Origin: Trypanosoma brucei
Taxonomy: Eukaryota
Length of the DNA: 64,000 nt
NCBI GenBank assembly: GCA_000002445.1
Contig: CM000207.1
Location: forward strand, 1,088,001-1,152,000
Reading direction: 5' to 3'
Each line of letters opens with the position of its first letter. The stretch's first letter is position 1. Positions 1-64,000 of this stretch are shown here, in pieces. The notes under the pieces were generated by a model, which did no database searches, was not told the origin of the DNA, and saw only the letters and a program-made list of their open reading frames with translations. The position numbers and the translations under genes are program-made.

Positions 1-275
1 ATGCCTTGCGCAAGGAACGGTTATTGCTTGACGAGTCCATTAAGCGAATGGAAGAGCATATTGCTGACGTGTACCTGGTACGGGAGGAAATTCGAGAGAT
101 GCTTCAGGAGAGTGCCGCCGTTCAGAAGCAAATGCTCTCTGACGCCCTTCAGTTAATTGGCGAAAAGTGCAAAGACGTGGAATCTGCAGTTGACGGTGGA
201 TCCTCGGGAATAGTTCCAGCAGAGGTGACCGCAGATAACGCCGAAAACGATGATGACGGGGAAATAATATTTTGA
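1..275 (+). CDS. 3' end of a gene that starts upstream of the window; C-terminal fragment with an acidic tail (…ENDDDGEIIF*)
   Basis: Open frame runs off the left edge. Stop at 273-275. Same strand as the downstream gene run. No recognisable domain. Confidence 0.45.
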   Translation, partial: ALRKERLLLDESIKRMEEHIADVYLVREEIREMLQESAAVQKQMLSDALQLIGEKCKDVESAVDGGSSGIVPAEVTADNAENDDDGEIIF

Positions 276-540
276 CGCAGTGTAAATTCTTGTCGGGACA
301 AGGTCACCCTCTGCATTTGTCGATAGTGCACCTCTTTCCTCACCCCCTTCCACAGAGGGCGTGTGTGTATACTTGTGGGCATAGTGCTTAAATGCGAGTG
401 TCGTCTAATTTGTACGACAGGGGGGTGAGGAGCGCATACCATAGAGTTTTCTTTTTCGTCTGTTGCGCCACGATGTATTGTTGTCGTTAGTACGTCCTTT
501 TGTACGATGTTTCCACTTTAACCGTAGCACTACATCTCGC

Positions 541-570
541 CTTTGCTTCTCTCCTCTGCTTCTTTTAAAG
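541..570 (+). promoter_or_regulatory. Polypyrimidine tract plus AG, a candidate trans-splice acceptor signal for the downstream gene
   Basis: ctttgcttctctcctctgcttcttttaaAG lies 17 nt upstream of the ATG at 587. This is the typical kinetoplastid SL trans-splicing context. Confidence 0.5.
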
Positions 571-586
571 GCGGCGGCTGCAAGCC

Positions 587-3500
587 ATGTCGCCGTCAGC
601 GCGGGAGGTGGAGGAAGTTGTACTATCTGCTGTGAGGAGAGGGGAGTGGGCTCACGCCGCCAATCTACTAGCTGGAGCGGCGCAGCTGCGGTGCGTCCCT
701 ACCATTCGGACATATGCTGAGGTGATAGCCGCAAACTCATTGAATGGTACATGGGAGGACGCTGTGCGCGTTGTTGACCTTCTACAGAGCAGTCCACTTT
801 CCAGCCGTGCTCTCCTGTGCACAGCCGCTGATGCGCTCCTCATGAAACCCAGTGTCTGTGCAACAGAGAAGCTTTTTTCAATTATCCTCGCGGCTCGTCG
901 CCGCCGCGTGCAGATGGAAGTTCGCCACCAGGTTCAATGTAGTCGTCTGCTTGTGGAGGCAGGAGACTGGCAGCGTGCACTTACGTTAGGGGCGTATGGG
1001 CGACCCGTCAGACAAATCCCTGCATTAGCGTCCCCAATGATGCTTGCTGCAGCCACTGGCCGGCGGTGGATGGAAGGATCGAGGATCATGGCTGACTTAC
1101 TTATCTCGGGAACCGTCCCAGGCGCAGATGTTGCAAAAAATTACATCCGCTGCTTCACACCCACAGGACCATGGTGGCGCGCACTTGCAGTAGTGTCGGT
1201 ATTAGTCTGTAGTAGTGACGCTGGTGTAACTGCCGCAGCGCGCGGTCTTCTCAGGGAAGTAAGGAGCGGAGTGGGCGAAGCGGAACTCGCTGCGAAAAAG
1301 GCGAGGTATCAGACAGTTTTACGCCTTGTTGAGCGTCGTGGACCGTTGAATGACGTCTCCGTGGAGGAAGCATCTTATGTATTGAACGCGTTGGGTGAAG
1401 AGCGGTGGGAAGAAGCCCTTGGTATCATTCGTGCGTTCCCGTCGTTGTTAAGTTTTACACCCCGACCACGTGCCGTCCTGTTGCCCACGGCTGTACATAA
1501 AACCCAGGCGGGTTGCTACAAGCACTGGGAGTTCGTATGGAAGGTGCTTTCTTCAGGTTTTAGTAGTAACTCTGCAGAGCACGTCTTCGGCGCGGCCACC
1601 TGCTTTGCGTCGTATGTGTCGTCTGCTTGCAGGGCGGGTGAGGAGCAGTCGGAGTGTATGCGAGAAGTGGAACTCATGGGGAACAGTATGAGTTCTTCAA
1701 TAGTGGACTACCGTGCCCTTGGGGGTGGACTTCCAGAGTACGATGTCCTTAACTCCTTCGTACGCGCTTCCTGTGCATGCGGATGGTGGAAGGATGCTCT
1801 TCTGCTTTCCGAACGCCGGGCTGTTGTGCTCCGGGAACTTCTAGAGGTCGGGCCATGGCAGGCAGCACTCGCAGTATACGAAGGGATGCCACCAAGCGCC
1901 CGGGAGCGTATGGGACCTAAGCTTGAATACCTGTTCATCTCCAGAGGGCTCTGGGTGCCCGCACTACAGTACGCACAGCAACGTCTCCCGCGGGATACGC
2001 TACCGCTCCGCAACCTTTCTATACCTCTCTGTGCAGCCCTTGGTCAGTGGGGCCGAACGCTGCATCTGTTGGATCGCTACGTTAGCTTGCCCACCGACAC
2101 GGAGAAAATATTGAGGAAGAAATGTATCACGAAGGATGCTGAGGATTCGGTGCGTGCCGCCTGTGAAGCCGGTGACTGGGTGAGGGCACTCCGGGCCTGG
2201 TCACGGGTTTATTCAGTACCTCGCAGGCAAAGACAACCCGTCTTAGATGAAAGTAGGAGACGTTTTGAAATGGTGCCTGAGGTTGTGAAACAGCTTGCGA
2301 AGCTGTTACTTGCCGCTAAGCGCTATGACGAGTGCTGCGGTGTGGTTTCTTCCCACACACCAACACCGTCCGATCCTGTTGTTCTTCGTTGTCTGCAGCT
2401 CTTTAACGGGGTCCGCTCATCACCGCTAACGTACGGCAGGCTTTTGCAGGAATATAGGGAAGCTCACAAGCATCACCGTGTGTTGGTGGAATGCTATGCC
2501 GTTCTTGCACTTTGCGTGAGTGGAAACTTTTGTGGTGCCTTCTCAGTAGTTCAGCAGCTAACGGCGCAGAATTTCGGTAGACTTGAGAAGGATGTTACTG
2601 TCTTCAGCGTCCTTGAAGAGGTACCTCACTTGAAAGCGTATCTGCCACTCATCCTCTGCGCTGTGGCCACTCCCGCCAGGGCGGTGGAGCTGGAAGCAGT
2701 CATGGTTTCTCTTACTTGGTGTATTAAATTACCCAACGACACTGACCTATTTAACCGACCGCTTTCGGCCCTGTGGGGAAGCGGGGCGGATGAGCCCCGC
2801 GCTTGCGCATTTCGTGTGGCTGTGTTTGTCCTGCAGCACTCATTGGACCATGACCTTCCTTCCTCATGGGTTGTCATGGATGTTGTGGCAAGGAGTTTGG
2901 AAGATTCATCCAGACGTTCTGTGATTCACATGTTGTGTGAATCAGCGGTGCGCCGCCTTGCCTTTGATGCTGAGCAAAATGGCACCGAAAGCGGACAACA
3001 CGGAGTGCGACAAGGAAAGGGCCAGGAAGAAGTTAATGTTGTGTTTCGAAGTTGTGCAACAGCGTTTGCTCGAAAGGGGCTATGGGAACACGCTCTCGCT
3101 TCGATACAGCACTGCGAGACTGTCGATGCGGGAACCCTACTCAGTATTATCGTTTTCACAAAAGAGTTGCGGGAGCGGCGTTTGGCAACGGCCCAGCGCA
3201 TTGTTCTGGAGTTGGAAACAAGGAGGCGCAGTGATGGTGACGAACCTGAATACCCACCCGGCACGTCCGTGTCTAAGGGCCGCGTTGAGAGTGCACTGGT
3301 GGCGCTGACGGAGCTGCGGGCATGGCGAGCAGCCCTCGTCTTATTTAACTCTGAGGAAGCACAACTCTGTCTGCTGAGCAGTGGGGTTCGTAAAACTTCA
3401 AGCACTGTGGTGGGGTTACTTGTTTCTTGTGTCGCCGTTTCTGGTCCATGGGAGTTATCGTTGCGCCTGCTCGAAGCTGTGCATTGTAATATCTTGCCAA

Positions 3501-5542
3501 GCTGCCCGCTAGTTGAGAAAGGTCTCACGGATGTTCTCGGGGCGGTGGACAGTGGTAGTGGTGCTGCCATGTGCAGCCAAGTACTTCTGTTCATGGTGGA
3601 AAGAATGGGCGTCGTACCGACATCAGGGCAGTATGGTCTGTTGTTGCGTTCATGCCTTGAAGTCCGCTTGACAGTGGCGGAGCGGGAGCTGTGCGCCCGT
3701 ACTTTGAAGCGCCTCAGTCGTTGTCTTAATGAAAGGCAGGTCGTTGACCTTGTAGGGGCAATTAGCACATCTCGGCTGCCGTCAAATCCGTGGAACGAGG
3801 AAGGTCATCCCGGCACTTTGTATTCTTTCCCAACAGGGTCCCTATCAAAAAAAAGAGTGCAGCAGCTGGCGCCCGCGTTGGGTTGGATGAGAGAGGACAG
3901 ACCTTTTCTGAATGACGGAGAGTTAAATCAGCTATGTGAAATAGCTCCACTGGTTACTATTCTCAATGCACAGGATATGGAGAGGCTTTCACAGCAGTTC
4001 TTGGGTGGGCGCTTTGCTTCCTTTGAGCTTATGCTCGTGCTTCAACACTACCGGCAGGAGTTAATGGAGATGTTTGAACAGAATGGCGACGATAGTGTGA
4101 ATGTATCGTTGCTTGAGCACTGTAGGGGATCTAGGCTGTTGCATATTATGCTCGTACCTTACGAGCAGTTGTCACACAATATGATTTGCAACGGTAATGA
4201 ATCCAGTGCAATGTCCTTCCTGCAGGAAGTTCGGTGGGGAGTGTTCCGTGGCTTTGCATCGGTACGGACCGTTGCTGCGGTATGGGAGGCGTGCCGCTCA
4301 TTAGTGTCGGACCTTGCTGCGGGTCGGTGGACCCGGTTGTGCGAGTGTGAATTGCTGACAGAAGTGAGGCGGCGCCGCGGACGACCGCCAGTGTCTCTGA
4401 TCACACGGCCAGGCGCCACCCGCAGCGAAATAGCAAAGTACTGGGCAACATACGGCCGCATTGTGTGGCCGGAGTTGTACTTTAGCGGGCCTGAATTATG
4501 CCAACTTGCCGTGTATGTTCCTCTACTGGAGCCATTACTTCGTAGAGATCAAGAGCTGCGCGAACTCGTTTTCGGTATCCACGCATCACACTTTGCTTTC
4601 CACTCTATACCAAGTGGGGAACTGTTGTTCAGGCGACCGCGGTCACCCGAAGCAATCCGTGCGGTGATTCATCTGGTATTTGGTAAGCTAAAACGTCTTC
4701 ACTCTGAACTGGACGCCGATAAACGAGGTGCACGTCGTTACTATCGTCACACACCCGATATGGTGCTGTGGCAGCGCACGGAGCGTGCCATACAAAAGCG
4801 GCAGGAGAGCGCAGACCAGTCAGCGATGGGCGGCACGGTAGAAGAGCAAACGCCGAGGTGGTCGCTCGCATTGCGCATTTTGTACCACTATCGACGTTCT
4901 ACCAAAGTTACTCTTAAAGTAACCGCACTTGCTGCCTTATTCTCAGCATGTGCCGCGGACGTGGAGGGCGGTAACGTTCAAATTTCTTGTCAGTCTCGAA
5001 AGCAAGGGAAACGACTGGGAGAAATTTCGTGGTGGATGCTATCGATTTATTGTGCGCGGTTTGTTGAACCGAACCTAACTTTAACTATGTGGCGCGATGC
5101 GATGAAGTTGGCAGTCCTGCCGTCCGTATCCAATCCACCGAAGACTCTGCTCACTAGCACATATGGGTTGGAGGACATAAATGATATATCCCTGAGGGCC
5201 ACAATGCAAGTGCTGATGTGCCAAGTAAATGATGCCAGTGGAAACGGGCGGGTGCCCTTCTCCACTTCGCTTCTTCTGGTTGATCAACTGAAGGAGTCAC
5301 TATCTGCTCCACATCACTTTCCATCGTACTGTGTTTCTTTGGATGTTTACCGTTGTTATCGTCCCTTGGAGTGTGCGAGTAAGGGTGAGAGCGATGCTCT
5401 TACCGTGTGGTCATTGTTGCAGACCCATCGCTGCTTGGAGAAAATGGAACCGCTCCATGCGAACTTAGTTCGGCGGATGCTGTTGGGTGGGAAGGGTTTT
5501 GGGGAGACAGGGACTTGTAGTCGCTGCAGGAAGGGTATTTAA
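587..5542 (+). CDS. Large (1651 aa) helical-repeat protein, PPR-like (pentatricopeptide-type repeats)
   Basis: At least 13 occurrences of [G/R]-x-W-x-x-A-L (GEWAHAANLL, GTWEDAVRVV, GDWQRALTL, GPWWRALAV, ERWEEALGI, GWWKDALLL, GPWQAALAV, GLWVPALQY, GQWGRTLHL, GDWVRALRA, GLWEHALAS, RAWRAALVL, GPWELSLRL). The first two W residues are exactly 35 aa apart, which is the PPR periodicity. Long uninterrupted ORF. Confidence 0.7.
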   Translation: MSPSAREVEEVVLSAVRRGEWAHAANLLAGAAQLRCVPTIRTYAEVIAANSLNGTWEDAVRVVDLLQSSPLSSRALLCTAADALLMKPSVCATEKLFSIILAARRRRVQMEVRHQVQCSRLLVEAGDWQRALTLGAYGRPVRQIPALASPMMLAAATGRRWMEGSRIMADLLISGTVPGADVAKNYIRCFTPTGPWWRALAVVSVLVCSSDAGVTAAARGLLREVRSGVGEAELAAKKARYQTVLRLVERRGPLNDVSVEEASYVLNALGEERWEEALGIIRAFPSLLSFTPRPRAVLLPTAVHKTQAGCYKHWEFVWKVLSSGFSSNSAEHVFGAATCFASYVSSACRAGEEQSECMREVELMGNSMSSSIVDYRALGGGLPEYDVLNSFVRASCACGWWKDALLLSERRAVVLRELLEVGPWQAALAVYEGMPPSARERMGPKLEYLFISRGLWVPALQYAQQRLPRDTLPLRNLSIPLCAALGQWGRTLHLLDRYVSLPTDTEKILRKKCITKDAEDSVRAACEAGDWVRALRAWSRVYSVPRRQRQPVLDESRRRFEMVPEVVKQLAKLLLAAKRYDECCGVVSSHTPTPSDPVVLRCLQLFNGVRSSPLTYGRLLQEYREAHKHHRVLVECYAVLALCVSGNFCGAFSVVQQLTAQNFGRLEKDVTVFSVLEEVPHLKAYLPLILCAVATPARAVELEAVMVSLTWCIKLPNDTDLFNRPLSALWGSGADEPRACAFRVAVFVLQHSLDHDLPSSWVVMDVVARSLEDSSRRSVIHMLCESAVRRLAFDAEQNGTESGQHGVRQGKGQEEVNVVFRSCATAFARKGLWEHALASIQHCETVDAGTLLSIIVFTKELRERRLATAQRIVLELETRRRSDGDEPEYPPGTSVSKGRVESALVALTELRAWRAALVLFNSEEAQLCLLSSGVRKTSSTVVGLLVSCVAVSGPWELSLRLLEAVHCNILPSCPLVEKGLTDVLGAVDSGSGAAMCSQVLLFMVERMGVVPTSGQYGLLLRSCLEVRLTVAERELCARTLKRLSRCLNERQVVDLVGAISTSRLPSNPWNEEGHPGTLYSFPTGSLSKKRVQQLAPALGWMREDRPFLNDGELNQLCEIAPLVTILNAQDMERLSQQFLGGRFASFELMLVLQHYRQELMEMFEQNGDDSVNVSLLEHCRGSRLLHIMLVPYEQLSHNMICNGNESSAMSFLQEVRWGVFRGFASVRTVAAVWEACRSLVSDLAAGRWTRLCECELLTEVRRRRGRPPVSLITRPGATRSEIAKYWATYGRIVWPELYFSGPELCQLAVYVPLLEPLLRRDQELRELVFGIHASHFAFHSIPSGELLFRRPRSPEAIRAVIHLVFGKLKRLHSELDADKRGARRYYRHTPDMVLWQRTERAIQKRQESADQSAMGGTVEEQTPRWSLALRILYHYRRSTKVTLKVTALAALFSACAADVEGGNVQISCQSRKQGKRLGEISWWMLSIYCARFVEPNLTLTMWRDAMKLAVLPSVSNPPKTLLTSTYGLEDINDISLRATMQVLMCQVNDASGNGRVPFSTSLLLVDQLKESLSAPHHFPSYCVSLDVYRCYRPLECASKGESDALTVWSLLQTHRCLEKMEPLHANLVRRMLLGGKGFGETGTCSRCRKGI

Positions 5543-5817
5543 CGCGTGCTGTGAGGCTTTATGACGCACTCTTTACAGAAGGGAATACCCTCCGTTGTTT
5601 CTTGCACTTTGCTTCGGTGTTATTTCTTTCGTAATTGCTTCATGTTTCCTTACCACCTGTGCCGTAATACTACAACGCAACTTTATCGATGTCTTTTTTT
5701 TTTTTAAAAACTCTTGGATGCAAACACGTGCACATAGACAAACATTCATTATTATCAGTGGGTTCGTGGTTGCTAAACATCGATATTGCAGTGAGGAAAG
5801 CGGCTTTTAAGCTTCCG

Positions 5818-7302
5818 ATGCACCGTACCAGTTTACGCCTAACCATTGTACTTTTCTGCACACTGCTCAACTTTCCAGGCCTTGCGGTGGCGTGGTTCTA
5901 TTCGCCTCTCTCCGCTGCTAAGCAGCAAGCAGACAACAAAGCACCGCTACCGACGGCTGGCGACCATCGTCAGCAGCAGCGACGACGAGCTTCAGTTCAC
6001 ATGGAGTTTCTTAGGGAGAAGAGAGCTGGGGGTGTTGGGAGTGGCCAGCTGACGCAGTTGTGGGCGGAGGCTGAGGCGAAGGGGAGTGTTTCCTCCTGCT
6101 GGAAAAAGGCTCTAGATGAACTGAAAAGTGGATGCAGATCGCTGCGCACGGACGATGGAGCGAGGAGCTGGTTGGCGCTAACCATGGCGACATGTGATGA
6201 TGAAACCGATGGACGGCGGCGTAGCTGGCCCCGCTGTGAAAGCAGAGACAAAATCCAGGACTGTATATACGGTTTAGATGATACACACTATTTAGTTTAT
6301 GTGCAGTACAAGCTTCATACCGACGTTCTTTGCCTCTATATCCAAGAGGAGTCATTTCAAGAGCGTACTGAGGCTGCGGTGCACGCACTGCACACCAGCT
6401 CGATGACAGCAGCAGAGACCCTTGGTGACCTGCATCACTCTAACAAGGAATTGCTGTCATCCATGGGTGACGCCACTGAGCAGCAAAGATTGAATGTTGC
6501 GGAGACGAAGCGGCTTCACCATCAACTGCAGGACATCCAGAAAGGTCAAACGACTGCCTTTGAATCGCTGAAAAGTTCGGCTCAACGCATAACAAGAACA
6601 GTGGAGGATGCATCGTTGCACCTTCAACAACTGCACGCAGCAATTGATGAAGGCGCTGCACGCTCCGTTGCGGCACTAAGGAATGTCGCTCAGGAGGCGG
6701 AGGCATTCCAGAGTCGGACGGAGCTTCATGTTACCGGCATGCTCCGCGGATTGGAGCGGCTCGAGGTTTTCGTGCAGTTGCTTTTGGATGGGACGGTAGG
6801 CATAAGTGAGATACTGCGGGGCGTAGCACTTATGACTATGGTATTGTTGCTCACAATGCCAGCGAGGACTAGTGAAGCACGGCTCCCTTGCCTTTCTCTA
6901 GCTGCGGCAGCATACGCAGTGCGTCCGTTACTTTCAACTTCGCTTCGCAGCACCGTCACCGCGAGGTCATTCCTTACGGCACTCTCTTTCGCAGAGATCT
7001 CTGTACTGGCATACTATGCGTTGATGTACCGCACACCGGAGGAGGCTCTTCGGAGGTTGTTCCGGAGGGAAGTAAAAGGTGCGCTGGACGAGATGTGGGT
7101 ACTTCAGCTGGAAGAAATACACACAACTGTTGACACAGCTTTTAGTACTGCATTTGCCCTGATTGCAGATAGTGAAGGTCGGCACGGATGTTTGAAGGGC
7201 ACTGTGACCCCACGAAATGTTGACACAGAGGAGATCGATCCGACGGATACCCGAAAGGTAGTGCGGAAAATAACAAGCCGAAGCCGATCTCGGCGTGTCT
7301 AA
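5818..7302 (+). CDS. Hypothetical membrane protein (signal-peptide-like N-terminus, coiled-coil region, 2-3 C-terminal hydrophobic helices)
   Basis: The ORF is open from 5689, but 5689-5710 is a poly-T tract, so the in-frame ATG at 5818 (MHRTSLRLTIVLFCTLLNFPGLAVA…) is the more plausible start. Hydrophobic segments are MTMVLLLTMPA and FLTALSFAEISVLAYYALMY. No known domain. Confidence 0.5.
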   Translation: MHRTSLRLTIVLFCTLLNFPGLAVAWFYSPLSAAKQQADNKAPLPTAGDHRQQQRRRASVHMEFLREKRAGGVGSGQLTQLWAEAEAKGSVSSCWKKALDELKSGCRSLRTDDGARSWLALTMATCDDETDGRRRSWPRCESRDKIQDCIYGLDDTHYLVYVQYKLHTDVLCLYIQEESFQERTEAAVHALHTSSMTAAETLGDLHHSNKELLSSMGDATEQQRLNVAETKRLHHQLQDIQKGQTTAFESLKSSAQRITRTVEDASLHLQQLHAAIDEGAARSVAALRNVAQEAEAFQSRTELHVTGMLRGLERLEVFVQLLLDGTVGISEILRGVALMTMVLLLTMPARTSEARLPCLSLAAAAYAVRPLLSTSLRSTVTARSFLTALSFAEISVLAYYALMYRTPEEALRRLFRREVKGALDEMWVLQLEEIHTTVDTAFSTAFALIADSEGRHGCLKGTVTPRNVDTEEIDPTDTRKVVRKITSRSRSRRV

Positions 7303-7710
7303 ATGGAAGCAGCGTGCCGGTGCCGCCGCTGCACCAAAGCTTACTTGACTCAATGATGAGAGTACTTCCGTTTCTTTCCTCTATTTTTTGTTACCCTTTG
7401 TTACCCTTGTTTTTATCAGCATCGTCAAATTCAATGTTTTTCTACTTTCCTTCATTCATTTTCTCGTTTCTTAGTTTGTTTATTGACTGGTCCGTTATAT
7501 TTTATGGCATTGTGGCTTGCAATGTGTTTGTTGCCCTCAGGGAAGATGGGGTTTACTGCAGACGTGAGGAGCACTCTCACAGCAAAGCTCAACTACTTGA
7601 CTTATTTCCCTCCTTTGACACATCCATTACTTCATTTCCTTGAAAGGAAGGGAAATGTGTTATTTGGTGATGTCCTCCCTCCCACTGATGCTGCGGGTGG
7701 TGTGTAAATA

Positions 7711-7784
7711 TTCTTGTGCCTCTCCTGCGTTCGTTTATTAAATCTTATCTTCTTCCCTTCCTCTGTCGTGTTTTATATCAAAAG
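7711..7784 (+). promoter_or_regulatory. Polypyrimidine tract / trans-splice acceptor region
   Basis: CT-rich run ttcttgtgcctctcctgcgttcgtttatt…cttcttcccttcctctgtcgtgttttat, followed by AG at 7783-7784. The ORF-track start at 7716 merely translates this tract. Confidence 0.45.
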
Positions 7785-7787
7785 GTG

Positions 7788-8681
7788 ATGATACTCCCTT
7801 CTGCCCCTCCTGATTCGTCGTCCGTAAGTAATGAACTGATGGGGTGGGCGTACGTTACGAATCAGTTGCTCTTGGACAACGCGCGGCGTGTGGTCACGGA
7901 GGTCGAAGAGCCCTCACGACGTGCCGACCTTGCGGCGGAGTGGGCAGCGGGTTTGGCAGAGCTTCTACACGTGCGTAGCACCTGCGTTTCCTCCATGTTG
8001 TGCCGATTAGTGACGGGGAACAGCAGAGAGGGTACCGAGTATGGAGTAGGGGAAACGATGGGCCTGTGTGCAGAGAATGACCACCGCGAGGCTGCCGAAC
8101 TAAACCGCCTTGAGGCCGCCCGGCGTGAACTTCATCAGTTGCGTGCAGAGCGAGAGGCAGAAAAGCAGTGCCTACGGAGGATGCGCCAATGTGTGAAGCA
8201 AGCATCTAATACTTTCGAAGAGCAGTTTGGCGTCCAGGTTTTCGCACCGAACGTGGAGGACGACACATCTGTGAAGGTAGCGGAATTACAAGATAGTCTT
8301 GCTGCGTACGTGGAGGCTACACAGAAGAAGCAAGTGCAGCTCCAAGAAGAAGTAGCGGCGCTTCGAGTGTTGTTGAAAAGCTGTGAACAGGAAGGGGGCC
8401 AACGGCACGCGTTGCGGGTAGGAGGAACGCCACTTTCATTCCCTTCGCGTAGTAATGGGACGCAGTATTCTGGCGTATTCGTGGGTGAGACGCCGTATGG
8501 TTTAGCACACACTGCAATGGGGGGCTCCCGGCCACAGCAACAGTTGTTACAGAGGAACGCCGACGGTGCAGCTTTCTCTCCTTTTCAGGGGGATCTCTCA
8601 ACCTCAGGGTTGGCTAATGCAGTCCGGGCTTGGAAAGAGAGACAACAGCGACTAAAGGAGGAGTTGCGCAACCTGCAGTGA
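7788..8681 (+). CDS. Hypothetical coiled-coil protein
   Basis: This is the first in-frame ATG after the polypyrimidine tract; 7839 is an alternative. Central heptad-like region (ELNRLEAARRELHQLRAEREAEKQCLRR, LQEEVAALRVLLK). Ends with LKEELRNLQ*. Confidence 0.5.
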   Translation: MILPSAPPDSSSVSNELMGWAYVTNQLLLDNARRVVTEVEEPSRRADLAAEWAAGLAELLHVRSTCVSSMLCRLVTGNSREGTEYGVGETMGLCAENDHREAAELNRLEAARRELHQLRAEREAEKQCLRRMRQCVKQASNTFEEQFGVQVFAPNVEDDTSVKVAELQDSLAAYVEATQKKQVQLQEEVAALRVLLKSCEQEGGQRHALRVGGTPLSFPSRSNGTQYSGVFVGETPYGLAHTAMGGSRPQQQLLQRNADGAAFSPFQGDLSTSGLANAVRAWKERQQRLKEELRNLQ

Positions 8682-8919
8682 GGGAATGACGGCTAGTTCA
8701 TCATTATTCCAGTTTTCCCAATCCATGACTTTCCTTTTCGAAAGTACAGGCACCCCATTCCAGAGAAAGAAACACTAATGCTTGGTGCGTGTGAGTGGAA
8801 ACTTTCCTGTTTTAACATTTGCATGTATTGCGCCGTGAAACATCCCTTTGCCCTTTGTTTTTCATTATTTTCAATCACTTAGTCAGTGGGACCTGCATCA
8901 AGTCATAGTTGGGTCACAT

Positions 8920-9834
8920 ATGAGTGAAACAAACCCAGTAGTGAGAGGTGCCGTTGGTGTACATGAACTTGCACCACTCTGTTCTCACGTTTGTTTGCCA
9001 GGGGAATCGGTGCTACTGCTGGAACCCACGGCTGTCGTGACCCTTGGTAGTGGTCTTCATCCACTCCAACAAGATGGCAGTGATGACCGTAAGGAGAGTT
9101 TTGAAGCCTCAGGTGAAGAAGGAAGCACTGTTGTGGTTTCCGAGTTTTGTGGACCTGTGTTGCGCACCGCGGGGCCAAATCACACACAGCTATACAAACT
9201 CAATGGACCGGCGGCACGTCGCTACATGTACGCAGCCAGGGACCCCGTAGTGGCAATTGTAATGAAGAAGAACGCGAGTTATTACTCGTGCTATACTGGT
9301 GCTGCATCGTTGGCTGTGCTTGACGCTCTTGGCTTTGATGGTGCCACGAAAACAAACAAACCTCGATTACAAGAGGGTGACGTTGTTTATGCCTTTGTGA
9401 AAGGGAACGCTGATGCCTCATCCCTTGATACAAAGTTTGATGATGGTCGTGTGGTGGTTTCCTCCAGTGACGAGGTGGAACTAAGTTGCATGGCTGCTGA
9501 GGTCGGTTTAGTGGCGCGGGACTGGACCTCAGCAGAGGCAGTCTTTGGCCCGCTTGTGGGTGGCACAGTTGTTCGTGTCGCGTTACCTTATGCGCGCAGT
9601 CTTATCGACGGCCCTGCTTCGCGGTTGCTTGCACTGTTGGGAGATCGCGTGCCGTACGATGTGTGTGTTGGAGTCAACGGTCTCGTCTGGGTGCGAGGAC
9701 ATCCCAGTGCTGCTGACCCCACGGCAGCCGCCCGCCGTACTGTTGCTGTGGCGGCGTGTGTAGTTGAGGCGCAGGATGCCGCGACACTGGAGGAGATGGA
9801 AGCCCACGTACGCGGTTATTTTCCCAAGGAGTAA
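8920..9834 (+). CDS. Exosome cap subunit, RRP40/RRP4-like (S1 + KH RNA-binding domains)
   Basis: Y-x-A-x-x-D-P-V-V-A-I-V … RLQEGDVVYAFV matches the S1-domain signature of Rrp4/Rrp40 (Y.P..GD.V.G.V … GDLVYARV). The C-terminal VGVNGLVWV matches the KH GxNG…W motif. Start placed at the internal ATG 8920 (MSETNPVV). Confidence 0.55.
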   Translation: MSETNPVVRGAVGVHELAPLCSHVCLPGESVLLLEPTAVVTLGSGLHPLQQDGSDDRKESFEASGEEGSTVVVSEFCGPVLRTAGPNHTQLYKLNGPAARRYMYAARDPVVAIVMKKNASYYSCYTGAASLAVLDALGFDGATKTNKPRLQEGDVVYAFVKGNADASSLDTKFDDGRVVVSSSDEVELSCMAAEVGLVARDWTSAEAVFGPLVGGTVVRVALPYARSLIDGPASRLLALLGDRVPYDVCVGVNGLVWVRGHPSAADPTAAARRTVAVAACVVEAQDAATLEEMEAHVRGYFPKE

Positions 9835-10184
9835 ATATAAGTTAAGGATGTTAGCGACGGTGCGCTTGCCGCTGTAAGTTTCTTTATTCCTTCTTTCCCT
9901 TTCTTCAAGGAGCTCGTGGAGTTTAATTGCTGTGCTTATACACTCCTCGTATTTTCTATCCCTCCATTTTTTCTACAACCTTTTGTTTGAAAAAGCACTT
10001 TCTGTGTAATTTATTATACACATAAAAGCCCAGGGTGCGGGTGAGATAACAAGGCTAAGGGGAAAAAAGAATAAAAGAAGAAGCGAAGTGGAGTAAACCC
10101 TCTGTCTACGCAGTGTGAAAGGTTTCACAACACTAGCATCATCGTCGCTTTTATTATTAATACTATCACAGGTGAAGCTCACCG

Positions 10185-10565
10185 ATGCCGGATTACACGC
10201 AGTTCATCAAGTACTTTAACGAGTACCCGAACATCCCACCAAGTGAGACCTCTGCGTATAGTCGACTAGCCGACACTACGTGGCGTCTGCTCACAGCTAC
10301 TGACAAGGAAAGTACGGGCACGAAGGCATCATCTCGTTCCGACGCCAACATCACCACGGGACCAACATGCCCGCCCATTGTTGTTGGGCGCTTACTTGTT
10401 TCCACGGAGGACCGCTGGCGTATACAGGCACACATGCGACGTGAGGAGGCGAAAGCTGGAGCCGGTAGGAAAGAATACAATAAAAAGGTGACACGGGCTG
10501 CTAAGCCAACGAAGGGTCCGGCACCCGGCGAAGGTTTCCCTCCGGGGCGCGGTCGGCCCGTGTGA
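10185..10565 (+). CDS. Small basic hypothetical protein (126 aa)
   Basis: ORF on the same strand as the gene run. Upstream pyrimidine tract at 9961-9990. A 136-aa ORF overlaps on the opposite strand, so the call is weak. Confidence 0.3.
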   Translation: MPDYTQFIKYFNEYPNIPPSETSAYSRLADTTWRLLTATDKESTGTKASSRSDANITTGPTCPPIVVGRLLVSTEDRWRIQAHMRREEAKAGAGRKEYNKKVTRAAKPTKGPAPGEGFPPGRGRPV

Positions 10566-10891
10566 GGGAGAGCATTACTCGAGAAGCTGCTAGCCGCGGC
10601 CAAAACTCACCTATCCTGTGTCGCTCAGTCGTTGGGTTCTGCTGCATGCGGTTACTTCTCGTGTTCCTCCTCGTGTTTCGAGAAGAACAACGTGCCGCTC
10701 TTGCGACCATCCGACAGTTTTCAATTACTTCTCATCGTTCTCACAGTGCTATTTTTCTCTTTTCCTTTTCCATTCTGCTTGCCAATGAGTATATTGTAGA
10801 CCGAGAGCACCAGTGGAGAGACCAAAGGGCAAGGCTTGTGCGACAGGAAGGAAGCAGTGGACTTCGGCGACATCACAGCGAACTGCAAATT

Positions 10892-11995
10892 ATGTACTCT
10901 CCAAGTGAAGAAGCAGGTGCTTCCCCCGGAAATGGGCAGGACGAGAGGTTAACCTCACAACCTTTTGAAACTTCCAGGGTGCCTTCAATGACTCCCCGGA
11001 GTCTTTGGGCGAATAGCTCGAGAAGCGATGCGAGTGCGAAGCAGTTGGGAAAAAGCGGACAGTCGCTACGCTATCCTTCTCCACCACATGTACCACCTGA
11101 TGGACAGTTGGGAGCGGAGGAAGAAGTGGAACATGAGAAATACGTCTTGCAACTGCTGCAGAGGGCGTCGCGGACCATCAAGGATGAGCGTGCTCACTCA
11201 CTTTCGCTAAAGAAGGAGCTCGACGAACTAAAGCAGCTGGGTGTGACTCCTGGTGGAGTGGAGAAGCTGCAGAAGGAGAACAGATCTCTCAAGGACAGAC
11301 TGACTTTTCTTTGCGGGGGACTAAGTCAAGGAAACTTATTCAGTGTACCGGGTCAGCATTTAGAGGGTGGCAAGCATTACCGATGGAGAAGGGACCAACG
11401 ACCGCTAAAACACACTCCTGTGAGTGCGCGCGTTGACAACACGACACCAGTCCGGACGTTGTTTGGTGTCTCGCCAATGCGTCGCGATTTTGCAAGAGGT
11501 GGGACAGAATCCTGCAGTGGTACGTGGCGTTCTGCGAGTTCGTGTCACACATCACGGCGGGTTTCGGCCCGTGGGCGGTGTGGACTGCGAAGGCGGCTCA
11601 GCGTGGGGAGTACTGGGGCATTAACTGCTCTGTGGGCAGCCGCACCATTGGAAACGAGGGCGGTGAAATACACTGTGGGAATGATCGCACATCTTCGTCG
11701 CGCCATGGCACCATTACCGGCGAAGGAACAGGTTGGAGAGGTAATCCATGCAATGGTACAGGAAATTCTCCGAGAGGCTCGACAGCGCGGCACAGGTCTT
11801 AAGATGAAGCGACAAAAGCCATGTGTCTATGAGTGTACATACTCACCAAAACGAGAAAGGAAAATAGGATGTACTGTCACGCGAGTGGTTCATCTATCCA
11901 TAGACAGCGGCCGACTAACCGTAAAGGTTGGTGGAGGTCACGTGAATTTCTTAGATTTCCTGGAGCGGTATTGCAACTGCCGTTTCGCACGATAG
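10892..11995 (+). CDS. Hypothetical protein with a coiled-coil segment
   Basis: Frame is open from 10562, but 10660-10800 is a pyrimidine-rich tract, so ATG 10892 (MYSPSEEAGAS) is the likely start. Coiled-coil-like stretch LSLKKELDELKQLGV…EKLQKENRSLKDRL. Several C-terminal Cys/His residues. Confidence 0.5.
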   Translation: MYSPSEEAGASPGNGQDERLTSQPFETSRVPSMTPRSLWANSSRSDASAKQLGKSGQSLRYPSPPHVPPDGQLGAEEEVEHEKYVLQLLQRASRTIKDERAHSLSLKKELDELKQLGVTPGGVEKLQKENRSLKDRLTFLCGGLSQGNLFSVPGQHLEGGKHYRWRRDQRPLKHTPVSARVDNTTPVRTLFGVSPMRRDFARGGTESCSGTWRSASSCHTSRRVSARGRCGLRRRLSVGSTGALTALWAAAPLETRAVKYTVGMIAHLRRAMAPLPAKEQVGEVIHAMVQEILREARQRGTGLKMKRQKPCVYECTYSPKRERKIGCTVTRVVHLSIDSGRLTVKVGGGHVNFLDFLERYCNCRFAR

Positions 11996-12393
11996 ACATT
12001 GATACCATAGAAAAGGGTCGCACGGTCATGCGTTCCCTGTTCGATGATAGATAGATATACTGATGCATATAGCACCTTGTTCGCCCGTTTGTTGTCGATG
12101 AGGTTGGAAGGCGGTGCTTAAATACTTTTTCTTCATTATGTTATATTCGGAGTTAACTGCTACATCACGCGCACCCGTCCGGAGTCGCGGATCTTCTCCT
12201 CCCCTCTGCGGTACTTGGTGTGTGTTGATCTGTCCCCACAAGCGGGAGCTCCCGATCTTTCTCTCTTCAACTTTCTCTGAAAACAACAAGGACGAGCTTA
12301 GGAAGAGGAAAGAAACTCCACTTTTTCGTTTCGCGGAGTGACGTGGGGGAAAACGCTTACACTCCTGTACGCGTCAAACGGAACGAGTGACAA

Positions 12394-13134
12394 ATGGCAT
12401 CCAACGGTTTGGCGGAATCCAGTGAAGGCTCTCTGCCTGACGACCTGTGGTTGATCATTGGATTAGGGGGGAGTGGCGCGTTGCTGATCCTCCTCATCCC
12501 TGTGGTGTTTTTGGCCCGGCACTTCTGTGACCGGCGCCATTTCATCTCTGCCGCACCTTTACCTTCCCAAAATCACTTGCCATCGTCCAAAATTCGACTG
12601 AGGAGCAACAGTGCCCCGCCGGCCTCACTTGCTGCCTTATGCGGGCAATCGGGGTCGTATGCCGGTTTCGGCATCGGTGCAACGTCTGCGGGTGGTGGGG
12701 TGTACAACGAAGCAGTGCCTCATAACGGCCCCACGAACACCAACTGCTTCAATTCCGGTACACTCGGTGCAGCGTATAACCCTTCGACACCATCGGGGTG
12801 GGAGGCTGAAGCGGGGCGAAGCTTTACGACCCTTTCCATAGGTCTCAGTGCCCCCCAACCCACTTGGAGTGACACCACTGGGGAACGGCAGCACCCGCCT
12901 GCCACCCCGGTGGGAGACACTTCGCAGTTAGGTTACAACCCGCTAGCAGTTACGAAAGAAGCGCATCTTTTTCAATCCCATCCAAATGTTCCACAGGAGT
13001 GTGGAGGGCCTCCTCAGGAGAGTGCGGACCCCGCACAGCCGTCACCTCAATGTACCACAGAGGATGCGGAACCTCAGCCTTGTCTTAGACGCCGAAATTC
13101 TCGCGTCTCGTTCGTAGGTGAATTCCGTGCATAG
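12394..13134 (+). CDS. Hypothetical single-pass membrane protein (246 aa)
   Basis: One strongly hydrophobic segment, LWLIIGLGGSGALLILLIPVVFLA, near the N-terminus. The rest is S/P/G-rich and low in complexity. Confidence 0.5.
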   Translation: MASNGLAESSEGSLPDDLWLIIGLGGSGALLILLIPVVFLARHFCDRRHFISAAPLPSQNHLPSSKIRLRSNSAPPASLAALCGQSGSYAGFGIGATSAGGGVYNEAVPHNGPTNTNCFNSGTLGAAYNPSTPSGWEAEAGRSFTTLSIGLSAPQPTWSDTTGERQHPPATPVGDTSQLGYNPLAVTKEAHLFQSHPNVPQECGGPPQESADPAQPSPQCTTEDAEPQPCLRRRNSRVSFVGEFRA

Positions 13135-13251
13135 TTATCGATTTTAGGGTGACTCGACGCAGAAGGAAGATCAGGGGATTGAAAGAACCGAGAGTGCGCA
13201 AGCATATGGGCATTTGTATACTTTCGTATGTCGTATGCCCGTATATAAACA

Positions 13252-13271
13252 ATATATATATATATATATAT
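13252..13271. repeat. (AT)10 microsatellite
   Basis: atatatatatatatatatat, read directly. Confidence 0.9.
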
Positions 13272-13806
13272 CACAGTTGTGTGCATGTATGTTTGCATTT
13301 TTTCCGCCAAAGTATTTGGCGCATTTTACTATCATTGTATTGTAGGAACCGCTTAGGGATGTAGCGATAAAAGTCGAACCAGTCGCTCGTTGTATCTCTC
13401 TGCGACCATCATCGCTGTTTCACCTGCACCCTTTTCCCTCTCTGTACTTTTCATTACCATTTCCACTATTTAACAGTTTTGTTTTGGTTTCACTGCGTTT
13501 TTGTTCACCCTATTCATGCTCATGTCTCTGGGGATTTTGTTGTTATCGTTTCCCTCACCATTTCCCCTCTGAGGTGATGCTTGGGTGAAGGATGAAATTA
13601 AATTTCATCCACTCGGCCACTTCATGCACAGTTGCTCGAACAGCATCCACGCCTAGTGGGGAGAATGAGACTCCCGCATATTTGGTTTAGTCGCCTGACG
13701 CGGTTGTAGTAATTTTTTAAAATATTCACCATTATACTGTAATTTTTACGTTGCCTCCCCCCTTTCATTTTGTGGCGAAATCGTTTGCCATTGTGTTCTT
13801 TCCCTA

Positions 13807-13821
13807 TTTTTTTTTTTTTTT
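13807..13821. repeat. Poly-T(15) homopolymer
   Basis: Read directly. Lies in the roughly 2 kb intergenic/UTR region between the 12394 and 15275 genes. Confidence 0.9.
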
Positions 13822-15274
13822 GGTCGAGGGGAGAGTTCCCCAGACTCCAGTTGTTTTTCTCTACAAAAAATAACGACGCAAGGGCATAGTAACGTCCCCT
13901 AAGTTTGAAAACGAAAGGTGTGTTGAGTTGTGTGTAAATTCACCCATCCATACACCTCCTTTTTTACTTCATCTTTTTAATTTTACTTCGTGCATTCACC
14001 CTAACATCGATGTATCCGTGAAAAAAAGTAAAAAATAAAATAAAATAAAACCAAGGTTGTTTGCTCATTAGTTGCACGTGCCTGAAAAAGTGGTTCTTTT
14101 CTCGTTTGTTTTCCTAATTTCTTCCCTTTCCTCTTTTCTCTTAAAGTTTATGTGAATAATGAGTTGACTAACTAACAATCAAAAGCGCTGCATGTACGTA
14201 ACTGTAGAATGTATGTGTGTGTATGTGTATGGGGAAGGGGGCTCATACATTTAAACCATCGGAAAGGTCGGAAGTTAATATGCACCAGCTAAAAGAAAGG
14301 CGACAAGGCTAGAATAAAGACGGAGGATGCACACAAAACGGATAAAGCAAGTGGGGAACCAAATGTTGTTTTCAAACGCCTCTACCTTTCTTTGACGCAT
14401 TCTCACCAAAGACCGTTGCATCATTTCCACAGTTCGGCACTTGCCTCACCAATGTGTCAGCGTCGAGCACCTTGCCTAGAACTCAGAAAAAGAGCCAACC
14501 TCCTTCTTTTTGTTATATCGAAACGGCATCGACAAATAACATAAGTCGGGTAAAGTAACCTCGCGCACGCATCCTTTCGAATATAAATGCATGCAAATGT
14601 GTTTTGTTGTTGCTTATCAATAAGAACCCAAATGCCATTTCCTAAAGAGACTAACGGAATGCGGGTGGTCGTTCATCGGATAGCGAGGCATTGTTACTTC
14701 GTAAATATGATTGTTGAGGACGCAGTAACTCCTTTATTTTCTCCTCCATCAGAAGTAAAACGCACGTACGTGAGGGTTTTGGAAAGTGGAATGACCATTT
14801 CTCCATGGTTACCGGCATATTGGAATGACACGAATGGACTTGCATCTAGTAAGCGACTGAAGTTTTGGCGGTGCAGTGCCACGCGCGGAAGTTGAATGTT
14901 CAGTGGGAAAAAGAAATGCCTCAACTTTCATCGTGTACTGGCAAGTGAGAAGTGTAAACATATTTTCTCATTTCATTCCTTTCCGTTGTGGTGTTGTGAC
15001 AATGAGGTGCCTTCCCTTATGGGGGCGGCACACACGTCTGCGTCGGTTTTAAAGTTCAATAACAGGTCATAGCACACACCAGTGGTGTGATTGTTGCTTG
15101 TGCCCATACCTTCTCTTCCTACGCTTTCCCTTTACTTTCCTCACTGCTTCATTTTTCTTCCCGTTTTTAAAGAAAAAATATTAATCGTTTCTGACACGTA
15201 TCCACACTCCTCTGCACGTGTGTATTTGTGTTTCTGCTTGAAGAAGTTAACGTTGCACTAAGAGACAGGAACAA

Positions 15275-16165
15275 GTGATGGAGGGAAGCACTGCGCATCG
15301 GGGAGACAGTTTAGAGCTCCAACCGCTGATATTTAATGGCCCTGTTCCTAAACCACATCCGCCCTGCACTGATCCCACACCGGATGAGCAGTACCGCATG
15401 GCTTCTGAAGAGCAATTGAAAAAAATGGAAAAGAAGGACCAAAAAGCACCTCCTCCTGAGGAACAACCAGCGCCTGAGGGGGGAACTAAGGGCTCGAAGA
15501 TGTCTTCACTATTTTCAGGCGCCACCCGCAATATATGCAGCATTGCACATCAGGTGTCGAGTACAGTGGAGAGAGCTGCTGTAAAGGCATCAAATGCAAC
15601 AGGAAACAAAATGCGAGAAATTAACGAGCGGATGAACCACAGTTGGTTCAAGGAAAACTTCCCGCACTTAAGGGCACAAGGCGAGACACTCGTGGCGGAT
15701 TATCCTTGCTCCGCTATCCACGGACCAGGTTATGTTCATGGACGTGTTTATATCACAGCGAACAACCTTTGCTTCAGCACGGGTACGTCCTCTACGTTTC
15801 AGCGAACGAAAGACGTACTGAAGGCGGCTGCTTTTTCAGGGGATGGCAACGAACCAATCATACGGCAAATTATTCCCTTGGCAGATATTGCAAGTATTCA
15901 GCTCTCTGTTCACTTGGAGACAGCGAATAAGGGACCTCCATACTTCATGCTTCTCCCCGCTGAGGTGGTAATTCCAACCTGCCTTCAAGTATTCACCAGG
16001 CGGCAACAAGTGTTTCAGTTCTTCAGCTTCGGGAATCGCGATAAGACAGATTCACTGTCAGACACTTTGAAGGGGAAGCCGGTGGAGCAAGCTTACAATT
16101 ATATTGATCATGTATGGCGTGCTGCCACAACAGTTCCACTGCCGGGTGTTCAGTACACTCAGTAA
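15275..16165 (+). CDS. GRAM-domain protein (296 aa)
   Basis: F..NFP…ETLVADYPCSAIHGPGYVHGRVYITANNLCFSTG follows the GRAM pattern (Y.Cal…..GrlYiS…lCF.S). The N-terminus is a P/E/K-rich low-complexity region. Confidence 0.55.
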   Translation: MMEGSTAHRGDSLELQPLIFNGPVPKPHPPCTDPTPDEQYRMASEEQLKKMEKKDQKAPPPEEQPAPEGGTKGSKMSSLFSGATRNICSIAHQVSSTVERAAVKASNATGNKMREINERMNHSWFKENFPHLRAQGETLVADYPCSAIHGPGYVHGRVYITANNLCFSTGTSSTFQRTKDVLKAAAFSGDGNEPIIRQIIPLADIASIQLSVHLETANKGPPYFMLLPAEVVIPTCLQVFTRRQQVFQFFSFGNRDKTDSLSDTLKGKPVEQAYNYIDHVWRAATTVPLPGVQYTQ

Positions 16166-17295
16166 ATATGTGAACTTAGGAAGGACAAGGATGGTCGTTG
16201 AATGGGAAGAACAACATGGAAAAAAGAAATGAAGGATAGGGTGTAAATGATGTTCTTTCCCCTACGGCTAATCTGCTTTGGCGTAACTCTCTGGAGAGCG
16301 CTTGTAGACAAAACAAAACGAAAAAGTATTGGAAAAGGTTTGTCCGAAGGAACAAGGTCGCGATATGTAGGTTCCCGCGTTCAACTTAAGGTTTGCACAA
16401 CACAAAATCGATTTTCGAAGAAAAAAAAATGCTCGCACGGTGTGAAAGAGAATGGAGCGAAGATACTGAAGAAAGGGGAAAAGGGGCTTCGGTACCGTGG
16501 AGAACACTGCTTTACTTATTTTTGTATTTTCCGTTTGCTTTCACACCTATGTTTGCGATCTTGGTCCCATACATGAATTACGAGGGCATCTGCTGAGGAA
16601 ACTCTGTCTATTGTTGGGAATGGGAAATGCACGCATAACGCATGTTTCCTTTACAACAACTACTCGCTTTACTACCTCTCTACTTTCGCTTGGTAACAAT
16701 TTTTAAAATTTTACGTGTAATTGAATCTCGCACATCTTTCCTTTTTTTTATCGCACTTTTCTTCAACTGTCTCACGTCTATACAGGAATTACCGTTGCGT
16801 TGCGGTTGGTGTGTGCGTGGGTGGCGGACTACTCGCCGCCCTCCATTAGTCGCTGCGAGAAGAAAAGTTGTTATTTTAGTTCTAAAGAAACTTTTGAAAA
16901 GGGGTGAGGGCGAAAGAGTAGAGAAAGTGCGGATGAGCGGGGATGTGATGTGTGGGTTTAGACTGCAAATGGGCGGAAGGAAGTTTAATTCAAGTGCATT
17001 TTATATTATGGTGTTGGGTACGTTGTGTGTGTACCTCCCCTCGGATGGGTCGTTAACTTGGAAAGCGCTCTAATGCCTTTGACAGCATGGCAGGGGGAGG
17101 TCCACTGAACCGAAAAGGTACTCACGACGTAGCGGTTCCTTCTTTTTAAATCCGATTACCCAAAATATGACGTCACACAAAACAATGTGGATGTGCTACT
17201 TTATGGCGGAGTACGGTCTGTTCAATGAGGAGTAAAATTGTTGTGACCGTAATTTTAACACTACCGGGGCCGGAGACAGATACACACATACATAT

Positions 17296-17305
<10 letters not shown>

Positions 17306-17335
<30 letters not shown>
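17306..17335. repeat. (TA)15 microsatellite preceded by imperfect (CA)n
   Basis: cacacacatatatatatatatatatatatatatatata, read directly. Confidence 0.9.
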
Positions 17336-17338
<3 letters not shown>

Positions 17339-17567
17339 ACTTGTGCCCCAATTCTAAAATATGAAATCTTATTATTCAAATGTAAATTATAATGTTTGCT
17401 CACAGTTAGTGGTGTCACAGGTGGCTAACCGCCGTGGCTGAAGGGAGGGGGAACGTAGTTTGCTGCCACACGCCATATATACGTGAAATGCTATGGGTTC
17501 CCTGTGTTTGTGTCTTGATTTGCATTCCCTTATCATTTTGATTAACCACAAAGGCTGTAACGTAAAC

Positions 17568-20500
17568 ATGTCAGTCGGCAAGGTCGCTATGGTGGGTGGC
17601 GGTGGAAGAGTTACTGTTCCGCGAAAATACTTCCGCGCCGCGGTTCGTGGTCTTCAGCACGTCCCGTGGTGGTGTCAAAGCGACGCACGGACCTCAGCCA
17701 CCGGCAAGCATCCGCTAGACGAAGCTCTGAAGTGTGCGGCAACTTTTCAGAGCAGATCATTGAAGCAGTGGGAAGATGCATTGTCTGTTTCCAGTCCTTA
17801 CCGAAGCACCGACCACCTTGCGGCAGGTAAAGCGGTAGTAACAGCACCCGGCACTACCATAACTCTGCAGAGCCTCGCTGATTATGACGGTGGCGAAGCG
17901 GAGGACCAGGAGGAGTCGCACGAGGTGTCTGCGGCGTTTGTTGAAAAACAACAGGCAAAGTTGCACGCCATGTTGCAGCAATGGGTCGCCTACTGTGCAT
18001 TCCACTGTACACGCGCGGAGTTCGCTGCGAGGCAGTCGCTCGTGGCACAGCGACTTCTTCTCTCCCCTCTGGGAGTCTTGCCATCAAGTGCGCACCACCA
18101 AGTGGGTTCGGCTCGTTTGGAGAGGACTTTGCGGCGCCGTGGGGCCCGCGCTTACGTTGATTTGCTCGTTCACCACCAGCTACCCATGCAGCAAAAGCAA
18201 GAATGGGATGTATTGTGCTCGGTTTGGTCCTCCGTGGGGGAAGGACTCCGACGTCAGGGCCTCACCGCCTCTTCAGCAGCTTCCGTTGTAAGACTCCCCT
18301 TTACCCAAGAAGCAGTTGATGAACCGTCGTGGGAAAGAAGTTTGGCTGTATTATCGTGGGCAATGCACTTTAAAGGGGGAAATCAGTTCCATATACCCTC
18401 TTCTGACATTGCCATTGTTCTCCATCAGTACATCCAGAGCTTGGAGGATCGCGTGCAAGGGCCCAACCCTCAACAAATGCCCGTCACAGAGGAACAGGCC
18501 GTTATTCAGCAGCTTCAGCAGTGGTGGAACTCTGCGAGGGAAGCCGAGCAGCGCGACGCAGGGTTGGCGGCGGCATGTGGATTAGACCGTACGGCTTTTA
18601 ACTCAATCCATGTGGAAGGCCGGAAGGTAACCCTCTGTTTATCTGACAAGGAGTTGTCGAAAAGCACTGCTGCGTACGCAGAGTTGCTGTTGCAGGGAAG
18701 GTGGGAGGACGTTCTTGAGCACATTCGACTCGTGGCCACCAATGTCGCTTCCGGTCCTTTCAGTCGCGATAGAGGCGCGGATAGAAGGCAAGGTGACGAT
18801 TTATCCAACCAGCGAGCGGCTGCTGCAGGTGATTGTGACGATGACGAAGGGAAGGAGGAGATTGCACTGATTACGGACGGCGGTTTTGGTGATGTTTTCT
18901 TCAGCATTGGATCGAACGTAACTTCGTGTGGCTCGTCAACTACGGATGCGCTTGTCGCGTTGTTTAACACCCCACGTCCTGTATTTCTGAAAAGCAAAGT
19001 ATGGGCCCGGTCGTCTTCTTCCCCGCTGGGAAAACCACCGCGTGAGTACCTTCTAGCATTGGAGACACCACTTGAGACGGTGTTGCTCCAAAAGCCTCCA
19101 GTGGTTGGGCTTCGGACCCGTGCTTTTGCTACACGGAGTGACGGGGGCACAAGTGGGATAGGATTAATGGGTAAAGTGAGTTGCAGTGATTGTTCGGATA
19201 AGCAGTTGCAAGAGAGTGGGGAGTGTTTAAGGGCGACATCTGCCGCGCTGGTTGAGCTGCGTCGCAAGTTATGGATACTAAGGCAACTTCCCCGGCATCT
19301 TTCGCGTTCATTAGTCCGCTTTGAGGGTGCTGGTTCCTTCATGGTGCCTTATCTATTGCGGTGCCCCGCAAAGGAGCTCCTCCCTTGGTTTCTGCTTAGC
19401 AAAGTTGCCTCAGCACATTCCAGGCATCAGAACCAAGAGAAACTTGAGGAAGCTTTCCGTGACACCCGCTTGCATGTCCTTTATACACTTTTCTTACCGC
19501 ACGCTCATTACGCTGCGTTTCAAGAATACTGTGCAGACCTACTCCTGCAGGTGGGAAGTTTGATTGTACCACTAGATGTTCTTCGAGTGGCAGTACGAGT
19601 TCTTCTTCAACCTCCGTCGTTCGACCACTTCTACGATGTGTTGCAGGGTCGCCGTCTTCCAGTGGAAGTTGACTGCCGCCATTTATGGTCGCGTTCGGTG
19701 GAGTCGTCACATGTAGAGCGAGAGTCTGATTGCTCCACTTCACTGACGCCTTCGTGTTTGAGTCTTTTAAAAGAGTTACAGGGCGACGCTGCCAAGCGGC
19801 AGGCGTTCTTCGTTTGCAAGTCGCATAGCGCGCGTAACTACCACCTCTCTACTTGGATTGAAAGCTGCAGTAAAGTGGAGACGCTATCTGGACTTATAGG
19901 AATTATTGCCCGGGAGGTTAATCTTTATGGGCCGCCACTTCTGTCTCCAGAGGCTGCCGCTGCGCTGCTGACCGCCATTGTCATTCCCCATATTGGTGAA
20001 AGAGGGGGTGCGAAGTATGAAGGCTGTGAACAAGCGTCAGAAATCGGTAATGACACGTTGCGCATGCTAGGAGTTGCATACTTTGTACTACCCAGTGATA
20101 AGGCTTTTGGTGCCGCTCCGTACTTTAAGGGAACTTACAATGAGAAGTACATAATCGATGACGGGTTTGAGTGGACAACCGACTGGGATGGTGCTGAAGC
20201 ACTCCTTGTCGGTCGATCTCTTCGCCGGGTCACTAAATACCCTACCACAACAACAGAATCGTTCTTCCGTGTAGAGTGCTGCTCCACTCAGCAGATGGTA
20301 ACATACCGCGTGCCAAAGCTTCGCTTGCGACTTATGAAGGTTGACCTTGTTGAGGCAATACAATACTTTGAGTGCGGAGTCAAGCGAATCACGCAGGACG
20401 AAGGCGCAAACGACAAAATATGTGGAGAAACAGTGGTGGGCGCGGTAGGGAGACCCGCAGTTGTGGCGTACCACTTGCCTTTTGGCGTTGCAGCGGTTGA

Positions 20501-21332
20501 CAAACCTGCGGGTATGAGCACCACCCTTCATGTGGGGCACCCTCACTTGCTCGATTTTTTGGCAGGGAACCTCCCGTGGAAAGGACCTAGTGCGCCCGTG
20601 CTGTTTCAGCATGGACTTGTTAACCGTATCGACTTGGGTACTAGTGGATTAGTGCTCGTTGCGGATACAGAAGCCTCGCTTGAGGAGGCTCGCCGTGCGA
20701 GTATTGTGGAGCGTTGCGTGGAAAAGGTTTACCGGGCGCTTGTTTTGCATTGTCCCCCACCGATCTCCCGCATAGATACGTCAGAGTGTTGGTACCTCAA
20801 TCCATGTGGGATCATAATGTGCGACGTCCTTGCAAATGGCGCCGACTTTTCTCTTCAGATCGCTGCGTACAATTCCTCGAAGGGAGGCGCCTTGCCTGTA
20901 GGGGCGATGGATCGGCGGTCAGCCACAACAACATATCGTGTATTGCAGTACTTTCCGAGGAGTGGCGTCTATTACTTGGAAATTCATTTACACACGGGAC
21001 GTCGTCACCAGATCCGGCAGCACTTTGCTCGGTTATGTCATCCATTGTTGGGTGACGGCCGTTACAGTCGGCGAGCGCAGGTAGTGGGGGAGGAATTCGG
21101 TTTGCAGCGGCCTGCACTCCATGCAGTCCGTGTTACACTTACCCCACAACATGGAACATCTGCCAAACCACGGGGTGGCGTCGTGGCTCCGCGTGTGGGT
21201 GATGCCGATTACGATGAATATTGCGGCAACGGAGGGGGAAAGACCGTAGTGGAGTGCCCAGTTCCGGAGGACATGCGGCTGACTCTAAAAATGTTGCGGG
21301 AGCGTGAGGACCCGGTAGGGTTGGGTGCTTAA
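17568..21332 (+). CDS. RluA-family pseudouridine synthase with a roughly 950-aa N-terminal extension
   Basis: C-terminal region carries HGLVNRIDLGTSGLVLVA (the HRLD..TSG catalytic-Asp motif), KVYRALV, and TGRRHQIRQHFARLCHPLLGDGRYS (the RluA/RsuA C-terminal signature). Start taken at the in-frame ATG 17568 (MSVGKV). The N-terminal 900 aa have no recognisable domain. Confidence 0.8.
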   Translation: MSVGKVAMVGGGGRVTVPRKYFRAAVRGLQHVPWWCQSDARTSATGKHPLDEALKCAATFQSRSLKQWEDALSVSSPYRSTDHLAAGKAVVTAPGTTITLQSLADYDGGEAEDQEESHEVSAAFVEKQQAKLHAMLQQWVAYCAFHCTRAEFAARQSLVAQRLLLSPLGVLPSSAHHQVGSARLERTLRRRGARAYVDLLVHHQLPMQQKQEWDVLCSVWSSVGEGLRRQGLTASSAASVVRLPFTQEAVDEPSWERSLAVLSWAMHFKGGNQFHIPSSDIAIVLHQYIQSLEDRVQGPNPQQMPVTEEQAVIQQLQQWWNSAREAEQRDAGLAAACGLDRTAFNSIHVEGRKVTLCLSDKELSKSTAAYAELLLQGRWEDVLEHIRLVATNVASGPFSRDRGADRRQGDDLSNQRAAAAGDCDDDEGKEEIALITDGGFGDVFFSIGSNVTSCGSSTTDALVALFNTPRPVFLKSKVWARSSSSPLGKPPREYLLALETPLETVLLQKPPVVGLRTRAFATRSDGGTSGIGLMGKVSCSDCSDKQLQESGECLRATSAALVELRRKLWILRQLPRHLSRSLVRFEGAGSFMVPYLLRCPAKELLPWFLLSKVASAHSRHQNQEKLEEAFRDTRLHVLYTLFLPHAHYAAFQEYCADLLLQVGSLIVPLDVLRVAVRVLLQPPSFDHFYDVLQGRRLPVEVDCRHLWSRSVESSHVERESDCSTSLTPSCLSLLKELQGDAAKRQAFFVCKSHSARNYHLSTWIESCSKVETLSGLIGIIAREVNLYGPPLLSPEAAAALLTAIVIPHIGERGGAKYEGCEQASEIGNDTLRMLGVAYFVLPSDKAFGAAPYFKGTYNEKYIIDDGFEWTTDWDGAEALLVGRSLRRVTKYPTTTTESFFRVECCSTQQMVTYRVPKLRLRLMKVDLVEAIQYFECGVKRITQDEGANDKICGETVVGAVGRPAVVAYHLPFGVAAVDKPAGMSTTLHVGHPHLLDFLAGNLPWKGPSAPVLFQHGLVNRIDLGTSGLVLVADTEASLEEARRASIVERCVEKVYRALVLHCPPPISRIDTSECWYLNPCGIIMCDVLANGADFSLQIAAYNSSKGGALPVGAMDRRSATTTYRVLQYFPRSGVYYLEIHLHTGRRHQIRQHFARLCHPLLGDGRYSRRAQVVGEEFGLQRPALHAVRVTLTPQHGTSAKPRGGVVAPRVGDADYDEYCGNGGGKTVVECPVPEDMRLTLKMLREREDPVGLGA

Positions 21333-21592
21333 TTACTGCTTCTCTACGCCGTCAGAAATTCAGCAGGGACGCTTGCCTATCCAGATACATGCGCACGTAA
21401 TTATTTTAACATGCCCTCTTCTTTGTTTTGTTTTTTTCTTTGCATAAGGGAATTAAATTTCAATTTAGGATTTCATTTATGAGACTCCCTTGATCCCTCA
21501 AGGAGTTTTTGCTTCCAAATTTATCTGTTATTCGAATAAGGAAGGCTAAATATAGTTGACATCCAGATTGTTCTCACACGGAGCCGCAGTGC

Positions 21593-22210
21593 ATGGAGGA
21601 CGTGAGGCCTGTAACTTCACCGTTGACGGAAGACACAGCTTATACGCGGTGCTTGCGCGGAGCGAAGGAGGCCAAGGAAAGGGGAAATACCGCCATATCG
21701 GACAAAAACTTTAAAGAGGCTTCCTTTCAGTACAAGAAGGCACTGCTGTTTCTATCTGAATACATACCGGGAGACGGAGGTTTCTCGGAAGATGCGTTGA
21801 TCGACATGTTGGCACGGCGAAGAGGCGTAGCAACACCTCGGGACCTCAGCCCTGGTCGCAAGAGTGAGTTAATGGATCTCTACGTAACAGTTATGAACAA
21901 CTTGGCGGTTGCTGATATGAGGCTCTGTCGTTTTGACAAAGGCGTTGAACACACAACAAAAGTCCTCAATGTTCCTGGACAGGAGAAAAACAGAAAAGCG
22001 TTGTGGCGGCGTGCCGAATGCCATGTGCAAAGAGGCCATATTGAAGAGGCCGAGAAGGATGTGGATGTGCTTGCCGCTTGTGCGGAGGGAAATGGCCAGC
22101 AGTCGGAGGAAGTTGTCGAACAACTACGTATGAAGATAAAAGAAAAGAAGAAGCAGCTGGTGAGGGAAGAGCGTGCGATTTGTAAGAAAATGTTTGAACA
22201 CGGGTCTTAG
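21593..22210 (+). CDS. TPR-repeat protein (205 aa)
   Basis: EAKERGNTAISDKNFKEASFQYKKALLFL … LYVTVMNNLAVADMRLCRFDKGVEHTTKVL … ALWRRAECHVQRGHIEEAEKDV has the spacing of three TPR units. Lysine-rich C-terminal tail. Confidence 0.5.
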   Translation: MEDVRPVTSPLTEDTAYTRCLRGAKEAKERGNTAISDKNFKEASFQYKKALLFLSEYIPGDGGFSEDALIDMLARRRGVATPRDLSPGRKSELMDLYVTVMNNLAVADMRLCRFDKGVEHTTKVLNVPGQEKNRKALWRRAECHVQRGHIEEAEKDVDVLAACAEGNGQQSEEVVEQLRMKIKEKKKQLVREERAICKKMFEHGS

Positions 22211-22337
22211 TGTAGCGCACAAACTCGTGTCTGCGTGCCCTTTACATTTCAAGAGTTTCTTGTATGCGTTTTTCATTGAATGTGGTCCAGGACACAATCT
22301 TCCACAGCTTTAATTCTAACACCTCATACACTATTGT

Positions 22338-22432
22338 ATGCTATCCCTCGTTTTTACGTTTACTTATCCTTATTTCTCTACTTTCGAACACGAGGGAGGT
22401 GCTTGATGTTCTCTTTTCTTCATTGGTCATTG
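22338..22432 (+). promoter_or_regulatory. Polypyrimidine tracts upstream of the next gene (trans-splice signal)
   Basis: ctatccctcgtttttacgtttacttatccttatttctctactttc and ttctcttttcttcattggtcattgtttg. Confidence 0.4.
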
Positions 22433-22514
22433 TTTGGGAGAAGTAAACAGAAGCAAGGCTGTTCGTCTTCGGCGGTACTGTTCACATTTGGTTACATTCA
22501 CGTTTGCTCGGAAC

Positions 22515-23930
22515 ATGCAGCGTAATTTAACGAAATTGAGCGCAGCAGCATTCTATGAGTTCGTTGACAATAATTTCCTCAACAACAAACGACCCCCCGT
22601 TCCCGGCGGGTCATGGACGGTTGAGGTGCTACGTAATAAAAGTCTCGCCGATTTGCAGCACATATGGTTCCTGCTTTTGAAGGAGCGAAACATGTTAAAG
22701 TCCATGAAGGAACACTATTTGCGGCACCAAGAAGAACTGGGTGCAATGCCTGCCCCCTCGAGGCTGAAAATGATCGATGAATCGATGCGCAACATTAAGC
22801 GTGTCGTGAAGGAGCGTGATGAGGAAGCAACGGCCCGAGCAGTGGAGATATTTAAGGAAAGGCTGAAACGTGGCATTTATCGTTATCCACCGGGTCCTCC
22901 TCCTCCCCCTGGGGCGCATGACAAAACAAGTGTGGTGAAGGTGGAACTGAGTTGCTATGTTGAGGAGGAGCGCCTGCGTGAACTTTTCGGTCGTTATGAT
23001 GTTTTTGAACCACATAAAGGTATCGTGCGAGTCGAGCTGAAGCTTCCGGATGAGGTGTTGAAACAGAAGGAGGAAGCGGAGCAACTTTGGACGCAGTACA
23101 TGGCGGAATGTAGTGATGTGAAGGCATACCATCAGTGGTCAACGGCAGCACCCAGCGCGTACGACTATACTGAAGTGGAACTGGCCCCGGGGATATTTGC
23201 CAACGATGCCATTTCAGATAAAGGTGCTAAACACAGTGGTGACACTGAAACTCATGAGGGGGTAATTGTCGCAGCACGCGTGCCCGTTCCACCCCCCAAG
23301 GAAAAACAGCCTCCACCAAAGAACCCACTCGAGCGGCTTAAAGCTGAACGGCGGTCATACCTCGCACGCACTACCATCCAACTTGGTTATTTCCCAAATG
23401 TGACGCTACCCCCGCCGCGGTATGAGACTGTTGAGGCTGTGCCGCGTCCGGTACACCCAGATGAGATCGAGGGACCGTGGGAGGCATACATAACCTACGA
23501 CCGGGAGGATGGCTTATCGTACGCGCAGTCATTGGGCATAACTACTATCGGTGTAGCCACTGTGCTTGGCTTGACGGAGCACGTGCGCGAGCCTCAGCCG
23601 TACGCTGTGGTGGATCCCGTGTACTGCGAGGCGCTACGGCGTGAAAGGGCCCGTGAGGAGACACTCATGAAATGGCCACACGTCCCTGAATGGAAGTATG
23701 AGTATAGCACCTATACTCGGAAACATTTGGCTGATATTGTGCAGTACAACTACACGAATGTTGTTGACTATGTGGACCGTGAGGTTCTTCTCACTGGAAA
23801 GTCGGTCTGGGAATGCCCCATTCACATTGATCATACATGCGGTGGAAGCAAGACAGTGCCACCTCACGCCAAAAAACCGGTTCGGTACATGGATGCGGGC
23901 ATTGCAAACGTGGGCGTTACTGACATTTAG
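22515..23930 (+). CDS. Mitochondrial ribosomal protein L47 / uL29m-domain protein with a long C-terminal extension
   Basis: FYEFVDNNF…WTVEVLRNKSLADLQHIWFLLLKERNMLKSMKE matches the MRP-L47 family core (L.E.LR.KS..DL..LW..L.KE.NML). ATG 22515 (MQRNLTKLSAAAF) is chosen over the ORF-track start at 22434, which is adjacent to a pyrimidine tract. Confidence 0.55.
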   Translation: MQRNLTKLSAAAFYEFVDNNFLNNKRPPVPGGSWTVEVLRNKSLADLQHIWFLLLKERNMLKSMKEHYLRHQEELGAMPAPSRLKMIDESMRNIKRVVKERDEEATARAVEIFKERLKRGIYRYPPGPPPPPGAHDKTSVVKVELSCYVEEERLRELFGRYDVFEPHKGIVRVELKLPDEVLKQKEEAEQLWTQYMAECSDVKAYHQWSTAAPSAYDYTEVELAPGIFANDAISDKGAKHSGDTETHEGVIVAARVPVPPPKEKQPPPKNPLERLKAERRSYLARTTIQLGYFPNVTLPPPRYETVEAVPRPVHPDEIEGPWEAYITYDREDGLSYAQSLGITTIGVATVLGLTEHVREPQPYAVVDPVYCEALRRERAREETLMKWPHVPEWKYEYSTYTRKHLADIVQYNYTNVVDYVDREVLLTGKSVWECPIHIDHTCGGSKTVPPHAKKPVRYMDAGIANVGVTDI

Positions 23931-24032
23931 AGGCGTTTGCTTACAGGCGGGGTGCGGGCAGAAACTTCTATTTGTGTTGGTGCTATTAGGAATTTCAATG
24001 GCTAGGGCGAAAGCTGTGTTTATCGAGTGCAA

Positions 24033-24057
24033 TTTTTTTTGGGGGGGGAGGGGCGGC
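24033..24057. repeat. T8-G8-A-G4-C-GG homopolymer junction
   Basis: aattttttttggggggggaggggcgg, read directly. G-rich enough for a G-quadruplex. Confidence 0.85.
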
Positions 24058-24206
24058 ATCGCGCGCAGCCGGTTTACAGTGCACGATTGACTGGGTGTAA
24101 ACAGCACTAAAGCTTATTTCTCTCTCTCATGGACTGTGAGCTTCTCTGTATCTCTTTCTTTATTTTTTTCTCCGTTTGTTGAAGGGAGCTGGACGTGTTC
24201 CTCTTC

Positions 24207-24224
24207 TGTGTGTGTGTGTGTGTG
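24207..24224. repeat. (TG)9 microsatellite
   Basis: tgtgtgtgtgtgtgtgtg, read directly. Confidence 0.9.
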
Positions 24225-24334
24225 TTTCATTTGATCGACTTTGTGTCTTCCTTTTATTAATATTTTACGGCAGTTTACACCCGTCTGAGCAGAAAGGGGC
24301 TGTTTATAGGAGGTAAAAACCATTTTGGAGGAAC

Positions 24335-27300
24335 ATGGAGCAGCAGGTCTCTAACCGGGGAAGTAACTCTGACCCCCCAGCGTCTTCTCAGTGCGAGGAA
24401 GAGACCAAACAACATGAAGTCTCGGAAACGACTTTTTGCGGAAGTGAGTTTGCAGAAGGCAGTGGTGGAACTTTGTTACAGACGGTGGCACCCGATGCCC
24501 CCAGTGTGAGGAGTTGTGGCAGCCATCAAGTCCCGAGCTCAAGTAAAGGTGCTCCCTTCGCCTCACGGGCGCAGGCGCTGATGTCAGGCGCTGCCAGCGT
24601 CGTGGCGCCACTTTCAGTTCACTCTGGTAGTCAACACACATCCCGAAAGGGAAACACCCACAACTTAGCGCGACTCGCGGTGAAGCACAATTTATATGCC
24701 GTACAACTGGATGGTGACTCCGGCGGCATTGAAATGCAAGCCGCTAGCCAATATCTCCTCCGGGCGGTAACCACACGAGAGAAGTACAAATCAGTGGATA
24801 AGGGACAGAAGGAGGGAACAGGGCGCTTGGTGCCTCCGGTTGTTTTCTCCTTTGAAACTGGTGTCGCCCAGTTCACGGACCAAAAGACCGAAGTTTTACC
24901 ATGGGAGCAGTTCTACGACGACGTGATAGAGTTGTGTGCCACGATGCAGCATCCAGATTGCCGCCGGGCGTGTTCGCAGCGTCTACAAGTGCTGGAAGAG
25001 AAGTATAACCTGTACAAATTGTGCAGCAGCAACGTTGAGAACCCTGACCACCACCGCCACGATGTTGGTGTATTTTCCGATTGTACAAAAGTTGATAATA
25101 GCGTGTATCTGAGTTGCATGGTGAATTCGGAGTTGCTGCGTGAATACATCCAGGACAAGGTGGAGTATTGTGGATCGGATGAGGTGCGGTATTCGGCGGA
25201 TAAAACTGAGGTGCACACACTGAGTACAACATGCGATCAGCTCGGATTTACGGAGGTTGAGCAGCTAACTATCGAGGGTCTGGGGTTGTCACCACCAAAT
25301 GAAAAGCAACGTTACCATTACGATCCGCTTGATCTTGAACTGAACCGCACTGGACGCAACTGCGCGGAGCTATTGCAACTCTTCCTCACACACAATACTT
25401 TGAATAAGGGGAAATACTTTGCAGAAATTGTGAAACCCACACTGTCCGAGAATGAGCAACGAATGCGAAACCCACAGGCAACTGAATGTATAGTTGAACT
25501 ATGTGGTACTTCTGCCGAAGATTGGGAGCAGCTGGCCGCGTGGGCACAGGAGCATAATCTGCTACGAATGTGGCATAACCGCTGGTTCGTTGCCTTACCC
25601 CGGAGACGGATACGAAGCGATTCAACAAAGGATGCACTTGAGAACCACCAGCAACACTTGGAAAATATTTTCCTACCACTGTTTACAGCAACACTCGCTC
25701 CCGAAGACCCGAAGAACGCTTCTATTGTGGCGCTGCTCCAGAACCTTGGTGGGTTTGTGATTGTGTCCGATGAAGAGGAGCGCAACTCCACTTTCGAGCG
25801 CAAGCTGAGGCGACCCGTTGAGGTGCCATGGAGTGAGAATGTTTGCGATCTCTACTTCGCTTACCATGTATGGGCAAATCTTTGTTCCCTCAACGCTTTG
25901 CGCCGTCGCAAGGGCCTCAATACTTTGCAGCTACGTGCCTTCGCCGGGAATCGTGACGGTCAAATAGATGTATTGGTTTATTCTTACCTACTGTGCGACA
26001 GCCTTGTTAACGGTGTTCTCCTAGAGCATAATCCTGTGCTGCAGTATCTTTATGGTGCCGGAAAGATCGGACTGGTCATGATGCCACTGTGTAACAATGG
26101 GATGGGGCTCCCGTATATGCAGAACCCCTTTCCTGTTTTCTTTCGCCGCGGGTTGCTCGTGACACTGACGACCAACCAACCTTTGTTGTTTCACCATTCT
26201 AAAGAACCTCTCATCGAGGAATACGGCACTGCGAGCAAACTGTTTCAGCTATCTGGCACTGATGCATGTGAGATAGCGTTAAACTCCGTGATTGTGTCGT
26301 CATTTCCCGCCGATGTTAAGGCACTGTGGTTGGGGGATTCATTCCTTCAGGAAGGCATTCAGGGGAACATGCTAGAGTTTAGCAAAGTTCCGACGTGCCG
26401 TCTTGTGTTGCGACAGGAACTGTGGCAAACGGAATTGAACATTATTCATCAGGCCGCGGTGCGAAATACGAGGGGAAAGCGAGGGGCGTTTCCTCTCCCG
26501 ACACTGCTGTCCACCCCTCCCCCTCTCATGGCTTCTGGGAGCCATGCTGGGGATTCGACCGAAGTTGAGCCAAGCGGCGTAACTTTACAACAAGCCGTTA
26601 CAATGATGCAGTCAAGTCAAATGCCGTTCCTCGCTCGCGATCCACATACGGACTTTCCTCGCGTTGTCTTCTTAGGCCCCCTCGAACGTGATCCTTCTGA
26701 TACGCTGGTTGTGACTCTGTTGCATCGTGCGTTACAGCTGCGCTCGCAGTATGTTCGGCAGCACAACATACGTGATGTAGATGGGAGAGTGCTGCGGTCG
26801 GACGATATTGAACATGCATTCCGCCGTGATGATACATTTGATGAGGACGAGTGGATGTTCAAAACCGTCGAAGGTGTTGTTGTGCCACACGAGGTTCATC
26901 AGATTCCCCGTCTCCCAAAAGATATGTTTCACTTTGACGACTTTCGTCAACATGTGCAGGAACTGCGCGCCATGCTAGAGAATGCGCACGTACGCAACTT
27001 CGCGACGCGGCGATTGAATTTGCTTGAGCGCAAGTTTATGTTACACCTTGCGGTTAACCGCAGTCTTGAAGCGGGGACAACGGCCAGCAAGGCTTCTCAG
27101 AATCGTGACTTCTATCAAGCAACAAAAGTGGACAATAATGTTCGTATGGAGTCCGGTATGACTGCTCGGCAGCTGCTGAACTTCATCGTTTCCAAGGCTA
27201 ATAATAATGGTGATGACATTGTGGCCCACCAAGAGGGAAAAGAACCGCAAACGTTGCGGCAACTGCTACAGGAGTTAAATATTTCTCCGAGCACACTAAC

Positions 27301-29407
27301 TGTAGATGACCTCAATGTGCAAGTCGACACAACACTTGGTGTTGGGAGCGCACAATATACACCTGGCGGCCGTGATGTCTTGTGTACACTACTGCTGAAC
27401 ACAGACAACCAAATGAAGGGACGCTACTTCGCTGAGTTGACAAAGCTAACCTTTGAGAACTTCGAGCATGACCGTTTCACCTTCACCGAAAACAGGCTAC
27501 CGATTTATGGCGCGAGCCCCAATGAATGGGGGTTGCTCTCTGATTGGTTCGACACACATGGTATGGCATCAGTACACAACCGATGGATGGTGCAGATCCC
27601 GCGCATTTACGGTTATCTGCGCGAGTGTGGAAAGGTCCAAAGTTTTACTGAGTACATCGAAAACATATTCAAACCACTATGGACTGTTTCACTCCATCCA
27701 AGCAAAGATCCCCGCTTGTTCCACTTCCTTAACCACATCTCTGGCTTCGATTGCGTTGAAGACGAACGAAGACACGACATACCGCTCAACAATGCAACGA
27801 AACCGCCTCATGAGTGGACGACCGAGGAAGAGCCTCCATACAACTACTACATGTATCATGTGTGGGCAAATATTTACTCACTGAACGAGTTTCGTCGACG
27901 CCGGAAGTTCTCGACGTTTACATTTCGACCAAGCTGTGGAGAAACAGGCCCTGTGGAACACCTCATCGGTGGGTTTTTACTTGCCAACGCTATTAATTAT
28001 GGCGTTACTCTCGCTGATGATACCCCACTGCAGTATCTTTTTTACCTCGCCCGCATTGGGGTAACGGTAAGCCCGCTGAGCAACAACACGAAGGTGCTCG
28101 GGTACCTGGACAACCCGTTTCCGACGTTCTTTCGTCGCGGTCTTAATGTTTCCCTCGGCACGGACAGCCCACTTATGTTTCATCACACCCAGGAGCCACT
28201 ACTAGAGGAGTACTCCATTGCCTCAAAGGTGTGGAAGCTTTCGCCCAATGATATGTGTGAGATTGCCCGCAACAGTGTGCTTCTTTCAGGTTTTGATGCT
28301 GCCTTTAAACGTGAGCGACTAGGGGATCTGTTTTTTCTTTCAAGTAGCAGAAGCAACGACGCGTCACACACACACCTATCCGACATCCGTGTCGCGTACC
28401 GTTTCGAGACCTACCACGCAGAGATTGCTTTTCTGGAGATGATCTCCACCCTTAATTTCCCAAAGGCACTTCTTACTCTGAGTGAAGAGAGGGCACTGGA
28501 AGCTGATTTTCTTGAGGCGGTAAAGAAAAAGGAAAAGCAGCTTGGGTGTATCATAGAAGTTAAGACTGAGGAGGAGGACATTAAAAGGTTAGAGCAAAGT
28601 CGTGCCGCTCTACTGCGACAGGTTCGAGAGGCTGAAGATACTGTTGAGGAGTTACGCCGGCAGAACAAACAGCTAACGGAGAAGCTTGCTGAAGAGCGGG
28701 CGAGGGACCAACACGCACAGCAGATGCGTCGCAAGGGACTTAAGGAGCGTGTTGTGGGTATTTCAGATCCGGAGGGGAGACGGCAGACATCGTCGTCAAA
28801 CGCCGATATGTCGAGTGATCACCAGCCCTCCCTCGAAATTTCTGTTTTGGAACAAGTGGCGAAGGAAGAAACCAACGGTGAAGATGCCACAGCTGCTGGA
28901 CAAAGTCAGCATCTAGGGGGTGCGAAAGTGGGGCTGACCGCTTTGTCGCCCACTGCTTTGGAGGACACCTCACCGAGGAGTGCTGGCTTCATCTCTAGTG
29001 GGAATGTAGCTGATTTAGACGACAATTTGGATACTGCTGCCACAACGAGTGCACTAGTTGGTATGCTAGAGAGTATGTGGAAAGAAAAACCTGCTGGGGC
29101 CTCTCACTCCGGCGGGCATACCGTTACGGGCGGAGATGCGAGCAGTACCTTCCCACCAATTAATGTTGATGCGGTTACGCTCAGTGAAAGAAAACCGTCA
29201 GGGGCCAGTGGCAGCACCACTAAGCGGGGACCACCACCACCGAGGCGGACCTCCGCGAATTCTGCCTTTGTATTCCCTAAACCTTCCGGGGAAGGGGGTT
29301 CGCATCGCGCGTCACTTCAGGGGTTTGCTAATGTTCAGCAAGCCGCCCGTGAACAGGAAGCAAAAGAGACGGGGAGTTCGCACCGAAGCAGTGAAAGAGG
29401 AGTTTAG
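24335..29407 (+). CDS. Tandem AMP-deaminase-like protein (two AMPD/adenosine-deaminase-fold domains, both with metal ligands substituted), followed by a C-terminal coiled coil and an S/T/G/P-rich tail
   Basis: Domain 1 (approx aa 240-640): KVDNSVYLSCM, GKYFAEIVKP, NRWFVALPR, ENIFLPLF, LRAFAGNRDG, MMPLCNNGMG, TLTTNQPLLFHHSKEPLIEEYGTASKLFQLSGTDACEIALNSVIVSSF. Domain 2 (approx aa 920-1330): KVDNNVRMESGM, GRYFAELTK, NRWMVQIPR, ENIFKPLW, FRPSCGETGPVEHL, VSPLSNNTKV, SLGTDSPLMFHHTQEPLLEEYSIASKVWKLSPNDMCEIARNSVLLSGF. These align to the canonical AMPD motifs VDTHxH, GKYFA, VRW.VQ.PR, ENIF.PLF, RPHCGEAG, MSPLSNN, SLSTDDPLQFHFTKEPL.EEYS.A…KLS..DMCE.ARNSV. Confidence 0.85.
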   Translation: MEQQVSNRGSNSDPPASSQCEEETKQHEVSETTFCGSEFAEGSGGTLLQTVAPDAPSVRSCGSHQVPSSSKGAPFASRAQALMSGAASVVAPLSVHSGSQHTSRKGNTHNLARLAVKHNLYAVQLDGDSGGIEMQAASQYLLRAVTTREKYKSVDKGQKEGTGRLVPPVVFSFETGVAQFTDQKTEVLPWEQFYDDVIELCATMQHPDCRRACSQRLQVLEEKYNLYKLCSSNVENPDHHRHDVGVFSDCTKVDNSVYLSCMVNSELLREYIQDKVEYCGSDEVRYSADKTEVHTLSTTCDQLGFTEVEQLTIEGLGLSPPNEKQRYHYDPLDLELNRTGRNCAELLQLFLTHNTLNKGKYFAEIVKPTLSENEQRMRNPQATECIVELCGTSAEDWEQLAAWAQEHNLLRMWHNRWFVALPRRRIRSDSTKDALENHQQHLENIFLPLFTATLAPEDPKNASIVALLQNLGGFVIVSDEEERNSTFERKLRRPVEVPWSENVCDLYFAYHVWANLCSLNALRRRKGLNTLQLRAFAGNRDGQIDVLVYSYLLCDSLVNGVLLEHNPVLQYLYGAGKIGLVMMPLCNNGMGLPYMQNPFPVFFRRGLLVTLTTNQPLLFHHSKEPLIEEYGTASKLFQLSGTDACEIALNSVIVSSFPADVKALWLGDSFLQEGIQGNMLEFSKVPTCRLVLRQELWQTELNIIHQAAVRNTRGKRGAFPLPTLLSTPPPLMASGSHAGDSTEVEPSGVTLQQAVTMMQSSQMPFLARDPHTDFPRVVFLGPLERDPSDTLVVTLLHRALQLRSQYVRQHNIRDVDGRVLRSDDIEHAFRRDDTFDEDEWMFKTVEGVVVPHEVHQIPRLPKDMFHFDDFRQHVQELRAMLENAHVRNFATRRLNLLERKFMLHLAVNRSLEAGTTASKASQNRDFYQATKVDNNVRMESGMTARQLLNFIVSKANNNGDDIVAHQEGKEPQTLRQLLQELNISPSTLTVDDLNVQVDTTLGVGSAQYTPGGRDVLCTLLLNTDNQMKGRYFAELTKLTFENFEHDRFTFTENRLPIYGASPNEWGLLSDWFDTHGMASVHNRWMVQIPRIYGYLRECGKVQSFTEYIENIFKPLWTVSLHPSKDPRLFHFLNHISGFDCVEDERRHDIPLNNATKPPHEWTTEEEPPYNYYMYHVWANIYSLNEFRRRRKFSTFTFRPSCGETGPVEHLIGGFLLANAINYGVTLADDTPLQYLFYLARIGVTVSPLSNNTKVLGYLDNPFPTFFRRGLNVSLGTDSPLMFHHTQEPLLEEYSIASKVWKLSPNDMCEIARNSVLLSGFDAAFKRERLGDLFFLSSSRSNDASHTHLSDIRVAYRFETYHAEIAFLEMISTLNFPKALLTLSEERALEADFLEAVKKKEKQLGCIIEVKTEEEDIKRLEQSRAALLRQVREAEDTVEELRRQNKQLTEKLAEERARDQHAQQMRRKGLKERVVGISDPEGRRQTSSSNADMSSDHQPSLEISVLEQVAKEETNGEDATAAGQSQHLGGAKVGLTALSPTALEDTSPRSAGFISSGNVADLDDNLDTAATTSALVGMLESMWKEKPAGASHSGGHTVTGGDASSTFPPINVDAVTLSERKPSGASGSTTKRGPPPPRRTSANSAFVFPKPSGEGGSHRASLQGFANVQQAAREQEAKETGSSHRSSERGV

Positions 29408-30031
29408 CTCAGTAGTAGGGCGTTGGCTGCGTTGGACCCCTACTTTGCTTCACCTATTTTATCCTGTTTGTCTCATGCTGTTCCTATCACGTCCAGGAGC
29501 TTTTACTATTTCAATGTGGCAAAGGGGCGCTTCTGTGGTCGTATTGCCGGCATATGAATGGCGCAGACAGAGAGTCTGCTGTGTAGGTGTGTGAAGAGCA
29601 TTTATTTATGTACAAAGTTTGCAAGGGGGAGGGCGTTTGTGTGAACACTTTTGTTTTGTTTTACACTTTACTCCCTTGCGGTAGAAGCACGGGTCCACGC
29701 CCCCCTGCGTGGTGGTTATGTCAAGATGGTGTACGCACATGAGGCTTAAGTTTTAGTGCATTCTCCTTATGTGGCTCGATGGTTGGCCTGCTTCCATTAC
29801 CGATTTGTTTCAATTTTACTTTCAGCTCTGACAGGAATTAATCTCCCTTTGTAAGTGCTCCAGGAGAGACAACACCGGTACGTGTACCTTAAAATAGGCA
29901 GGCGTATCCCATAGTGCCCTCGTGTCTGAGGCACATTAGCAGTAGTACACTTTGTGAGGATACGACACGGGAGGGGAACAAAGAAAGTACAGAAAGTAGT
30001 TTTAGTAAGTTTAGATACTGGGATCGGGAAG

Positions 30032-31369
30032 ATGCGACGCTCTGCCACCTTCCTGGGGTTGACTGCTCTGCGGAGCGTTGCTGCCACTGGTTGGCGCTAC
30101 CACAAACAAGGGGCACCTGAGCGGGTTTTGCAGTACGAGCGCTACCGAATCCCTTTTGATAGGAGCGGTTCTCAAGCAGTGGTAAAGATGTTGGCGGCCC
30201 CCGTCCACCGACACGACCGGGCCATGATCGGCGGGTACTGTGGGCCGCTTCGACCCACCGCATTTCCGCAGGTTGCGGGTGTTGAGGGTGTTGGAGTTGT
30301 TGAAGAAGTTGGTAAAGGGGCCTCACTGCTGCTTCAGGAAGGCGACCTTGTATGGGTTAATAATCCAACAGTGGGCACATGGGCCACACATGTTGTGACG
30401 GATGTTGAAAATTTGGACGTCGTGCCAAATCGCGCAGATGTTGATATTGAATACCTTGCTTCGCTCTCGCTTTTCCATACGGCGTACCATTTAACGAATA
30501 GTTTCGTGAGTCTGCAACCAAACGACGTAGTACTTCAGACAGGCGCCTCGTCCTCTATCGCTCAAATTTGTCAGGGTTACATCCGTGCCCGTGGTGCAAA
30601 ATTGTTCCAGACAATGCAATTGGGACGCACGGAGCATGCACATCTTTTAGCTTTCTTCAAAATGAGGGGAGCATTTGCCGTCGTGCCGTACAATTACGTG
30701 CGAACTAACTACATGCGTCGGCTTCTTTCTGACGTGCCGCCGCCAAAGCTTTTACTCAACCACACCTGTGGTAACTTCGCTTCCAGTTTAGTTAATCTTC
30801 TCGGTGACAATGGTGTTTGTGTTACATATGGCAATACAGGCGGAAAGCCGCTTCAGATCGCCAATATGGACGTCATTGCACGTGGTATTAAGTTCAAAGG
30901 ATTCTTCCTACCACACTGGATAAAGAGCCACACACGTGAGGCTCGGATGCGCGTTCACCAGAATGTTGTGGAGAGCATGACGATTTCGCAGGGCCACGGT
31001 ATATTTCGGGCGCAGCGCTTCAAAATGGATGGCGACAGCATATTCGCCTTCAGCAACGCATGGGATGCTCCCCTCGGCAGCCGCAAACCCGTTCTGCGCA
31101 TGGTGGGCGAATACGGTGAGTGGCGCCGACCCCGCTCAGACCAAGCCGCATGGAACATTGGTCGTGCGGTATGGGACGATTTACTGCAGCAAATGTGGGA
31201 GAGCGCCGGAACAACTGAAAATCCTCAGTCAATGAAGTACTACACTCCCTTCAACGACATTTATTCGCAATTTCATGACGGGAAGCAATCAAAGGAGATG
31301 GGCCATCGTGAAGTTTTCTTCCGTCGGCCAAACGCCCCACGTCACAATGCGGCAGAGAGCACACATTGA
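30032..31369 (+). CDS. MDR-superfamily oxidoreductase (trans-2-enoyl-CoA reductase / quinone oxidoreductase-like), probably mitochondrial
   Basis: GYCGPLRPTAFPQVAGVEGVGVVEEVGKG…GDLVWV is the GroES-like zinc-ADH N-domain. A Rossmann-like VLQTGASSSIAQICQGYIRARGAK follows. Start placed at ATG 30032 (MRRSATFLGLTALRSVAATGWRY, presequence-like) rather than the ORF-track 29954. Confidence 0.7.
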   Translation: MRRSATFLGLTALRSVAATGWRYHKQGAPERVLQYERYRIPFDRSGSQAVVKMLAAPVHRHDRAMIGGYCGPLRPTAFPQVAGVEGVGVVEEVGKGASLLLQEGDLVWVNNPTVGTWATHVVTDVENLDVVPNRADVDIEYLASLSLFHTAYHLTNSFVSLQPNDVVLQTGASSSIAQICQGYIRARGAKLFQTMQLGRTEHAHLLAFFKMRGAFAVVPYNYVRTNYMRRLLSDVPPPKLLLNHTCGNFASSLVNLLGDNGVCVTYGNTGGKPLQIANMDVIARGIKFKGFFLPHWIKSHTREARMRVHQNVVESMTISQGHGIFRAQRFKMDGDSIFAFSNAWDAPLGSRKPVLRMVGEYGEWRRPRSDQAAWNIGRAVWDDLLQQMWESAGTTENPQSMKYYTPFNDIYSQFHDGKQSKEMGHREVFFRRPNAPRHNAAESTH

Positions 31370-31958
31370 CAATTTTTTCCGAAATCATAGTGGAGGGCAG
31401 AGCAAGTAGGGGAACACTTAATCTTTTGTAGTGGAAGAATGGCGACTAGCGGCGGGTTCACGTATATGAGTATCAACCAAAGATACGTACATTCTGCAGT
31501 TTTGAGTGGTGCGGGAGTCGGGTAGTTGCGCAATGATAGGAGTGTTGTGATGTGTGTTGACATGCGGTACATCTGGTGGGTATGTGACACAATGTTTACG
31601 GCAGACCGGCTGAAGGAAAACACACAGGTGTTGAGGGACGAAGCCAGTTAGAAGGAGACCCATGTCGAAAATTGCGCATTACCACATGGTAAGGGGTGTC
31701 GTAGCGTGCTAACCTTATGTTATTGATGCACTGTGTGCTCACGTAATTGTTTTAAAACCATTGTGTCCCCCGTTCTTTTCGTTTTGATTACTTCCAAATG
31801 CGCGTCGTTACCCCTTCTCAAACGTGATGGTGGTGAAAGGAATAGGGTGGAACCGTGGAAGGAGAGCGTCGGTTGTACCAGTTAGGCACCAGAAACGGCG
31901 ACGGAAGAGGAAGGTGAAAGGGACAAAGGTGTAGTACATTAATAGTATTTGTGTCCGG

Positions 31959-32840
31959 TTGTTTTGCCTTATGCTCGCGACCCAAACCAAGACGTGGGTT
32001 GCGGGTGCCGCTACGAAAGCGCAACAGCCGTGCGTCCGGAGGGGCAGCACCCTCGCAACACCATCCTCGCCACTCTGGTACAATCCACTTTGTGTGGCGT
32101 GCCGGCTGCAGGCGAGCGACCAGTTTCATCGTTATCTGCATAATCCTCACATAGTACAGCCAGACGGCATCGATTCGCTTCCACGCACAAAAGGCGACCA
32201 GCAGCAGTGGTTGAACGTTGAACAATGGGACGGTTACAGTGATACTTACCTGAAGCAACATATGCAATACCCGCCAACCAACGAGCATCCCAACAACCAC
32301 CTCAATTTTAGTCACAACCTGCTGAGTGAGTGTCTGCGGAGTTGTTATGAGTACTACGGGAAACCTGCTGATCAGCTGCAGAGACTACACGAAGATCCAC
32401 TTCACCCGCATTTCCACCAAATGATTGCGGGCATAAAAAAAGACCGGGAGAAGATAGCCGAAGAGCTTGATCGTGTCTACGCGAATCTTCACCCTACTGT
32501 GAAGACGGTGTATGACGCTTATCTCGTCCGTCGGTACTACCAACTTGGTGACTGGATTGAGCGTGTTGAGCAAAAGCGCCACGATTTGTTATGTCAGTTG
32601 TCACCTGAATATATACGGCAAGCAGAAAGAGCGCGAGGTGTAGCGGCGCACTTCCTCAGTCGTCTGAAACAGCTGCAGTCAGCCTTCACACATAACCCGA
32701 CCCTTGGCCTCCTTGATGATGCAATGGAGGGGCAATACACCCATGACGAGTTAGTGATGCTGCGGCAGAAGGCGGCATATTTCCGCAATATGCGTCAACT
32801 GGGTGCTAACCAACAGGATGCCGACGTACACACACACTGA
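31959..32840 (+). CDS. Hypothetical protein (293 aa)
   Basis: Continuous ORF on the same strand as the gene run. His/Gln-rich. No recognisable domain. Confidence 0.45.
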   Translation: MFCLMLATQTKTWVAGAATKAQQPCVRRGSTLATPSSPLWYNPLCVACRLQASDQFHRYLHNPHIVQPDGIDSLPRTKGDQQQWLNVEQWDGYSDTYLKQHMQYPPTNEHPNNHLNFSHNLLSECLRSCYEYYGKPADQLQRLHEDPLHPHFHQMIAGIKKDREKIAEELDRVYANLHPTVKTVYDAYLVRRYYQLGDWIERVEQKRHDLLCQLSPEYIRQAERARGVAAHFLSRLKQLQSAFTHNPTLGLLDDAMEGQYTHDELVMLRQKAAYFRNMRQLGANQQDADVHTH

Positions 32841-33136
32841 GCAAGCGGAGAGGAATGAAGTAACGAAGAAAATAGGGTGTGAGAAAAAAGAGGGGGATGG
32901 TCAGGGTAAGTTGTACTTTGCCGCTCGTTTTTTGTCAATGCCATTGCTGCCTATCGTTATCACTGCCCAAGGTATGAACGGTACATCAACTGTAATGTAT
33001 TTGTGGAACATGCTTAACTTTTTAAGGGCTTACTTACCCATTTGCTCTTTTTCACCGAGCGACGTTGTGCGCCTATACCTTTCCCACCTTGTTTTCCTTC
33101 ATTGTACCAAAATGGCGGTTAGAAGACGCCCCGGTA

Positions 33137-35368
33137 ATGACCCCTCGGCGCGTCGCAAAGCTCGTGCAGTTTTCTGGTTCCTACCTGAATACCGAATGGG
33201 CTCGCAAATTTATCCTCGGTTCCTTGCTGCAGCGCTACAATCCTCAATCCTTGACTACTGTTGGTTCCTCTGCTGCGGGGAATTCCGGTGAGGATGCTTC
33301 TCTTGACAAGGAACTGCTTCACCTCCAGCGCTCACTGAGTGAGGTGTGGTCACTTCCGGCTCAACCGCTTGATGCGGTGAGCGAAGGGAGAATTCTTCGA
33401 TTACTCGCACGCTACGCTACGGGTGAGGGGGTCATGTCGATTGAGGCATTGAATGAACTGAGTCATGTGCTGTCGTGCATTCGTGGTTCCCCGCAACGTG
33501 TTGAAGGCCCGATAGATATGGAAGAGTTGCTGCTGGCAATAGGGTACGCTAAACCGGGCGACAACCTTCGGCGTGTGGCGTTCGCGGGAGAGCTGCAATA
33601 CCCTCCAAGCGCGCTTGCACATATGCGGGCACACCTCAGGGACGACATGGAGCGCGACGGTAGCGACCCATTCGACATTCTCCGTGTTGTCACTCACAAC
33701 CCGGCATATGCAATCGATTCTGCGAGCACGTCGGAGGTTGATGACGCGATAGGAGTGTATAAAGATCCCGTGACAGGTGAGGAGTGCTTTGTGGTGTACG
33801 TTTCCGATGCTACCGTCTACTGCCCGTTCGATAGTCCACTGGAGCAACTCACCGCAAGGCTACTGACAACGACAACATACCTTCCGGAAGGTGTTTTTTT
33901 CATGTTACCGAAGCCGATAGTTGATGCTGCAACCCTACGTGAGGACAGGCCTTGCCGCACGTTTGATATTCGGTTTCAGATTGATGAGGTAACTGGAGAA
34001 CTGAAAAACTATAGCGTTGGTGTCGGTTGGCTCCATAAACTTCGCCGCATCACGTACGACGAGGTACAAGCTCTGTATGATGAGGAGGCACAGGTGGGAA
34101 ATCAGCATCATCACACCGAAAGAGAAAGCACTCAGGCTTCTCCTGCTAAACGCGAAGAGGGAAAGAAAGGTATGGTAGCCTCAGGAGGCACATCATCATG
34201 CCGTCCCTCGTGGATGACTGTGGAGGATGAAAGCATCTTACGCCGCATCTACAGAGCTGCACAGAAGCGATATGAAACCAGGCAGTTGCGAGCGGGAGAC
34301 CGTTTCATCCATGCAGACTTGCCTGAGCCGCTCATCAAAGTGGGTGCTGGGGCACAGGTACTTTCGGTGGAGGACCAAATCATTGGCACTAGGGACGCTC
34401 GACTGGCCGTTGCGGAGATGATGATCGCCGCAAATGAGGTTTGCTCTCGTGTGGCGCAGGAAAATCATCTTTCTATACCATTTCGCGGCACGCGAGAGTT
34501 GTCTTTAGACCATGTTGCAGCGAAGTCGTACAGAGAGCCGCAGGGCGTAGTATCTGTCCAATCTCTCGATCCGCAGTACGTTTTTTTCGCGGAGGCGATG
34601 CAACGATCCATTCGGCAGTTGAGCGGAGTCACACGAGCCGTCTACTTCCACACGCCCATTTACCACGCAGGTCTCGACACACATAACTATACGCACAGCA
34701 CTAGTCCATTGAGGCGCTATGCAGATATGTTGGTGCATCATCAATTGAAGGTATGGCTCTGGCGCACTTCGCACTGCAGTAGTGGAGGCGGTGCGTTACA
34801 TTCTGCACAAAAGAGCTCCCCTGTGCTGATTGAGCAACCAATAGCGGAGCATACTATGGCCACACTTTGTTCAATGATCAGTAGTAAGCAGGAGCAGTCA
34901 AGTATTTTGCAGGAAAGCAGTCAACGCTACTGGTTGTTGAAACACATTAAACAAAACATCCTTACGAAAAGTCCCCATCACCGCTTTATTTGTCTTGTTG
35001 GTGACACACGAAGTGTAAAGTGTGCACCTGAGTATGCGCGATTCGTCGTCGAATGCAGTCACGACTCACCATCACAACCTGATGGTGGCGTGCACCGAAC
35101 TGTTCCATGGGCAGGAAGGTGGAAGCAGCGACATCACGAGTATCTTTACGTTTCGGATATCTATATTACAGAATTGCAGTTCGCACATGTGGTTCTCCAC
35201 AGTCTACCCGATGTTGTAGTTGGTGCAGTGGTTGAATGTGAGGTACGCGAGGTGCACCCAACCCAAGGTTATCTCTCACTAGCGATTGTGAAAGTTTGGA
35301 GTGGTGGAGACGAACGACGGTTCGAGCCACTTTGGAAAAAGTGCCTTCTTCCATCTCTGGACTCGTGA
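33137..35368 (+). CDS. RNB-domain 3'-5' exoribonuclease (RNase II/R family), possibly the mitochondrial degradosome DSS1-like enzyme
   Basis: YTHSTSPLRRYADMLVHHQLK is the RNB signature (Y.HFTSPIRRY.D..VHR.L). Upstream AYAIDSASTSEVDDAIGV resembles the RNB catalytic D-x-D..D-D region. Start taken at ATG 33137 (MTPRRVAKLV…, basic presequence-like), which gives 743 aa; the ORF-track start 33065 lies in a pyrimidine tract. Confidence 0.75.
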   Translation: MTPRRVAKLVQFSGSYLNTEWARKFILGSLLQRYNPQSLTTVGSSAAGNSGEDASLDKELLHLQRSLSEVWSLPAQPLDAVSEGRILRLLARYATGEGVMSIEALNELSHVLSCIRGSPQRVEGPIDMEELLLAIGYAKPGDNLRRVAFAGELQYPPSALAHMRAHLRDDMERDGSDPFDILRVVTHNPAYAIDSASTSEVDDAIGVYKDPVTGEECFVVYVSDATVYCPFDSPLEQLTARLLTTTTYLPEGVFFMLPKPIVDAATLREDRPCRTFDIRFQIDEVTGELKNYSVGVGWLHKLRRITYDEVQALYDEEAQVGNQHHHTERESTQASPAKREEGKKGMVASGGTSSCRPSWMTVEDESILRRIYRAAQKRYETRQLRAGDRFIHADLPEPLIKVGAGAQVLSVEDQIIGTRDARLAVAEMMIAANEVCSRVAQENHLSIPFRGTRELSLDHVAAKSYREPQGVVSVQSLDPQYVFFAEAMQRSIRQLSGVTRAVYFHTPIYHAGLDTHNYTHSTSPLRRYADMLVHHQLKVWLWRTSHCSSGGGALHSAQKSSPVLIEQPIAEHTMATLCSMISSKQEQSSILQESSQRYWLLKHIKQNILTKSPHHRFICLVGDTRSVKCAPEYARFVVECSHDSPSQPDGGVHRTVPWAGRWKQRHHEYLYVSDIYITELQFAHVVLHSLPDVVVGAVVECEVREVHPTQGYLSLAIVKVWSGGDERRFEPLWKKCLLPSLDS

Positions 35369-35611
35369 GAACACCACCGAGGCGGGAACATGCCTCGTTT
35401 CTTCGGATGTGTACGCGTCCGTGTTAATGCGGCGGCGGTGTGTGTGGTGGTTGTTTTGGTGTTGTACAGAACTTGCGCTTGTTAAAGTGCTGCTGTACTG
35501 GTTGGTCTCCCTTGATAATTGTTTTAAGCGCATGCGATTATATACCATGGTATGTGCACTTGCACAGTTTCGATCTTGTTATATTTTCTTCTTTCCCCGT
35601 TTGTCGCTGCC

Positions 35612-35720
<109 letters not shown>

Positions 35721-35781
35721 TTGAGGTTAGAGGCTTAGTCTTTAGATACGTACCCGTAGCCAATTTGCCCATTCGCACGTT

Positions 35782-36363
35782 ATGGGACAACTTATTAGTG
35801 GCCTTTGGTCGGTTTTCAACCCTAATCGGCACTACAAATTGCTCATCCTTGGACTCAACAATGCGGGCAAAACATCAATTTTGTACCACCTGCAACTTGG
35901 ACACAGTATAGCGACACAACCGACACTTGGAGGGAACGTCGAGCAGCTGAGCATTTCGCATGGATCTAATAATAACAAAATCGAAGTTTCTTGCTGGGAC
36001 CTTGGGGGTCAAGAGCAGCTGCGTGACTCCTGGCGCCTTTACTACGATCAAACGGATGCCGTAATATTTGTGGTGGATGCCGCTGACCCCTCCCGCTTTC
36101 CTGCGGCGCGAAGTGTTCTCCATAAAATATTAGCCAATGAACCACAACTCCGCCAGGCGGTGCTTTTGGTGCTGGCTAACAAACAAGATATGGAAGGAGC
36201 GGTGAGTCCCGCCGATCTCATCGAATCATTGGGGTTGGCTGCTGTAAATGATCGAACTTGGACACTGATGGGATGCAGTGCATCAAAAGGTGATTCTCTT
36301 CGGGAGGCTATGTCATGGATTGCGCAAAGAATAGGAGACCGCAGACCTGCGAGCAGTGCGTGA
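35782..36363 (+). CDS. ADP-ribosylation factor-like small GTPase (ARL family)
   Basis: MGQLISGLW has Gly2 for N-myristoylation. GLNNAGKTS is the P-loop, WDLGGQ is the G3 box and NKQD is the G4 box. CSAS. Size 193 aa. Confidence 0.85.
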   Translation: MGQLISGLWSVFNPNRHYKLLILGLNNAGKTSILYHLQLGHSIATQPTLGGNVEQLSISHGSNNNKIEVSCWDLGGQEQLRDSWRLYYDQTDAVIFVVDAADPSRFPAARSVLHKILANEPQLRQAVLLVLANKQDMEGAVSPADLIESLGLAAVNDRTWTLMGCSASKGDSLREAMSWIAQRIGDRRPASSA

Positions 36364-36471
36364 GTCAAGTAAAGTGAATTCAGATATTCTCTTAGTGGAA
36401 ACAAATAGTAAAAAGGTAAAAGCATCAAAACCTCTCTTGTATGTTTACCTTTCGAGTGTGTTGAAAATATT

Positions 36472-36760
36472 ATGCCTTGTACTTCTCTTTGTTTCCTTCT
36501 GCTTTGCTGCTATGTTATTAGCCCCTCACCTCATTCTCTGTTGTTGTTTTTTTTCCTGTTTCTTCAACGCCACTCGAACATGGGAAAGAATGGGCTTTTA
36601 CACTCTCACTTATCTCCCCTCTTCACTCAGCTTATTCGTTTAGCAACCCCTTCCGTTATCCTTTTCCCTTTTATCGGTCTGTATGCACGCATAATTCTTT
36701 TTTTTTATTGTTGGCTCGTATATGTGTTTACTTCTCTTTGTTTTTATATTATTTTATATT
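36472..36760 (+). promoter_or_regulatory. Extended (about 290 bp) pyrimidine-rich tract upstream of the next gene
   Basis: Continuous C/T-rich sequence. The ORF-track protein starting at 36472 mostly translates this tract (LCFLLLCCYVISPSPHSLLLFFFLFL…). Confidence 0.5.
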
Positions 36761-36813
36761 ATACACATATATACATATATATATATATATTTCCGCCTAG
36801 TCGGCTAGTGGGG

Positions 36814-37365
36814 ATGAAAAACAAAGCGGCATCTCGTCGCGACGAAAAACTCATCAAAGGGACTAATATCATTGTTAAGAATGTTTCCCTTATTGACAAA
36901 CATAGGAACGATCCTCAGGCACTGCTTCACTCCATAGAAGCTGATGACGCCGTTGAGTTGAGGTGGTGGAGAAACGCACTTCGCCCGGAAGCTAATCTCA
37001 TTGAACCCGCTGTTGCGTACTTGCAGGGTATTAAAGTTATTCGACCTGCTACGAACTTTAATACATTTGACATCAAAAAGGCTCGTCTTCGCCGATTAGA
37101 AAAGCAGGAAATTGAGAGAAAGAAATGTCTTGAGAGGCGTAAAAGAGATGTCGCTCCGACGGCTGCCATGAAGGCATCTGCCAATCCGTACCGGGTCCCG
37201 CGTTCCGGTGGATACATAAAACAAAAGGACGACCGCATCATTCAGCGGGGTGAAAAGACCAAAAAAGCAGCCAAGAAAGATATCAAAGAGAGTGGTGGAA
37301 AGACTCAACGTCATAAAAGTAACGGCGAGAAGGGGAAGTTGCAAAAGATAGGCAAAGGTTTGTAA
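36814..37365 (+). CDS. Small lysine/arginine-rich protein (183 aa), likely nucleic-acid-binding or nucleolar
   Basis: In-frame ATG 36814 (MKNKAASRRDEK) lies after the pyrimidine tract and a (TA)n run. pI clearly basic: KKARLRRLEKQEIERKKCLERRKR…KKAAKKDIKE. Confidence 0.45.
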   Translation: MKNKAASRRDEKLIKGTNIIVKNVSLIDKHRNDPQALLHSIEADDAVELRWWRNALRPEANLIEPAVAYLQGIKVIRPATNFNTFDIKKARLRRLEKQEIERKKCLERRKRDVAPTAAMKASANPYRVPRSGGYIKQKDDRIIQRGEKTKKAAKKDIKESGGKTQRHKSNGEKGKLQKIGKGL

Positions 37366-37680
37366 TGAGGTAATACGTCCTCATTTTGCCACTTTTGTAT
37401 ATATATATATATGTTTCTCTCGTTGGCTAGTGCTCGGCTTTTTTTATTCGCTGTGGCGTTGAATTGTAATTGAAGTGAACCTTTAACATCGCGGTCGGTT
37501 AATCCAGAGATGGTCGTATAACAGAGGGAGATGTTACCCAAATAATTAAAAAGGAGGGCAGAAGGCTTATGAAGTTGAGCAGAAGTGTTGCGAGAACCTT
37601 CACTGTTGTCCCATCTTTTTTGCCTCCCATCACAGGCGCCACTGGACGCTATAAGTGGTAGCGGCCAACGCCATGAACTC

Positions 37681-37740
37681 CACCTCTTTGTTCTTTTTAT
37701 CCACTCTTTTGTTGTTGTTGTTTTTTTTTTTGAACTTTTG
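37681..37740 (+). promoter_or_regulatory. Polypyrimidine tract / trans-splice signal
   Basis: cacctctttgttctttttatccactcttttgttgttgttgttttttttttt. Confidence 0.45.
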
Positions 37741-37798
37741 AAGGCGATGATTTGCGTGTTGCTAAGTTTGCTCTTTCATTTCCCTCTTTTTCCCTTTA

Positions 37799-38941
37799 GT
37801 GAGCAGGTTCGTTGTGAGTACACAAACTAGTAGGCGAAGAATGCGATCCGGTCGCAAACTCGGTTGTTTTACTAATCGCCTTCGTCTTCCTTTTTTCAGC
37901 CCATGCTCACAGATAACAGCGCTGACAGCGTCACATCGTTGCAAGTCTTATGTACTTAAGTTCTTGCGAGGTCAGTTGCCAGAAGACCTGAAAGATGTCA
38001 ATGGCGCCCTCGGATGTCTTTACGGCACGCTTCCTGATGTGGATGAGTTCGGACAGTTTGTAATCTCCCCTGATGTTGTAAACAGCTTCCATCAGTTTGG
38101 TTATGTGAAAATGCCAATACCGGTGCTCGATCATCAGCAGATTGATAAACTGGCGGACGAGGTGAACGAGTTGGCCAACAATGTGGAGCACCACCCCAAG
38201 ACGGAGAGATTGTATGCGACTTCCCTAGCGGATTTAACTGGAGGGCCATTATTTTTTTGCCAGGGTCAGTGGCGTGCAGCGTGGGGAATGCATGACCTCA
38301 TTTACCTTCCCACTATTACCGTAGCTGCTTCACAGATCCTCAACAACTCGCTCGTTCGATTGTGGTACGATGAGGTTTTTATGAAGGCGGCGAGAACGGG
38401 GCCATGTGTTCCTTGGCAGCAAAATTATGCGCGTTGGCAACATACAAAACCAGTCAACCACGTCACTGTCATGATTGCGCTCGACACAATGAACAAAGAT
38501 CGTGGGGCTCCCTGCCTTGTGCCTGGTAGTCACCGCTGGAGGGAGGGCGGTTTACTTCCACCCGTCTCATACGACCCAACAAAAGATGAAGCGCACCAAC
38601 TGAACACAATATGGGAAATCATTAATGAAGAAGAGGGTGAAATGCTCATGGACACACCACCCGTTACGGTGGATCTTCGTCGTGGTGAAGCTCTTCTCAT
38701 TCACCCACTGACGCTCTTCGCAACGCATGGTAATCGCTCATTGGATGCTGTGCGTTGCTGCTTTATTCATTACATGGGTGAGAAAACATACGCGGTCCAA
38801 AATGGGCCGCTTCTTCCACATACGACTAAATTCCAGGCGGATGCCATGATTCAGGGCCCATTTTATCCAGTTGTGTTTGATCCGGCAATGACTGAGGAAT
38901 TAACCATGCTTCCCACAGCGCCATCCGAAGAGGAGGCGTAA
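37799..38941 (+). CDS. Phytanoyl-CoA dioxygenase (PhyH)-family 2OG/Fe(II) oxygenase-like protein with a substituted His-x-Asp motif
   Basis: VTVMIALDTMNKDRGAPCLVPGSHRW and GEALLIHPLTLFATHGNRS align to human PHYH [27 protein letters not shown] and GDTVFFHPLLIHGSGQN. The position of PHYH HPLHQDLHYF reads VPWQQNYARW here, so H-x-D becomes Q-x-N. Confidence 0.6.
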   Translation: MSRFVVSTQTSRRRMRSGRKLGCFTNRLRLPFFSPCSQITALTASHRCKSYVLKFLRGQLPEDLKDVNGALGCLYGTLPDVDEFGQFVISPDVVNSFHQFGYVKMPIPVLDHQQIDKLADEVNELANNVEHHPKTERLYATSLADLTGGPLFFCQGQWRAAWGMHDLIYLPTITVAASQILNNSLVRLWYDEVFMKAARTGPCVPWQQNYARWQHTKPVNHVTVMIALDTMNKDRGAPCLVPGSHRWREGGLLPPVSYDPTKDEAHQLNTIWEIINEEEGEMLMDTPPVTVDLRRGEALLIHPLTLFATHGNRSLDAVRCCFIHYMGEKTYAVQNGPLLPHTTKFQADAMIQGPFYPVVFDPAMTEELTMLPTAPSEEEA

Positions 38942-40034
38942 CGTTTGGGGGTTCCAAATGGCCAGTTATGAGTTTTACTTTTTGTTTTTTCCCCCCGGCC
39001 ATGTGTTGTGTTTTGCCGCGATGGAGCGGCAGCGGAGTGGTCTTAGCGAAACTTGTCACCATCATTGAGGACCTCAGGTTATTAATACCAAATGCATGTT
39101 GGCTAACGGTACCGCTTTAGGCTTGTGCGCAGTCATCACAAATCCTTTCCCCGCTTTACGGAAACGTGCATGAACTCTGATACCTTTAGCTAACGGGAAT
39201 GGAGTATGCATATAGGGAAACCATCGTGCGGCATGTTGCACACAGCCAGCCGTTTACGTGTATTTACCCTTCACTTTACCCTGTTGCAACCTCTCCGCGC
39301 ATTTTGTGAAGAGCGTAAAGGGTGGTTAGTTTTGTGTGTGAGAAGATGAAATATATGCTGCAGCGCTGGCGCCGCAGTTGCTGAATGAATGTATCATGTT
39401 GGATTTGATTTGTTGTTATGTTATGTTTGTTTGTTTGCTTCTCTTACCCTTCACGTTACCCCCTTTTAAGCCACGTAGCACACAACACCAACACGTGAGT
39501 CCAACTCAGGAAGAGGGAAAGTTAAGAATGTGTAATACGAGTTGCATCGCCTTTCACCAAAACGCTGGTCCAATGCGGGGACGTGTTAAGTCGCGATTGT
39601 TGTCACAAACATGTTCAGATTAGCGGGGACGAACTGTGAAGGGTGACTCAGTACAGAGATAACTGCTGTTGACAACATAATGGGAGTGACGTGTGTCCCT
39701 GAAAAGCACCGCATTATGGTACGGGCGAGGAATTGCACATTCTCACCGTTACTGGCAGACGGTTTTGCCATCATCTGGTAAGCCTTCCAAGTGTCCGTGT
39801 GAGCTTATGCCGCTGACCAGTTGCAGAGAAGTTTAACAAAACAATTGGGTCTTTTCGGTTGCGGCAGCACCATCAACGGTAAAGGAAAGAAAGGCACGTA
39901 TGGACGTGGTGTTAAGCGTAAATACCAGCACGGAAAATGTGCGCATATGCAAGCGCCAGGTTCTCTCTTTTTCCCCTTCTTCCATTTGCACGCATGGGTG
40001 CCGACAGGATGGTAAATTGAAGACTTTCATAATA

Positions 40035-40077
40035 TTGTTGTTGTTGTTGTTGTTGTTGTTTTTGGGGGGGGGGGGGG
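40035..40077. repeat. (TTG)8 microsatellite, then T5, then poly-G(14)
   Basis: ttgttgttgttgttgttgttgtttttgggggggggggggg, read directly. Confidence 0.9.
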
Positions 40078-40489
40078 ACGTTAGAAAAAAATCCCCGGTC
40101 GAAAAATGGGACTTTGTGCCGTCCTGAGGGTGAAAGAGTTCAAAACTTGTTTAACAAAGAAAATTGAGTTGGGGCATTGTAATGAAGTGGTGATACAAGC
40201 AGGCAGACTTTGGATAAAAGATGTTACTGGTGTGAGGGTAAGGACGCTGGTGGCGTGGGAAACTGAATTACTGAAAGGCAACGGCGAGTAAAATACAGGC
40301 GAGAGAAGGAGAGTGTCCTGAGCTGTGGTTCTACGATAAAGTAAACATTGTGTAGCAGAGGGAATGTTACCATCCTGTAATATTTTGAGTGCATTGCGAC
40401 CATATGTCTTAATGCAGTGCATGTTGTGTTTGTGCAAAACTTCCCGTCGTCACAGCACACCGTCACCAACTAATTTAGTAAATAGAAAT

Positions 40490-41609
40490 ATGAGGAGGAG
40501 GGGGAAATGTGGCGGTGAAAGGTTGGAGATTTTGCTCGTAGTTTCGATGTTATTGTTGGTGACGTGTTTAAATCGTTACGGTGTTATGGGTCGCGTCTGG
40601 TTTAAGGGTGGGGAGAAAAATTTAACGGCGGTTGGTGAAGACGAGTATCTAAAGTTTGTGCCAAACGCAACGGCAAATATGTGGAAATAGAGGAATTACT
40701 TTGTTGTTGCCGGTATACAGTCTGTGGATAATGTGGAGCGGTACAGGCGTAGGTTTCTACAGCGAGAGAGACGTGTTGGAAATACAGTGGTGTGGCCGCA
40801 GAGAGAAATGATTTCATTGGAGACTTCCTTCCCTTATATTTACTCTCCCCTCACCAACAAAATGATTACAGGTTCTCAAACTTCTCGAAGTTGGAGGCAT
40901 TAAGTTTTCAGGGCATTGTTGTACTGCCAACACGTGATGTGTACCCGGGGACGAGGAAGCAGATCGGTGATTATTCGAGTTGGGGGCGGAAAGTGGAGGT
41001 GATTATGAGTAATAAAACATATTTGTGGTCCAAATTTTCGTTAGAATTCTTCATCCCCACACCGTACATAATGAAAGGTGATGATGACGCTTTCATTAGG
41101 GTGACACACCACCTTTCTAATTTACGGATGATGCCACGGAAAGGTTTAAATATGGGAAAGTGCAGTGAAGCCAGTGGTGGAATGTCTGAAGATAAACCTG
41201 TTTCATTTATCGCGGGTTACTGCAACACGCTATCGAGAGATGTTGCACAGGCAGTAGTGAGCTATAAGCCCCCTTGGAACGCCTGGTTAACACACACTAC
41301 TTTTTCTGGAATTTCAATACGTTTTACGAGCCGGCGATGTTTAACGAAGATGCCATGGTCAGAACGGTACACACGGAGAAGGTGAACTATACAAGACTGG
41401 TGGCAATTGACATGAGAGAATGTCACTGTGCTGGACACTTCAGGTCCCATGAGGTAGATCTGATATGGGGCAAAGTTATCGTCTTGCACCACGTAAGAGA
41501 AGAGGTTTATGATCAGTTAAAGGAAGCGCTCCCTGAAAGTTGCATCTCGCCTCGTCCAGTGGACCTCATGTGGATAACGGACAGTTTTGCTGCTGCGAGC
41601 TGCGAATAA
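40490..41609 (+). pseudogene. Beta-1,3-glycosyltransferase-family (trypanosomatid UDP-Gal/GlcNAc-dependent GT) pseudogene: type II signal anchor plus K-x-DDD motif, disrupted by an in-frame stop and at least two frameshifts
   Basis: Frame 2: MRRRGKCGGERLEILLVVSMLLLVTCLNRY (short cytoplasmic tail plus TM), then a TAG stop at 40688-40690, then SVDNVERYRRRFLQRE. Frame 1 from about 40770: TCWKYSGVAAE…VVLPTRDVYPG…IMKGDDDAFIRVTHHL, which matches the beta-3-GalT K.DDD.F motif. Frame 3 from 41274: NTHYFFWNF…EKVNYTRLVAIDMRE…. Confidence 0.6.
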
Positions 41610-42727
41610 TTTGAGCCCCACCGCCTAGTGATTTCGCGCGCGAGCGGCCTTACAAAATGTTGGAGTGGCAACACAGCGGAAGGTGCGGCGACTGTTTCCC
41701 TTTATAACCGAGAAACAATCACAGGTGTATGTTATTCCGAATCCGCTCTGGAGCTAAAAGCTGTAGAAGCATTAACGAACCGTGGTGGGAATGTGAAGGG
41801 TGCGTTACGCATCTGAAATGATCCCAGCTTTCTAGTTTCTATGGGGTCCTTGGCAGCGGGCAGGTGGTGTTTTCGTGACTGCATTCGCTTTGCTGGGGTA
41901 TATTATTACGGAGCGCCCACGCAGCCTAAACGTTGAAGCCCGCATTGTGCGTTGCTGCACGGGACGCATCGTGGTGGACAGTTTTTGCAGGTTTGTGGTA
42001 CCCGGGGTTAAGGAGGGATCACATTTACGGCACTGTGCTTTGCACTTTCGCCTTCAGGATACTTTAAGAAGGGCCTGTTGTAAGAAAAAATGTTCCTATC
42101 CGCCGTGTCACTCGCACACGCGCTGGCGATGACACAATTTATCAGACTCGGGGTGGATGAGCTGGATTGTCGTGCCTCCACAGCCCCCAATGGTTTGCGG
42201 ACGGCTGCGAGGGAACACCTCATTACCTTACTTTTCTGTAGGATTCAAAGAGCTGTTGATTACGGGACCTATCCAATAACTGCTGTTTGCCCGAAAGTTA
42301 CCGAACGTCTGCAAGCAGACGCGCTTATGCTGATGTCCCTGGATGCACGGCCCTGCCATTTTAACTTTCCAGGTGTGCCATCCACTTTGTGGTCTTTCTG
42401 TGCGATGCACCGGTTTGCGCGTCCTTTGCAGGAGAGTTGTGCATTCCCAGCTCTCTCATTCCGTTATGGCCTCATCGGTGACGAATATAATTTGTACCGG
42501 AAATGGTAGGGGTCCGTTGTGGTGCACAGAAGTTTGATAAATTTTTTGCGATGTTCTTTTTTTTTTTCATTGTTAAGTGAGCATTGCAGGCATCGATTAA
42601 CTTCATTACCTTTAAAACGAAGGAACTTGTATTGTTTTCTGAGTGGAAACTGTTTGACATGCTGCATAGCGCTGCCCATGCACTTTACTTGTCTAAGGCA
42701 TATTAGGACTCGTGACGGCAGCTTGCC

Positions 42728-43012
42728 ATGTGTGGAGGCGACGCTGCGGTCGAAAGAAAGGTTATAGAAGTTGAACGAGAGTGCCTTGATATGCTTTACC
42801 AGTTTTCGGACGTGCAGTCTGCGCCGGCGCCTACACAGAAACCCCGAACAGCGACGGCTGAGTACGGGATACTCATCGAAACCATTGAGTACCTTGAAAC
42901 CCTGCATTCCTACTTAGCGCGCGGCTCTCAGGAAGGGAAGAACTCCCGCCACACTGTTGTGAAGTCGGTGGTGCGCGATCTAAGGGGTTTCAAGGCAGCC
43001 AGGAATCTATAG
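42728..43012 (+). CDS. Possible small ORF (94 aa) at the end of the plus-strand cluster; hypothetical
   Basis: GC-rich, coding-like composition (…LIETIEYLETLHSYLARGSQEGK…). No domain. Could be the true last gene of the cluster or noise. Confidence 0.2.
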   Translation: MCGGDAAVERKVIEVERECLDMLYQFSDVQSAPAPTQKPRTATAEYGILIETIEYLETLHSYLARGSQEGKNSRHTVVKSVVRDLRGFKAARNL

Positions 43013-45024
43013 CGCACTGCACGATTCTCCGCGGCCCAAGTTGCAACGTGCGATTCACAGCCGCAACCCGTACATAGTGCCCCTCGCACTCATGTTGTAA
43101 TTGGTAACAAATTTATAGTTTAAGGCCCCACCGGAAAGAGACGAGCGAGCTAACCTGCCAAGCTATCCGTGTACGCTTGCCATAAGCGTACCTGCAGCGG
43201 CATTTGCTTCGCATTGGACCTTCAGTGGGTAATATTCGTCGCTTTTTTTTTTGTCTGACTGCTTTGAGTGACGGAGCGCATGTGTACCAGCATTCATTTC
43301 TTGTGGACTCACATGTCCGTGAAACATTTGTATATGAATACTTAAGTTTGTTGGAACTTCTTTTCTTGTCCCTCTGATACCTGAAAGCTTCGAACGCGGT
43401 TACAGCTGATCATCGACAAAGCGACACCACTCCATCCGGTGCAGCTGGTGGGACATTGTTTTCTTTGTCACAGCGAGCCTGGAGACCTTGTGAAGCAGCG
43501 GTGTCGCTCCATAACTTGCAAATGATTTCTCTAATTTTTCTTTTGCTCTGCTTTAATACCTCCATTTTCCCCGAGAGTCAAAGCGCCCTTGTGCCGTCAT
43601 CTTTCCGCCCGTGTGCTTAATCTCGTCTTCGGGACATTAACCATCTAAATTTCGCCCTTTGCATTACTTGAGCTTCCGTAAAACACCAACGTGAGTTGTA
43701 GTGGTCTCCCTTCGTAGTGCGTGACAGCGTTCGGGGATTGTGATACTGACATCTCGTATCCCGTTAGGTTCTCCATAGAAAGTGAAGGGATCGATAACGC
43801 GACGGCACGGTACGAATGTTGTGGCTCCGATGTGGGCATGACGTGCGCCGTAGTACGGTTGTCGCTCGCCGTTTAGCCGTGCCAATGCCTTCTTCGGGTA
43901 AATCTTCGGTGTTCGGGTGTGACTTCTTTTCTCGTTCTATCGGTGAAGGCACATCTTCAGCTGCATGTAAACAGTGGGAAGAAGAAACCCCATCCAACAT
44001 CCCGCGACTGCATAACATACCCAGGTCACCCACATCTCTAATGTCCAGTCAGTTGCCTAACCTGAGTGTCTTCTAGCCAATATTGAGAACTCGCCCGGCA
44101 AGCAAAGGGTGCCAACACCTGTTCTCGTGGCTTTGGTTCCACTAGATTTTACTTTCCCCAGAGAAGTAATTGGCCCAAACATGTACACTCACGGGATTTT
44201 GTGAGCGGCACCCTTGCTCAACTGATATGCTTGAGATGTGTCAACATTGACTTATGCTGAGGTAGATGAGACACCGGAGGTCGGTCGTTTTTCTGCAGCC
44301 TTGGGTGTCTCAGTTTCTTGTTTCCCGACGATGAAGCTTTAACAGTTGCTCTTGCGTGCCGATGATTGTGTGTCGTTTCTTCAGTTTTCCACCTTGTTCC
44401 ATCGCCTCCGTCCGCGATGACTGATCGAAAGTCGGTGCCGCGTCGCGCTGTTTCCTAAAGAAACAGAGGGATTTCTGCACCAGACTCGGTGCCCCGCTAG
44501 CTCACTACCAGATTTGTCTGCTTCCCTTGACATGACACATCACAAGAACCTTCTCGTTAAAAAAGAGGCAAAGAAGGTCGGAAAGCAGGTGCAACTTTCG
44601 ACATCCGCTTCGTTATGGTGTTGCAGACTGTTTCATACTGTTAGGGATGTGGATAGTTGTTCGGTTTACATTTTTTGCGAATGCTTAATCGCATACACTG
44701 TACTGACGTGGAAACAACTAGGTGAATGAACAGTGTTGGAACTTGGGATGCACACGATCACACAAGCACTGGACAAAACTGTGGCTGATTTGGGAATCAA
44801 CGGTTCATACCGGATGCTCGCGCCCAACACAAAACTGTTTCACTACACGTCATGTTTCACGTCTGAAAAATATGCGGGTGGAAACGCCTACCTGCTGCGG
44901 CCGATCCTCCAATTGGCAATGCGAAGGCACCGGGAAAGAGGTTTGGAATAACTCAAAACAAAACTGCTCGATTAAATAAGGGGGGATAATACATTGCTTG
45001 TTGGGGATGGATTTACGGTTTTGT

Positions 45025-45038
45025 AAAAAAAAAAAAAA
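45025..45038. repeat. Poly-A(14) homopolymer
   Basis: Read directly. Lies in the strand-switch region, 65 bp from the 3' end of the first minus-strand surface-protein gene. Confidence 0.9.
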
Positions 45039-45102
45039 GAGCGCGTGGGCGCCACAAGTTTATACACTATTTGTATCAAGTTTTGCTGTCTGCCGCTATG
45101 GC

Positions 45103-46584
45103 TCATAACAGTAAAAATAACGCCAGTGGCGTTTGGAGGTTGTTCACACGGCTTCGGATAGCTCGTCTTCGCGTCGCGGCCACGCATGCATCTCCATTCC
45201 ACTCACATCCCATTTCCGCTTTTAGGCCGGCACATGTTTGCTCCCGCTTGTAATCGTTGCATTCAAGTAAAGGGGAACTGTCCCCCCCGTCTCCTTCGTC
45301 GTTTTTTACTGCGGCACCAACGACGGACTCCGATATGCCTTCTCTATTACCGTTGCTTTGTTCGAGTCTGGGTGAGCCCGGCCATTTATTTCTACCCTCC
45401 GCACCTCTGCTTCCTGAGTGAGGGCTGCCACCCCCCCTGCCGGGTCTGATTTTTGTGTGTTTCGTGTTTAAGGCCATTATTTCGTCTTCTAACTCACTTA
45501 ACCTCGCGTCGATGGCGCTTAGTTGGTCTATAGCATCGGCTGCCGCCTTCATTTTCTCCAGCCACGGTAGGGTCGGATTATTTCGCTTGACGTTGCTTAC
45601 ACTGTATTGCACGCAGCGTCCCTGCCCGGTTTTGATGATTCCAGTACAACCTGTGGCCAAATTACCCTCAAACTTGCCTAGCACTGTCAAATCCATGCCC
45701 CTTGTACTCGAGGGCCGAAGCCGCTTGAGAAGCAGATTCATTGCGTCCGAAAGACTTTTCCTCGAAAGCTCGGCATTACTGCCAATTTTCTCGCATTGGT
45801 GTTTGAGATATCCCCATCTTTCTTCTCCAGCCTGACTGGGTATCCACGTGTCGCTATTGCCCCCTTTTTCGCATTCCGCGCAGCAACCCTGGTCGCTTTC
45901 AACGGCACTTCCCGATGCACCACATAGACACAATAAGTCAATACTCAATGCCAAACCAGCCAAACTTCCTGCAAATATCCCTCGGCCGCAAACATCCTTG
46001 CGACCGTATGTTCCCCTCATTACCTCCCCATTTTGTTGTCCGGACCCATAGAGTGCCTCTATCAGATTTTTTTCTATTGATGTCTCCTTCAATATTCTCC
46101 ATAATCCATCATTATCTTTCATGCAATCCTCGGCACGTTCTGCGGCATTTGCTACCTTTCTCTTATCTTCTTTACTCAAGGCACTCCCGGTCCATACCGC
46201 ATATTTGTCCTTTTCAGGACCCCCAAGCTTGCTCCTTGCTCCTGTCCAAAATTTCCGGTGCCCCTCATTTGTTTCGTGAGAATGTTTTCTGTCGTCCGCT
46301 ATTTCTTCCCAATCTTTAGTTGCTCTCTCCAAATCAGAAAAACTCTGATACTCTACGGCCAAGCTTATAGCTCCAATGTTTGCTGCTGTGTCTTCGACTC
46401 GCGCAAGAAGTGCCGCGTGGTCTTCGGAGTTGCTCGCCAAATTAATTAAACCACACAACGCCCTAAAGTCGCCCTCATTTTCTGCACCCTTTGCAACTAG
46501 TGCCGCGCGCGGAATCAAAGGCAGCGTTACTATCGACACAAAAATAGCCCACCTCCCGATCAACATGCGCACTTTTTCAACCAC
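45103..46584 (-). CDS. Variant surface glycoprotein (VSG)-family gene, 493 aa
   Basis: N-terminal signal peptide (MLIGRWAIFVSIVTLPLIPRAALVA). VSG-type N-terminal motif ENEGDFRALCGLINLA. Internal DLLCLC motif. Four-Cys C-terminal module (CNDYKREQTCAGLKAEMGCEWNGDAC) and a hydrophobic C-terminus (TPLALFLLL*). Sits in an AT-rich context unlike the upstream core. Confidence 0.7.
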   Translation of the reverse strand: MVEKVRMLIGRWAIFVSIVTLPLIPRAALVAKGAENEGDFRALCGLINLASNSEDHAALLARVEDTAANIGAISLAVEYQSFSDLERATKDWEEIADDRKHSHETNEGHRKFWTGARSKLGGPEKDKYAVWTGSALSKEDKRKVANAAERAEDCMKDNDGLWRILKETSIEKNLIEALYGSGQQNGEVMRGTYGRKDVCGRGIFAGSLAGLALSIDLLCLCGASGSAVESDQGCCAECEKGGNSDTWIPSQAGEERWGYLKHQCEKIGSNAELSRKSLSDAMNLLLKRLRPSSTRGMDLTVLGKFEGNLATGCTGIIKTGQGRCVQYSVSNVKRNNPTLPWLEKMKAAADAIDQLSAIDARLSELEDEIMALNTKHTKIRPGRGGGSPHSGSRGAEGRNKWPGSPRLEQSNGNREGISESVVGAAVKNDEGDGGDSSPLLECNDYKREQTCAGLKAEMGCEWNGDACVAATRRRAIRSRVNNLQTPLALFLLL

Positions 46585-48964
46585 CGCTTTTCTTTACAAA
46601 CTCTAGTCCCTTTAAATGGCTCTTTGAACACACCTCCACAAAGTTTACCAAGAAGTAAAAAATGAGTGAAAACGGAGCAGAAGATGCCTGCCGCGTTGAG
46701 CAGTGCACTCACTTGCCTGTGCGCATTGTGATGGCCATACTGTTTTCAACGCCCACTAAAAAATGACCATTCCTCTCATTATTTAAGCGAATGAACTATA
46801 TATTTACAAAACATTTTTGCATGTATTAGTTTATATCAAAAGTGCCAATTTTCTAACCAGAACAAGGGGATGCACAACTGCGAAAACAGCGTTACTAAAA
46901 TAAAATTAGGTAGCAAACGCAGAATCTGATTTGGTGCATGCAGGTGCTGGGGAATTTGTGATATTTTCCAGTTTGAATTCTTAAGAATTGTACACCTTTG
47001 CTTTCGGTAAAAATTCTCAACTTCTTTCAGCTTGGCTTTTGCATCCTATTTAGCTTTAGCTTTAGCGTTTCGTTGGTATTTTTGATTTTCCACTATCTGT
47101 AATTCTGGATTCGTTACCCGCTACGACTGCAACAAATCCACGCCTCTACCTTCCATTAAAAGTTCATCTATATACTGAATTGGCTTTTGATTTTTTTCTT
47201 TAGTTAGCACCTTGCTTCTCAATTTCGAATTTCCTCCACCACACTTCCCATACCTACATCAACTGACTTCTAATTTGAAAGTTATTTTCTCACCATCTTC
47301 TAGTTTATCCGGGCGTGGTTTTGTCCATTTTCAACTCTGCCCTCTCTAATTTTGGAATGGGTTGTAAAAGCCACTTCTGACGGGTTCAAATTGTTTGGAC
47401 CGTCGACACTCGACGCCATTTTGACGAAACTTCCAATGAAAGCCGGTTCTTTCCTTGATTTTCGGCCAAAAACGACGAAATTCGTTGCCTTTGTTGAGCG
47501 CCCGCCTCGCGTGACATCAAAGATTTTAATTTCCTCCACAATCTTATGACCACTTGCTCCTATAACCAAGCACTTTGACTCACCTTGACAGTTCCTTTCG
47601 ACAACCTCCCACCCGCTGGCGGCCAGATCTCCTACACAGAAACGGTTGTGTCCTTGTTCTCTCTGTGGAAACATATTTATTCTTTCATCAATATTCCTCC
47701 CGTTTACAGTGCCAGTTTTGTTTCCTCTTTTCGTAAAGCTTCTGACTCCCCAGTTTCGCCAGTGATCCTCTAATCACCATAATTCATGCGAGGTCACACA
47801 CCCTGATAAAATTAAGGCATCTTTACCATGCCAACTTTAACATGTCAAGGAAGGTTTAGGACATTTACAACGAGCCCTTAGTTTATTCTATCTGTTCACA
47901 AACCCTCACTCAAAGTCCCTGTTTTGATATACCACAGACCTTTGTGGAGCCGCCTGAGTTTAGAGGAATTTCCGATCCAGCGATGGTATTTCTTATCCCT
48001 GCACCGGTTGAACAAGTGAGGAATTCGTCATAAAAGGTGGCGCATTCGAATGTGATGATATTCAATCCGCAGTTTAAACCACCAGCATTGCCTAATTTTC
48101 CGAAGCGAAGTTTTTTCCGGGACAAAACATACGCATAACTTCTTTATGATTTTCCCTAAACAAGAAAGAATCAAATTTGATGTTGTCATAATTTTTCAAT
48201 AATAATAACAAAGAAAAGATATTAGCACTCTCTGAGGTTCGCTCACTTAAATTTTAAATGCAGATATTAATAGTGGTAAGTCTCGTGAGCCACTCTTTCA
48301 CTTTCTAAGAGTAGAGCAAACGACTCCAGCTCCTGAAGGTGTTTTGGAAAAGCAGCTCTCTCCGCAACCTCTTTTTGAAATTGTGAAGTATGATATTCCT
48401 AGATCTATTAGGAATACACGACCTCCGATGCTGAAACAAACAAAAACATTGCTTACTTACTAGCCATTAGCCCCGTAGTTAAAAACCTTTACTAGAGTTT
48501 TAATAAGTCATCTTTTTGACTCAAAAGAGGTAACGTGTCATGTGTATGATATCAATCACTACACTTGATGCGAACTCATCCTCACGCACTACATACAGAG
48601 TGCCTGCAGAGTCAGGAAACTTTGTGTAAAAACAACAAAAAACCTCCGCGTTTCTTCCTTAAGTTTGTAGACAATATTTTGAAGTAATTATATTGTGGGC
48701 TAAAACTGATCCATAATTACTTCCTTTCTCTCCAGCTCCACCTTCTCGTCGCACCATAATTGCCTTTAGAAGAGGTAATAAATCACCTGTTTTTCTCAAG
48801 TACAACTGCGACGTTGTCGTTATGGTTTGTTTTTCCCTTCTAGAACGTTAATCATCCACATTCCATGTAACCTTTACCTTTATAAAATATGACACTAAAA
48901 TCCACTATTATCCACATTTATATTGTTATTATTAACATAAAGAAGCCACGCGTGTTAGATTGCG

Positions 48965-50110
48965 TTATATCAATAGCAACAAATACACCAACAGAGGTGA
49001 AATGATTTGAGTTTCATTTTTTGGTCGAAGTGGCTTTTGTGATTGTCGTGACGATTCTGTAGTGTTTGTTTCTCTTGAACTAAACGGATCAGTGTCCGTA
49101 GTAGTTTGCGTATTTGTATTTGCATTTGTACCTGATGTTACGGATGCCTCGCTCTCTGCTGCTGTTTGAGGGTGTTGTGGGTGTGGCTGAGCTGGGAGTG
49201 GTTTATTTTTTTCTTCCACATTTTGCTCCGGGGGTTGCACAACAGGTTGTGAAACCCTAGGTTGTTGGTGCGTTTTCCCTCCTTCTGGATTATTTTCTTT
49301 CGATACTGGCGGCCCCTCATTCTTTCTTGCCTCGTTTTGAGGGTTGGCCAGTTTTTCGATAAGTTTTTCCAGTCGTGTAAGCCACTCGACGTTCAGCCTT
49401 CCCGTTTCCTCACCTCCCAGTTTGTACATAACACAAGGGGCGTCCCTCAGATTATCTGAAGCTCCGCAGGATTGAGTGATTGGTGGACTTCCGTGTCCAA
49501 AGCGCTTTGTTTCGCTGTTTCCCGTTCCTCTTTCCCTTTCCTTTAGTTTTGTTGAAAGATTCTCCTTCATTGTTTTCAAAGTTTTGGCATCAGGTCTCGC
49601 AGCGTAAATTGCTGTGGAACATTTTTCCATAACGCTTTTCCAATGCTGTTCTGCTTGTGTTCCGTTGCTCCAGCTTTATTCACCATTTTGCCATATGTTG
49701 CTTTCATAGCACAGATTGACCATTTCGCCTTTACCATTTTGTGGCTTGCACAAACACAGAAGATCTACTGCCAACGCTTTACCTGCAAAAACAACTTCAC
49801 TCGACGTCACTGCATCTACGTAACCGCAGTCATTATAGCGTCGATCTTTTCCATTCCAATTAAGGGAGCCATCACTTCCATCTCCGTACAATATTGTGTT
49901 TATGGTAGTGTTATATTCGTTTTCATTGTCGCCTACTTCATCCTCGTTTTGTTTAACCAACTCTCGTATTCCCAGTGTTAAATTTAAAAAACTGCATAGT
50001 GTGTCAAATTCTTCTTTATTCTTTACGGAGCCGTCTGGGGATGCCTGACAACTCACTTCTTTTATCACCAAAACCAGGCATATCAAAAACCTAACTGAGT
50101 ATTTCCACAT
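48965..50110 (-). pseudogene. VSG-superfamily paralog split by a frameshift (N-terminal ORF 49676-50110, C-terminal ORF 48965-49630) with a P/Q/T-rich mucin-like stalk and a hydrophobic C-terminus
   Basis: N-terminal part has a signal peptide (MWKYSVRFLICLVLVIKEVSC), NKEEFDTLCSFLNL and ALAVDLLCLC. C-terminal part is …QPPEQNVEEKNKPLPAQPHPQHPQTAAESE…TNANTNTQTTTDTD…IISPLLVYLLLLI*. The two halves lie in different frames and overlap by about 45 nt. Confidence 0.6.
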
Positions 50111-51013
50111 TTTCTTGGCTTTCCCGTCTAACTCCTAAGTTTCAGAGGAAGAATTTGTTCAGCGAGTTTCGCAAACATTAAAACATATTTTTGATCTTCA
50201 AATAGAAGCGCAAATTTATATTATACATGCACCATCATACAAGTAATGCACCACGTTAGAATGTGAAAACATTCAGTTAAATTACTGATGGGTAAGCATC
50301 ATTCGCTGCTGGGGCAAATCATTGTTGCATTCAGAGTCGACAACTAATCAATTATGTGCAATTTTGCTTTGCAACAAAAGAAATGCTTATTTTCTTGATG
50401 TGCGTGTTTACTCTTCACCCCTGCGGATCACCATTAACAGGAGCAAACCCTCTTCTTCATCACTTTAAAAACAGAAAAAATGCATCACATACTAGTTCTC
50501 ACACGCTCCAAAAAATTTCGCTTTATAATGTACTTTTTAGAAAGGTTTTCATGGTCCACATGGCTTCAGTGGTCATTCAATTTCACGACAGGTTACCTCT
50601 CTACACAGATCGCGCAGTGCACCACTCCAATAGTCCCTTTTTTACTTCATACCCTTCATAGACTCTGACCCTGTGAAGAGGGGGAGTAGAAGCATGCTCA
50701 CTCGTGGATCGCGTCCGCAGAAAAAATAAAAATATTCTATTACTATATACGCGGACTACGCTACAAGTATAGAATCCTATAATCCATTATGAATGTGTTT
50801 TCTGTTCTTTAGACCGAGGTGTACGCATTTACACCTTCCTACAGTCAAGCTATACGCACAAATCATAGAACGAAATGATAAATTGTAACGGGGGTAAAAC
50901 GTAATGGATGTGTCTCCAAACACGATTATCATCGAATCAATATAGCTAAAGTGATGTGGACTCCAAGTTAGTAATCCCAAAAACAAAACCATTGCACAAA
51001 ATACAACATTGAA

Positions 51014-52129
51014 TCACATAACCAACATTTCTGCAAAAAATATTAGACCTATTATGGCGTGTTGCTTCCTCATTTTGAATCCTTCTTCATCTATAACATC
51101 GTCTTCATCCTCACCTCCCTTGCGCTTCTTCCCACTCTCCTTGAAATATCTACGCACTATCGGGCTCTGAGTTAACAATTCTTTTAGTTTATTTTCATGC
51201 TTTGCAAAGGATGTAAGGGTTGGCTGTACATCACGGTACTGTTTTGTAATACTTTCATATCCTCTTCTAACCAAAGTGTAGTTCTTGATCAGTTCGCGCA
51301 CCATGTCACTAGATTTCAGAATAACGGCAGAATCTTTTTTGTAGGTAACAAACCCTCCAGTAGTCCCCACTATGAAAGATCCAGGTCCTCCATTTGCAAC
51401 CTTTTCCGTGCCCATGATCCAGCACTTTGTGCTGTTATCGGCTGTTAGTTCGACTTCTCGGTTAGCTGTGTATTTTTTAAGCACAGACAATATACCATCA
51501 TCTGAATTATCCTCAGTGAAAGACATATTACATTTGTTTGGGGCTTCCGCTGCTTCGTATTTGCAATTACCTTCCCCACCACTTCCACATCCATTCTCAC
51601 CTCCCGAAGAGCCTGCTTCCTTCACCAAACAACACCATTTACTTTCTTCATCCTTCGTTTTCTCAAACAATACTACCAAATCCCTCAATACTTGTCCAAT
51701 TGACAGTGATGCATTCACAACATGATAGGAGACTCTCACAATGTCTAAGAAACTAGCATCCATTACCTGAAGAGCATTATCCATATTATTCATTACTTTT
51801 TCCATTTCCACATATGTTTTCTTTACATTTTTCATCTCACTTCCATTAACAACCCCTATCTTCTCCAGACCCTGCACTATTGCTTTCCATGTTCTCCCCT
51901 TTACACCATGCCGATGCCGCCATTCCCGAAACTTATCTACCATTCCTGTCGCATTTTGGTGCTTCTTCAGAATCTCAGCACTCACAACCCTTAAGGCATG
52001 ACTGAGGTTACACAATGTTTCAGCTCCCTTGAGAGTCATAGCCTTTCCAGAAGGTTGCCCCTCCACTGTCCCAGTGACAATGCCAAACACTGTCAGGCAC
52101 ACTGCAAGAAAAAGTGATATCACCTTCAT
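51014..52129 (-). CDS. VSG-superfamily (VSG/ESAG6-7/PAG-like) surface glycoprotein, 371 aa
   Basis: Signal peptide MKVISLFLAVCLTVFGIVTGTVEG. KGAETLCNLSHALRV N-terminal motif. Cys cluster KWCCLVKEAGSSGGENGCGSGGEGNCKYEAAEAPNKC. Acidic/lysine-rich tail then a hydrophobic end, HAIIGLIFFAEMLVM*. Confidence 0.65.
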   Translation of the reverse strand: MKVISLFLAVCLTVFGIVTGTVEGQPSGKAMTLKGAETLCNLSHALRVVSAEILKKHQNATGMVDKFREWRHRHGVKGRTWKAIVQGLEKIGVVNGSEMKNVKKTYVEMEKVMNNMDNALQVMDASFLDIVRVSYHVVNASLSIGQVLRDLVVLFEKTKDEESKWCCLVKEAGSSGGENGCGSGGEGNCKYEAAEAPNKCNMSFTEDNSDDGILSVLKKYTANREVELTADNSTKCWIMGTEKVANGGPGSFIVGTTGGFVTYKKDSAVILKSSDMVRELIKNYTLVRRGYESITKQYRDVQPTLTSFAKHENKLKELLTQSPIVRRYFKESGKKRKGGEDEDDVIDEEGFKMRKQHAIIGLIFFAEMLVM

Positions 52130-52296
52130 TATTTATCTAAAAACGAAACAAGTTTACTTGAGGCAATTTAATACAGTATATCTCATTAGAAACTAACACG
52201 CACATGAACACACATATGCATACATACACACCATTTTAAATGCAACAAAGACGCAAAAAAAACATAACATAACATATTTGGTAATGTAATATTAAA

Positions 52297-53715
52297 CTAA
52301 AAGATAAGAATAAGAGATAAGAATAATAACAATATAAACCCCCACGTTTCCATATTCAAATGAGTAAGTCCATCATTATTTACCTCAGTATTATCACCTT
52401 CGCTGTCACCCTTTACTCGGCTACTTTTCCATAGCTCTGCATCACCACCTAGTTTCACCTCAAGAAATATTTCCTCGGCCTCGTGTTGATACTCTTCCAA
52501 CTCATGAAGATGACTGTCAGCTTCTTTTGAATATTTATCCATTTCTTGCAGTTGCTCGGTAGCGTTAGTAAGACGATTGTACCATGGAATTCCACCATTT
52601 TCAAGTGTGTACTTGTAACTGACACATGTGAATCCAGCAGTATGACCCGTGCATGTCCGATTTTCGTTTTTATCAGTTCTCACATAACCAAAAATACCCT
52701 TCACCTGATATTTATCCTGTTCCAAATTCACTAAGGCATCAAACTGAGCTAATGCACTTTTCAAAGTCTTTACATTCGATGCAACGTTTTTGTACACACA
52801 AGCTTTACTAATCACATCCCATGCCTCAGTGTAATTGTATGTTATGTTGTCTGGGCTGCAGGGGCTGCTATTGGCCTCACAGTAATTTGCCATCATTGTC
52901 CAACTTCCATTTTTTGGTCTTCTTATTTCATCTTTACAAGGACAATTGAACCCATTATAAACACTATCACTATATTTGCCCTTACCGCTCTCTTCTTTTT
53001 TTTTATCTTCATTATCTTCATTATCTTCTTCCTCTTTCTCGTCTCTTTTCTGCCTCATATCTTCAGTCACATTTATAGCCTCTCCCACACATAGACAGAA
53101 AAAGTCATTGATTAGTGTCTTTCCAACCAGCTTGTCTCCATAAGAACCGCAACTCGTGCCTGCATTATCAATACTATTGAACAGCAGTGACTTGTTTCCC
53201 CTCATGGCTTTCTCTAGAGTTTTATTCTCATTTCGTGCCACATCCACAGCGTCTCCATACACAGCTTTCAACATATTGTCTTCGGCAGAACGACTTGCAT
53301 TTAACGCTTTTGTCCTATTCACTTCTATTTCTTCCTTCAGCTTTTTCGCCTTTTCAAGCAGTTGTATCATCAACTGATATGCTGTCGTGCTGTTAGATGA
53401 ATTGCTCGAGCCTTTATTACTTCCAGCGGCCCCCACCACACTGACCATTTCCTCCAACTCATTCAGAATATTAGCTTCTTTCTCACGGTTCTTGAAAGAG
53501 GGTTGTGGTGCTTCTGCCTGCGTAATTCGGTAAATTTTGCACAGTGTCTCGAACTCACCGACGTTATGGTATTTGTAACTATCGTCGATGTAATCCGTAA
53601 TGCTTCCCCAGTCAACCATATCAGGCCGCCATTTGTACGACCCCATATCTCCCTGAAAGGAAGGAGATAAAACAGCTGCAAAAAGCCCAACAGCGAACAC
53701 TATTTCACACCTCAT
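52297..53715 (-). CDS. VSG-superfamily surface glycoprotein, 472 aa
   Basis: Signal peptide MRCEIVFAVGLFAAVLSPSF. NVGEFETLCKIYRI. INDFFCLC motif. Many N-glycosylation sequons. Acidic low-complexity insert (EKEEEDNEDNEDKKKEE). Hydrophobic C-terminus WGFILLLFLSLILIF*. Confidence 0.7.
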   Translation of the reverse strand: MRCEIVFAVGLFAAVLSPSFQGDMGSYKWRPDMVDWGSITDYIDDSYKYHNVGEFETLCKIYRITQAEAPQPSFKNREKEANILNELEEMVSVVGAAGSNKGSSNSSNSTTAYQLMIQLLEKAKKLKEEIEVNRTKALNASRSAEDNMLKAVYGDAVDVARNENKTLEKAMRGNKSLLFNSIDNAGTSCGSYGDKLVGKTLINDFFCLCVGEAINVTEDMRQKRDEKEEEDNEDNEDKKKEESGKGKYSDSVYNGFNCPCKDEIRRPKNGSWTMMANYCEANSSPCSPDNITYNYTEAWDVISKACVYKNVASNVKTLKSALAQFDALVNLEQDKYQVKGIFGYVRTDKNENRTCTGHTAGFTCVSYKYTLENGGIPWYNRLTNATEQLQEMDKYSKEADSHLHELEEYQHEAEEIFLEVKLGGDAELWKSSRVKGDSEGDNTEVNNDGLTHLNMETWGFILLLFLSLILIF

Positions 53716-56700
53716 TGTGGCTGTTTTTTTTACTTTTATCAGTTAAACAAATTGGAGAAAAACCTCATCATCGCAGTCATTATTGTTATTGGTAGACGCA
53801 CTCAACAGACGTATACAATGAAAAATATTGAAATTAATAAGTGCCTGGCTCAAACCAACTACAACAGGACCCAACAAAGAGTAAATCACATTCCAAAACA
53901 CATTTACATGAGTTCCCTCTCGTCATGCTGGATATCAACATAAAGTTCCTTTACAACTGTTTTGTTTCTCCAATATCTTCCTCCACCAAATTAACCTCCA
54001 CTACCTTAACTACCATTCTGGCTTGTCCCAATTTTCTAACTGAGTTGCGCTTCTATTTTCTGTATTTCCTCGTTAGTGACTTATCCACTACCCTAATGTG
54101 TACCTGCACTTTCATACTATTTTTTTTTCACATCCTGTACCAACTCCTTTAAACTCTGCTTCTGAGTCCCATTTAGCATATCCCGCTCTTTTCATAAGCA
54201 CATTGAAAATACTCTTCGTTACTCTTTTTGTGAGCATGTGCAGCTTCCCGTCCTCCATTTTCTTAGACGACACATTGTTTAATATAAAAGTTGTATCTTA
54301 AAAATACCATCAGTGGACACTTATTATTGAAGCCCTTGTTATACGGTGACGTTACGGGATATAATGTCAGTCACCAACACAAAAAAAACGGCTCCAGAAT
54401 AACAAGAGACCCTCTTTGTCACCACCCTCGTTAGAATTATTTACCACAATCAAAGATGTCACCATTCTTATAGATACGCTGGTGACAAAAAAGGAGGTCA
54501 CATACGTAACCATTTATCCTCTCAGTGAACTCTCATCACCTTTACTCCACACAAGTTCGTTACATTAGCAAAAAACAAACGGCAAAAACGCTACTTGGGT
54601 TAGCTCAAAATCAAACACTCCATCCTTACAGCAAATACAGAGAGCATTCACACACTCCATTCCCCCACAAAATACAGATGGTGGAGACAGCCACAGTTAT
54701 CACAACTCACAATTAAGATAACTCAAGCAAAGACACTCCAACGAAATAGACGACCAATAACACGAAACATGTGAGCACGGACATGCAACGTCTTGCATGT
54801 ATTTTATTATGGAGTAGGGGGAACGTATCCGAAAGTATTTGCTACACAGTAAAATTAGTAGTATTAGCCACGGCGCTATCGAGATGTGTCGAGCAGTACC
54901 GAATCACAGTTGTTGTGGATTTCGTTGAAATGTGGGTAGAAAAGAGGTAATGTTGGATAACGTGGCAACAAGCACGGAAGATGGATGGCCAGTAGTAGAG
55001 GCAAACATGTTAAATCTACCTTACTGGAACCGTTACTCTAAATGTGACAGAACACAGTGCCTTCATTTGCAACACTTATCACCGCACATATTTTCTTCCT
55101 TGCTCGACACATCGGCTTCCAGCCAAACACAAATATGGGAGACTACTGCAACGGTTTCCATTACTAACACTGTGTTTTTTCTGATTCCAGCGGCTTTTCA
55201 TACACGACCATGCAAAAAAACCAGCCCTTCAAACTATTCAACCGGCAATAATAAAGTGCACTAGGATAGTGCATTTTACTAGCTATTCCGAAAGATGTTC
55301 TGCCCTTGCTGTTGAGCTTACTGTAGCAATTTATCGCAGTGTTTCGTACCACCTTATCAAACGTAGTCAACTGCACATCCTCTACCATTTCGCTCCCGTT
55401 TTACTTAATTGGTATTCTTGTTACAATGCTGGATCCTTGACATTACCTGTTTCTTTTGCTGTTATCATTTAGGAAGGTTGAGACCCGTCATGTCCCTTTT
55501 GTGAATCCCATCCGTGACCAAATCAATTACAAACGGAGTGCCATGAATGCTTCTCGCTGTGTCCCCACTGTTGTGACAATAACACTTGTAATGCATGTCA
55601 GTCTAACAGCGTTTTATAACCTTTGAGCAGATTTCAATGGGCCCAATATAGACCACAAGGTGGGTAGCTATTGCATTGGCGTCTTCGTTCCGTCAACTCC
55701 TTTTTCCTGACTCAACAAGTCTCACCCAATCGAGTGCCAGCGCGCCAAAGCAACTGCATACTGTTCATTAGGTAGATCATTCCGCAAAGTTTTTTTTGGT
55801 CAGTCTGCTATATAGAGTGGACCGTCTAGGAAGGCTCTTTGTTTTTACCTCCTGCAAGGAAGGGTGAGAAACGCGCTCTCGTACGCCATTGCCTCTCGCT
55901 GCCTGCTCATGCATTCGAATTATTAAAAAGGTGCGCTCAGACATTCTCCCTGGTCCTACTCAACCAATGTCAGAAATGTCGGGTAAGATTTGTGTTTGAG
56001 GGTTGTGAGCAATCTTTGTTGAGGAAACTACCTGTCTACTGCCACCGCAACATCTGGCTGCTTGCAGGTTTATTTCCCCTTCCCGTGTTTCTGGCGCTGT
56101 GCAAATGCAAACACTTTCTCGTCTCCGAAGAGCAAGGTCTCACACTTCACTTGAATGGGCACTTCACCTTCGCCAGCAATCCCAGTTAGTGGCACTAACA
56201 AACCGCTTCAAGGAATACATTTGCTTTTGATAATTGTGCCACTTACTACGCCACTCTACAAGAAACACAAAACACAAACTAAACATGACGGCTTGAAACG
56301 ATAACGTTAAGACATGGTCACTGGGGAAGGGGTAAAGAAGACACATTATCTGCGATCAGGTTCACCTTACTAGCATGCATTTGTAGAATCATGTATATCG
56401 TGAATTCAACCACTGAAACAAAGAAAACTGCAGACCATTTACCAGCGCCTTCATGTTACAGTGCACCTATTATTATTAAGCTCAGAATAATGCGACGGCT
56501 AAGATTATTTGCAGCACGCATGCTCTTGTGGTTTAATTAAATCTGTCGTGGAAGCAAACCCGCAAAAGTAATGAAAAAAATATATAAGCAATGCACCCTT
56601 TAAACAAGTTGCGTTTCTTAAATGAAAAAACATCGGTGAGGCACCGTTTTTACCGTCATGAATTTCCTCGTTCAGATTATCACGCTTTTGAAACTTGTTT

Positions 56701-57330
56701 CCAATTGACTTAAGTTCTTTACATATCTTTACCTTTAGCAATTCACTCACTTATTGAGTATTCGTCCCTTCAAATCCTTTATGCGCTTCAGTTATCCGCA
56801 TTGATTAAACACATTTTTAGGTTAGAAATATAATCTCACATTTGACTGCTGAAACAATCACTCTCTTCCACGCAGCGCAAGCCTACGTTTCCGTTAAGCC
56901 GCTCTGCAGTATGTTAACCCTTGCGTGTTCAGTGACTCTTATTATACATCTTTAAAGAAACTCCTCATTGCGGTTTTTTGATAGTATTAACCTCATATTT
57001 CCTTTTCCTATTTAAAATCAATTATTTGAGATCGTAAATCGTTTGTTGTATCACATTTCTGCATTTTTTAATGGTTGTACTTTTCCGCTTACACGATAAA
57101 TAGCCTTAATTTCTTTTCCTCTCTTGCGACTTTTAATTTTAGCATGTTCGCTCTTACTAATTCAGAGTTATTCGACCATCTTACAATGACTTGCCACAAC
57201 AGCCCATGCACATATCCCTTAATGAAAACACTTGCAAGTTAGTTACTGATTCACAGCCTTACTTCGACCTATGCGGCGTTCACTTTATTCAGCAGTTGTG
57301 ACCTGATGCATCAGCGTAAAGCAACAGACA

Positions 57331-58119
57331 TTAGAAGATTATGAAGCTCAGTACTGTGGATAGTATCATCGCGTGTCTTTTGTGACCTACACCGTTCCTT
57401 CTTTGTTCACTCTCTTTAGAAGACGAGGTCTCATTTGTACCGCTTGTCACTACATCTGAAGGTCTACTCACTTCTGGTTCGGACGCTGCGCTTCGCAGTG
57501 GCGATGCAACATACCTGTCATCCTGCCCCGTCACTTGTGGTGGCGGGACAAATTTTTGCGTTTCTTCTTCATTACCTTGCCTGTTCTCCCTTCTTGTTTT
57601 AGTTTCACCTTCATCTCCCATCTTTTTTTTTGCCTGAACCCTCTGATGGTCGCTAGTGACGGCAGCAGCGCCCACATAATTCGCTTGCGGGAGTTCGTTA
57701 GATGACTTCACACTCGATTCTGGACTTCCATGGGGTTGACCATCATCAAGTTCCGTGGCCACTTCAGGAGACTTCTCCTGAGGCTTTGAAGTTTGGTGAC
57801 TGCTCCCATTGCCACCGTTTGAACTCGAGTCTGTAGACCGCGGCCCCAATGGCTTTTGTGTGCTGGTTTCTTCTTGGAGTTGTGACTGGGGTTGTTGGAT
57901 AGCGGAAGCTGTTACGGGTGGATTCTGTTGGTGAGTAGAGCTGCGCCGGTTTGCTGTCACAGTCCCACATTCCAGAACTCCAGTGGTGGGAGAGGTACGG
58001 TATTCAGTGCATGAATCCCTGCTCATAGTGACATCCACTGCGCTCACAACCCGCTGTTCAACGCCAGCCACGCACAACATTAGAATCAAAAATAGGCTCG
58101 TTGCAATCATGAGCATCAT
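57331..58119 (-). CDS. Surface-type protein (262 aa): signal peptide, then S/T/Q/P-rich mucin-like region, then a hydrophobic C-terminus. Stalk-only relative of the neighbouring VSG-like genes.
   Basis: MMLMIATSLFLILMLCVAGVEQ is the signal peptide. QQNPPVTASAIQQPQSQLQEETSTQKPLGPRSTDSSSNGGNGSSHQTSKPQEK… is the stalk. …HAMILSTVLSFIIF* is the hydrophobic end. Composition resembles the stalk of the 48965-49630 ORF. Confidence 0.5.
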   Translation of the reverse strand: MMLMIATSLFLILMLCVAGVEQRVVSAVDVTMSRDSCTEYRTSPTTGVLECGTVTANRRSSTHQQNPPVTASAIQQPQSQLQEETSTQKPLGPRSTDSSSNGGNGSSHQTSKPQEKSPEVATELDDGQPHGSPESSVKSSNELPQANYVGAAAVTSDHQRVQAKKKMGDEGETKTRRENRQGNEEETQKFVPPPQVTGQDDRYVASPLRSAASEPEVSRPSDVVTSGTNETSSSKESEQRRNGVGHKRHAMILSTVLSFIIF

Positions 58120-61011
58120 TTTCCCTCCTTAAAAAAATTGATCCTGCGAAAAAGAAGTACAAATCCTTTACAAACTAAAATTATAACTATAAAACTTATC
58201 AACGTACGCAAGTACGTATATTCTTTTTTCCTCTTAAAAACACTCCTATCACCACGATGCTATTCGGTCGAAGATATAATCAAGTCAACAATTTTCTACT
58301 GAGGCAAAAGCTATTGAATGAACTTGTTTAAACGAATGTCATCATCAACGCTCAGTTGCTTCCCAACAGCTAGGGCACTTGGACAATCAAATAGTATACG
58401 ATGCAAGTCTTTCTGCTGGTTGATACTTACATTCAATGAAGGTCTCCATTGCCAATTGCACATAATACTTTTAATAGTTTTGCCCCCATAATTTTCACCG
58501 ATAATCTTTTTTACATTCTTTTCAGATCACGGGATGCGCTCCTAACTTTTCCCTTATTACGTTACGACTGCTTGGACCCCCAGACTGCTTTTAGAACCAT
58601 TAGTGGATAAAGAAATTTATATATCATTTACAGATACGCACTCACGAACAATATTGCTTGCCAATAGAACATTTTTCATCAAACATGCCGACACCCACTG
58701 CAGAAGCACGAACATAAAAAATAAAAAAGAAATTTGAAATGTAAAATAACATATTCCTTACCTGTTTCCTCTCCACTCTTTTTTGCTAATATGCACAAAT
58801 CGAATATTAAAATGCACCCACAAAGTCCCCCAGTTCGTACCCCGCAGCCATAAAGACAGTGGGCAACAACTTGAAATAAATGATACCGTTACGTGTATGG
58901 CCAGGTTAACTAATTATGAACTCATATGGGGGAAAAAATAACAACAGCCAATTCGACACCAAACACTTTATTGAAAAATTAGAAGGCATATCGCATCCCA
59001 TTAGACTGCCATATGATCTGCGTGTGATTATTTCTACAACTTTGTATAATGTTAGTGCACCTCCTCTCGACATAAATACCATTCCGCTTTGTTTTTTAAG
59101 CTGTCGAACGTTTCGCTCCCCCGCTTACCATACAAAATTAAACATCTTCTTTCTTTAGATTTTTAACTCCTCTGCTTTCCGCGTTTTGAATAGCAGAAAA
59201 TAACATAAAACGGTTATTTTGTATCGGAAAATCCCCTGTGACGTATTGATTCCGTCATTTGCTTCTAAGACCGAGAGAGGGAGACGAATATGATAGCCCG
59301 CGTTCAGTCTCCACTTATCCCCCATGTTTTATGTTTGCAAGTGCAACATCTGTGATTCGGGGAGTCTCCGTTCTAACGAAAAGATTGCAAAGCTTAGAAA
59401 GGTTTAAACAGTAGAAGTAAAAGATTCAAAAAAATGAGCACACGATAGCAAGAAGAAAACTTAACATTAGGTAGTCGAACGCTTTCAGAAACAAATTTTT
59501 TTTAAAATGCAAATACAGTCTACAACTTACCATTAAAGCCAAATTTGGAACTATGGTACATACAGGCAGACACACATGCTGCTTGTCATTCCGTCTATTT
59601 TTCTTTTCACGGGAAAGATTACTTGGAAAGGTCTATGAAGATTTCTTTTACTTGCACTACCCTTTAACATCGTTTCATTGACCTTCATCTCTGTACGTTG
59701 AACCATCAAAACACCTTTCGCTCCTCTTCTCCAGTTCCCCCTCAGGTGCTTCAATGATTCCTCTTTTCTCAACACTACTGAGACCTTTGAAAGCAGAAAG
59801 TAAAAAGTTTTTTTCACCACTTCTTCACCCTATACTGCAGCTGATTGAATAAAAGTGTACATTCAGTATCCCTTTTTTATTATTTTTTATTTGTACCTCT
59901 GAATCAGTGTTTTTCTTTTATTTACTGTCGTTTCCATTACTAAATCTTGGTTGTTCCACACACCAATTAAACTTTGTCAGGCGTTTCCAGAATTTCTGTC
60001 ACTTTTCAGTTTCAAAATTTTCGCGGATTTTTGTTTCTGAGAGCATTGACCGCCTTGGTAACGCCATACTTCGCTTATTTAGTTTCCCGCATTTCTGACG
60101 CCTGAATCATCAGCACCGCAAGGTACATTTGAAGCTTATAATACTTTTCACTTCCAACCTCTGACGTTCACCAGTTTCCCTACGATCGCTCTACCATCGT
60201 ACCATTTCCGATATATCTCCGCAAGAAAAAAAAATACAACAAAAGACTGGATTAGCACATTTTACACGGCTAAAATAACCACCGGAAACACGAACGAAGC
60301 TTCGAAGTGCGTCCTTGCAGCTTTTTCCACAGAACCCACAGAGGGTACAAGCTTCCCTGCCAGTCCCCTGGGAGCCACCATCGTAATACGGCAACCACAA
60401 TCTAACTATGCGCACCACCTTTTCCACCGTGTATTCTACAACGTCTTTACAGTCCTAAACACACACAGTGGATCACGAAGACAGGCAATCAGAGAGAATT
60501 TTACTTCGTACACACATGATACATACCAGCATTCGAGAAGTCATAAAACAACCACCGCAGAAAGTTTAGACTCTTTTCTATGGAAACAAAACATATCAAA
60601 AAAACAAACGCAAAGCACATGGGTGTGTGAAAACTCGCACAAAAGCATGTATGCAAACATATTGGTGAATGTGAGGAGATGCATATAAACATTTTCGTTA
60701 GATTGCAGAATTGATACTATTTAAATTATCAGTAAGATTGACGTCAAAAAGCAAGTAAGGGAAGTTGCTGTGGACCTCGTTAAATTGAGAGTAGAGGGAG
60801 GTGATATTTGACATCATGTCCAGCAGTACGGAAGGCTACTGTCCGGCTGCAAAAGGTGCGATGAGGGGTGCAAATATTTTTTGTACTTCGACTATGAGCC
60901 GAAAAAAGCGGCGTCATTTTGAGGCCATTGCAACATATTACACGAATTGATTGTTGCACCATTTATATACAACTTGCCTCTCGGTAGATTGAAGCATTTT
61001 TTCAAAGAACC

Positions 61012-61660
61012 CTATATTACATTTATTTCAAGGCAACCATCTTTATATTTTTGGAGGCTGTTATCGGTCGCATTGACTTCCAGTGAGCAAGTATGATCGC
61101 CACACTTGACTGGGAGCTCCCCTGCACCTTTAATTTTTCCGTCTTTACACTTCTCAGTTTCCCCATTTCTGTCCTCTATAGCTTTGACGTCGTCCCACAC
61201 AGTCCTAGCAATTTACGCAATAGCTGTGTAATATTTATTTGCTGTTATGAGGGCTTCAGGTAATTTTTTTCCTCACTGCCCTTACACTTTCATTTACCTC
61301 TGCGAATAATCCACCTACCTTAGCTACAAGATCTCCCATTTCATTTCCATAGGATATAAGTTTTTCCAATTTTTTACTTTCCTTTCCCACTGCACCGCTA
61401 ACAACACTCAAATATTTGGTGCTTTCACCTGTTTTACTTTCCATATCATCTAATATGCGAGATGCATTTGCGTACACTTCTTCATTCACGAGCAACCTGC
61501 ACTCTCCACCTGTATATAATGTATTTAATGCATTCGAAAGGCACTTGAGGTAGCATACAGTCTCGTGTAAATTCTGGAAAGAATGATCATCCACCGATGT
61601 ACATCTATCCGTGGTACCAAAGCAGACCACGAGAAGAGGCAACATTAACCGAACCCTCAT
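61012..61660 (-). pseudogene. Truncated, frameshifted VSG-superfamily fragment related to the 371-aa gene
   Basis: ORF 61256-61720 carries a signal peptide (MRVRLMLPLLVVCFG) and HETVCYLKCLSNALNTL, comparable to ETLCNLSHALRV. ORF 61012-61200, in another frame, continues with a Cys-rich stretch (EKCKDGKIKGAGELPVKCGDHTC) comparable to KWCCLVKEAG…C of the 371-aa paralog. There is no C-terminal half. Confidence 0.45.
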
Positions 61661-64000
61661 CTTAACCTTCACTGTGAACTTTTCTATGCGGATATAAACA
61701 GAACGACACATACATTTCAAACAAGATCGGAGTGTACCGCATGCTCAGTGTGCTGATAACCGAGCGGTTACTGACAATATCACAAAAATTACGTAGCCGC
61801 AACTGTACCACTTACAGCTGGTTTGATAACCTCACGTTTCTTCACGGAAACAAAAAGATGCAGCGATATCGTTGGTTCTTACATTTAATTCTATAATATG
61901 TCCAGTTGCACAATTCAAGGTGAAATTGTCCATAACCTTTCCATGAAGTCACAAAATGAAACACCGTGTTAATAGTTAAATACCTGTACAACTTATCATT
62001 TCCAAGCACAGCATCTTCTGACGGGAAATAAACTCACACCATGCTCTTCACACATATCGTCAAATATGATCAAGGTGAAACTTGTGAAGTATGATTTTTT
62101 CCCCACGGTCACCATTTACAGCGAAGGTAGCCCCACCAAGAAAGCGGAATTAACATTTGATGCCTACAACAGAAGCCAGATGTAAATCTTCACGGGATGG
62201 CAATGCAAGGAAGTTGGGGATTTACTGCAGTCATGGCATTCTCATTCGAGGCCTCGAACGGGTCACAGCTTTTGAACACCTGTATAATAACAGCACTATT
62301 TGGAAGAAGAGGAGAAGCGTAAACATTAGTGTGAATATATCATTGGCAACTTGAACAAACTGCTACGAGGTTCAGAAAAGCGTGCAAAAAGCAAAGAAAT
62401 ACTCCTCGCAATGGCACACGAAACTGAAGTACCTGGAAGAGGTAGGTGCCATCAACGGTGCATCAATGGTGATGTATCATTTGATTCTGTGGAAGTCTTC
62501 ATCATCCTCCCTCAATAATTATCGATAAAATACACCACAGCGAAGAAACTGCGACCACACACATGCATGCCGCCTTCAAACTTCAAAACCTTCCTCTTAA
62601 ATTCTTACATAAAGTATTCCCCTCACGTTTCTTCCAGTCTTCTCCTATCTTTATTACCAGTTTCCGGCCAGAGGAGTCCAAACTGGAGCCTGCTTCATTG
62701 CGTCTGTCAACTTTTTCATGGCAGACAATGACTCGAATAAAAAACGAATATCCGCCACCTCGGCATCTTCAAGCAAATGTAGCTCACATAAGCAAAAAAA
62801 ATCTCCCTACGTGTCGTTGTACGCTTCCTTTCCCCCCACTTCCAACCAGTTTGCACCTTAGACGATATTTATGAAGTAAGAACGAGAAAGTAGCAGTACT
62901 TTTGCGACGAAATGTGAATATGGAGACAGACGTGATTCCATTCCGAGGCCGTTGACAGCACATGATGCAGAAGTCTTTCGGAGAGAATTAGATATGAAAA
63001 CACCAAACATAATCAATATTAACCTTCAAACAAATACAATCCGATCAGTTTCCTGACACGTGCCGCCCCTGTTGTAATGTCGGGGTTGCTGTGAGAACTA
63101 GAAAGATACTTAAAGCCACGTTCAGTTGCAATAATTGTGAGGGCTGTTGCACGTGATGTTGTTAACACAAATTCTATGACAATAACGCACCACCGCAGAA
63201 CCATTCCTTACGGCCGACTCTCTCAGTTTCCTGTTTCCCATAAATAACGCGAACAAATCAAACAAACATTTTCTTCGTGTCAGAAGGGCAAGGAGGCTCT
63301 TTCAACCTCGCCTCAACACTCATCCACTCACCCAGCGACAGTTCTTCAAAGGGGCTACAGCACCAATTAACACGACGTTTGTTAGGTTGAGGCAATTGTT
63401 GCAAAGTAGCATACTGAGACTTCCGTTGATTCTTATTTCGCCACCGCACTCGTCCTCTTCGCTCATTTCATCAATCAGCATTTTAATCATATTAAGAATC
63501 CACAAGATGCTGTCAACAAGCTTGAGGTGCCCACGCTAACCCCTCGAGTCTCAAATGCGTTAAATCAAGTACCCGATAAACAATTAGTGTATACCACTTA
63601 CCTCGTTACTGCAAAAAAAAAAAGGAGTCATAAAGCAGCTTCAGCCCCCCTTCTCGCATTGTTTACTCAAAGTTCCCCTACTCACAAAACTCAACCGTTC
63701 CATCAGCACCAAATGACATTAGAGCCTTTCACCCCTCAGACCTCCAGAAACCCTGACTAGTCCACTCCCCTTCGCCGTGGTACTCCGAAAATTCATAGGA
63801 CGCTAATATATCTTTGTTCGTTGGAATGCGCCTTTCTGACCACCAAGTCCTCCCGCCAGACTGTCAACATCTAGATTACACAGTCTTCCCATTTTACTTT
63901 CTGTATGTTGGATTGACGTAAATTCACCAGCACGGAGCATCCATCTAGTCTTTTAAGTCCAACCTACACACACACCGTGGGTACCGTGACAATTGCCCAG

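What the first reader, a model, noticed from the sequence alone, without database searches (positions are those of the whole stretch)
24335..29407. 1690-aa protein with two tandem AMP-deaminase domains, both missing their zinc ligands (double pseudo-AMPD)
Both halves align across the whole AMPD catalytic core but carry substitutions at the canonical metal and catalytic positions. In domain 1, HxH becomes SVY (KVDNSVYLSCM), RPHCGEAG becomes RAFAGNRDG, and STDDP becomes TTNQP. In domain 2, HxH becomes NVR (KVDNNVRMESGM), RPHCGEAG becomes RPSCGETG (His lost, Glu kept), and STDDP becomes GTDSP (first Asp kept, second Asp becomes Ser). Substrate-pocket and fold motifs (ENIF.PLF, SPLSNN, FHHxxEPLxEEYxxASK, DxCEIAxNSV) are strongly conserved in both. 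That pattern points to retained folding or nucleotide binding without deamination. The duplication is old, since the halves have diverged from each other. A coiled coil and a low-complexity tail follow. This fits a structural, scaffolding or AMP-sensing role better than an enzyme.
Basis: partly seen in the sequence, partly recalled or inferred. Interest (0 to 1): 0.7.

Follow-up and report, generated by a model that had tools for sequence, protein, structure and literature searches.

The report
Doubly dead tandem AMP deaminase, trypanosome flagellum
This Trypanosoma brucei gene (Tb927.9.7180) encodes a flagellar-rod protein built from two AMP-deaminase-like domains that have both lost the zinc and catalytic residues, so it is almost certainly not an enzyme, although the remodelled pocket of its second domain is still tightly conserved.

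Summary
Window 24335-29407 (+) is an intact 1690-aa ORF, T. brucei Tb927.9.7180. Both halves match Pfam AMP_deaminase over nearly its full length (354 and 530 bits). The AlphaFold2 model superposes on human and plant AMPD (TM 0.85-0.88).

At the seven zinc or catalytic positions (canonical H-H-H-E-H-D-D):
- Domain 1 reads S-Y-F-N-N-N-Q.
- Domain 2 reads N-R-S-E-Y-D-S.

The loss is lineage-wide, but the two domains differ. Domain 1's former site drifts. Domain 2's replacement residues are nearly fixed, and domain 2 is 38% invariant across trypanosomatids. A ribose-positioning loop is deleted in domain 2, so the substrate pocket is not simply retained.

The duplication predates the radiation of Euglenozoa. 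The common form is dead domain 1 plus live domain 2. The Leishmania orthologue of the other flagellar-rod AMPD (Tb927.9.9740) has that form and is collinear with this protein through the C-terminal coiled coil.

A 2024 preprint lists Tb927.9.7180 among paraflagellar rod (PFR) proteins but treats it as a metabolic enzyme.

Best reading: a non-catalytic, rod-anchored paralogue, acting as scaffold, regulator or ligand sensor. It is a new variant of a known kind, of moderate interest.

The parts
24108..24255 (+). 5' intergenic polypyrimidine tracts and a (GT)n run upstream of the ATG. This is a likely trans-splicing signal region.
   Evidence: Read directly from the sequence. The function is inferred from general trypanosome gene structure.
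24335..29407 (+). Complete ORF of 1690 aa plus stop. This is T. brucei Tb927.9.7180, annotated 'adenosine monophosphate deaminase, putative'.
   Evidence: The gene ID was fixed through the orthologue accessions in Table S1 of bioRxiv 10.1101/2024.04.19.590284.
24335..24841 (+). N-terminal region, aa 1-169. It is Ser/Ala-rich and poorly conserved, except for the last ~50 residues that lead into D1.
24842..26455 (+). Domain 1, aa 170-707. AMPD fold with all seven zinc or catalytic residues replaced (S256, Y258, F536, N539, N559, N614, Q615). The former active site drifts among orthologues.
26456..26803 (+). Inter-domain linker, aa 708-823. It is partly disordered (model pLDDT below 50 at aa ~715-763) and includes the N-terminal helical lead-in of D2.
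26804..28438 (+). Domain 2, aa 824-1368. AMPD fold, highly conserved (38% of positions invariant across trypanosomatid orthologues), with the zinc-free signature N-R-S-E-Y-D-S.
27137..27145 (+). D2 former HxH site: N935-V936-R937. Arg is present in 29 of 30 orthologues.
27326..27358 (+). D2 remodelled ribose loop, aa ~998-1008. A 4-residue deletion removes the equivalents of At R459, F460, D461, F463 and N464. The equivalent of Y467 is kept.
27932..27943 (+). D2 S1200-C-G-E1203. The third zinc His has become Ser (30 of 30 orthologues). The catalytic Glu is kept (30 of 30).
27998..28000 (+). D2 Y1222, which replaces the catalytic His (At H681). Tyr is present in 30 of 30 orthologues.
28163..28168 (+). 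D2 D1277-S1278. The zinc-ligand Asp is kept (28 of 30). The second Asp has become Ser, Gly or Ala.
28559..28789 (+). C-terminal coiled-coil helix, aa 1409-1485. It is conserved in orthologues and also present in live-D2 relatives.
28790..29404 (+). Disordered S/A/G/T/P-rich tail, aa 1486-1690. It contains one short conserved helix at aa 1568-1580 (nt 29036-29074, L..E.LW motif).

Best explanation
What it is. The gene encodes a catalytically dead, paraflagellar-rod-resident paralogue of a tandem AMP deaminase.

Origin.
- The ancestral euglenozoan protein already had a zinc-less N-terminal AMPD domain fused to a live C-terminal one. In kinetoplastids and diplonemids a coiled coil follows.
- In the lineage leading to trypanosomatids, one copy (Tb927.9.7180) lost catalysis in the second domain too.
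- A collinear paralogue (the Tb927.9.9740 group) kept a canonical site.

How it works.
- Shown or strongly inferred: it cannot bind the catalytic zinc or deaminate AMP by the canonical mechanism. It folds as two packed AMPD barrels. It carries a conserved coiled coil that could dimerise it or tie it into the rod lattice.
- Inferred: it acts non-enzymatically within the rod's adenine-nucleotide module (adenylate kinases, live AMPD, adenylosuccinate lyase). Domain 1 is then a structural partner. Domain 2's fixed zinc-free pocket (N-R-S-E-Y-D) would serve as a ligand-binding or protein-docking site.
- Most likely role: a regulatory or scaffolding subunit, possibly partnering the live paralogue. 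Arg937 may occupy the space of the lost metal, next to the retained Asp1277 and Glu1203.

Confidence by step: about 0.9 that it is not a canonical AMP deaminase; about 0.8 that it is a PFR component (this rests on the literature); about 0.5 for the full statement, including a non-enzymatic regulatory or scaffold role that uses the D2 pocket.
For: - Two full-length AMPD profile matches.
- Residue-level alignment to solved AMPDs shows 7 of 7 (D1) and 5 of 7 (D2) essential residues replaced.
- Each of these residues is individually essential in PfAMPD (bioRxiv 10.1101/447789).
- The AF2 model has pLDDT 82.5 and pTM 0.78 over 1191 residues spanning both domains, which implies confident inter-domain packing. 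The best PDB matches are AMPD2 and At AMPD, TM 0.85-0.88.
- The loss is lineage-wide. D2's replacements are fixed (S 30/30, Y 30/30, E 30/30, R 29/30). D2 is 38% invariant against 13% for D1, whose former site drifts.
- D2 keeps 73 of 91 columns that are at least 93% conserved in 83 canonical AMPD domains. The losses cluster at the catalytic residues and the ribose loop.
- Phylogeny: euglenozoan D2 clade bootstrap 100, D1 clade 78, this family's D2 plus P0033 100.
- The Leishmania orthologue of Tb927.9.9740 (the cluster containing CBZ13110.1) has the signature dead D1 | HHHEHDD. It is collinear with this protein over 1416 aa, including the coil.
- PFR membership of both AMPDs, adenylosuccinate lyase and adenylate kinases comes from bioRxiv 10.1101/2024.04.19.590284.
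- Coiled coil.
Against: - There is no biochemical, interaction or knockout data for this gene. Its PFR localisation rests on one preprint's list.
- The ribose loop is deleted and the At R476 equivalent is lost, which argues against canonical AMP binding.
- The T. brucei sequence of Tb927.9.9740 was not examined. Its live status is inferred from the Leishmania orthologue.
- In the preprint, deletion of the 'AMP deaminase' had little effect on growth or Rod1 localisation. The text does not give that gene's ID; the only PFR AMPD it names by ID is Tb927.9.9740.
- The strongly fixed D2 pocket could instead mean a retained, non-canonical catalytic activity.
Confidence: 0.5

Rival explanations
1. Prozyme-type partner. 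The dead tandem protein hetero-oligomerises with the live PFR AMPD paralogue (Tb927.9.9740), through AMPD oligomer interfaces and/or a heteromeric coiled coil. It then activates, inhibits or positions that enzyme, as trypanosomatid dead paralogues do for AdoMetDC and deoxyhypusine synthase.
For: - Live and dead paralogues have the same architecture, including the coil, and are 39% identical over 1416 aa.
- Both are listed as PFR proteins.
- AMPDs are tetramers (PMC13277832).
- Trypanosomatid prozyme precedents exist (PMC6221367 and PMC3663545, abstracts).
- The ancestral dead-D1/live-D2 fusion is itself an intramolecular version of this idea.
Against: - No interaction data exist.
- The live paralogue already carries its own dead D1, so it may not need a further partner.
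- The preprint places Tb927.9.9740 in the cytoplasm as well as the PFR.
- Deletion of the AMP deaminase gave little phenotype.
Confidence: 0.25
2. Domain 2 is still an enzyme with altered, metal-independent chemistry or a different substrate. It would use the conserved Glu1203, Asp1277, Tyr1222 and Arg937.
For: - The replacement residues are fixed more tightly than the domain average, unlike the drifting D1 site.
- The Glu and one Asp are retained.
- Metal-independent members of the amidohydrolase superfamily exist (for example LigI). This is my own knowledge and was not checked here.
Against: - Five of seven residues that are each individually essential in PfAMPD are replaced.
- The ribose loop is deleted.
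- No zinc-free deaminase of the ADA/AMPD branch appeared in the PDB fold matches.
Confidence: 0.1
3. Purely architectural rod protein. Both barrels are inert building blocks, and there is no ligand or partner-specific pocket.
For: - It is in the PFR list.
- It has a coiled coil and a disordered tail.
- D1's site drifts.
- Orthologues persist in species with a reduced PFR.
Against: D2's former active-site residues are nearly invariant, and D2 is 38% invariant overall. That is much more than a simple spacer would need.
Confidence: 0.15
4. A decaying gene or pseudogene, or an annotation artefact.
For: The catalytic residues are lost in both domains.
Against: - The ORF is an intact 1690 aa.
- Orthologues of similar length occur in Trypanosoma, Leishmania, Leptomonas, Phytomonas and Porcisia, and in a syntenic metagenomic kinetoplastid locus (MRP-L47 upstream).
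- D2 is under strong constraint.
- A tagged protein has been localised, according to the preprint.
Confidence: 0.01

Closest known systems
Canonical eukaryotic AMP deaminase (EC 3.5.4.6; human AMPD2 8hu6, Arabidopsis FAC1 2a3l)
   Same: Both domains share the same fold and give a full-length profile match. Many fold motifs are kept, including ENIF.PLF, FHH..EPL.EEY..A.K and D.CE.A.NSV.
   Different: The zinc ligands and catalytic residues are replaced: 7 of 7 in D1 and 5 of 7 in D2. The ribose loop is altered. The domains are in tandem. The protein has a C-terminal coiled coil and sits in the flagellar rod.
Tandem AMPD of Euglenozoa with dead D1 and live D2. Examples: the Leishmania orthologue of Tb927.9.9740 (P0075 cluster, CBZ13110.1), Diplonema papillatum AMPD (P0072) and Euglena gracilis EG_transcript_451 (P0225).
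   Same: The architecture is collinear: N-terminal lead, D1, linker, D2, and in kinetoplastids and diplonemids a coiled coil. The D1 and D2 lineages are shared. The Tb927.9.9740 group is also in the PFR.
   Different: Those proteins keep H-H-H-E-H-D-D and the canonical ribose loop in D2. Here D2 reads N-R-S-E-Y-D-S and carries a loop deletion.
Trypanosomatid 'prozymes' (dead paralogues of AdoMetDC and deoxyhypusine synthase)
   Same: It is a catalytically dead paralogue, kept under selection alongside a live paralogue in the same organisms (abstracts).
   Different: No complex or activation has been shown here. The dead protein is a double-domain, structure-anchored molecule.
Yeast AMPD-like proteins YJL070C and YBR284W. 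I recall these as being described as lacking key catalytic residues and failing to rescue AMPD deficiency. I could not verify this in the held literature.
   Same: They are AMPD-family members without the catalytic set.
   Different: They are single-domain fungal proteins with no flagellar context and arose independently.
A second double-dead tandem AMPD family found here (D2 signature N-[HF]-Q-E-H-N-x; P0071, P0076, P0078, P0080, P0082, P0085)
   Same: It is a tandem AMPD with both sites zinc-less. Its D2 clade is sister to the clade containing this family.
   Different: It has a different set of fixed replacements, and no coiled coil was detected in the two members scanned, P0076 and P0080. 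The organisms were not identified.

Membership tests
AMP deaminase family (Pfam PF19326; fold level) | Near full-length match to the AMP_deaminase profile | tested here: met
   D1 scores 354 bits over profile positions 101-627 of 630. D2 scores 530 bits over positions 77-625 of 630.
AMP deaminase family (Pfam PF19326; fold level) | Amidohydrolase (beta/alpha)8 barrel that superposes on solved AMPD structures | tested here: met
   The AF2 model has pLDDT 82.5. Foldseek gives 8hu6 TMt 0.85-0.88 and 2a3l TMt 0.87.
AMP deaminase as an enzyme (EC 3.5.4.6) | Four zinc ligands (At H391, H393, H659, D736) | tested here: not met
   D1 has S, Y, F, N (0 of 4). D2 has N, R, S, D (1 of 4). The residue roles come from bioRxiv 10.1101/447789.
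AMP deaminase as an enzyme (EC 3.5.4.6) | Catalytic Glu, His and the second Asp of STDDP (At E662, H681, D737) | tested here: not met
   D1 has N, N, Q (0 of 3). D2 has E, Y, S (1 of 3).
AMP deaminase as an enzyme (EC 3.5.4.6) | Ribose-positioning loop HRFDKFNxKYNP (At F463/Y467) | tested here: not met
   In D1, F463 and Y467 are both Leu. D2 has a 4-residue deletion and keeps only the Y467 equivalent.
AMP deaminase as an enzyme (EC 3.5.4.6) | Measured AMP to IMP conversion and zinc content | not testable with these tools
   This needs recombinant protein.
Pseudoenzyme / dead paralogue | Clear homology to an enzyme family, with the catalytic residues lost | tested here: met
Pseudoenzyme / dead paralogue | Maintained by purifying selection across species | tested here: met
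   Orthologues occur across Trypanosomatidae. D2 is 38% invariant and its replacement residues are fixed.
Trypanosomatid prozyme-type system | A catalytically competent paralogue in the same organism and compartment | tested here: inconclusive
   The Leishmania orthologue of PFR protein Tb927.9.9740 has a canonical D2. The T. brucei sequence itself was not retrievable.
Trypanosomatid prozyme-type system | A physical complex with the live paralogue that modulates its activity | not testable with these tools
   No interaction data exist, and no multimer prediction tool was available.
Paraflagellar rod component | Localisation to the PFR | not testable with these tools
   This rests on the literature only. 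Tb927.9.7180 is in the 151-protein TrypTag-derived PFR list (bioRxiv 10.1101/2024.04.19.590284, Table S1).
Paraflagellar rod component | A coiled-coil segment typical of many rod proteins. This feature is supportive, not defining. | tested here: met
   AF2 gives a helix over aa 1409-1485 at pLDDT up to 98, and a heptad pattern is present.

The most novel reading that the evidence does not exclude
The zinc-free pocket is a functional state of the AMPD fold that has evolved more than once. Family D2 (N-R-S-E-Y-D-S) converged on nearly the same solution as the ancestral euglenozoan D1 (S-R-N-E-H-D-D): a small polar residue, then Arg, then a small polar residue, with Glu, an aromatic residue and Asp retained. 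In this reading Arg stands in for the metal and the pocket now senses an adenine or guanine nucleotide. Tb927.9.7180 would then be a rod-anchored energy-charge sensor, or an allosteric partner, that tunes the live flagellar AMPD and so the local ATP/ADP/AMP balance for beating.
Probability: 0.2. Interest if true: 0.7.

Novelty: new variant of a known kind. Interest (0 to 1): 0.5.

Why it matters
The paraflagellar rod is essential for trypanosome motility and is thought to host local adenine-nucleotide homeostasis. One of its two 'AMP deaminases' is currently counted as a metabolic enzyme, yet the sequence says it cannot be one. That changes how the rod's metabolic inventory should be read.

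The gene also adds a candidate to the trypanosomatid habit of pairing live enzymes with dead paralogues.

It also offers a natural stepwise series of enzyme death:
1. Live D2 that already carries the loop deletion.
2. The intermediate N-H-A-E-F-D-A.
3. The fixed N-R-S-E-Y-D-S.

That series makes it possible to test what a zinc-free AMPD barrel does. The practical consequence is re-annotation: Tb927.9.7180, LmjF.04.0280 and their orthologues should not be modelled as AMPD activity in purine-salvage or drug-target work.

Tried and rejected
- Literature. Full-text searches for Tb927.9.7180, for the Leishmania and T. cruzi gene IDs, for 'AMP deaminase' with 'pseudoenzyme', and for Tb927.9.9740 with guessed old IDs found nothing that describes this protein as a pseudoenzyme. 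The guessed old IDs were wrong.
- The Arabidopsis AMPD structure paper is not held. Ligand-contact residues were therefore taken second-hand from bioRxiv 10.1101/447789.
- The yeast YJL070C/YBR284W description could not be verified.
- T. brucei paralogues. Neither word-indexed homologue search returned one. The live paralogue was reached only through the Leishmania cluster.
- AF2 model coordinates are not exposed. I could not measure the Arg937-Asp1277-Glu1203 geometry, and I could not compare D1:D2 packing with the AMPD homodimer.
- Pseudogene or artefact: rejected on conservation and synteny.
- Antisense and overlapping ORFs (25318-25803 -, 23634-24107 -, 29136-29594 +) have no Pfam match and are taken as spurious.
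- The first bootstrap run had a distance-cap bug that produced NaN values. It was redone correctly.
Full report
**1. Observation**

The window carries an intact ATG-initiated ORF at 24335-29407 (+) encoding 1690 aa.

- Pfam AMP_deaminase (PF19326) matches the whole protein at 878 bits in two stretches.
- Scanned separately, aa 170-707 scores 354 bits and aa 824-1368 scores 530 bits. Each covers almost the entire 630-position profile.
- The halves are 33% identical to each other (E=7e-79).

I used the seven positions defined for Arabidopsis AMPD: zinc ligands H391, H393, H659, D736; catalytic E662 and H681; and D737 of STDDP. These roles are cited in bioRxiv 10.1101/447789.

| Domain | Residues at the seven positions | Retained |
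|---|---|---|
| Canonical | H-H-H-E-H-D-D | 7 of 7 |
| D1 | S256-Y258-F536-N539-N559-N614-Q615 | 0 of 7 |
| D2 | N935-R937-S1200-E1203-Y1222-D1277-S1278 | 2 of 7 |

The same preprint reports that single Ala substitutions at each of these seven positions inactivate Plasmodium AMPD in a yeast complementation assay.

- It missed the fourth His.
- SPLSNN is MPLCNN in D1.
- It overstated conservation of the substrate pocket (see section 4).

**2. Identity and context**

- The protein clusters at more than 90% identity with T. brucei TREU927 XP_827074.1 and T. b. gambiense XP_011776581.1. It differs from TREU927 at 6 non-catalytic residues.
- Table S1 of bioRxiv 10.1101/2024.04.19.590284 lists Tb927.9.7180 with orthologues PWU88491.1, CAC22679.1 and KPA75470.1. 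These accessions sit in the clusters of my best T. cruzi, L. major and Leptomonas hits. The gene is therefore Tb927.9.7180, and the L. major orthologue is LmjF.04.0280.
- That preprint places it among 151 paraflagellar rod (PFR) proteins derived from TrypTag. The same list holds a second AMPD (Tb927.9.9740), adenylosuccinate lyase and adenylate kinases. The preprint treats the AMPDs as metabolic enzymes.
- I found no paper that notes the dead sites.
- Genomic setting: the gene lies in a same-strand gene array. MRP-L47 lies upstream and an ADH_N-like gene downstream. Polypyrimidine tracts precede the ATG. Antisense and overlapping ORFs have no family match.

**3. Fold**

- AlphaFold2 on aa 185-1375, with 31 homologues in the alignment, gives mean pLDDT 82.5 and pTM 0.78.
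- For a 1191-residue two-domain chain with about 10% disorder, this pTM implies that the two barrels are predicted to pack in a defined way.
- The best PDB matches are AMPD2 (TM 0.85-0.88 normalised to the target) and Arabidopsis AMPD (0.87).
- The C-terminal model shows one long helix over aa 1409-1485, with pLDDT 96-98 over aa 1420-1469. The heptad a/d residues are I-L-R-L-V-A-V-L-N-L-L. The tail is disordered apart from a short conserved helix at aa 1568-1580.

**4. The two dead domains are not alike**

Across 30 trypanosomatid-type orthologues, D2's replacement residues are nearly fixed:

| D2 residue | Orthologues sharing it |
|---|---|
| S1200 | 30 of 30 |
| E1203 | 30 of 30 |
| Y1222 | 30 of 30 |
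| R937 | 29 of 30 |
| D1277 | 28 of 30 |
| N935 | 24 of 30 |

D1's equivalents vary widely, and Leishmaniinae have insertions there. Overall, D2 is invariant at 38% of positions against 13% for D1.

I also compared both domains with 91 columns that are at least 93% conserved in 83 canonical AMPD domains.
- D2 keeps 73 and D1 keeps 56.
- D2's losses are concentrated at the five catalytic positions.
- They also hit the loop HRFDKFNxKYNP. A 4-residue deletion removes the equivalents of R459, F460, D461, F463 and N464. The Y467 equivalent is kept.
- The At R476 equivalent is lost too.

D2 therefore has a remodelled but strongly constrained pocket. D1 looks like a relaxed structural partner.

**5. 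Evolution**

An exhaustive phmmer search of 1.84 billion representative proteins found 3058 hits. I scored the best 150, plus named hits, with a profile built from 29 canonical AMPDs and read the seven-residue signature of each domain. Tandem AMPDs are common and fall into four classes:

| Class | D1 | D2 | Examples |
|---|---|---|---|
| A (this family) | dead, variable | N-R-S-E-Y-D-[SGA] | P0001-P0032, P0066-P0068, P0070 |
| B | dead, typically S-R-N-E-H-D-D | canonical H-H-H-E-H-D-D | Diplonema papillatum (P0072), Euglena gracilis transcripts, the PhM-4 dataset |
| C | live | H-H-H-x-H-D-N | P0035, P0079, P0081, P0083, P0089 |
| D | dead | N-[HF]-Q-E-H-N-x | P0071, P0076, P0078, P0080, P0082, P0085 |

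- PhM-4 is the free-living prokinetoplastid Papus ankaliazontas, which was fed on another kinetoplastid. The source of those sequences is therefore one kinetoplastid or the other.
- A neighbour-joining tree on 532 profile columns with 100 bootstraps supports these clades:

| Clade | Bootstrap |
|---|---|
| All euglenozoan-type D2 | 100 |
| All euglenozoan-type D1 | 78 |
| Family A D2 plus the syntenic metagenomic P0033 | 100 |
| The above plus the live-D2 protein P0069 | 56 |
| Class D D2 | 100 |

- The duplication therefore predates the euglenozoan radiation, and D1 was already zinc-less then. D2 died later, in this paralogue only.
- An apparent series exists:
  1. P0069 has H-H-H-E-H-D-D but already carries the loop deletion.
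  2. P0033 has N-H-A-E-F-D-A and has MRP-L47 upstream, as in the window.
  3. Family A has N-R-S-E-Y-D-x.
- The order of these steps rests on weak support at the P0069 node.
- Arg at the second His position recurs in dead AMPD domains: 71 of 136 altered domains, and 31 of 62 outside family A. These counts are not phylogenetically independent. The recurrence suggests, but does not show, that Arg substitutes structurally for the metal.

**6. The live paralogue**

- The 90% cluster of hit P0075 contains CBZ13110.1. The PFR preprint gives that accession as the L. major reciprocal-best orthologue of Tb927.9.9740.
- P0075 has a dead D1 (A-L-T-K-R-E-S), a canonical D2 (H-H-H-E-H-D-D), the intact ribose loop and a C-terminal coiled coil.
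- It aligns collinearly with the window protein over 1416 residues at 39% identity, including the coil.
- The coil is also present in the live-D2 relatives P0069, P0073 and Diplonema P0072. It therefore predates D2's death.
- The rod thus appears to hold one live tandem AMPD and this doubly dead one.

**7. Mechanism**

Shown or strongly inferred:
- There is no canonical zinc site or deaminase chemistry in either domain.
- The AMPD fold is retained, with packed domains.
- A coiled coil is conserved.
- D2 is under strong purifying selection.

Taken from the literature:
- The protein resides in the PFR.

Inferred:
- The protein works non-enzymatically in the rod's adenine-nucleotide module. D2's fixed pocket would act as a ligand or partner site, and the coil would serve for dimerisation or lattice attachment.

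Rivals:
- A prozyme-like partnership with the live paralogue is the most attractive specific version, but it is untested.
- Residual non-canonical catalysis by D2 cannot be excluded, given how tightly the new residues are fixed.
- A purely inert scaffold fits D1 but not D2.

**8. Novelty and score**

- The gene and its localisation are known, and dead paralogues are a known theme in trypanosomatids.
- What appears unreported:
  - This 'AMP deaminase' is doubly dead.
  - Dead-D1/live-D2 tandems are the euglenozoan norm.
  - D2's death went through identifiable intermediates to a fixed zinc-free constellation that resembles the ancestral D1 solution.
- I rate it a new variant of a known kind, with interest 0.5.

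Noticed in passing
window 40000-64000: The gene array changes strand at about 40-45 kb. GC falls from ~0.50 to ~0.40 and the GC skew changes sign. Minus-strand VSG genes follow: 45103-46584 (VSG_B, 248 bits) and 52297-53715 (partial VSG_B, 84 bits). This is an internal or subtelomere-like VSG array next to housekeeping genes.
   Followed up: partly
window 22434-23930 and locus L003 1020-2603: MRP-L47 lies directly upstream of the tandem AMPD gene in T. brucei. The same is true in a distant metagenomic kinetoplastid contig that carries the intermediate-signature protein P0033. This conserved micro-synteny supports orthology.
   Followed up: partly
window 17493-21332: An unusually long (1279 aa) protein whose only recognisable domain is a C-terminal RNA pseudouridine synthase (PF00849, aa 1000-1179).
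   Followed up: no
window 24200-24228: A (GT)n dinucleotide run sits within the 5' intergenic region, between polypyrimidine tracts and just upstream of the AMPD start codon.
   Followed up: no
window 29036-29074 (aa 1568-1580): A short predicted helix with a conserved L..E.LW motif lies inside the otherwise disordered, unconserved tail. It may be a docking motif.
   Followed up: partly
proteins P0071, P0076, P0078, P0080, P0082, P0085, P0087, P0212, P0221: A second, separate family of doubly dead tandem AMPDs has the D2 signature N-[HF]-Q-E-H-N-x. It includes a 7575-aa EukProt protein (P0078) with the tandem at its C-terminus. The organisms were not identified.
   Followed up: partly
protein P0224 (EukProt transcript), D1 aa 24-715: This D1 domain has the signature H-R-H-E-H-D-D. 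Only the second His is changed, to Arg, and the other six residues are intact. It may be a snapshot of the first step of domain death. Arg at this position recurs in several dead-domain lineages.
   Followed up: partly
proteins P0035, P0079, P0081, P0083, P0089, P0098: These tandem AMPDs have the opposite polarity: a live D1 and a D2 altered only at Glu and/or the last Asp (H-H-H-[EAQ]-H-D-N). One is filed in NCBI under an 'archaeon' MAG, but its neighbours (WD40, 2OG-Fe(II) oxygenase) look eukaryotic. Contamination of the MAG is likely.
   Followed up: no
literature: bioRxiv 10.1101/2024.04.19.590284, Table S1: Adenylosuccinate lyase (Tb927.9.7550) is also listed as a PFR protein. The rod may therefore hold several steps of the purine-nucleotide cycle alongside adenylate kinases.
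   Followed up: no
window 24335-29404 versus TREU927: The window protein differs from the TREU927 reference at 6 residues (A46T, V55A, S72G, A102T, M386I, T1521A, written window residue first). The window therefore comes from another T. brucei strain.
   Followed up: yes

Follow-up and report, generated by a model that had tools for sequence, protein, structure and literature searches.

RESC14 of Trypanosoma brucei: very probably a pseudoenzyme of the phytanoyl-CoA dioxygenase fold with lost iron and 2-oxoglutarate sites

Main finding

The gene at 37841..38941 on the + strand of the window (the whole 64-kb stretch of DNA that we analysed) is T. brucei RESC14 itself, a protein already published and structurally solved. 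Our data on its gene identity, fold family, residue map and relaxed conservation make it very probable that RESC14 is a pseudoenzyme scaffold, which keeps the PhyH fold of an oxygenase and has lost the sites for iron and 2-oxoglutarate (2OG). That it is a pseudoenzyme is already known: this was published in 2018, and was followed by a structure in 2023 and a review in 2026. What we add is a firmer residue map (F293 rather than H296 at the distal iron ligand and V304 rather than R305 at the 2OG anchor) together with a metagenomic relative, P0035, that has kept part of the site; otherwise the analysis brings no new biology. Seen this way, RESC14 illustrates in textbook fashion how the RNA-editing machinery of trypanosomes has taken up an enzyme fold as one of its structural parts.

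Results

A phmmer search against PDB sequences matched the protein at 100% identity over 366/366 residues to chain 14 of 8FNC, 8FNF, 8FNI and 8FNK, which is deposited as 'Phytanoyl-CoA dioxygenase family protein / RNA-editing substrate-binding complex protein 14 (RESC14)' (MRB7260, Tb927.9.7260). By this chain match, RESC14 is a structural subunit in the cryo-EM structures of RESC-B and RESC-C. The sequence-only reading had assigned the gene to an ORF at 37799-38941; its reading frame on the + strand holds, its start does not, as it lies 14 codons too early. The ORF in question (37799..38941, 380 aa) is opened by GTG under bacterial start codons, while the first in-frame ATG is found at 37841 and leaves a coding sequence of 366 aa plus the stop codon (37841..38941). 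Because the solved protein opens with MRSGRK, we place the RESC14 start at this ATG and reject the GTG at 37799 as an artefact of bacterial-code ORF calling. The in-frame extension 5' of the true ATG (37799..37840, + strand) is probably part of the 5' UTR, given that the solved protein and all orthologues begin at or after MRSGRK. In trypanosome mRNA processing a pyrimidine-rich tract with an AG is expected ahead of the coding region, and such a tract, ending in AG, can be read directly 5' of the coding sequence (37690..37798, + strand) and may serve as a candidate trans-splicing signal. Residue numbers used here are those of the 366-aa protein; numbering by the 380-aa ORF is obtained by adding 14.

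Homology to the PhyH family, which had been proposed from the letters of the DNA and an alignment to human PHYH, lies far above chance. The Pfam profile PhyH (PF05721) scores 115.2 bits (gathering threshold 22; E 6.9e-33) and is covered from position 12 to 209 of 213, so that the double-stranded beta-helix domain is encoded by 38060..38746 (+ strand; residues 88-316 in the 380-aa ORF). From NCBIfam we obtained a sub-threshold match to ectoine hydroxylase only (13 bits versus a cut-off of 336.5). An AF2 model of RESC14, built on the orthologue alignment, has an overall pLDDT of 75.9, and from residue 150 to 350 most values exceed 85. Confidence is low for the first 57 residues, and the conserved N-terminal extension is disordered in this model of the protein alone. 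When the model was compared with solved structures using Foldseek, the best matches were 8fnc_14 (RESC-C) and 8fni_14 (RESC-B) with E 1e-54, and next after these RESC chains came SnoK, SnoN, H11, GriE, MysH, PHYHD1, SyrB2 and EctD (E ~1e-14 to 1e-11). The model thus has the double-stranded beta-helix fold of solved PhyH-family structures.

At the place of the H-x-D/E motif, which supplies two of the iron ligands and is absent from RESC14, the protein carries a degenerate W192-Q193-Q194-N195 (38414..38425, + strand), as judged from its translation, from several alignments and from orthologue counts. In a joint MAFFT alignment, whose human PHYH sequence is 100% identical to 2a1x_A, PHYH residues H175, Q176 and D177 fall on Q193, Q194 and N195. 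An exhaustive profile search across 1.84 billion representatives yielded 1214 relatives, of which the nearest full-length ones outside the RESC14 clade are 23-31% identical and include one from a choanoflagellate and one named an ectoine hydroxylase-related dioxygenase by its source. Active relatives read WHQDYSYW at the exact place of WQQNYARW in RESC14, and an hhalign comparison of the RESC14-family profile with a profile of 22 active relatives (probability 100, E 1.7e-59) runs gap-free across the motif and puts the iron triad plus the 2OG Arg at Q193, N195, F293 and V304. We consider the H-x-D register firm because the W...W frame common to the active relatives aligns without a gap. Hence, the initial proposal that Q-x-N stands in for H-x-D is borne out, with WQQN lying column for column beneath WHQD of the relatives and LHQD of human PHYH.

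The third iron ligand, the distal His, is likewise absent from RESC14. Its homologous position is F293 (38717..38719, + strand), on which four alignments (HMMER with SnoK, HMMER with MysH, profile-profile by hhalign, and MAFFT with PHYH, where it is H264) agree; the strings that place it are TVH-MAEANTS in SnoK, TIH-HSVTNIS in MysH, TVH-GSxxNxS in the active relatives and LIH264-GSGQNKT in PHYH. The nearby H296-G-N298-R299-S300 (38726..38740, + strand) had been read as the second histidine region. Here, N-R-S is in register with the N-x-S/T of the family (N298 and S300), N298 being opposite the family-wide Asn (PHYH N269), and this part of the claim stands. H296, on the other hand, faces G267 of PHYH, and we rejected it as a kept distal His since the canonical His falls on F293, three residues upstream. 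By taking H296 for a conserved distal ligand, the sequence-only reading underestimated the loss. The 2OG C5-carboxylate Arg, which lies eleven residues past the distal His, is absent as well: in V304-R305 (38750..38755, + strand), V304 occupies the place of this Arg (PHYH R275) and R305 stands opposite PHYH K276. In the PHYH structure (McDonough et al., 2005) H175, D177, H264 and R275 are reportedly the Fe and 2OG residues, and numbering derived from our MAFFT alignment reproduces all four. By these alignments, RESC14 has lost the complete facial triad as well as the residue that anchors the cosubstrate (Q193, N195, F293, V304).

A large protein search returned 34 RESC14 orthologues with 53-100% identity, all with a PhyH domain; among the named sources are Trypanosoma, Leishmania, Phytomonas, Strigomonas and Angomonas. 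We infer that a EukProt entry tagged 'Tbor' comes from Trypanoplasma borreli, and read in this way the orthologues are conserved across Kinetoplastea including bodonids. Whether the kinetoplastid orthologues share Q-x-N, a point raised together with the original proposal, can be answered in the affirmative for most: position 193 (PHYH H175) is Q in 27 of the 34 sequences, and position 195 (PHYH D177) is N in 29. The remainder differ, with M in three, L in two and R in two at the former position and H in four and S in one at the latter. Position 293 (PHYH H264) is Y in 18, F in nine and H in five, and at 304, homologous to the 2OG anchor R275, we count A13, S10, C6 and V3. Among the 29 full-length orthologues, columns 193, 195, 293 and 304 are more variable than 58%, 35%, 71% and 82%, respectively, of the domain columns. 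In the 22 active relatives, no variation is seen in the two His columns or the Arg column and next to none in the Asp column. Variable ligand columns within a fold that is kept are what would be expected once selection no longer acts on the binding of metal and cosubstrate.

None of the 29 full-length orthologues departs from W192, Q194, W199, H296, N298 or R299. H296 is present in 32 of the 34 sequences, the remaining two being gapped at this position, and its conservation is specific to RESC14 although it is not a canonical metal ligand. Conservation of H296, N298 and R299 could reflect a subunit contact or a residual function of the pocket; with all six invariant residues near the old pocket, some such function could persist.

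Discussion

Loss of the iron ligands and of the 2OG Arg makes it very probable that RESC14 acts as a pseudoenzyme. In our reading, its ancestor was a PhyH-type Fe(II)/2-oxoglutarate oxygenase, whose double-stranded beta-helix fold has been kept while in T. brucei the iron ligands (H to Q193, D to N195 and H to F293) and the 2OG Arg (to V304) have gone. What is left would serve as a rigid protein-protein interaction module, which by published RNAi, pulldown and cryo-EM work sits between GRBC, the module that binds gRNA, and REMC, the mediator module. There, according to the literature, RESC14 is required for bringing GRBC, RESC8 and gRNA onto mRNA-bound REMC and, together with RESC10, stands in for RESC1/2 next to RESC5/6 when the complex is competent for editing. 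A non-catalytic binding protein, one of two options left by the sequence-only reading, is supported by the missing Fe/2OG residues, by the role as a structural subunit of RESC and by the published pseudoenzyme status. Complete absence of catalysis is probable on the grounds of sequence; what still speaks against full inactivity is that five of the 34 orthologues have a His at 293 and four of the 34 a His at 195.

Localisation, essentiality, organizer role and placement within the complex are taken from the literature. McAdams et al. (2018) noted that MRB7260 is without most of the Fe/2OG residues and inferred catalytic inactivity; they found a mitochondrial protein, conserved among trypanosomatids, that is essential to both growth and editing. 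In their hands, folded recombinant MRB7260 did not bind RNA in vitro, nor was RNA binding seen by in vivo UV crosslinking; weak two-hybrid contacts were detected with GAP1, MRB8620 and MRB8170, and upon MRB7260 knockdown GRBC dissociates from REMC. Many RESC14 interactions are RNA-enhanced or RNA-inhibited (McAdams et al., 2018). Mitochondrial localisation and a need for U-indel editing are reported both there and by Wackowski et al. (2024). According to the latter work and the 2026 review, RESC14 is an organizer that brings RESC6, RESC2 and RESC8 into a large RNA-containing complex, and the review explicitly calls it a phytanoyl-CoA dioxygenase pseudoenzyme. In the cryo-EM work of Liu et al. 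(2023), as cited in these two sources, RESC8, RESC10 and RESC14 are placed between GRBC and REMC, and RESC10 and RESC14 are described as roughly replacing RESC1/2 beside RESC5/6.

Could RESC14 be a catalyst after all? An ordinary oxygenase would result if our register were wrong and a nearby His/Asp pair in ARWQHTKPVNH formed the real metal site. This finds some backing in the HMMER alignment with SnoK, where the HxD region is shifted by one residue so that W192 comes to lie opposite the SnoK His. The shift, however, is compensated by a gap directly after the motif, whereas the W...W frame of close active relatives aligns without gaps and fixes the register. Moreover, H201 aligns with a variable position and H207 with a conserved His among relatives whose HxD is canonical, and neither residue is followed by an acidic residue two positions on. 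The shift onto these histidines, held out at the start as what might overturn the Q-x-N assignment, therefore fails; at the level of sequence, this possibility is already refuted, and we give it next to no chance of being right. A different way to retain activity would be an atypical site, made for example from Q193, N195 and H296 or holding a different metal, that modifies RNA or a RESC protein. Such a site might profit from the intact fold and from H296, invariant in full-length orthologues and just three residues away from the canonical ligand position, as well as from the invariant N298 and R299. Yet a conserved catalytic site would not tolerate variation of the kind observed, with L, M or R at 193 in seven of 34 orthologues, H or S at 195 in five of 34, Y, F or H at 293 and A, S, C or V at 304. 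Together with a literature that treats RESC14 as a pseudoenzyme, this renders an atypical catalyst very unlikely to our minds, and the 'unusual chemistry' initially entertained alongside a non-catalytic role is disfavoured by the variable ligand positions and the loss of the 2OG Arg.

A milder departure from the pseudoenzyme scaffold would be a protein that is non-catalytic but whose vestigial pocket can still hold a small molecule (2OG, succinate, a nucleotide) or the end of an RNA, so that RESC14 acts as a sensor or RNA contact. Around the former active site, W192, Q194, W199, H288, H296, N298, R299 and H310 are all invariant, and the response of many RESC14 interactions to RNA would fit such a role. 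Arguing against it, the published assays with recombinant protein and with UV crosslinking in vivo did not detect RNA binding, the 2OG-anchoring Arg is lost, and with orthologues that are 53-83% identical overall, conservation of the pocket is not distinctive. We thus regard this option as improbable, and it is likewise improbable that the pocket lined by H296, N298, R299, W192, Q194 and W199 in particular binds a metabolite (2OG, succinate), a nucleotide or an RNA 3' end. If it did, ligand binding in the old pocket would link RESC remodelling to the metabolic state of the mitochondrion or to the handing over of gRNA.

A scaffold role for RESC14 invites comparison with its enzymatic kin. The double-stranded beta-helix is common to RESC14, PHYH (2A1X) and the PF05721 members SnoK/SnoN, MysH, proline hydroxylase H11, GriE, PHYHD1 and EctD, as are the family motifs W-x-Q in the HxD strand, PGSH, HP, N-x-S/T and a C-terminal GP..FP. 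Against this shared background, H175, D177, H264 and R275 of PHYH contrast with Q193, N195, F293 and V304 of RESC14, and while members of the PhyH family are free enzymes, RESC14 is a subunit of an RNA-protein complex. Within that complex it is not alone: RESC5, which has a DDAH fold, and RESC1/2 (GAP1/2), which have an RNA triphosphatase fold, are like RESC14 enzyme folds employed as RESC subunits in non-catalytic roles, structural or RNA-binding (2026 review). Their folds are unrelated to that of RESC14, however, and RESC1/2 and RESC5 contact gRNA, whereas RESC14 does not bind RNA in published assays.

Active relatives follow the pattern WHQDYSYW...HGS..N.S..RR. A metagenomic protein (P0035), 39% identical to RESC14 (E 1e-73), reads W-H-Q-N at the motif, where the Asp alone is changed; both His positions, first and distal, are kept along with the RR pair. 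It also shares the N-terminal R-G-x-x-P-x-D-L-K-D motif of RESC14. Its coding regions lie on metagenome contigs of 1.2-1.9 kb (L001, 60-1040; L002, 64-1044), and the ORF adjoining it has no Pfam match. P0035 may represent a halfway state between active PhyH enzymes and the RESC14 scaffold. It is one of several intermediate matches of the profile search (E 1e-73 to 1e-40), and the loss may have been stepwise, with D to N first, H to Q next, the distal H to Y/F after that and R to A/S last.

Genomic neighbourhood

RESC14 is the last gene in a run of + strand core genes that extends from 0.6 to 38.9 kb of the window. Upstream in the same run lie a 1690-aa AMP deaminase (24335-29407, + strand; PF19326, E 4e-264) and, at 29954-31369 (+ strand), an ORF of 471 aa that bears an ADH_N GroES-like domain; both seem to be housekeeping genes of the usual kind. 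Two genes upstream of RESC14, a 767-aa ORF (33065-35368, + strand) has an RNB exoribonuclease domain (E 4e-56), and it may be the mitochondrial 3'-5' exoribonuclease DSS1 of T. brucei (Tb927.9.7210), whose locus is at about this place. If so, two genes for mitochondrial RNA processing would be near neighbours. Directly upstream of RESC14, an unnamed ORF (36814-37362, + strand) gave no Pfam match. In a EukProt gene model (P0020), a homologue of this ORF is fused to a RESC14 orthologue; the ORF and the N-terminal part of P0020 share 49% identity (E 1e-45). Such a fusion is probably a mis-merged gene model, and it implies that the gene order is kept in another kinetoplastid.

Downstream of RESC14, about 6 kb are without an ORF of more than 200 aa. 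They are followed by - strand ORFs with VSG_B domains, one of full length (45103-46584) and two with partial matches (48965-49630 and 52297-53715). GC content falls from ~0.50 to ~0.40, and GC skew changes sign at ~44 kb. The boundary, at some 39-45 kb, resembles the margin of a VSG array; the 64-kb window contains no tRNA genes. Between RESC14 and the VSG genes, where ORFs are scarce, positions 40001-42000 show an unusually strong GC skew of +0.24, and a (TTG)10 microsatellite is located at 40035-40064.

What the first reader, a model, noticed from the sequence alone, without database searches (positions are those of the whole stretch)
41610..45102. Convergent strand-switch region separating the core cluster from a minus-strand surface-gene array
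All supported genes left of about 41.6 kb are on the plus strand and all genes right of 45.1 kb are on the minus strand, so transcription converges here. The 3.5 kb between them has no convincing CDS. It contains a poly-A(14) run at 45025, poly-T runs at 42557 and 43244, a perfect hairpin at 43171-43191 (gtacgctt gccat aagcgtac) and a second hairpin at 44268-44311. Base composition changes sharply at this point, from GC-rich on the core side to AT-rich on the array side. Such regions are expected termination sites; in T. brucei they are marked by base J and H3.V/H4.V.
Basis: partly seen in the sequence, partly recalled or inferred. Interest (0 to 1): 0.55.

Follow-up and report, generated by a model that had tools for sequence, protein, structure and literature searches.

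The report
Known trypanosome convergent transcription stop zone
This 3.5 kb gene-poor stretch of Trypanosoma brucei chromosome 9 is where a housekeeping gene train and an oppositely oriented cluster of surface-protein genes run into each other; it is a real but ordinary transcription-termination zone that has already been catalogued.

Summary
The window is T. brucei brucei TREU927 chromosome 9. Left of the gap lie plus-strand housekeeping genes. They end with MRB7260 (Tb927.9.7260, 37841-38941) and a frameshifted glycosyltransferase pseudogene (40613-41609). Right of the gap lies a minus-strand, chromosome-internal cluster: a VSG (45103-46566), a VSG-like pseudogene, ESAG11, ESAG2 and ESAG9.

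The strand switch is real. The gap has no tRNA, Rfam or Pfam match and shares no repeat with the rest of the window.

Several details need correcting:
- The two hairpins occur at chance frequency, and one is broken in T. b. gambiense.
- The GC drop sits at 46570, the VSG start codon, not in the gap.
- Two small ORFs in the gap are annotated in public assemblies. They evolve neutrally and are found only in Trypanozoon.
- The A/T runs are modestly enriched and lie on the sense strand of the nearer gene block, like RNA-processing tracts.

Schulz et al. 2016 list a convergent strand-switch edge 3587 bp from the MRB7260 start. They also report more antisense RNA on both flanks when base J and H3.V are both removed.

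Novelty: already known. One minor lead is ORF94 (42728-43012), which looks protein-like.

The parts
37841..38941 (+). MRB7260 / Tb927.9.7260 (PhyH-domain RNA-editing factor). It is the last intact conserved gene of the plus-strand transcription unit.
   Evidence: Pfam PhyH E=6.9e-33. Exact match to EAN76751. The PhyH-domain protein on chromosome 9 is identified as Tb927.9.7260 in PMC5855954. pN/pS is 0.15-0.29.
40613..41609 (+). Frameshifted hexosyltransferase (UDP-Gal/GlcNAc-dependent glycosyltransferase, PF01762 family) pseudogene. Its original stop codon defines the left edge of the gap.
   Evidence: tblastn of 377-380 aa trypanosome glycosyltransferases covers their residues 50-377 in three frames: 40613-40744, 40765-41271 and 41268-41603. 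The frame-corrected translation matches these proteins at E=1.6e-75 with 100% query coverage.
41610..45102 (.). Convergent strand-switch gap: unique, non-coding, GC-skew-neutral sequence where the two transcription units meet.
   Evidence: No tRNA, Rfam or Pfam match. No similarity to the rest of the window. No VSG or ESAG relics. Cumulative G-C plateau 41991-45285. Collinear in T. b. gambiense and T. b. equiperdum.
42090..42509 (+). ORF139, annotated 'hypothetical protein, unlikely' (EAN76753). Probably not a gene.
   Evidence: Found only in Trypanozoon. pN/pS is 0.71-0.85, against 0-0.29 for core genes. Codon score is 0.070 bits/codon, within about 1.4 sd of the null mean. The only other full-HMMER matches are repeat-protein artefacts.
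42557..42567 (+). T11 tract on the plus strand, followed by AG. It looks like a polypyrimidine RNA-processing signal.
   Evidence: Its length varies between subspecies. Its function is inferred.
42728..43012 (+). ORF94, annotated only in T. equiperdum assemblies. It is the one protein-like ORF in the gap.
   Evidence: Codon score 0.189 bits/codon, against a null of -0.031 +/- 0.072. AlphaFold2 single-sequence three-helix bundle with pLDDT 77, against 44.8 for the control ORF 43816-44076. However, pN/pS is 0.96-1.28, there is no homologue outside Trypanozoon, and there is no fold match.
43171..43191 (.). Hairpin 1 (8-bp stem, 5-nt loop). A chance feature.
   Evidence: Conserved, but without covariation.
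43243..43252 (+). T10 tract on the plus strand.
   Evidence: It is interrupted or shorter in the other subspecies.
44267..44312 (.). Hairpin 2 (9-bp stem, about 28-nt loop). A chance feature.
   Evidence: Two uncompensated substitutions in the left arm in T. b. gambiense.
45025..45038 (-). T14 tract on the minus strand (A14 on the plus strand). It starts 65 nt downstream of the VSG stop codon and is probably part of the VSG 3' processing region.
   Evidence: Its length is identical in three haplotypes although the surrounding sequence diverges by about 6%.
45103..46566 (-). b-type VSG gene (EAN76754, inferred to be Tb927.9.7290). It is the last gene of the minus-strand unit and has core-like GC content.
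Evidence: Pfam VSG_B E=2.9e-73. Exact match. The GC change point at 46570 is at its start codon.
48965..50110 (-). VSG-like pseudogene, split into two ORFs.
   Evidence: Pfam VSG_B on the C-terminal ORF. ORF list.
51014..52129 (-). ESAG11-related gene.
   Evidence: Exact match to EAN76756, named ESAG11.
52297..53715 (-). ESAG2-related gene (Tb927.9.7330).
   Evidence: Exact match to EAN76757. ID from PMC8648117.
57331..58119 (-). ESAG9-related gene (Tb927.9.7340, enriched in the stumpy form).
   Evidence: Exact match to EAN76758. PMC3957582.

Best explanation
The region is an RNA polymerase II convergent strand-switch region (a transcription termination zone) on T. brucei chromosome 9.

A plus-strand polycistronic unit of housekeeping genes ends with MRB7260 and a dead glycosyltransferase gene. 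A minus-strand unit made of a chromosome-internal cluster of ESAG9, ESAG2, ESAG11 and VSG genes ends with a VSG at 45.1 kb.

The 3.5 kb between them is unique, non-coding sequence that evolves neutrally. Polymerases from both sides run into it and stop.

By analogy with other T. brucei convergent regions, I infer that stopping is set by chromatin rather than by a DNA or RNA hairpin. The relevant marks are histone variants H3.V and H4.V, base J and the PJW/PP1 complex.

The oligo-T tracts lie on the sense strand of whichever unit is nearer: T11 and T10 on the plus strand up to 43.25 kb, and T14 on the minus strand at 45.03 kb. I read them as polypyrimidine trans-splicing and polyadenylation signals. 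On that reading, the real zone of overlap or termination lies roughly between 43.3 and 45.0 kb.

Shown here: gene content, orientation, lack of coding or RNA genes, the skew plateau and synteny. Taken from the literature: the locus is listed as a convergent region and responds to loss of J and H3.V. Inferred: the role of the T tracts and the exact stop zone.
For: - Identity and gene map.
- No opposite-strand genes with support.
- No tRNA, RNA family or protein family in the gap.
- Neutral evolution of the gap ORFs, compared with purifying selection on core genes.
- Cumulative G-C skew plateau 41991-45285.
- Collinearity of the whole junction, including the VSG, in T. b. gambiense and T. b. equiperdum.
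- Locus-specific literature. Schulz 2016 S6 Table gives a cSSR edge 3587 bp from the Tb927.9.7260 start, with antisense RNA rising 0 to 0.20 in the J/H3.V double knockout. S2 Data give Tb927.9.7290 sense log2RPKM 2.47 to 3.59 and antisense -5.52 to -3.20.
- General mechanism. H3.V and J co-localise at convergent regions and restrain transcription there.
- Species-specific surface-gene arrays typically sit next to strand-switch regions.
Against: - I could not inspect ChIP, J-IP or strand-specific coverage tracks for this locus. The presence of J and H3.V here is therefore inferred from the mutant response and from the class behaviour.
- The effect sizes in Schulz's tables are small: antisense 0 to 0.20 RPKM, and a 2.2-fold change in sense RNA.
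- The cSSR edge computed from their table (about 41428) does not coincide exactly with any ORF end that I can see.
- Assigning Tb927.9.7290 to the boundary VSG rests on accession order and distance logic, not on a coordinate table.
- Reynolds 2016 found no read-through across convergent regions after H3.V loss alone.
Confidence: 0.85

Rival explanations
1. The plus-strand unit does not end at the pseudogene. It continues through one or two real, Trypanozoon-specific small genes (ORF139 at 42090-42509 and/or ORF94 at 42728-43012), so the true convergent gap is only about 43.0-45.1 kb.
For: - Both ORFs are intact in all four assemblies, and the one indel in ORF139 is 3 bp and in frame.
- Both are annotated in some public assemblies.
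- ORF94 has core-like codon usage, about 3 sd above the null.
- ORF94 gives a three-helix AlphaFold2 model with pLDDT 77, against 44.8 for a control ORF.
- T11 plus AG lies about 150 nt upstream of ORF94.
- Divergence is lower across 42.5-44.0 kb (1.2-1.6%) than on either side (3-6%).
Against: - pN/pS is about 0.7-1.3 for both ORFs, against 0-0.29 for the neighbouring genes.
- No homologue outside Trypanozoon in 5.8 billion clusters or 1.84 billion representatives, apart from repeat artefacts.
- No Pfam match and no fold match.
- The TREU927 annotators labelled ORF139 'unlikely'.
- Only one of the five AlphaFold2 models of ORF94 scored high, and there was a single control.
Confidence: 0.12
2. 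The gap is a boundary between the transcribed core and a silent, heterochromatic VSG array. Nothing is transcribed from the right, so termination is one-sided and the gap acts as an insulator.
For: - The gene at the boundary is a VSG.
- Sequence right of 46570 is AT-rich, with GC 0.407.
- Expression of Tb927.9.7290 is low, at log2RPKM 2.47.
Against: - The cluster is chromosome-internal. Its gene IDs (7290-7340) fall mid-range for chromosome 9. It lies at 0.88-0.90 Mb of 2.16 Mb in T. b. gambiense. More than 1.1 Mb of chromosome lies beyond it.
- Most of its genes are ESAG2, ESAG9 and ESAG11 relatives, not VSGs.
- No 70-bp repeat and no VSG 3'UTR 16-mer occurs anywhere in the window.
- mRNAs from 7290, 7330 and 7340 are detected and regulated.
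Confidence: 0.08
3. The hairpins and T or A runs are sequence-encoded terminators, working like a bacterial stem-loop followed by a U tract.
For: The two perfect stems and three long homopolymers do exist in the gap. The homopolymers are modestly enriched.
Against: - The number of stems equals the chance expectation and is below the window-wide density.
- Folding z-scores are weak.
- Neither stem is directly followed by a T run. T10 starts 52 nt after hairpin 1.
- Hairpin 2 is disrupted in T. b. gambiense with no compensating change.
- From my own knowledge, no sequence terminator for Pol II is known in trypanosomes. The published work read here points to chromatin marks.
Confidence: 0.03

Closest known systems
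T. brucei convergent strand-switch regions / Pol II termination sites marked by H3.V, H4.V and base J (Schulz et al. 2016, PMC4721952; Reynolds et al. 2016, PMC4721609; Siegel et al. 2009, from my own knowledge)
   Same: Two gene blocks converge on a gene-free gap. The locus appears in Schulz's convergent-region distance table. Flanking antisense RNA rises when J and H3.V are both removed.
   Different: Nothing distinguishes it from other members. The only gap in the evidence is that the chromatin marks at this locus were not seen directly here.
Termination inside a transcription unit that keeps terminal VSG, ESAG or pseudogene members at low expression (Reynolds et al. 2016)
   Same: The last genes of the minus-strand unit are a VSG, ESAG relatives and pseudogenes. 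These are expressed at a low level, and the boundary VSG rises 2.2-fold in the double knockout.
   Different: It is not shown that a J/H3.V peak lies upstream of these genes inside the unit. The rise is modest and was not among the >4-fold sense changes listed.
Chromosome-internal, T. brucei-specific surface-gene arrays next to strand-switch regions (Jackson et al. 2013, PMC3605285)
   Same: A tandem cluster of ESAG-related and VSG-like genes abuts a strand switch, and it is conserved among T. brucei subspecies.
   Different: Jackson's explicit examples are Fam1 and Fam4-7 and an ESAG6/7 pair. I did not find this chromosome 9 cluster named in that text.
Core/subtelomere boundaries of silent VSG arrays (Maree et al. 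2017, PMC5359979; Müller et al. 2018, from my own knowledge)
   Same: A VSG gene sits at the edge of an AT-richer block that borders housekeeping genes.
   Different: The location is chromosome-internal. There are no 70-bp repeats and no VSG 3'UTR 16-mer. The content is mainly ESAG relatives, and their mRNAs are detected.
Bacterial intrinsic terminators (GC-rich hairpin followed by a U tract)
   Same: Short perfect stems and T runs occur in the same 3.5 kb.
   Different: The stems are not adjacent to the T runs. They occur at chance frequency and one is not conserved. The organism is a eukaryote with chromatin-defined termination.

Membership tests
Trypanosomatid convergent strand-switch region (Pol II termination zone) | Two blocks of genes on opposite strands point towards each other, with no supported gene on the wrong strand in either block. 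| tested here: met
   ORF map and protein identities. Wrong-strand ORFs are nested or short and have no Pfam match.
Trypanosomatid convergent strand-switch region (Pol II termination zone) | Both flanking blocks are actually transcribed. | tested here: met
   Literature only. MRB7260 is an essential expressed gene. Tb927.9.7290, 7330 and 7340 mRNAs have been measured. No RNA-seq could be run here.
Trypanosomatid convergent strand-switch region (Pol II termination zone) | Enrichment of H3.V, H4.V and base J over the gap. | not testable with these tools
   Indirect support only. The locus is in Schulz's convergent-region table, and antisense RNA on both flanks rises in the J/H3.V double knockout.
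Trypanosomatid convergent strand-switch region (Pol II termination zone) | Strand compositional asymmetry (GC skew) changes sign across the gap. | tested here: met
   GC skew is +0.068 on the left, +0.023 in the gap and -0.187 on the right. The cumulative maximum forms a plateau from 41991 to 45285.
Trypanosomatid convergent strand-switch region (Pol II termination zone) | Optional: Pol III genes (tRNA, snRNA) at the termination site. | tested here: not met
   ARAGORN finds none. Rfam finds none at gathering score or at E<=1. This feature is not required for membership.
Silent subtelomeric VSG array boundary | 70-bp repeats upstream of the VSGs and the conserved 16-mer in VSG 3'UTRs. | tested here: not met
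   No 16-mer match with up to 2 mismatches. One chance-level match to the 70-bp core motif. No tandem repeats in the array. Both motifs were recalled from memory.
Silent subtelomeric VSG array boundary | Position at a chromosome end. | tested here: not met
   The locus is at 0.88-0.90 Mb of 2.16 Mb in T. b. gambiense and at 0.62-0.64 Mb of 2.44 Mb in T. b. equiperdum. The next head-to-tail site to the right is 1.1 Mb away.
Sequence-encoded hairpin terminator | A stable stem directly followed by a T/U run, more frequent than chance and conserved. | tested here: not met
Hexosyltransferase (PF01762) gene, intact | A single open reading frame of about 377 aa. | tested here: not met
   Homology is spread over three frames, and the first 49 or so residues are missing. 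It is therefore a pseudogene.

The most novel reading that the evidence does not exclude
ORF94 (42728-43012, plus strand) may be a real small protein gene, either born recently or retained only in Trypanozoon, that sits as the very last cistron before the termination zone. Alternatively, the 42.5-44.0 kb island of lower divergence may encode a processed long non-coding RNA at the convergent region.

The evidence does not exclude this:
- Codon usage is about 3 sd above non-coding ORFs.
- One AlphaFold2 model gives a three-helix bundle with pLDDT 77, against 44.8 for a control ORF.
- A T11-AG signal lies upstream.
- The ORF is intact in all four assemblies.
Probability: 0.1. Interest if true: 0.3.

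Novelty: already known. Interest (0 to 1): 0.15.

Why it matters
It matters little beyond correct annotation. The result shows that a reader working from sequence alone can find a trypanosome termination zone from gene orientation. It also shows which of the cues used were informative and which were not. Gene orientation, the skew plateau and sense-strand T tracts were informative. The hairpins and the claimed location of the GC shift were not.

For trypanosome biology, the locus is one more example of a species-specific surface-gene cluster (VSG, ESAG2, ESAG9, ESAG11) parked at the end of a transcription unit next to a J/H3.V-controlled stop zone. That arrangement is thought to keep such genes at low expression. 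The junction, including its VSG, is conserved across T. brucei subspecies.

Tried and rejected
- Exact-protein contig look-ups for the VSG and for ORF139 returned nothing. TREU927 gene positions are apparently not indexed, so I used the Arf-like protein and the PhyH protein to fetch the T. b. gambiense and T. equiperdum loci.
I repeated it with X in place of stops and found no Pfam match.
- blastn of the gap against the rest of the window, and tblastn of the window's VSG and ESAG proteins against the gap, gave only chance matches. There are therefore no eroded array genes or shared repeats in the gap.
- Searches for the VSG 3'UTR 16-mer and the 70-bp repeat core, both recalled from memory, found nothing.
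- The G-quadruplex scan found one motif, at 5485, and none in the gap.
- A full HMMER search with ORF139 gave two extra hits. These are a translated tandem repeat and a bacterial repeat protein, so I rejected them as artefacts.
- A Foldseek search of the ORF94 model against the PDB returned only generic helical bundles, with E>0.3.
- Gene-ID hunt. My recalled ID for DSS-1 (Tb927.9.7210) and several DSS1 or KDSS1 searches found nothing. The ID was finally anchored through the PhyH domain of MRB7260.
- The supplements of Kieft 2020 and Reynolds 2016 contain no Tb927.9.72xx or 73xx IDs.
- The bacterial promoter/terminator scanner was not used, because it does not apply to a trypanosome.
Full report
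WHAT THE WINDOW IS

Seven proteins encoded in the window match entries of Trypanosoma brucei brucei TREU927 chromosome 9 exactly:
- DSS-1 (EAN76747).
- An Arf-like protein (EAN76749).
- A conserved hypothetical protein (EAN76750).
- A PhyH-domain protein (EAN76751).
- A 'hypothetical protein, unlikely' (EAN76753).
- A VSG (EAN76754).
- ORF94, which exactly matches a T. equiperdum protein (SCU64977), not a TREU927 entry.

The PhyH-domain protein is MRB7260, Tb927.9.7260, an essential mitochondrial RNA-editing factor (PMC5855954).

Genes to the right match ESAG11, ESAG2 and ESAG9 entries. Published tables give Tb927.9.7330 as ESAG2 and Tb927.9.7340 as a stumpy-enriched ESAG9, and Tb927.9.7290 as 'a VSG pseudogene'.

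Accession order, together with the distances in Schulz's tables, makes the boundary VSG (45103-46566) the best candidate for Tb927.9.7290. This is an inference, not a coordinate match.

CHECKING THE OBSERVATION

The strand switch is real. All large ORFs that are not nested inside another are on the plus strand up to 41.6 kb and on the minus strand from 45.1 kb. The left block encodes housekeeping proteins. The wrong-strand ORFs in either block are nested or short, and none has a Pfam match.

The stated homopolymers and hairpins are present at, or within one base of, the stated coordinates.

The gap contains none of the following:
- tRNA genes.
- Rfam matches, even at E<=1.
- Pfam matches in any of six frames.
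- Sequence shared with the rest of the window.
- Relics of the neighbouring VSG or ESAG genes.

The hairpins are not meaningful:
- The gap has three perfect 8-bp stem matches, which make up the two hairpins. Simulations give 2.26 +/- 1.93, and the window-wide density is 5.0 per 3.5 kb.
- Folding z-scores are -1.2 to -2.1 for stems chosen after the fact.
- Hairpin 2 has two uncompensated changes in its left arm in T. b. gambiense.
- Neither stem is directly followed by a T run.

The A/T runs are mildly enriched. P=0.0048 against the whole window and P=0.032 against non-coding sequence alone.

The claim about composition needs correcting. GC content is 0.503 in the left block, 0.491 in the gap and 0.499 in the boundary VSG. 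It drops to 0.407 only beyond that gene. The best single change point is 46570, four bases from the VSG start codon. What does change inside the gap is strand asymmetry: cumulative G-C rises to a plateau from 41991 to 45285 and then falls.

THE EDGES OF THE GAP

The 'gene' ending at 41609 is a hexosyltransferase pseudogene. Trypanosome glycosyltransferases of 377-380 aa align to it over their residues 50-377, but in three different reading frames. A frame-corrected translation matches them at E=1.6e-75 over its full length. The last intact conserved plus-strand gene is therefore MRB7260, which ends at 38941.

On the right, the T14 tract on the minus strand begins 65 nt after the VSG stop codon. 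Its length is the same in three haplotypes that differ by about 6% in the surrounding sequence. By contrast, T11 and T10 vary in length between subspecies.

IS THERE A GENE IN THE GAP?

Public annotations call two ORFs:
- ORF139 (42090-42509) is labelled 'unlikely' in TREU927 and T. b. gambiense.
- ORF94 (42728-43012) is called only in the T. equiperdum assemblies.

Neither has a homologue outside Trypanozoon. The two extra full-HMMER hits for ORF139 are repeat artefacts.

Between subspecies, pN/pS is 0.71-0.85 for ORF139 and 0.96-1.28 for ORF94. The five neighbouring core genes give 0.00-0.29. The substitution counts are small.

ORF94 nevertheless stands out in two ways. Its codon usage scores 0.189 bits per codon, against a null of -0.031 +/- 0.072. 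One of its five single-sequence AlphaFold2 models is a three-helix bundle with pLDDT 77, whereas a control ORF from the gap gives 44.8. The model has no informative structural neighbour.

I treat 'no convincing CDS' as supported and keep ORF94 as a low-probability lead.

COMPARATIVE DATA

The whole junction from 38.0 to 46.3 kb is collinear in T. b. gambiense DAL972 and T. b. equiperdum, and this includes the VSG.

Divergence rises across the junction:
- About 0.5% in the core genes.
- 1-6% in the gap.
- 12% in the VSG.
- A less divergent island of 1.2-1.6% at 42.5-44.0 kb.

The locus lies at 0.88-0.90 Mb of a 2.16 Mb chromosome in T. b. gambiense. The surface-gene cluster is therefore chromosome-internal, not subtelomeric.

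Consistent with that, the window has no 70-bp repeat and no VSG 3'UTR 16-mer. Both motifs were recalled from memory.

MECHANISM

Published work shows the following for T. brucei in general:
- H3.V and base J co-localise at convergent strand-switch regions.
- Their joint loss raises transcripts inside these regions and antisense transcripts in the flanking genes.
- Overlapping transcription at such sites yields siRNAs.

For this locus specifically, Schulz et al. 2016 provide two pieces of evidence:
- S6 Table lists Tb927.9.7260 with a 'distance to cSSR edge' of 3587 bp. From the gene start at 37841, that places the edge near 41.43 kb in the window. Antisense RNA over the gene rises from 0 to 0.20 in the double knockout, Q=0.012.
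- S2 Data list Tb927.9.7290 among genes within 5 kb, but not within 1 kb, of a convergent region. Its sense RNA rises from log2RPKM 2.47 to 3.59 and its antisense RNA from -5.52 to -3.20.

It also shows the region was already catalogued.

I infer, but have not shown, that the plus-strand T tracts and the minus-strand T14 are polypyrimidine RNA-processing signals, and that the true overlap zone lies between about 43.3 and 45.0 kb.

COMPARISON WITH KNOWN SYSTEMS

The locus meets the sequence-level criteria of a trypanosome convergent strand-switch region. The chromatin criterion could not be tested here.

It fails the tests for a subtelomeric silent VSG array boundary and for a hairpin-type terminator.

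It fits the pattern described by Jackson et al. 2013, in which T. brucei-specific surface-gene families sit in tandem next to strand-switch regions.

VERDICT

The feature is ordinary and already known. Interest is 0.15.

Noticed in passing
window 45103-64000: The 'surface-gene array' is not a plain VSG array. It is a chromosome-internal minus-strand cluster of a VSG, a VSG-like pseudogene, ESAG11, ESAG2 and ESAG9 relatives (Tb927.9.7290-7340). NCBI lists near-identical second copies of ESAG11 and ESAG2 seven accessions further on (EAN76763 and EAN76764), which suggests a tandem duplication beyond the window.
   Followed up: partly
window 46570: The sharpest GC change in the window (0.499 to 0.407) falls at the start codon of the boundary VSG. 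The VSG itself has the GC content of the core, while the rest of the cluster is AT-rich.
   Followed up: partly
window 40035-40077: A (TTG)10 microsatellite runs straight into a G14 run, in the spacer between MRB7260 and the glycosyltransferase pseudogene. Its function is unknown. It is the only long G run in the window.
   Followed up: no
window 42728-43012: ORF94 has core-like codon usage and a confident three-helix AlphaFold2 model in one of five runs, unlike a control ORF. However, its substitutions look neutral and it has no homologues outside Trypanozoon.
   Followed up: yes
window 44181-45362; L003 19304-20582 and L006 17237-18880: The T. equiperdum OVI contig is a patchwork with N gaps. 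Overlapping pieces are either 100% or about 93% identical to the window. This suggests two old, divergent haplotypes at the right edge of the gap and in the 3' part of the VSG.
   Followed up: no
window 45025-45038: The 14-base homopolymer keeps exactly the same length in TREU927, T. b. gambiense and T. b. equiperdum, although the surrounding sequence differs by about 6%. That is unusual for a mutable homopolymer and hints at constraint.
   Followed up: partly
window 45103-46566 versus L001/L002: The boundary VSG is syntenic in three subspecies but diverges by up to 12-13% in its 5' half, with pN/pS 0.4-0.5. The T. b. gambiense copy carries an in-frame stop.
   Followed up: no
window 35614-35720: A long (TG)53 microsatellite lies just upstream of the Arf-like gene. 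It is the site of the largest indels between subspecies in the core block.
   Followed up: no
window 36472-37365: TREU927 annotates one 297-aa 'conserved hypothetical' protein here. T. b. gambiense splits the same stretch into 101-aa and 183-aa products, and T. equiperdum keeps only the 183-aa one. The gene model is therefore uncertain.
   Followed up: no

What the first reader, a model, noticed from the sequence alone, without database searches (positions are those of the whole stretch)
45103..61720. Array of divergent VSG-superfamily paralogs sharing a D-[LF]-[LF]-C-L-C motif, several with mucin-like stalks instead of a canonical VSG C-terminal domain
Six loci, at 45103, 48965, 51014, 52297, 57331 and 61012, encode signal-peptide proteins with hydrophobic GPI-signal-like ends. 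Three of them (45103, 49676 and 52297) share the unusual [IV]-D-[LF]-[LF]-C-L-C motif. Five (all but 57331) share an N-terminal x-F-x-x-L-C-x-[LI] element reminiscent of VSG A-type N-termini. The members at 48965 and 57331 replace the Cys-rich VSG C-terminal domain with a P/Q/S/T-rich stalk predicted to be O-glycosylated. That combination (VSG-like head, mucin stalk, GPI) is not the classical VSG, ISG or ESAG6/7 architecture. Intergenic spacers are long (1-3 kb) and AT-rich with no housekeeping genes.
Basis: partly seen in the sequence, partly recalled or inferred. Interest (0 to 1): 0.65.

Follow-up and report, generated by a model that had tools for sequence, protein, structure and literature searches.

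The report
Annotated T. brucei chromosome-internal VSG/ESAG island
This is a known, already annotated cluster of surface-protein genes in the core of Trypanosoma brucei chromosome 9 (one VSG-type gene, one VSG-related pseudogene, ESAG11, ESAG2, ESAG9 and an ESAG1 pseudogene), not a new family of VSG-like paralogs.

Summary
The window is T. brucei brucei TREU927 chromosome 9. Four of the ORFs are letter-for-letter identical to deposited proteins:
- 45103-46566: "VSG, putative" (EAN76754)
- 51014-52129: ESAG11 (EAN76756)
- 52297-53715: ESAG2 (EAN76757)
- 57331-58119: ESAG9 (EAN76758)

That gene is a pseudogene copy, 98% identical, of the intact VSG-related gene VR16 (Tb09.v1.0300), which lies further along the chromosome. 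The locus at 61012-61720 is a full-length ESAG1 pseudogene with two frameshifts and three stops.

Only three genes have a VSG domain, and it is the b-type (Pfam VSG_B), not the A-type. ESAG9 and ESAG1 are unrelated families. ESAG11 shows only a weak resemblance in fold to trypanosome three-helix surface receptors.

The D-x-x-C-L-C and F-x-x-L-C motifs are general marks of b-type VSG domains. D-x-x-C-L-C occurs in 52 of 77 family representatives. The "VSG head, Pro/Gln/Thr-rich stalk, hydrophobic tail" layout recurs in at least ten other VSG_B-like clusters and in the chromosome 3 paralog of VR16.

There are no 70-bp repeats. The position, at a convergent strand switch, is typical of published VSG-related genes and VSG/ESAG islands. 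Verdict: real, but ordinary and already described.

The parts
45103..46566 (-). b-type VSG-family gene, 487 aa from the ATG. It has a signal peptide, a VSG_B N-terminal domain, a Gly/Ser/Arg-rich linker, one four-cysteine C-terminal module and a short VR-type hydrophobic tail (..TPLALFLLL).
   Evidence: Identical to EAN76754/XP_827084 'VSG, putative' of T. b. brucei TREU927. Pfam VSG_B 2.9e-73 over residues 25-369. Matches the solved structure of VSG1954 (8b3w) at 1.5e-23, with LSIDLLCLCG aligned to LKFDLICLCG. An 89% identical ortholog lies on a 2.44 Mb T. b. equiperdum contig.
47300..47674 (-). 124-aa ORF, probably not a real gene.
   Evidence: Identical to EAN76755 'hypothetical protein, unlikely'. 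No Pfam hit.
48965..50110 (-). Pseudogene copy of the VSG-related gene VR16. It is a single reading frame with one in-frame TAA at 49676-49678. Layout: signal peptide, shortened b-type head (about residues 23-265), a cysteine-free Pro/Thr/Gln/Asn-rich stalk of about 107 residues, and the tail PLRPKNETQIISPLLVYLLLLI.
   Evidence: The two halves share a frame, and the stop is TAA. 98% identical to intact EAN76762 = Tb09.v1.0300, which has Glu at the stop position. Pfam VSG_B on both halves, profile positions 144-225 and 247-343. Stalk composition.
51014..52129 (-). ESAG11-family gene (371 aa).
   Evidence: Identical to EAN76756 'ESAG11, putative'. The family has 10 clusters, all from the T. brucei group of subspecies (Trypanozoon), 62-98% identical. 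The AF2 model has three long helices (33-91, 96-151, 274-320), mean pLDDT 60. The top 15 Foldseek PDB hits are all trypanosome three-helix surface proteins but are weak, E 1e-3 to 0.1 and TM 0.24-0.53.
52297..53715 (-). ESAG2-family gene (472 aa), a b-type VSG derivative.
   Evidence: Identical to EAN76757 'ESAG2, putative'. Pfam VSG_B 1.4e-23. Carries the DFFCLC motif at residue 204.
57331..58119 (-). ESAG9-family gene (262 aa), mostly low-complexity Ser/Gln/Glu/Pro/Thr-rich sequence with three cysteines.
   Evidence: Identical to EAN76758 'ESAG9, putative' and to a T. equiperdum protein. No Pfam hit. The T. equiperdum contig L001 is 98.1% identical to window 54872-60297.
60698..61660 (-). 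Full-length ESAG1 pseudogene with two frameshifts and three in-frame stops.
   Evidence: Three-frame translation. The rejoined conceptual protein matches Pfam ESAG1 at 2.9e-107 over profile positions 2-226 of 227. The intact N-terminal ORF alone matches only profile positions 2-43.
38942..45102 (.). Convergent strand-switch gap between the plus-strand housekeeping genes and the minus-strand island.
   Evidence: ORFs of 200 aa or more lie on the plus strand up to 38941. These include a PhyH-domain gene at 37799-38941, an RNB-domain gene at 33065-35368 and an ARF-like gene at 35782-36363. The island genes are all on the minus strand. GC skew changes sign near 44 kb. No tRNA or Rfam family was found.
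62786..62803 (-). Isolated fourth DFFCLC hexapeptide in a broken frame. It may be a relic of another ESAG2/VSG_B-like gene.
   Evidence: Motif scan. No Pfam hit and no significant tblastn match around it.

Best explanation
The region is a chromosome-internal 'VSG/ESAG island' of Trypanosoma brucei brucei TREU927 chromosome 9. [quoted passage not shown]

In the direction of transcription (high to low coordinates) it holds:
1. an ESAG1 pseudogene
2. ESAG9
3. ESAG2
4. ESAG11
5. a VR16-like VSG-related pseudogene
6. a b-type VSG-family gene

It is the first unit of a segmental duplication. The second unit, beyond the window, holds intact VR16 (Tb09.v1.0300) plus ESAG11 and ESAG2 copies that are 98% identical.

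The genes belong to at least four unrelated or only distantly related surface-protein families. Only three of them share the b-type VSG domain, and that domain explains the shared D-x-x-C-L-C and F-x-x-L-C motifs.

How it works, inferred from published work rather than shown here:
- The genes are transcribed polycistronically with the chromosome core, not from a telomeric expression site.
- Each mRNA is controlled separately, probably through the long AT-rich untranslated regions.
- The intact products enter the secretory pathway and serve as low-abundance invariant surface or released proteins. VR proteins, ESAG2 and ESAG11 act in bloodstream forms. ESAG9 acts in stumpy transmission forms.
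- The Pro/Gln/Thr-rich segment of VR16-type proteins most likely serves as an extended, disordered spacer between a shortened VSG-type head and the membrane anchor.
For: **Shown here**
- Four ORFs are identical to TREU927 proteins on a 3,057,547-bp contig, with consecutive accessions EAN76754-76758.
- The VR16-like gene is 98% identical to Tb09.v1.0300 and differs by a TAA where the paralog has Glu.
- ESAG11 and ESAG2 have 98% identical paralogs seven accession numbers later.
- Pfam gives VSG_B for three genes and ESAG1 for the rejoined pseudogene.
- No tandem array with a period near 70 bp exists in 38-64 kb.
- There is no DNA duplication inside the window.
- The strand switch is visible in the ORF layout and GC skew.
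- D-x-x-C-L-C occurs in 52 of 77 VSG_B-like cluster representatives, and [FY]-x-x-L-C near residues 26-67 in most of them.
- Cysteine-poor P/Q/S/T-rich C-terminal regions followed by hydrophobic tails occur in at least ten further clusters and in the 41% identical chromosome 3 paralog conserved in T. b. gambiense.

**From papers**
- VR genes lie at chromosome-internal strand-switch regions, lack 70-bp repeats, and VR16 = Tb09.v1.0300 is raised in bloodstream forms. ESAG9 genes Tb09.160.5400, Tb09.160.5430 and Tb09.v1.0330 are raised in stumpy forms (PMC2771046).
- VSG/ESAG islands exist on core chromosomes, including a chromosome 9 case with a segmental duplication (PMC2854126).
- ESAG2 derives from b-type VSG, ESAG11 is related to ISG, and ESAG1 is T. 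brucei-specific (PMC3605285).
- VR proteins, ESAG2 and ESAG11 are surface-associated, and ESAG1 is not (PMC4587319).
- ESAG9 is repressed by REG9.1 in slender forms (PMC5380359).
- The expression-site gene order is ...ESAG2-ESAG11-ESAG1-VSG, and one expression site carries a VR plus ESAG9 in place of ESAG2-11-1 (PMC2567434).
Against: - The second duplicated unit could not be fetched, so the duplication rests on protein identities and accession order only.
- Locus tags for the window genes other than the paralog Tb09.v1.0300 are inferred from order, not read from a record.
- It is not certain that the chromosome 9 island in Figure S1 of PMC2854126 is this one. Chromosome 9 has other VR clusters (Tb09.244.22xx-23xx).
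- The single TAA in the VR16-like copy could be a sequencing error rather than a true pseudogene.
- Transcription mode, anchoring, glycosylation and the spacer role of the stalk are all inferred.
- The AF2 model of VR16 was poor, with mean pLDDT 45.
Confidence: 0.93

Rival explanations
1. One reading: an array of divergent paralogs of one VSG superfamily that together define a new architecture (VSG-like head, mucin stalk, GPI anchor), distinct from VSG, ISG and ESAG6/7.
For: Three genes share a VSG_B domain. VR16-type proteins do have a head, stalk and tail layout. The ESAG11 model weakly resembles trypanosome three-helix surface proteins, a fold class that includes VSG-derived receptors.
Against: ESAG9 and ESAG1 have no detectable relation to VSG. 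Pairwise BLASTP finds one significant pair only. The head-stalk-tail layout is that of named VR genes and recurs in many VSG_B-like clusters. Every intact gene is already annotated.
Confidence: 0.04
2. The island is a decaying, functionless remnant of the telomere-proximal end of a bloodstream expression site (ESAG2-ESAG11-ESAG1-VSG) that was copied into the chromosome core and is being lost.
For: ESAG2 is followed directly by ESAG11, 167 bp apart, and the array ends in a VSG-type gene, as in expression sites (gene order from PMC2567434). Two of the six genes are pseudogenes.
Against: Four genes keep intact reading frames. The ESAG9 protein is 100% identical and its flanks 98% identical in T. 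equiperdum. The VSG-type gene has an 89% ortholog in T. b. equiperdum. Published arrays show bloodstream-form or stumpy-form regulated mRNA from chromosome 9 VR and ESAG9 genes. Phylogenies place core copies as sister groups to expression-site ESAGs, read as core-to-expression-site origin. There are no 70-bp repeats.
Confidence: 0.08

Closest known systems
VSG-related (VR) genes of T. brucei, in particular VR16 (Tb09.v1.0300) and its chromosome 3 paralog
   Same: b-type VSG N-terminal domain. Chromosome-internal position at a strand switch. No 70-bp repeats. A non-VSG C-terminal region. The window copy is 98% identical to VR16 (PMC2771046).
   Different: The window copy carries an in-frame TAA, so as sequenced it is a pseudogene. 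The gene at 45103 is annotated as a VSG, not a VR, and keeps one four-cysteine C-terminal module, although its tail is of the VR type.
Chromosome-internal copies of ESAG2, ESAG11, ESAG9 and ESAG1 (GRESAGs) and the ESAG2-ESAG11-ESAG1-VSG end of bloodstream expression sites
   Same: Identical to the annotated ESAG2, ESAG11 and ESAG9 proteins, with a full-length Pfam ESAG1 match. ESAG2 is followed by ESAG11 and the array ends in a VSG-type gene, as in expression sites. One expression site (BES11) carries a VR plus ESAG9 (PMC2567434).
   Different: Not telomeric. No 70-bp repeats. ESAG1 lies upstream of ESAG9 and ESAG2 rather than after ESAG11, and it is broken. ESAG9 and a VR are inserted.
Fam1 (Tb927.6.1310 array), a b-type-VSG-derived family lacking the VSG C-terminal domain
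   Same: Short (347 aa) protein with a signal peptide and predicted GPI anchor, a b-type VSG head and no canonical C-terminal domain, in a tandem array at a strand switch (PMC3605285).
   Different: A different locus and lineage. Direct similarity to the window genes was not tested by name, because the representative library carries no names.
[quoted passage not shown]
   Same: Thr/Pro/Ser-rich low-complexity regions between a signal peptide and a hydrophobic tail. ESAG9 has been suggested to have T. cruzi homologs (PMC3605285).
   Different: No sequence relation was tested or shown here. Mucin-type O-glycosylation of these T. brucei proteins is unproven. The stalks contain N-glycosylation sequons (NTT, NET).

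Membership tests
b-type VSG N-terminal domain (Pfam VSG_B, PF13206) | HMM match above the curated cut-off (25 bits) | tested here: met
   45103: 247.6 bits. ESAG2 at 52297: 84.1 bits. The VR16-like halves: 46.3 and 33 bits. Intact VR16: 91.5 bits. Not met by 51014, 57331 or 61256.
b-type VSG N-terminal domain (Pfam VSG_B, PF13206) | Conserved cysteine motifs: [FY]-x-x-L-C near the mature N-terminus and D-x-x-C-L-C mid-domain | tested here: met
   Present in 45103, the VR16-like gene and ESAG2. Aligned with the same motif in the solved VSG1954. D-x-x-C-L-C occurs in 52 of 77 family representatives.
Canonical archive VSG | 70-bp repeat array upstream, and a subtelomeric or telomeric position | tested here: not met
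   No tandem repeat with a period near 70 bp in 38-64 kb. The array abuts housekeeping genes at a strand switch.
Canonical archive VSG | Cysteine-rich C-terminal domain and a canonical GPI signal (e.g. ..SILVNKQFALSVVSAAFVALLF) | tested here: inconclusive
   45103 has one four-cysteine module (ECNDYKREQTCAGLKAEMGCEWNGDAC) but a short non-canonical tail, TPLALFLLL. The VR16-like gene has no cysteine in its last 130 residues. No GPI predictor was available.
A-type VSG N-terminal domain | Match to the A-type VSG HMM | tested here: not met
   No A-type VSG model was reported for any of the seven ORFs at E<=1.
VSG-related (VR) genes | VSG-like head, chromosome-internal strand-switch position, no 70-bp repeats, and conservation between strains | tested here: met
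   The VR16-like gene is 98% identical to a protein named '(VSG)-related' Tb09.v1.0300 and 41% identical to VR proteins of T. b. brucei chromosome 3 and T. b. gambiense. The definition comes from PMC2771046.
ESAG11 / ESAG2 / ESAG9 | Sequence identity with annotated family members | tested here: met
   Exact matches to EAN76756, EAN76757 and EAN76758. The ESAG11 relatives are all named ESAG11 or ESAG.
ESAG1 (Pfam PF03238) | Full-length HMM match and an intact reading frame | tested here: inconclusive
   The HMM match is full-length (2.9e-107, profile 2-226 of 227), but only after two frameshifts are rejoined and three stops masked. It belongs to the family but is a pseudogene.
Trypanosome three-helix-bundle surface proteins (ISG65, HpHbR, TfR, GARP, MISP), tested for ESAG11 | Three long antiparallel helices forming the core, with structural similarity to solved members | tested here: inconclusive
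   The AF2 model has three long helices, but mean pLDDT is 60. The top 15 Foldseek hits are all of this class, but with E 1e-3 to 0.1 and TM 0.24-0.53. There is no sequence hit to PDB.
Mucin-type O-glycosylated stalk | Demonstrated O-glycans on Ser/Thr-rich repeats | not testable with these tools
   Only composition could be measured: 15 P, 13 T, 12 Q, 11 N, 11 E and 10 S among 107 residues, with no tandem repeat.

The most novel reading that the evidence does not exclude
VR16-type proteins have three parts: a b-type VSG head shortened by about 110 residues, a cysteine-free Pro/Gln/Thr-rich stalk of about 100 residues, and a conserved PLRPKN..ISPLLV.LLLLI tail. They are kept on chromosomes 3 and 9 and in T. 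b. gambiense. They could be an uncharacterised invariant bloodstream-form receptor, with the stalk lifting a ligand-binding head to the height of the VSG coat, much as other VSG-derived proteins became receptors. The genes are annotated, but I found no paper in the held library that describes this stalk or a function.
Probability: 0.15. Interest if true: 0.4.

Novelty: already known. Interest (0 to 1): 0.1.

Why it matters
It matters little as a discovery. Every intact gene is in the TREU927 annotation. The gene classes (VR genes, chromosome-internal ESAG copies, core VSG/ESAG islands) are described in the genome, transcriptome, surface-proteome and cell-surface-phylome papers.

The useful outcomes are corrections:
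- The motif is a generic b-type VSG mark.
- Three of the six loci are not VSG-domain genes.

One modest open point remains. VR16-type proteins and their Pro/Gln/Thr-rich stalk have no assigned function.

Tried and rejected
1. A-type VSG affinity: no A-type HMM hit. Rejected.
2. 70-bp repeats upstream of the genes: none found by Tandem Repeats Finder at a minimum score of 30.
3. The idea that the ORFs are fragments of one repeated pseudogene: no DNA self-similarity within 38-64 kb, and no extra fragments by tblastn. Only 48965 and 49676 belong together.
4. Homology between the VR16 stalk and ESAG9's low-complexity region, suggested by the shared 'VTSGTN': BLASTP E=0.33, not significant.
5. Fetching the second duplicated unit through the look-up of encoding contigs with P0006: not on record. 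The ESAG9 look-up returned only a 5.4 kb T. equiperdum contig.
6. AF2 of VR16 from a six-sequence alignment: mean pLDDT 45, too poor for a fold search.
7. PDB sequence search with the ESAG11 profile: nothing. ESAG2 against the PDB gave only a weak VSG615 hit, E=0.023.
8. The fourth DFFCLC at 62786-62803 as another VSG_B gene: no Pfam or tblastn support.
9. The ORFs at 40792-41609 as a glycosyltransferase pseudogene, guessed from a GDDD motif: no Pfam hit even at E<=10.
10. tRNA and Rfam scans of the window: nothing.
11. Barnwell 2010 (PMC2939805) and Monk 2013 (PMC3672941) on ESAG9 are not held.
12. A simple search for polypyrimidine tracts upstream of each ATG was uninformative.
Full report
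**What is there**

Exact look-ups identify the source as Trypanosoma brucei brucei TREU927, on a 3,057,547-bp contig whose locus tags begin with Tb09, i.e. chromosome 9.

| Window coordinates | Identity | Evidence |
|---|---|---|
| 45103-46566 (from the ATG, 487 aa) | EAN76754, 'VSG, putative' | |
| 47300-47674 | EAN76755, 'hypothetical protein, unlikely' | |
| 51014-52129 | EAN76756, ESAG11 | |
| 52297-53715 | EAN76757, ESAG2 | |
| 57331-58119 | EAN76758, ESAG9 (also identical in T. equiperdum) | |

All five ORFs match the deposited proteins exactly. The accession numbers run consecutively with position. The two loci without a deposited protein are therefore expected to be annotated as pseudogenes, and the sequence shows that both are.

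**The two pseudogenes**

ORFs 49676-50110 and 48965-49630 lie in the same frame and are separated by one TAA at 49676-49678. Read through, the 381-codon gene is 98% identical to EAN76762, '(VSG)-related', Tb09.v1.0300. That protein has Glu at the stop position. A microarray paper calls this gene VR16 (PMC2771046). If the TAA is a sequencing error, they are halves of an intact copy.

The locus at 61012-61720 has an intact N-terminal ORF that matches only positions 2-43 of the Pfam ESAG1 profile. Downstream the frame breaks. After two frameshifts are rejoined and three stops masked, the conceptual 321-residue protein matches ESAG1 at 2.9e-107 over profile positions 2-226 of 227. It is a full-length ESAG1 pseudogene at about 60698-61660.

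**Are they one family?**

No. Pfam VSG_B (the b-type VSG N-terminal domain) matches 45103, ESAG2 and both halves of the VR16-like gene (E-values in the interpretation check).

- ESAG11, ESAG9 and the ESAG1 ORF have no VSG hit.
- No A-type VSG model matched anything at E<=1.
- All-against-all BLASTP gives one significant pair only, 45103 against the VR16-like gene at 6.6e-05.
- Against solved structures by sequence, 45103 matches VSG1954 (8b3w) at 1.5e-23. The VR16 profile matches the same chain at 2e-06. ESAG2 matches VSG615 only weakly, at 0.023. The ESAG11 profile matches nothing.

An AF2 model of ESAG11, built from 11 sequences, has mean pLDDT 60 and three long helices. Its top 15 Foldseek PDB hits are all trypanosome three-helix surface proteins: HpHbR, ISG65, the transferrin receptor, the factor H receptor, GARP and MISP. 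The scores are weak, with E from 1e-3 to 0.1 and TM 0.24-0.53. This fits the published suggestion that ESAG11 is a modified ISG relative (PMC3605285), but it is not proof.

**The motifs**

D-[LF]-[LF]-C-L-C occurs in 45103, the VR16-like gene and ESAG2. It never occurred in 100 shuffles of the window, so it is not chance.

It is also not special to this array. The same motif aligns with FDLICLC in VSG1954 and SDISCLC in VSG615. Among the 77 cluster representatives that match the VR16 profile in a library of 1.84 billion proteins, 52 carry D-x-x-C-L-C. Most carry [FY]-x-x-L-C near residues 26-67. The motifs simply report the b-type VSG domain.

- The residue before the motif in ESAG2 is N, not I or V.
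- F-x-x-L-C-x-[LI] is met exactly in only two genes.

**The stalk**

The VR16-like C-terminal region (residues 256-362) has 15 P, 13 T, 12 Q, 11 N, 11 E and 10 S among 107 residues. It has no cysteine and no tandem repeat, and it is followed by PLRPKNETQIISPLLVYLLLLI.

The 41% identical chromosome 3 paralog is present in T. b. brucei, T. b. gambiense and strain VSG catalogues. It keeps the same layout and the same tail. At least ten further 50%-identity clusters of VSG_B-like proteins show a cysteine-poor P/Q/S/T-rich C-terminal region with a hydrophobic tail. The layout is therefore a recurrent feature of VSG-related proteins.

The VR16 head covers only VSG_B profile positions 144-343 plus the N-terminal F-x-x-L-C element. 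It is about 110 residues shorter than a full b-type domain.

The AF2 model of VR16 was too poor to use, with mean pLDDT 45. It shows no secondary structure in residues 261-371. O-glycosylation is speculation. The stalk does contain N-glycosylation sequons.

ESAG9 has no head domain at all. It is a 262-residue, mostly low-complexity protein with three cysteines.

**Genomic setting**

- Genes of 200 aa or more lie on the plus strand up to 38941. They include RNB-domain, ARF-like and PhyH-domain housekeeping genes.
- The island genes are all on the minus strand from 45103 onward, and GC skew flips near 44 kb. The island therefore abuts a convergent strand switch.
- Spacers are 2398, 903, 167, 3615 and 2580 bp, with GC 0.27-0.41 against 0.50 for the housekeeping part.
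- There are no 70-bp-type repeats, no internal DNA duplications, no further gene fragments, and no tRNA or Rfam families.
- ESAG11 and ESAG2 have 98% identical paralogs at EAN76763 and EAN76764, directly after VR16 (EAN76762). This indicates a duplicated unit beyond the window. I could not fetch it.

In the direction of transcription the order is ESAG1 pseudogene, ESAG9, ESAG2, ESAG11, VR pseudogene, VSG-type gene. The ESAG2-ESAG11 adjacency and the terminal VSG-type gene recall the conserved end of bloodstream expression sites (...ESAG2, ESAG11, ESAG1, 70-bp repeats, VSG). One expression site is reported to carry a VR plus ESAG9 in place of ESAG2-11-1 (PMC2567434).

**What is published**

[quoted passage not shown] VR16 (Tb09.v1.0300), Tb09.160.5350 and Tb09.v1.0290 are raised in bloodstream forms. 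ESAG9 genes Tb09.160.5400, Tb09.160.5430 and Tb09.v1.0330 are raised in stumpy forms (PMC2771046).
- Core-chromosome VSG/ESAG islands, often on the opposite strand to their neighbours, are described. One is a chromosome 9 case with a segmental duplication of an atypical VSG and an ESAG indel (PMC2854126). I cannot confirm that it is this exact island.
- ESAG2 derives from b-type VSG, and ESAG1 is specific to T. brucei (PMC3605285). ESAG9 belongs to cell-surface Family 2 and is also specific to T. brucei (PMC5380359).
- VR proteins are enriched in the bloodstream-form surface proteome. ESAG2 is on the cell body membrane, ESAG11 on the cell body and flagellum, and ESAG1 is not on the surface (PMC4587319).
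- ESAG9 mRNAs are repressed in slender forms by REG9.1 (PMC5380359). The control acts through the 3' untranslated region (PMC3827541).

**How it most likely works**

This part is inferred. The island is transcribed with the chromosome core toward the convergent strand switch. The long AT-rich spacers hold untranslated regions that set stage-specific mRNA levels. The intact products are secreted or anchored invariant surface proteins of bloodstream forms (the VSG-type gene, ESAG2, ESAG11) and stumpy forms (ESAG9). The VR16-type stalk is most simply an extended spacer for a shortened VSG-type head.

**Verdict**

The family assignment is right for three genes and wrong for the rest. The architecture is that of known VR genes. 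Nothing here is new beyond what the annotation and the cited papers already contain. Interest is low.

Noticed in passing
window 62786-62803 (minus strand): A fourth DFFCLC hexapeptide lies outside the finding's range, in a frame broken by stops. About 0.01 such matches are expected per window by chance, so it may be a relic of another ESAG2/VSG_B-like gene. Neither Pfam nor tblastn supports any homology around it.
   Followed up: partly
window 40792-41609 (plus strand): Two overlapping ORFs (197 and 111 aa, in different frames) lie in the convergent strand-switch gap and contain 'MKGDDDAFIRV'. I guessed a frameshifted glycosyltransferase, but Pfam finds nothing even at E<=10.
   Followed up: partly
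window 52130-52296: Only 167 bp (GC 0.27) separate the ESAG2 stop from the ESAG11 start. The other spacers are 0.9-3.6 kb. That leaves very little room for a 3' UTR, a polyadenylation site and a trans-splice site. The ESAG2-ESAG11 adjacency matches the expression-site gene order.
   Followed up: no
window 54872-60297; L001 1-5426: A T. equiperdum contig (CZPT02001027.1) is 98.1% identical over 5.4 kb, including the non-coding flanks of ESAG9. The ESAG9 protein is 100% identical.
   Followed up: partly
window 61255-61275 (minus strand): The first ESAG1 frameshift falls at a run of seven A residues (ggaaaaaaatta). It could be a homopolymer length error rather than a true mutation. The three in-frame stops further on still argue for a pseudogene.
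   Followed up: no
window 45103-45150 (C-terminus of the 45103 gene) and proteins P0029, P0034, P0038-P0041: A recurrent C-terminal tail of the form ..[SN]-x-I-x-x-P-L-x-L-F-L-L-L is shared by 45103 and several VSG_B-like cluster representatives. It differs from canonical VSG GPI signals such as SILVNKQFALSVVSAAFVALLF. It may mark the VR class.
   Followed up: partly
window 47300-47674 (minus strand): A 124-aa ORF annotated in TREU927 as 'hypothetical protein, unlikely' (EAN76755). It has no Pfam hit and lies in the 2.4 kb spacer between the VSG-type gene and the VR pseudogene.
   Followed up: yes
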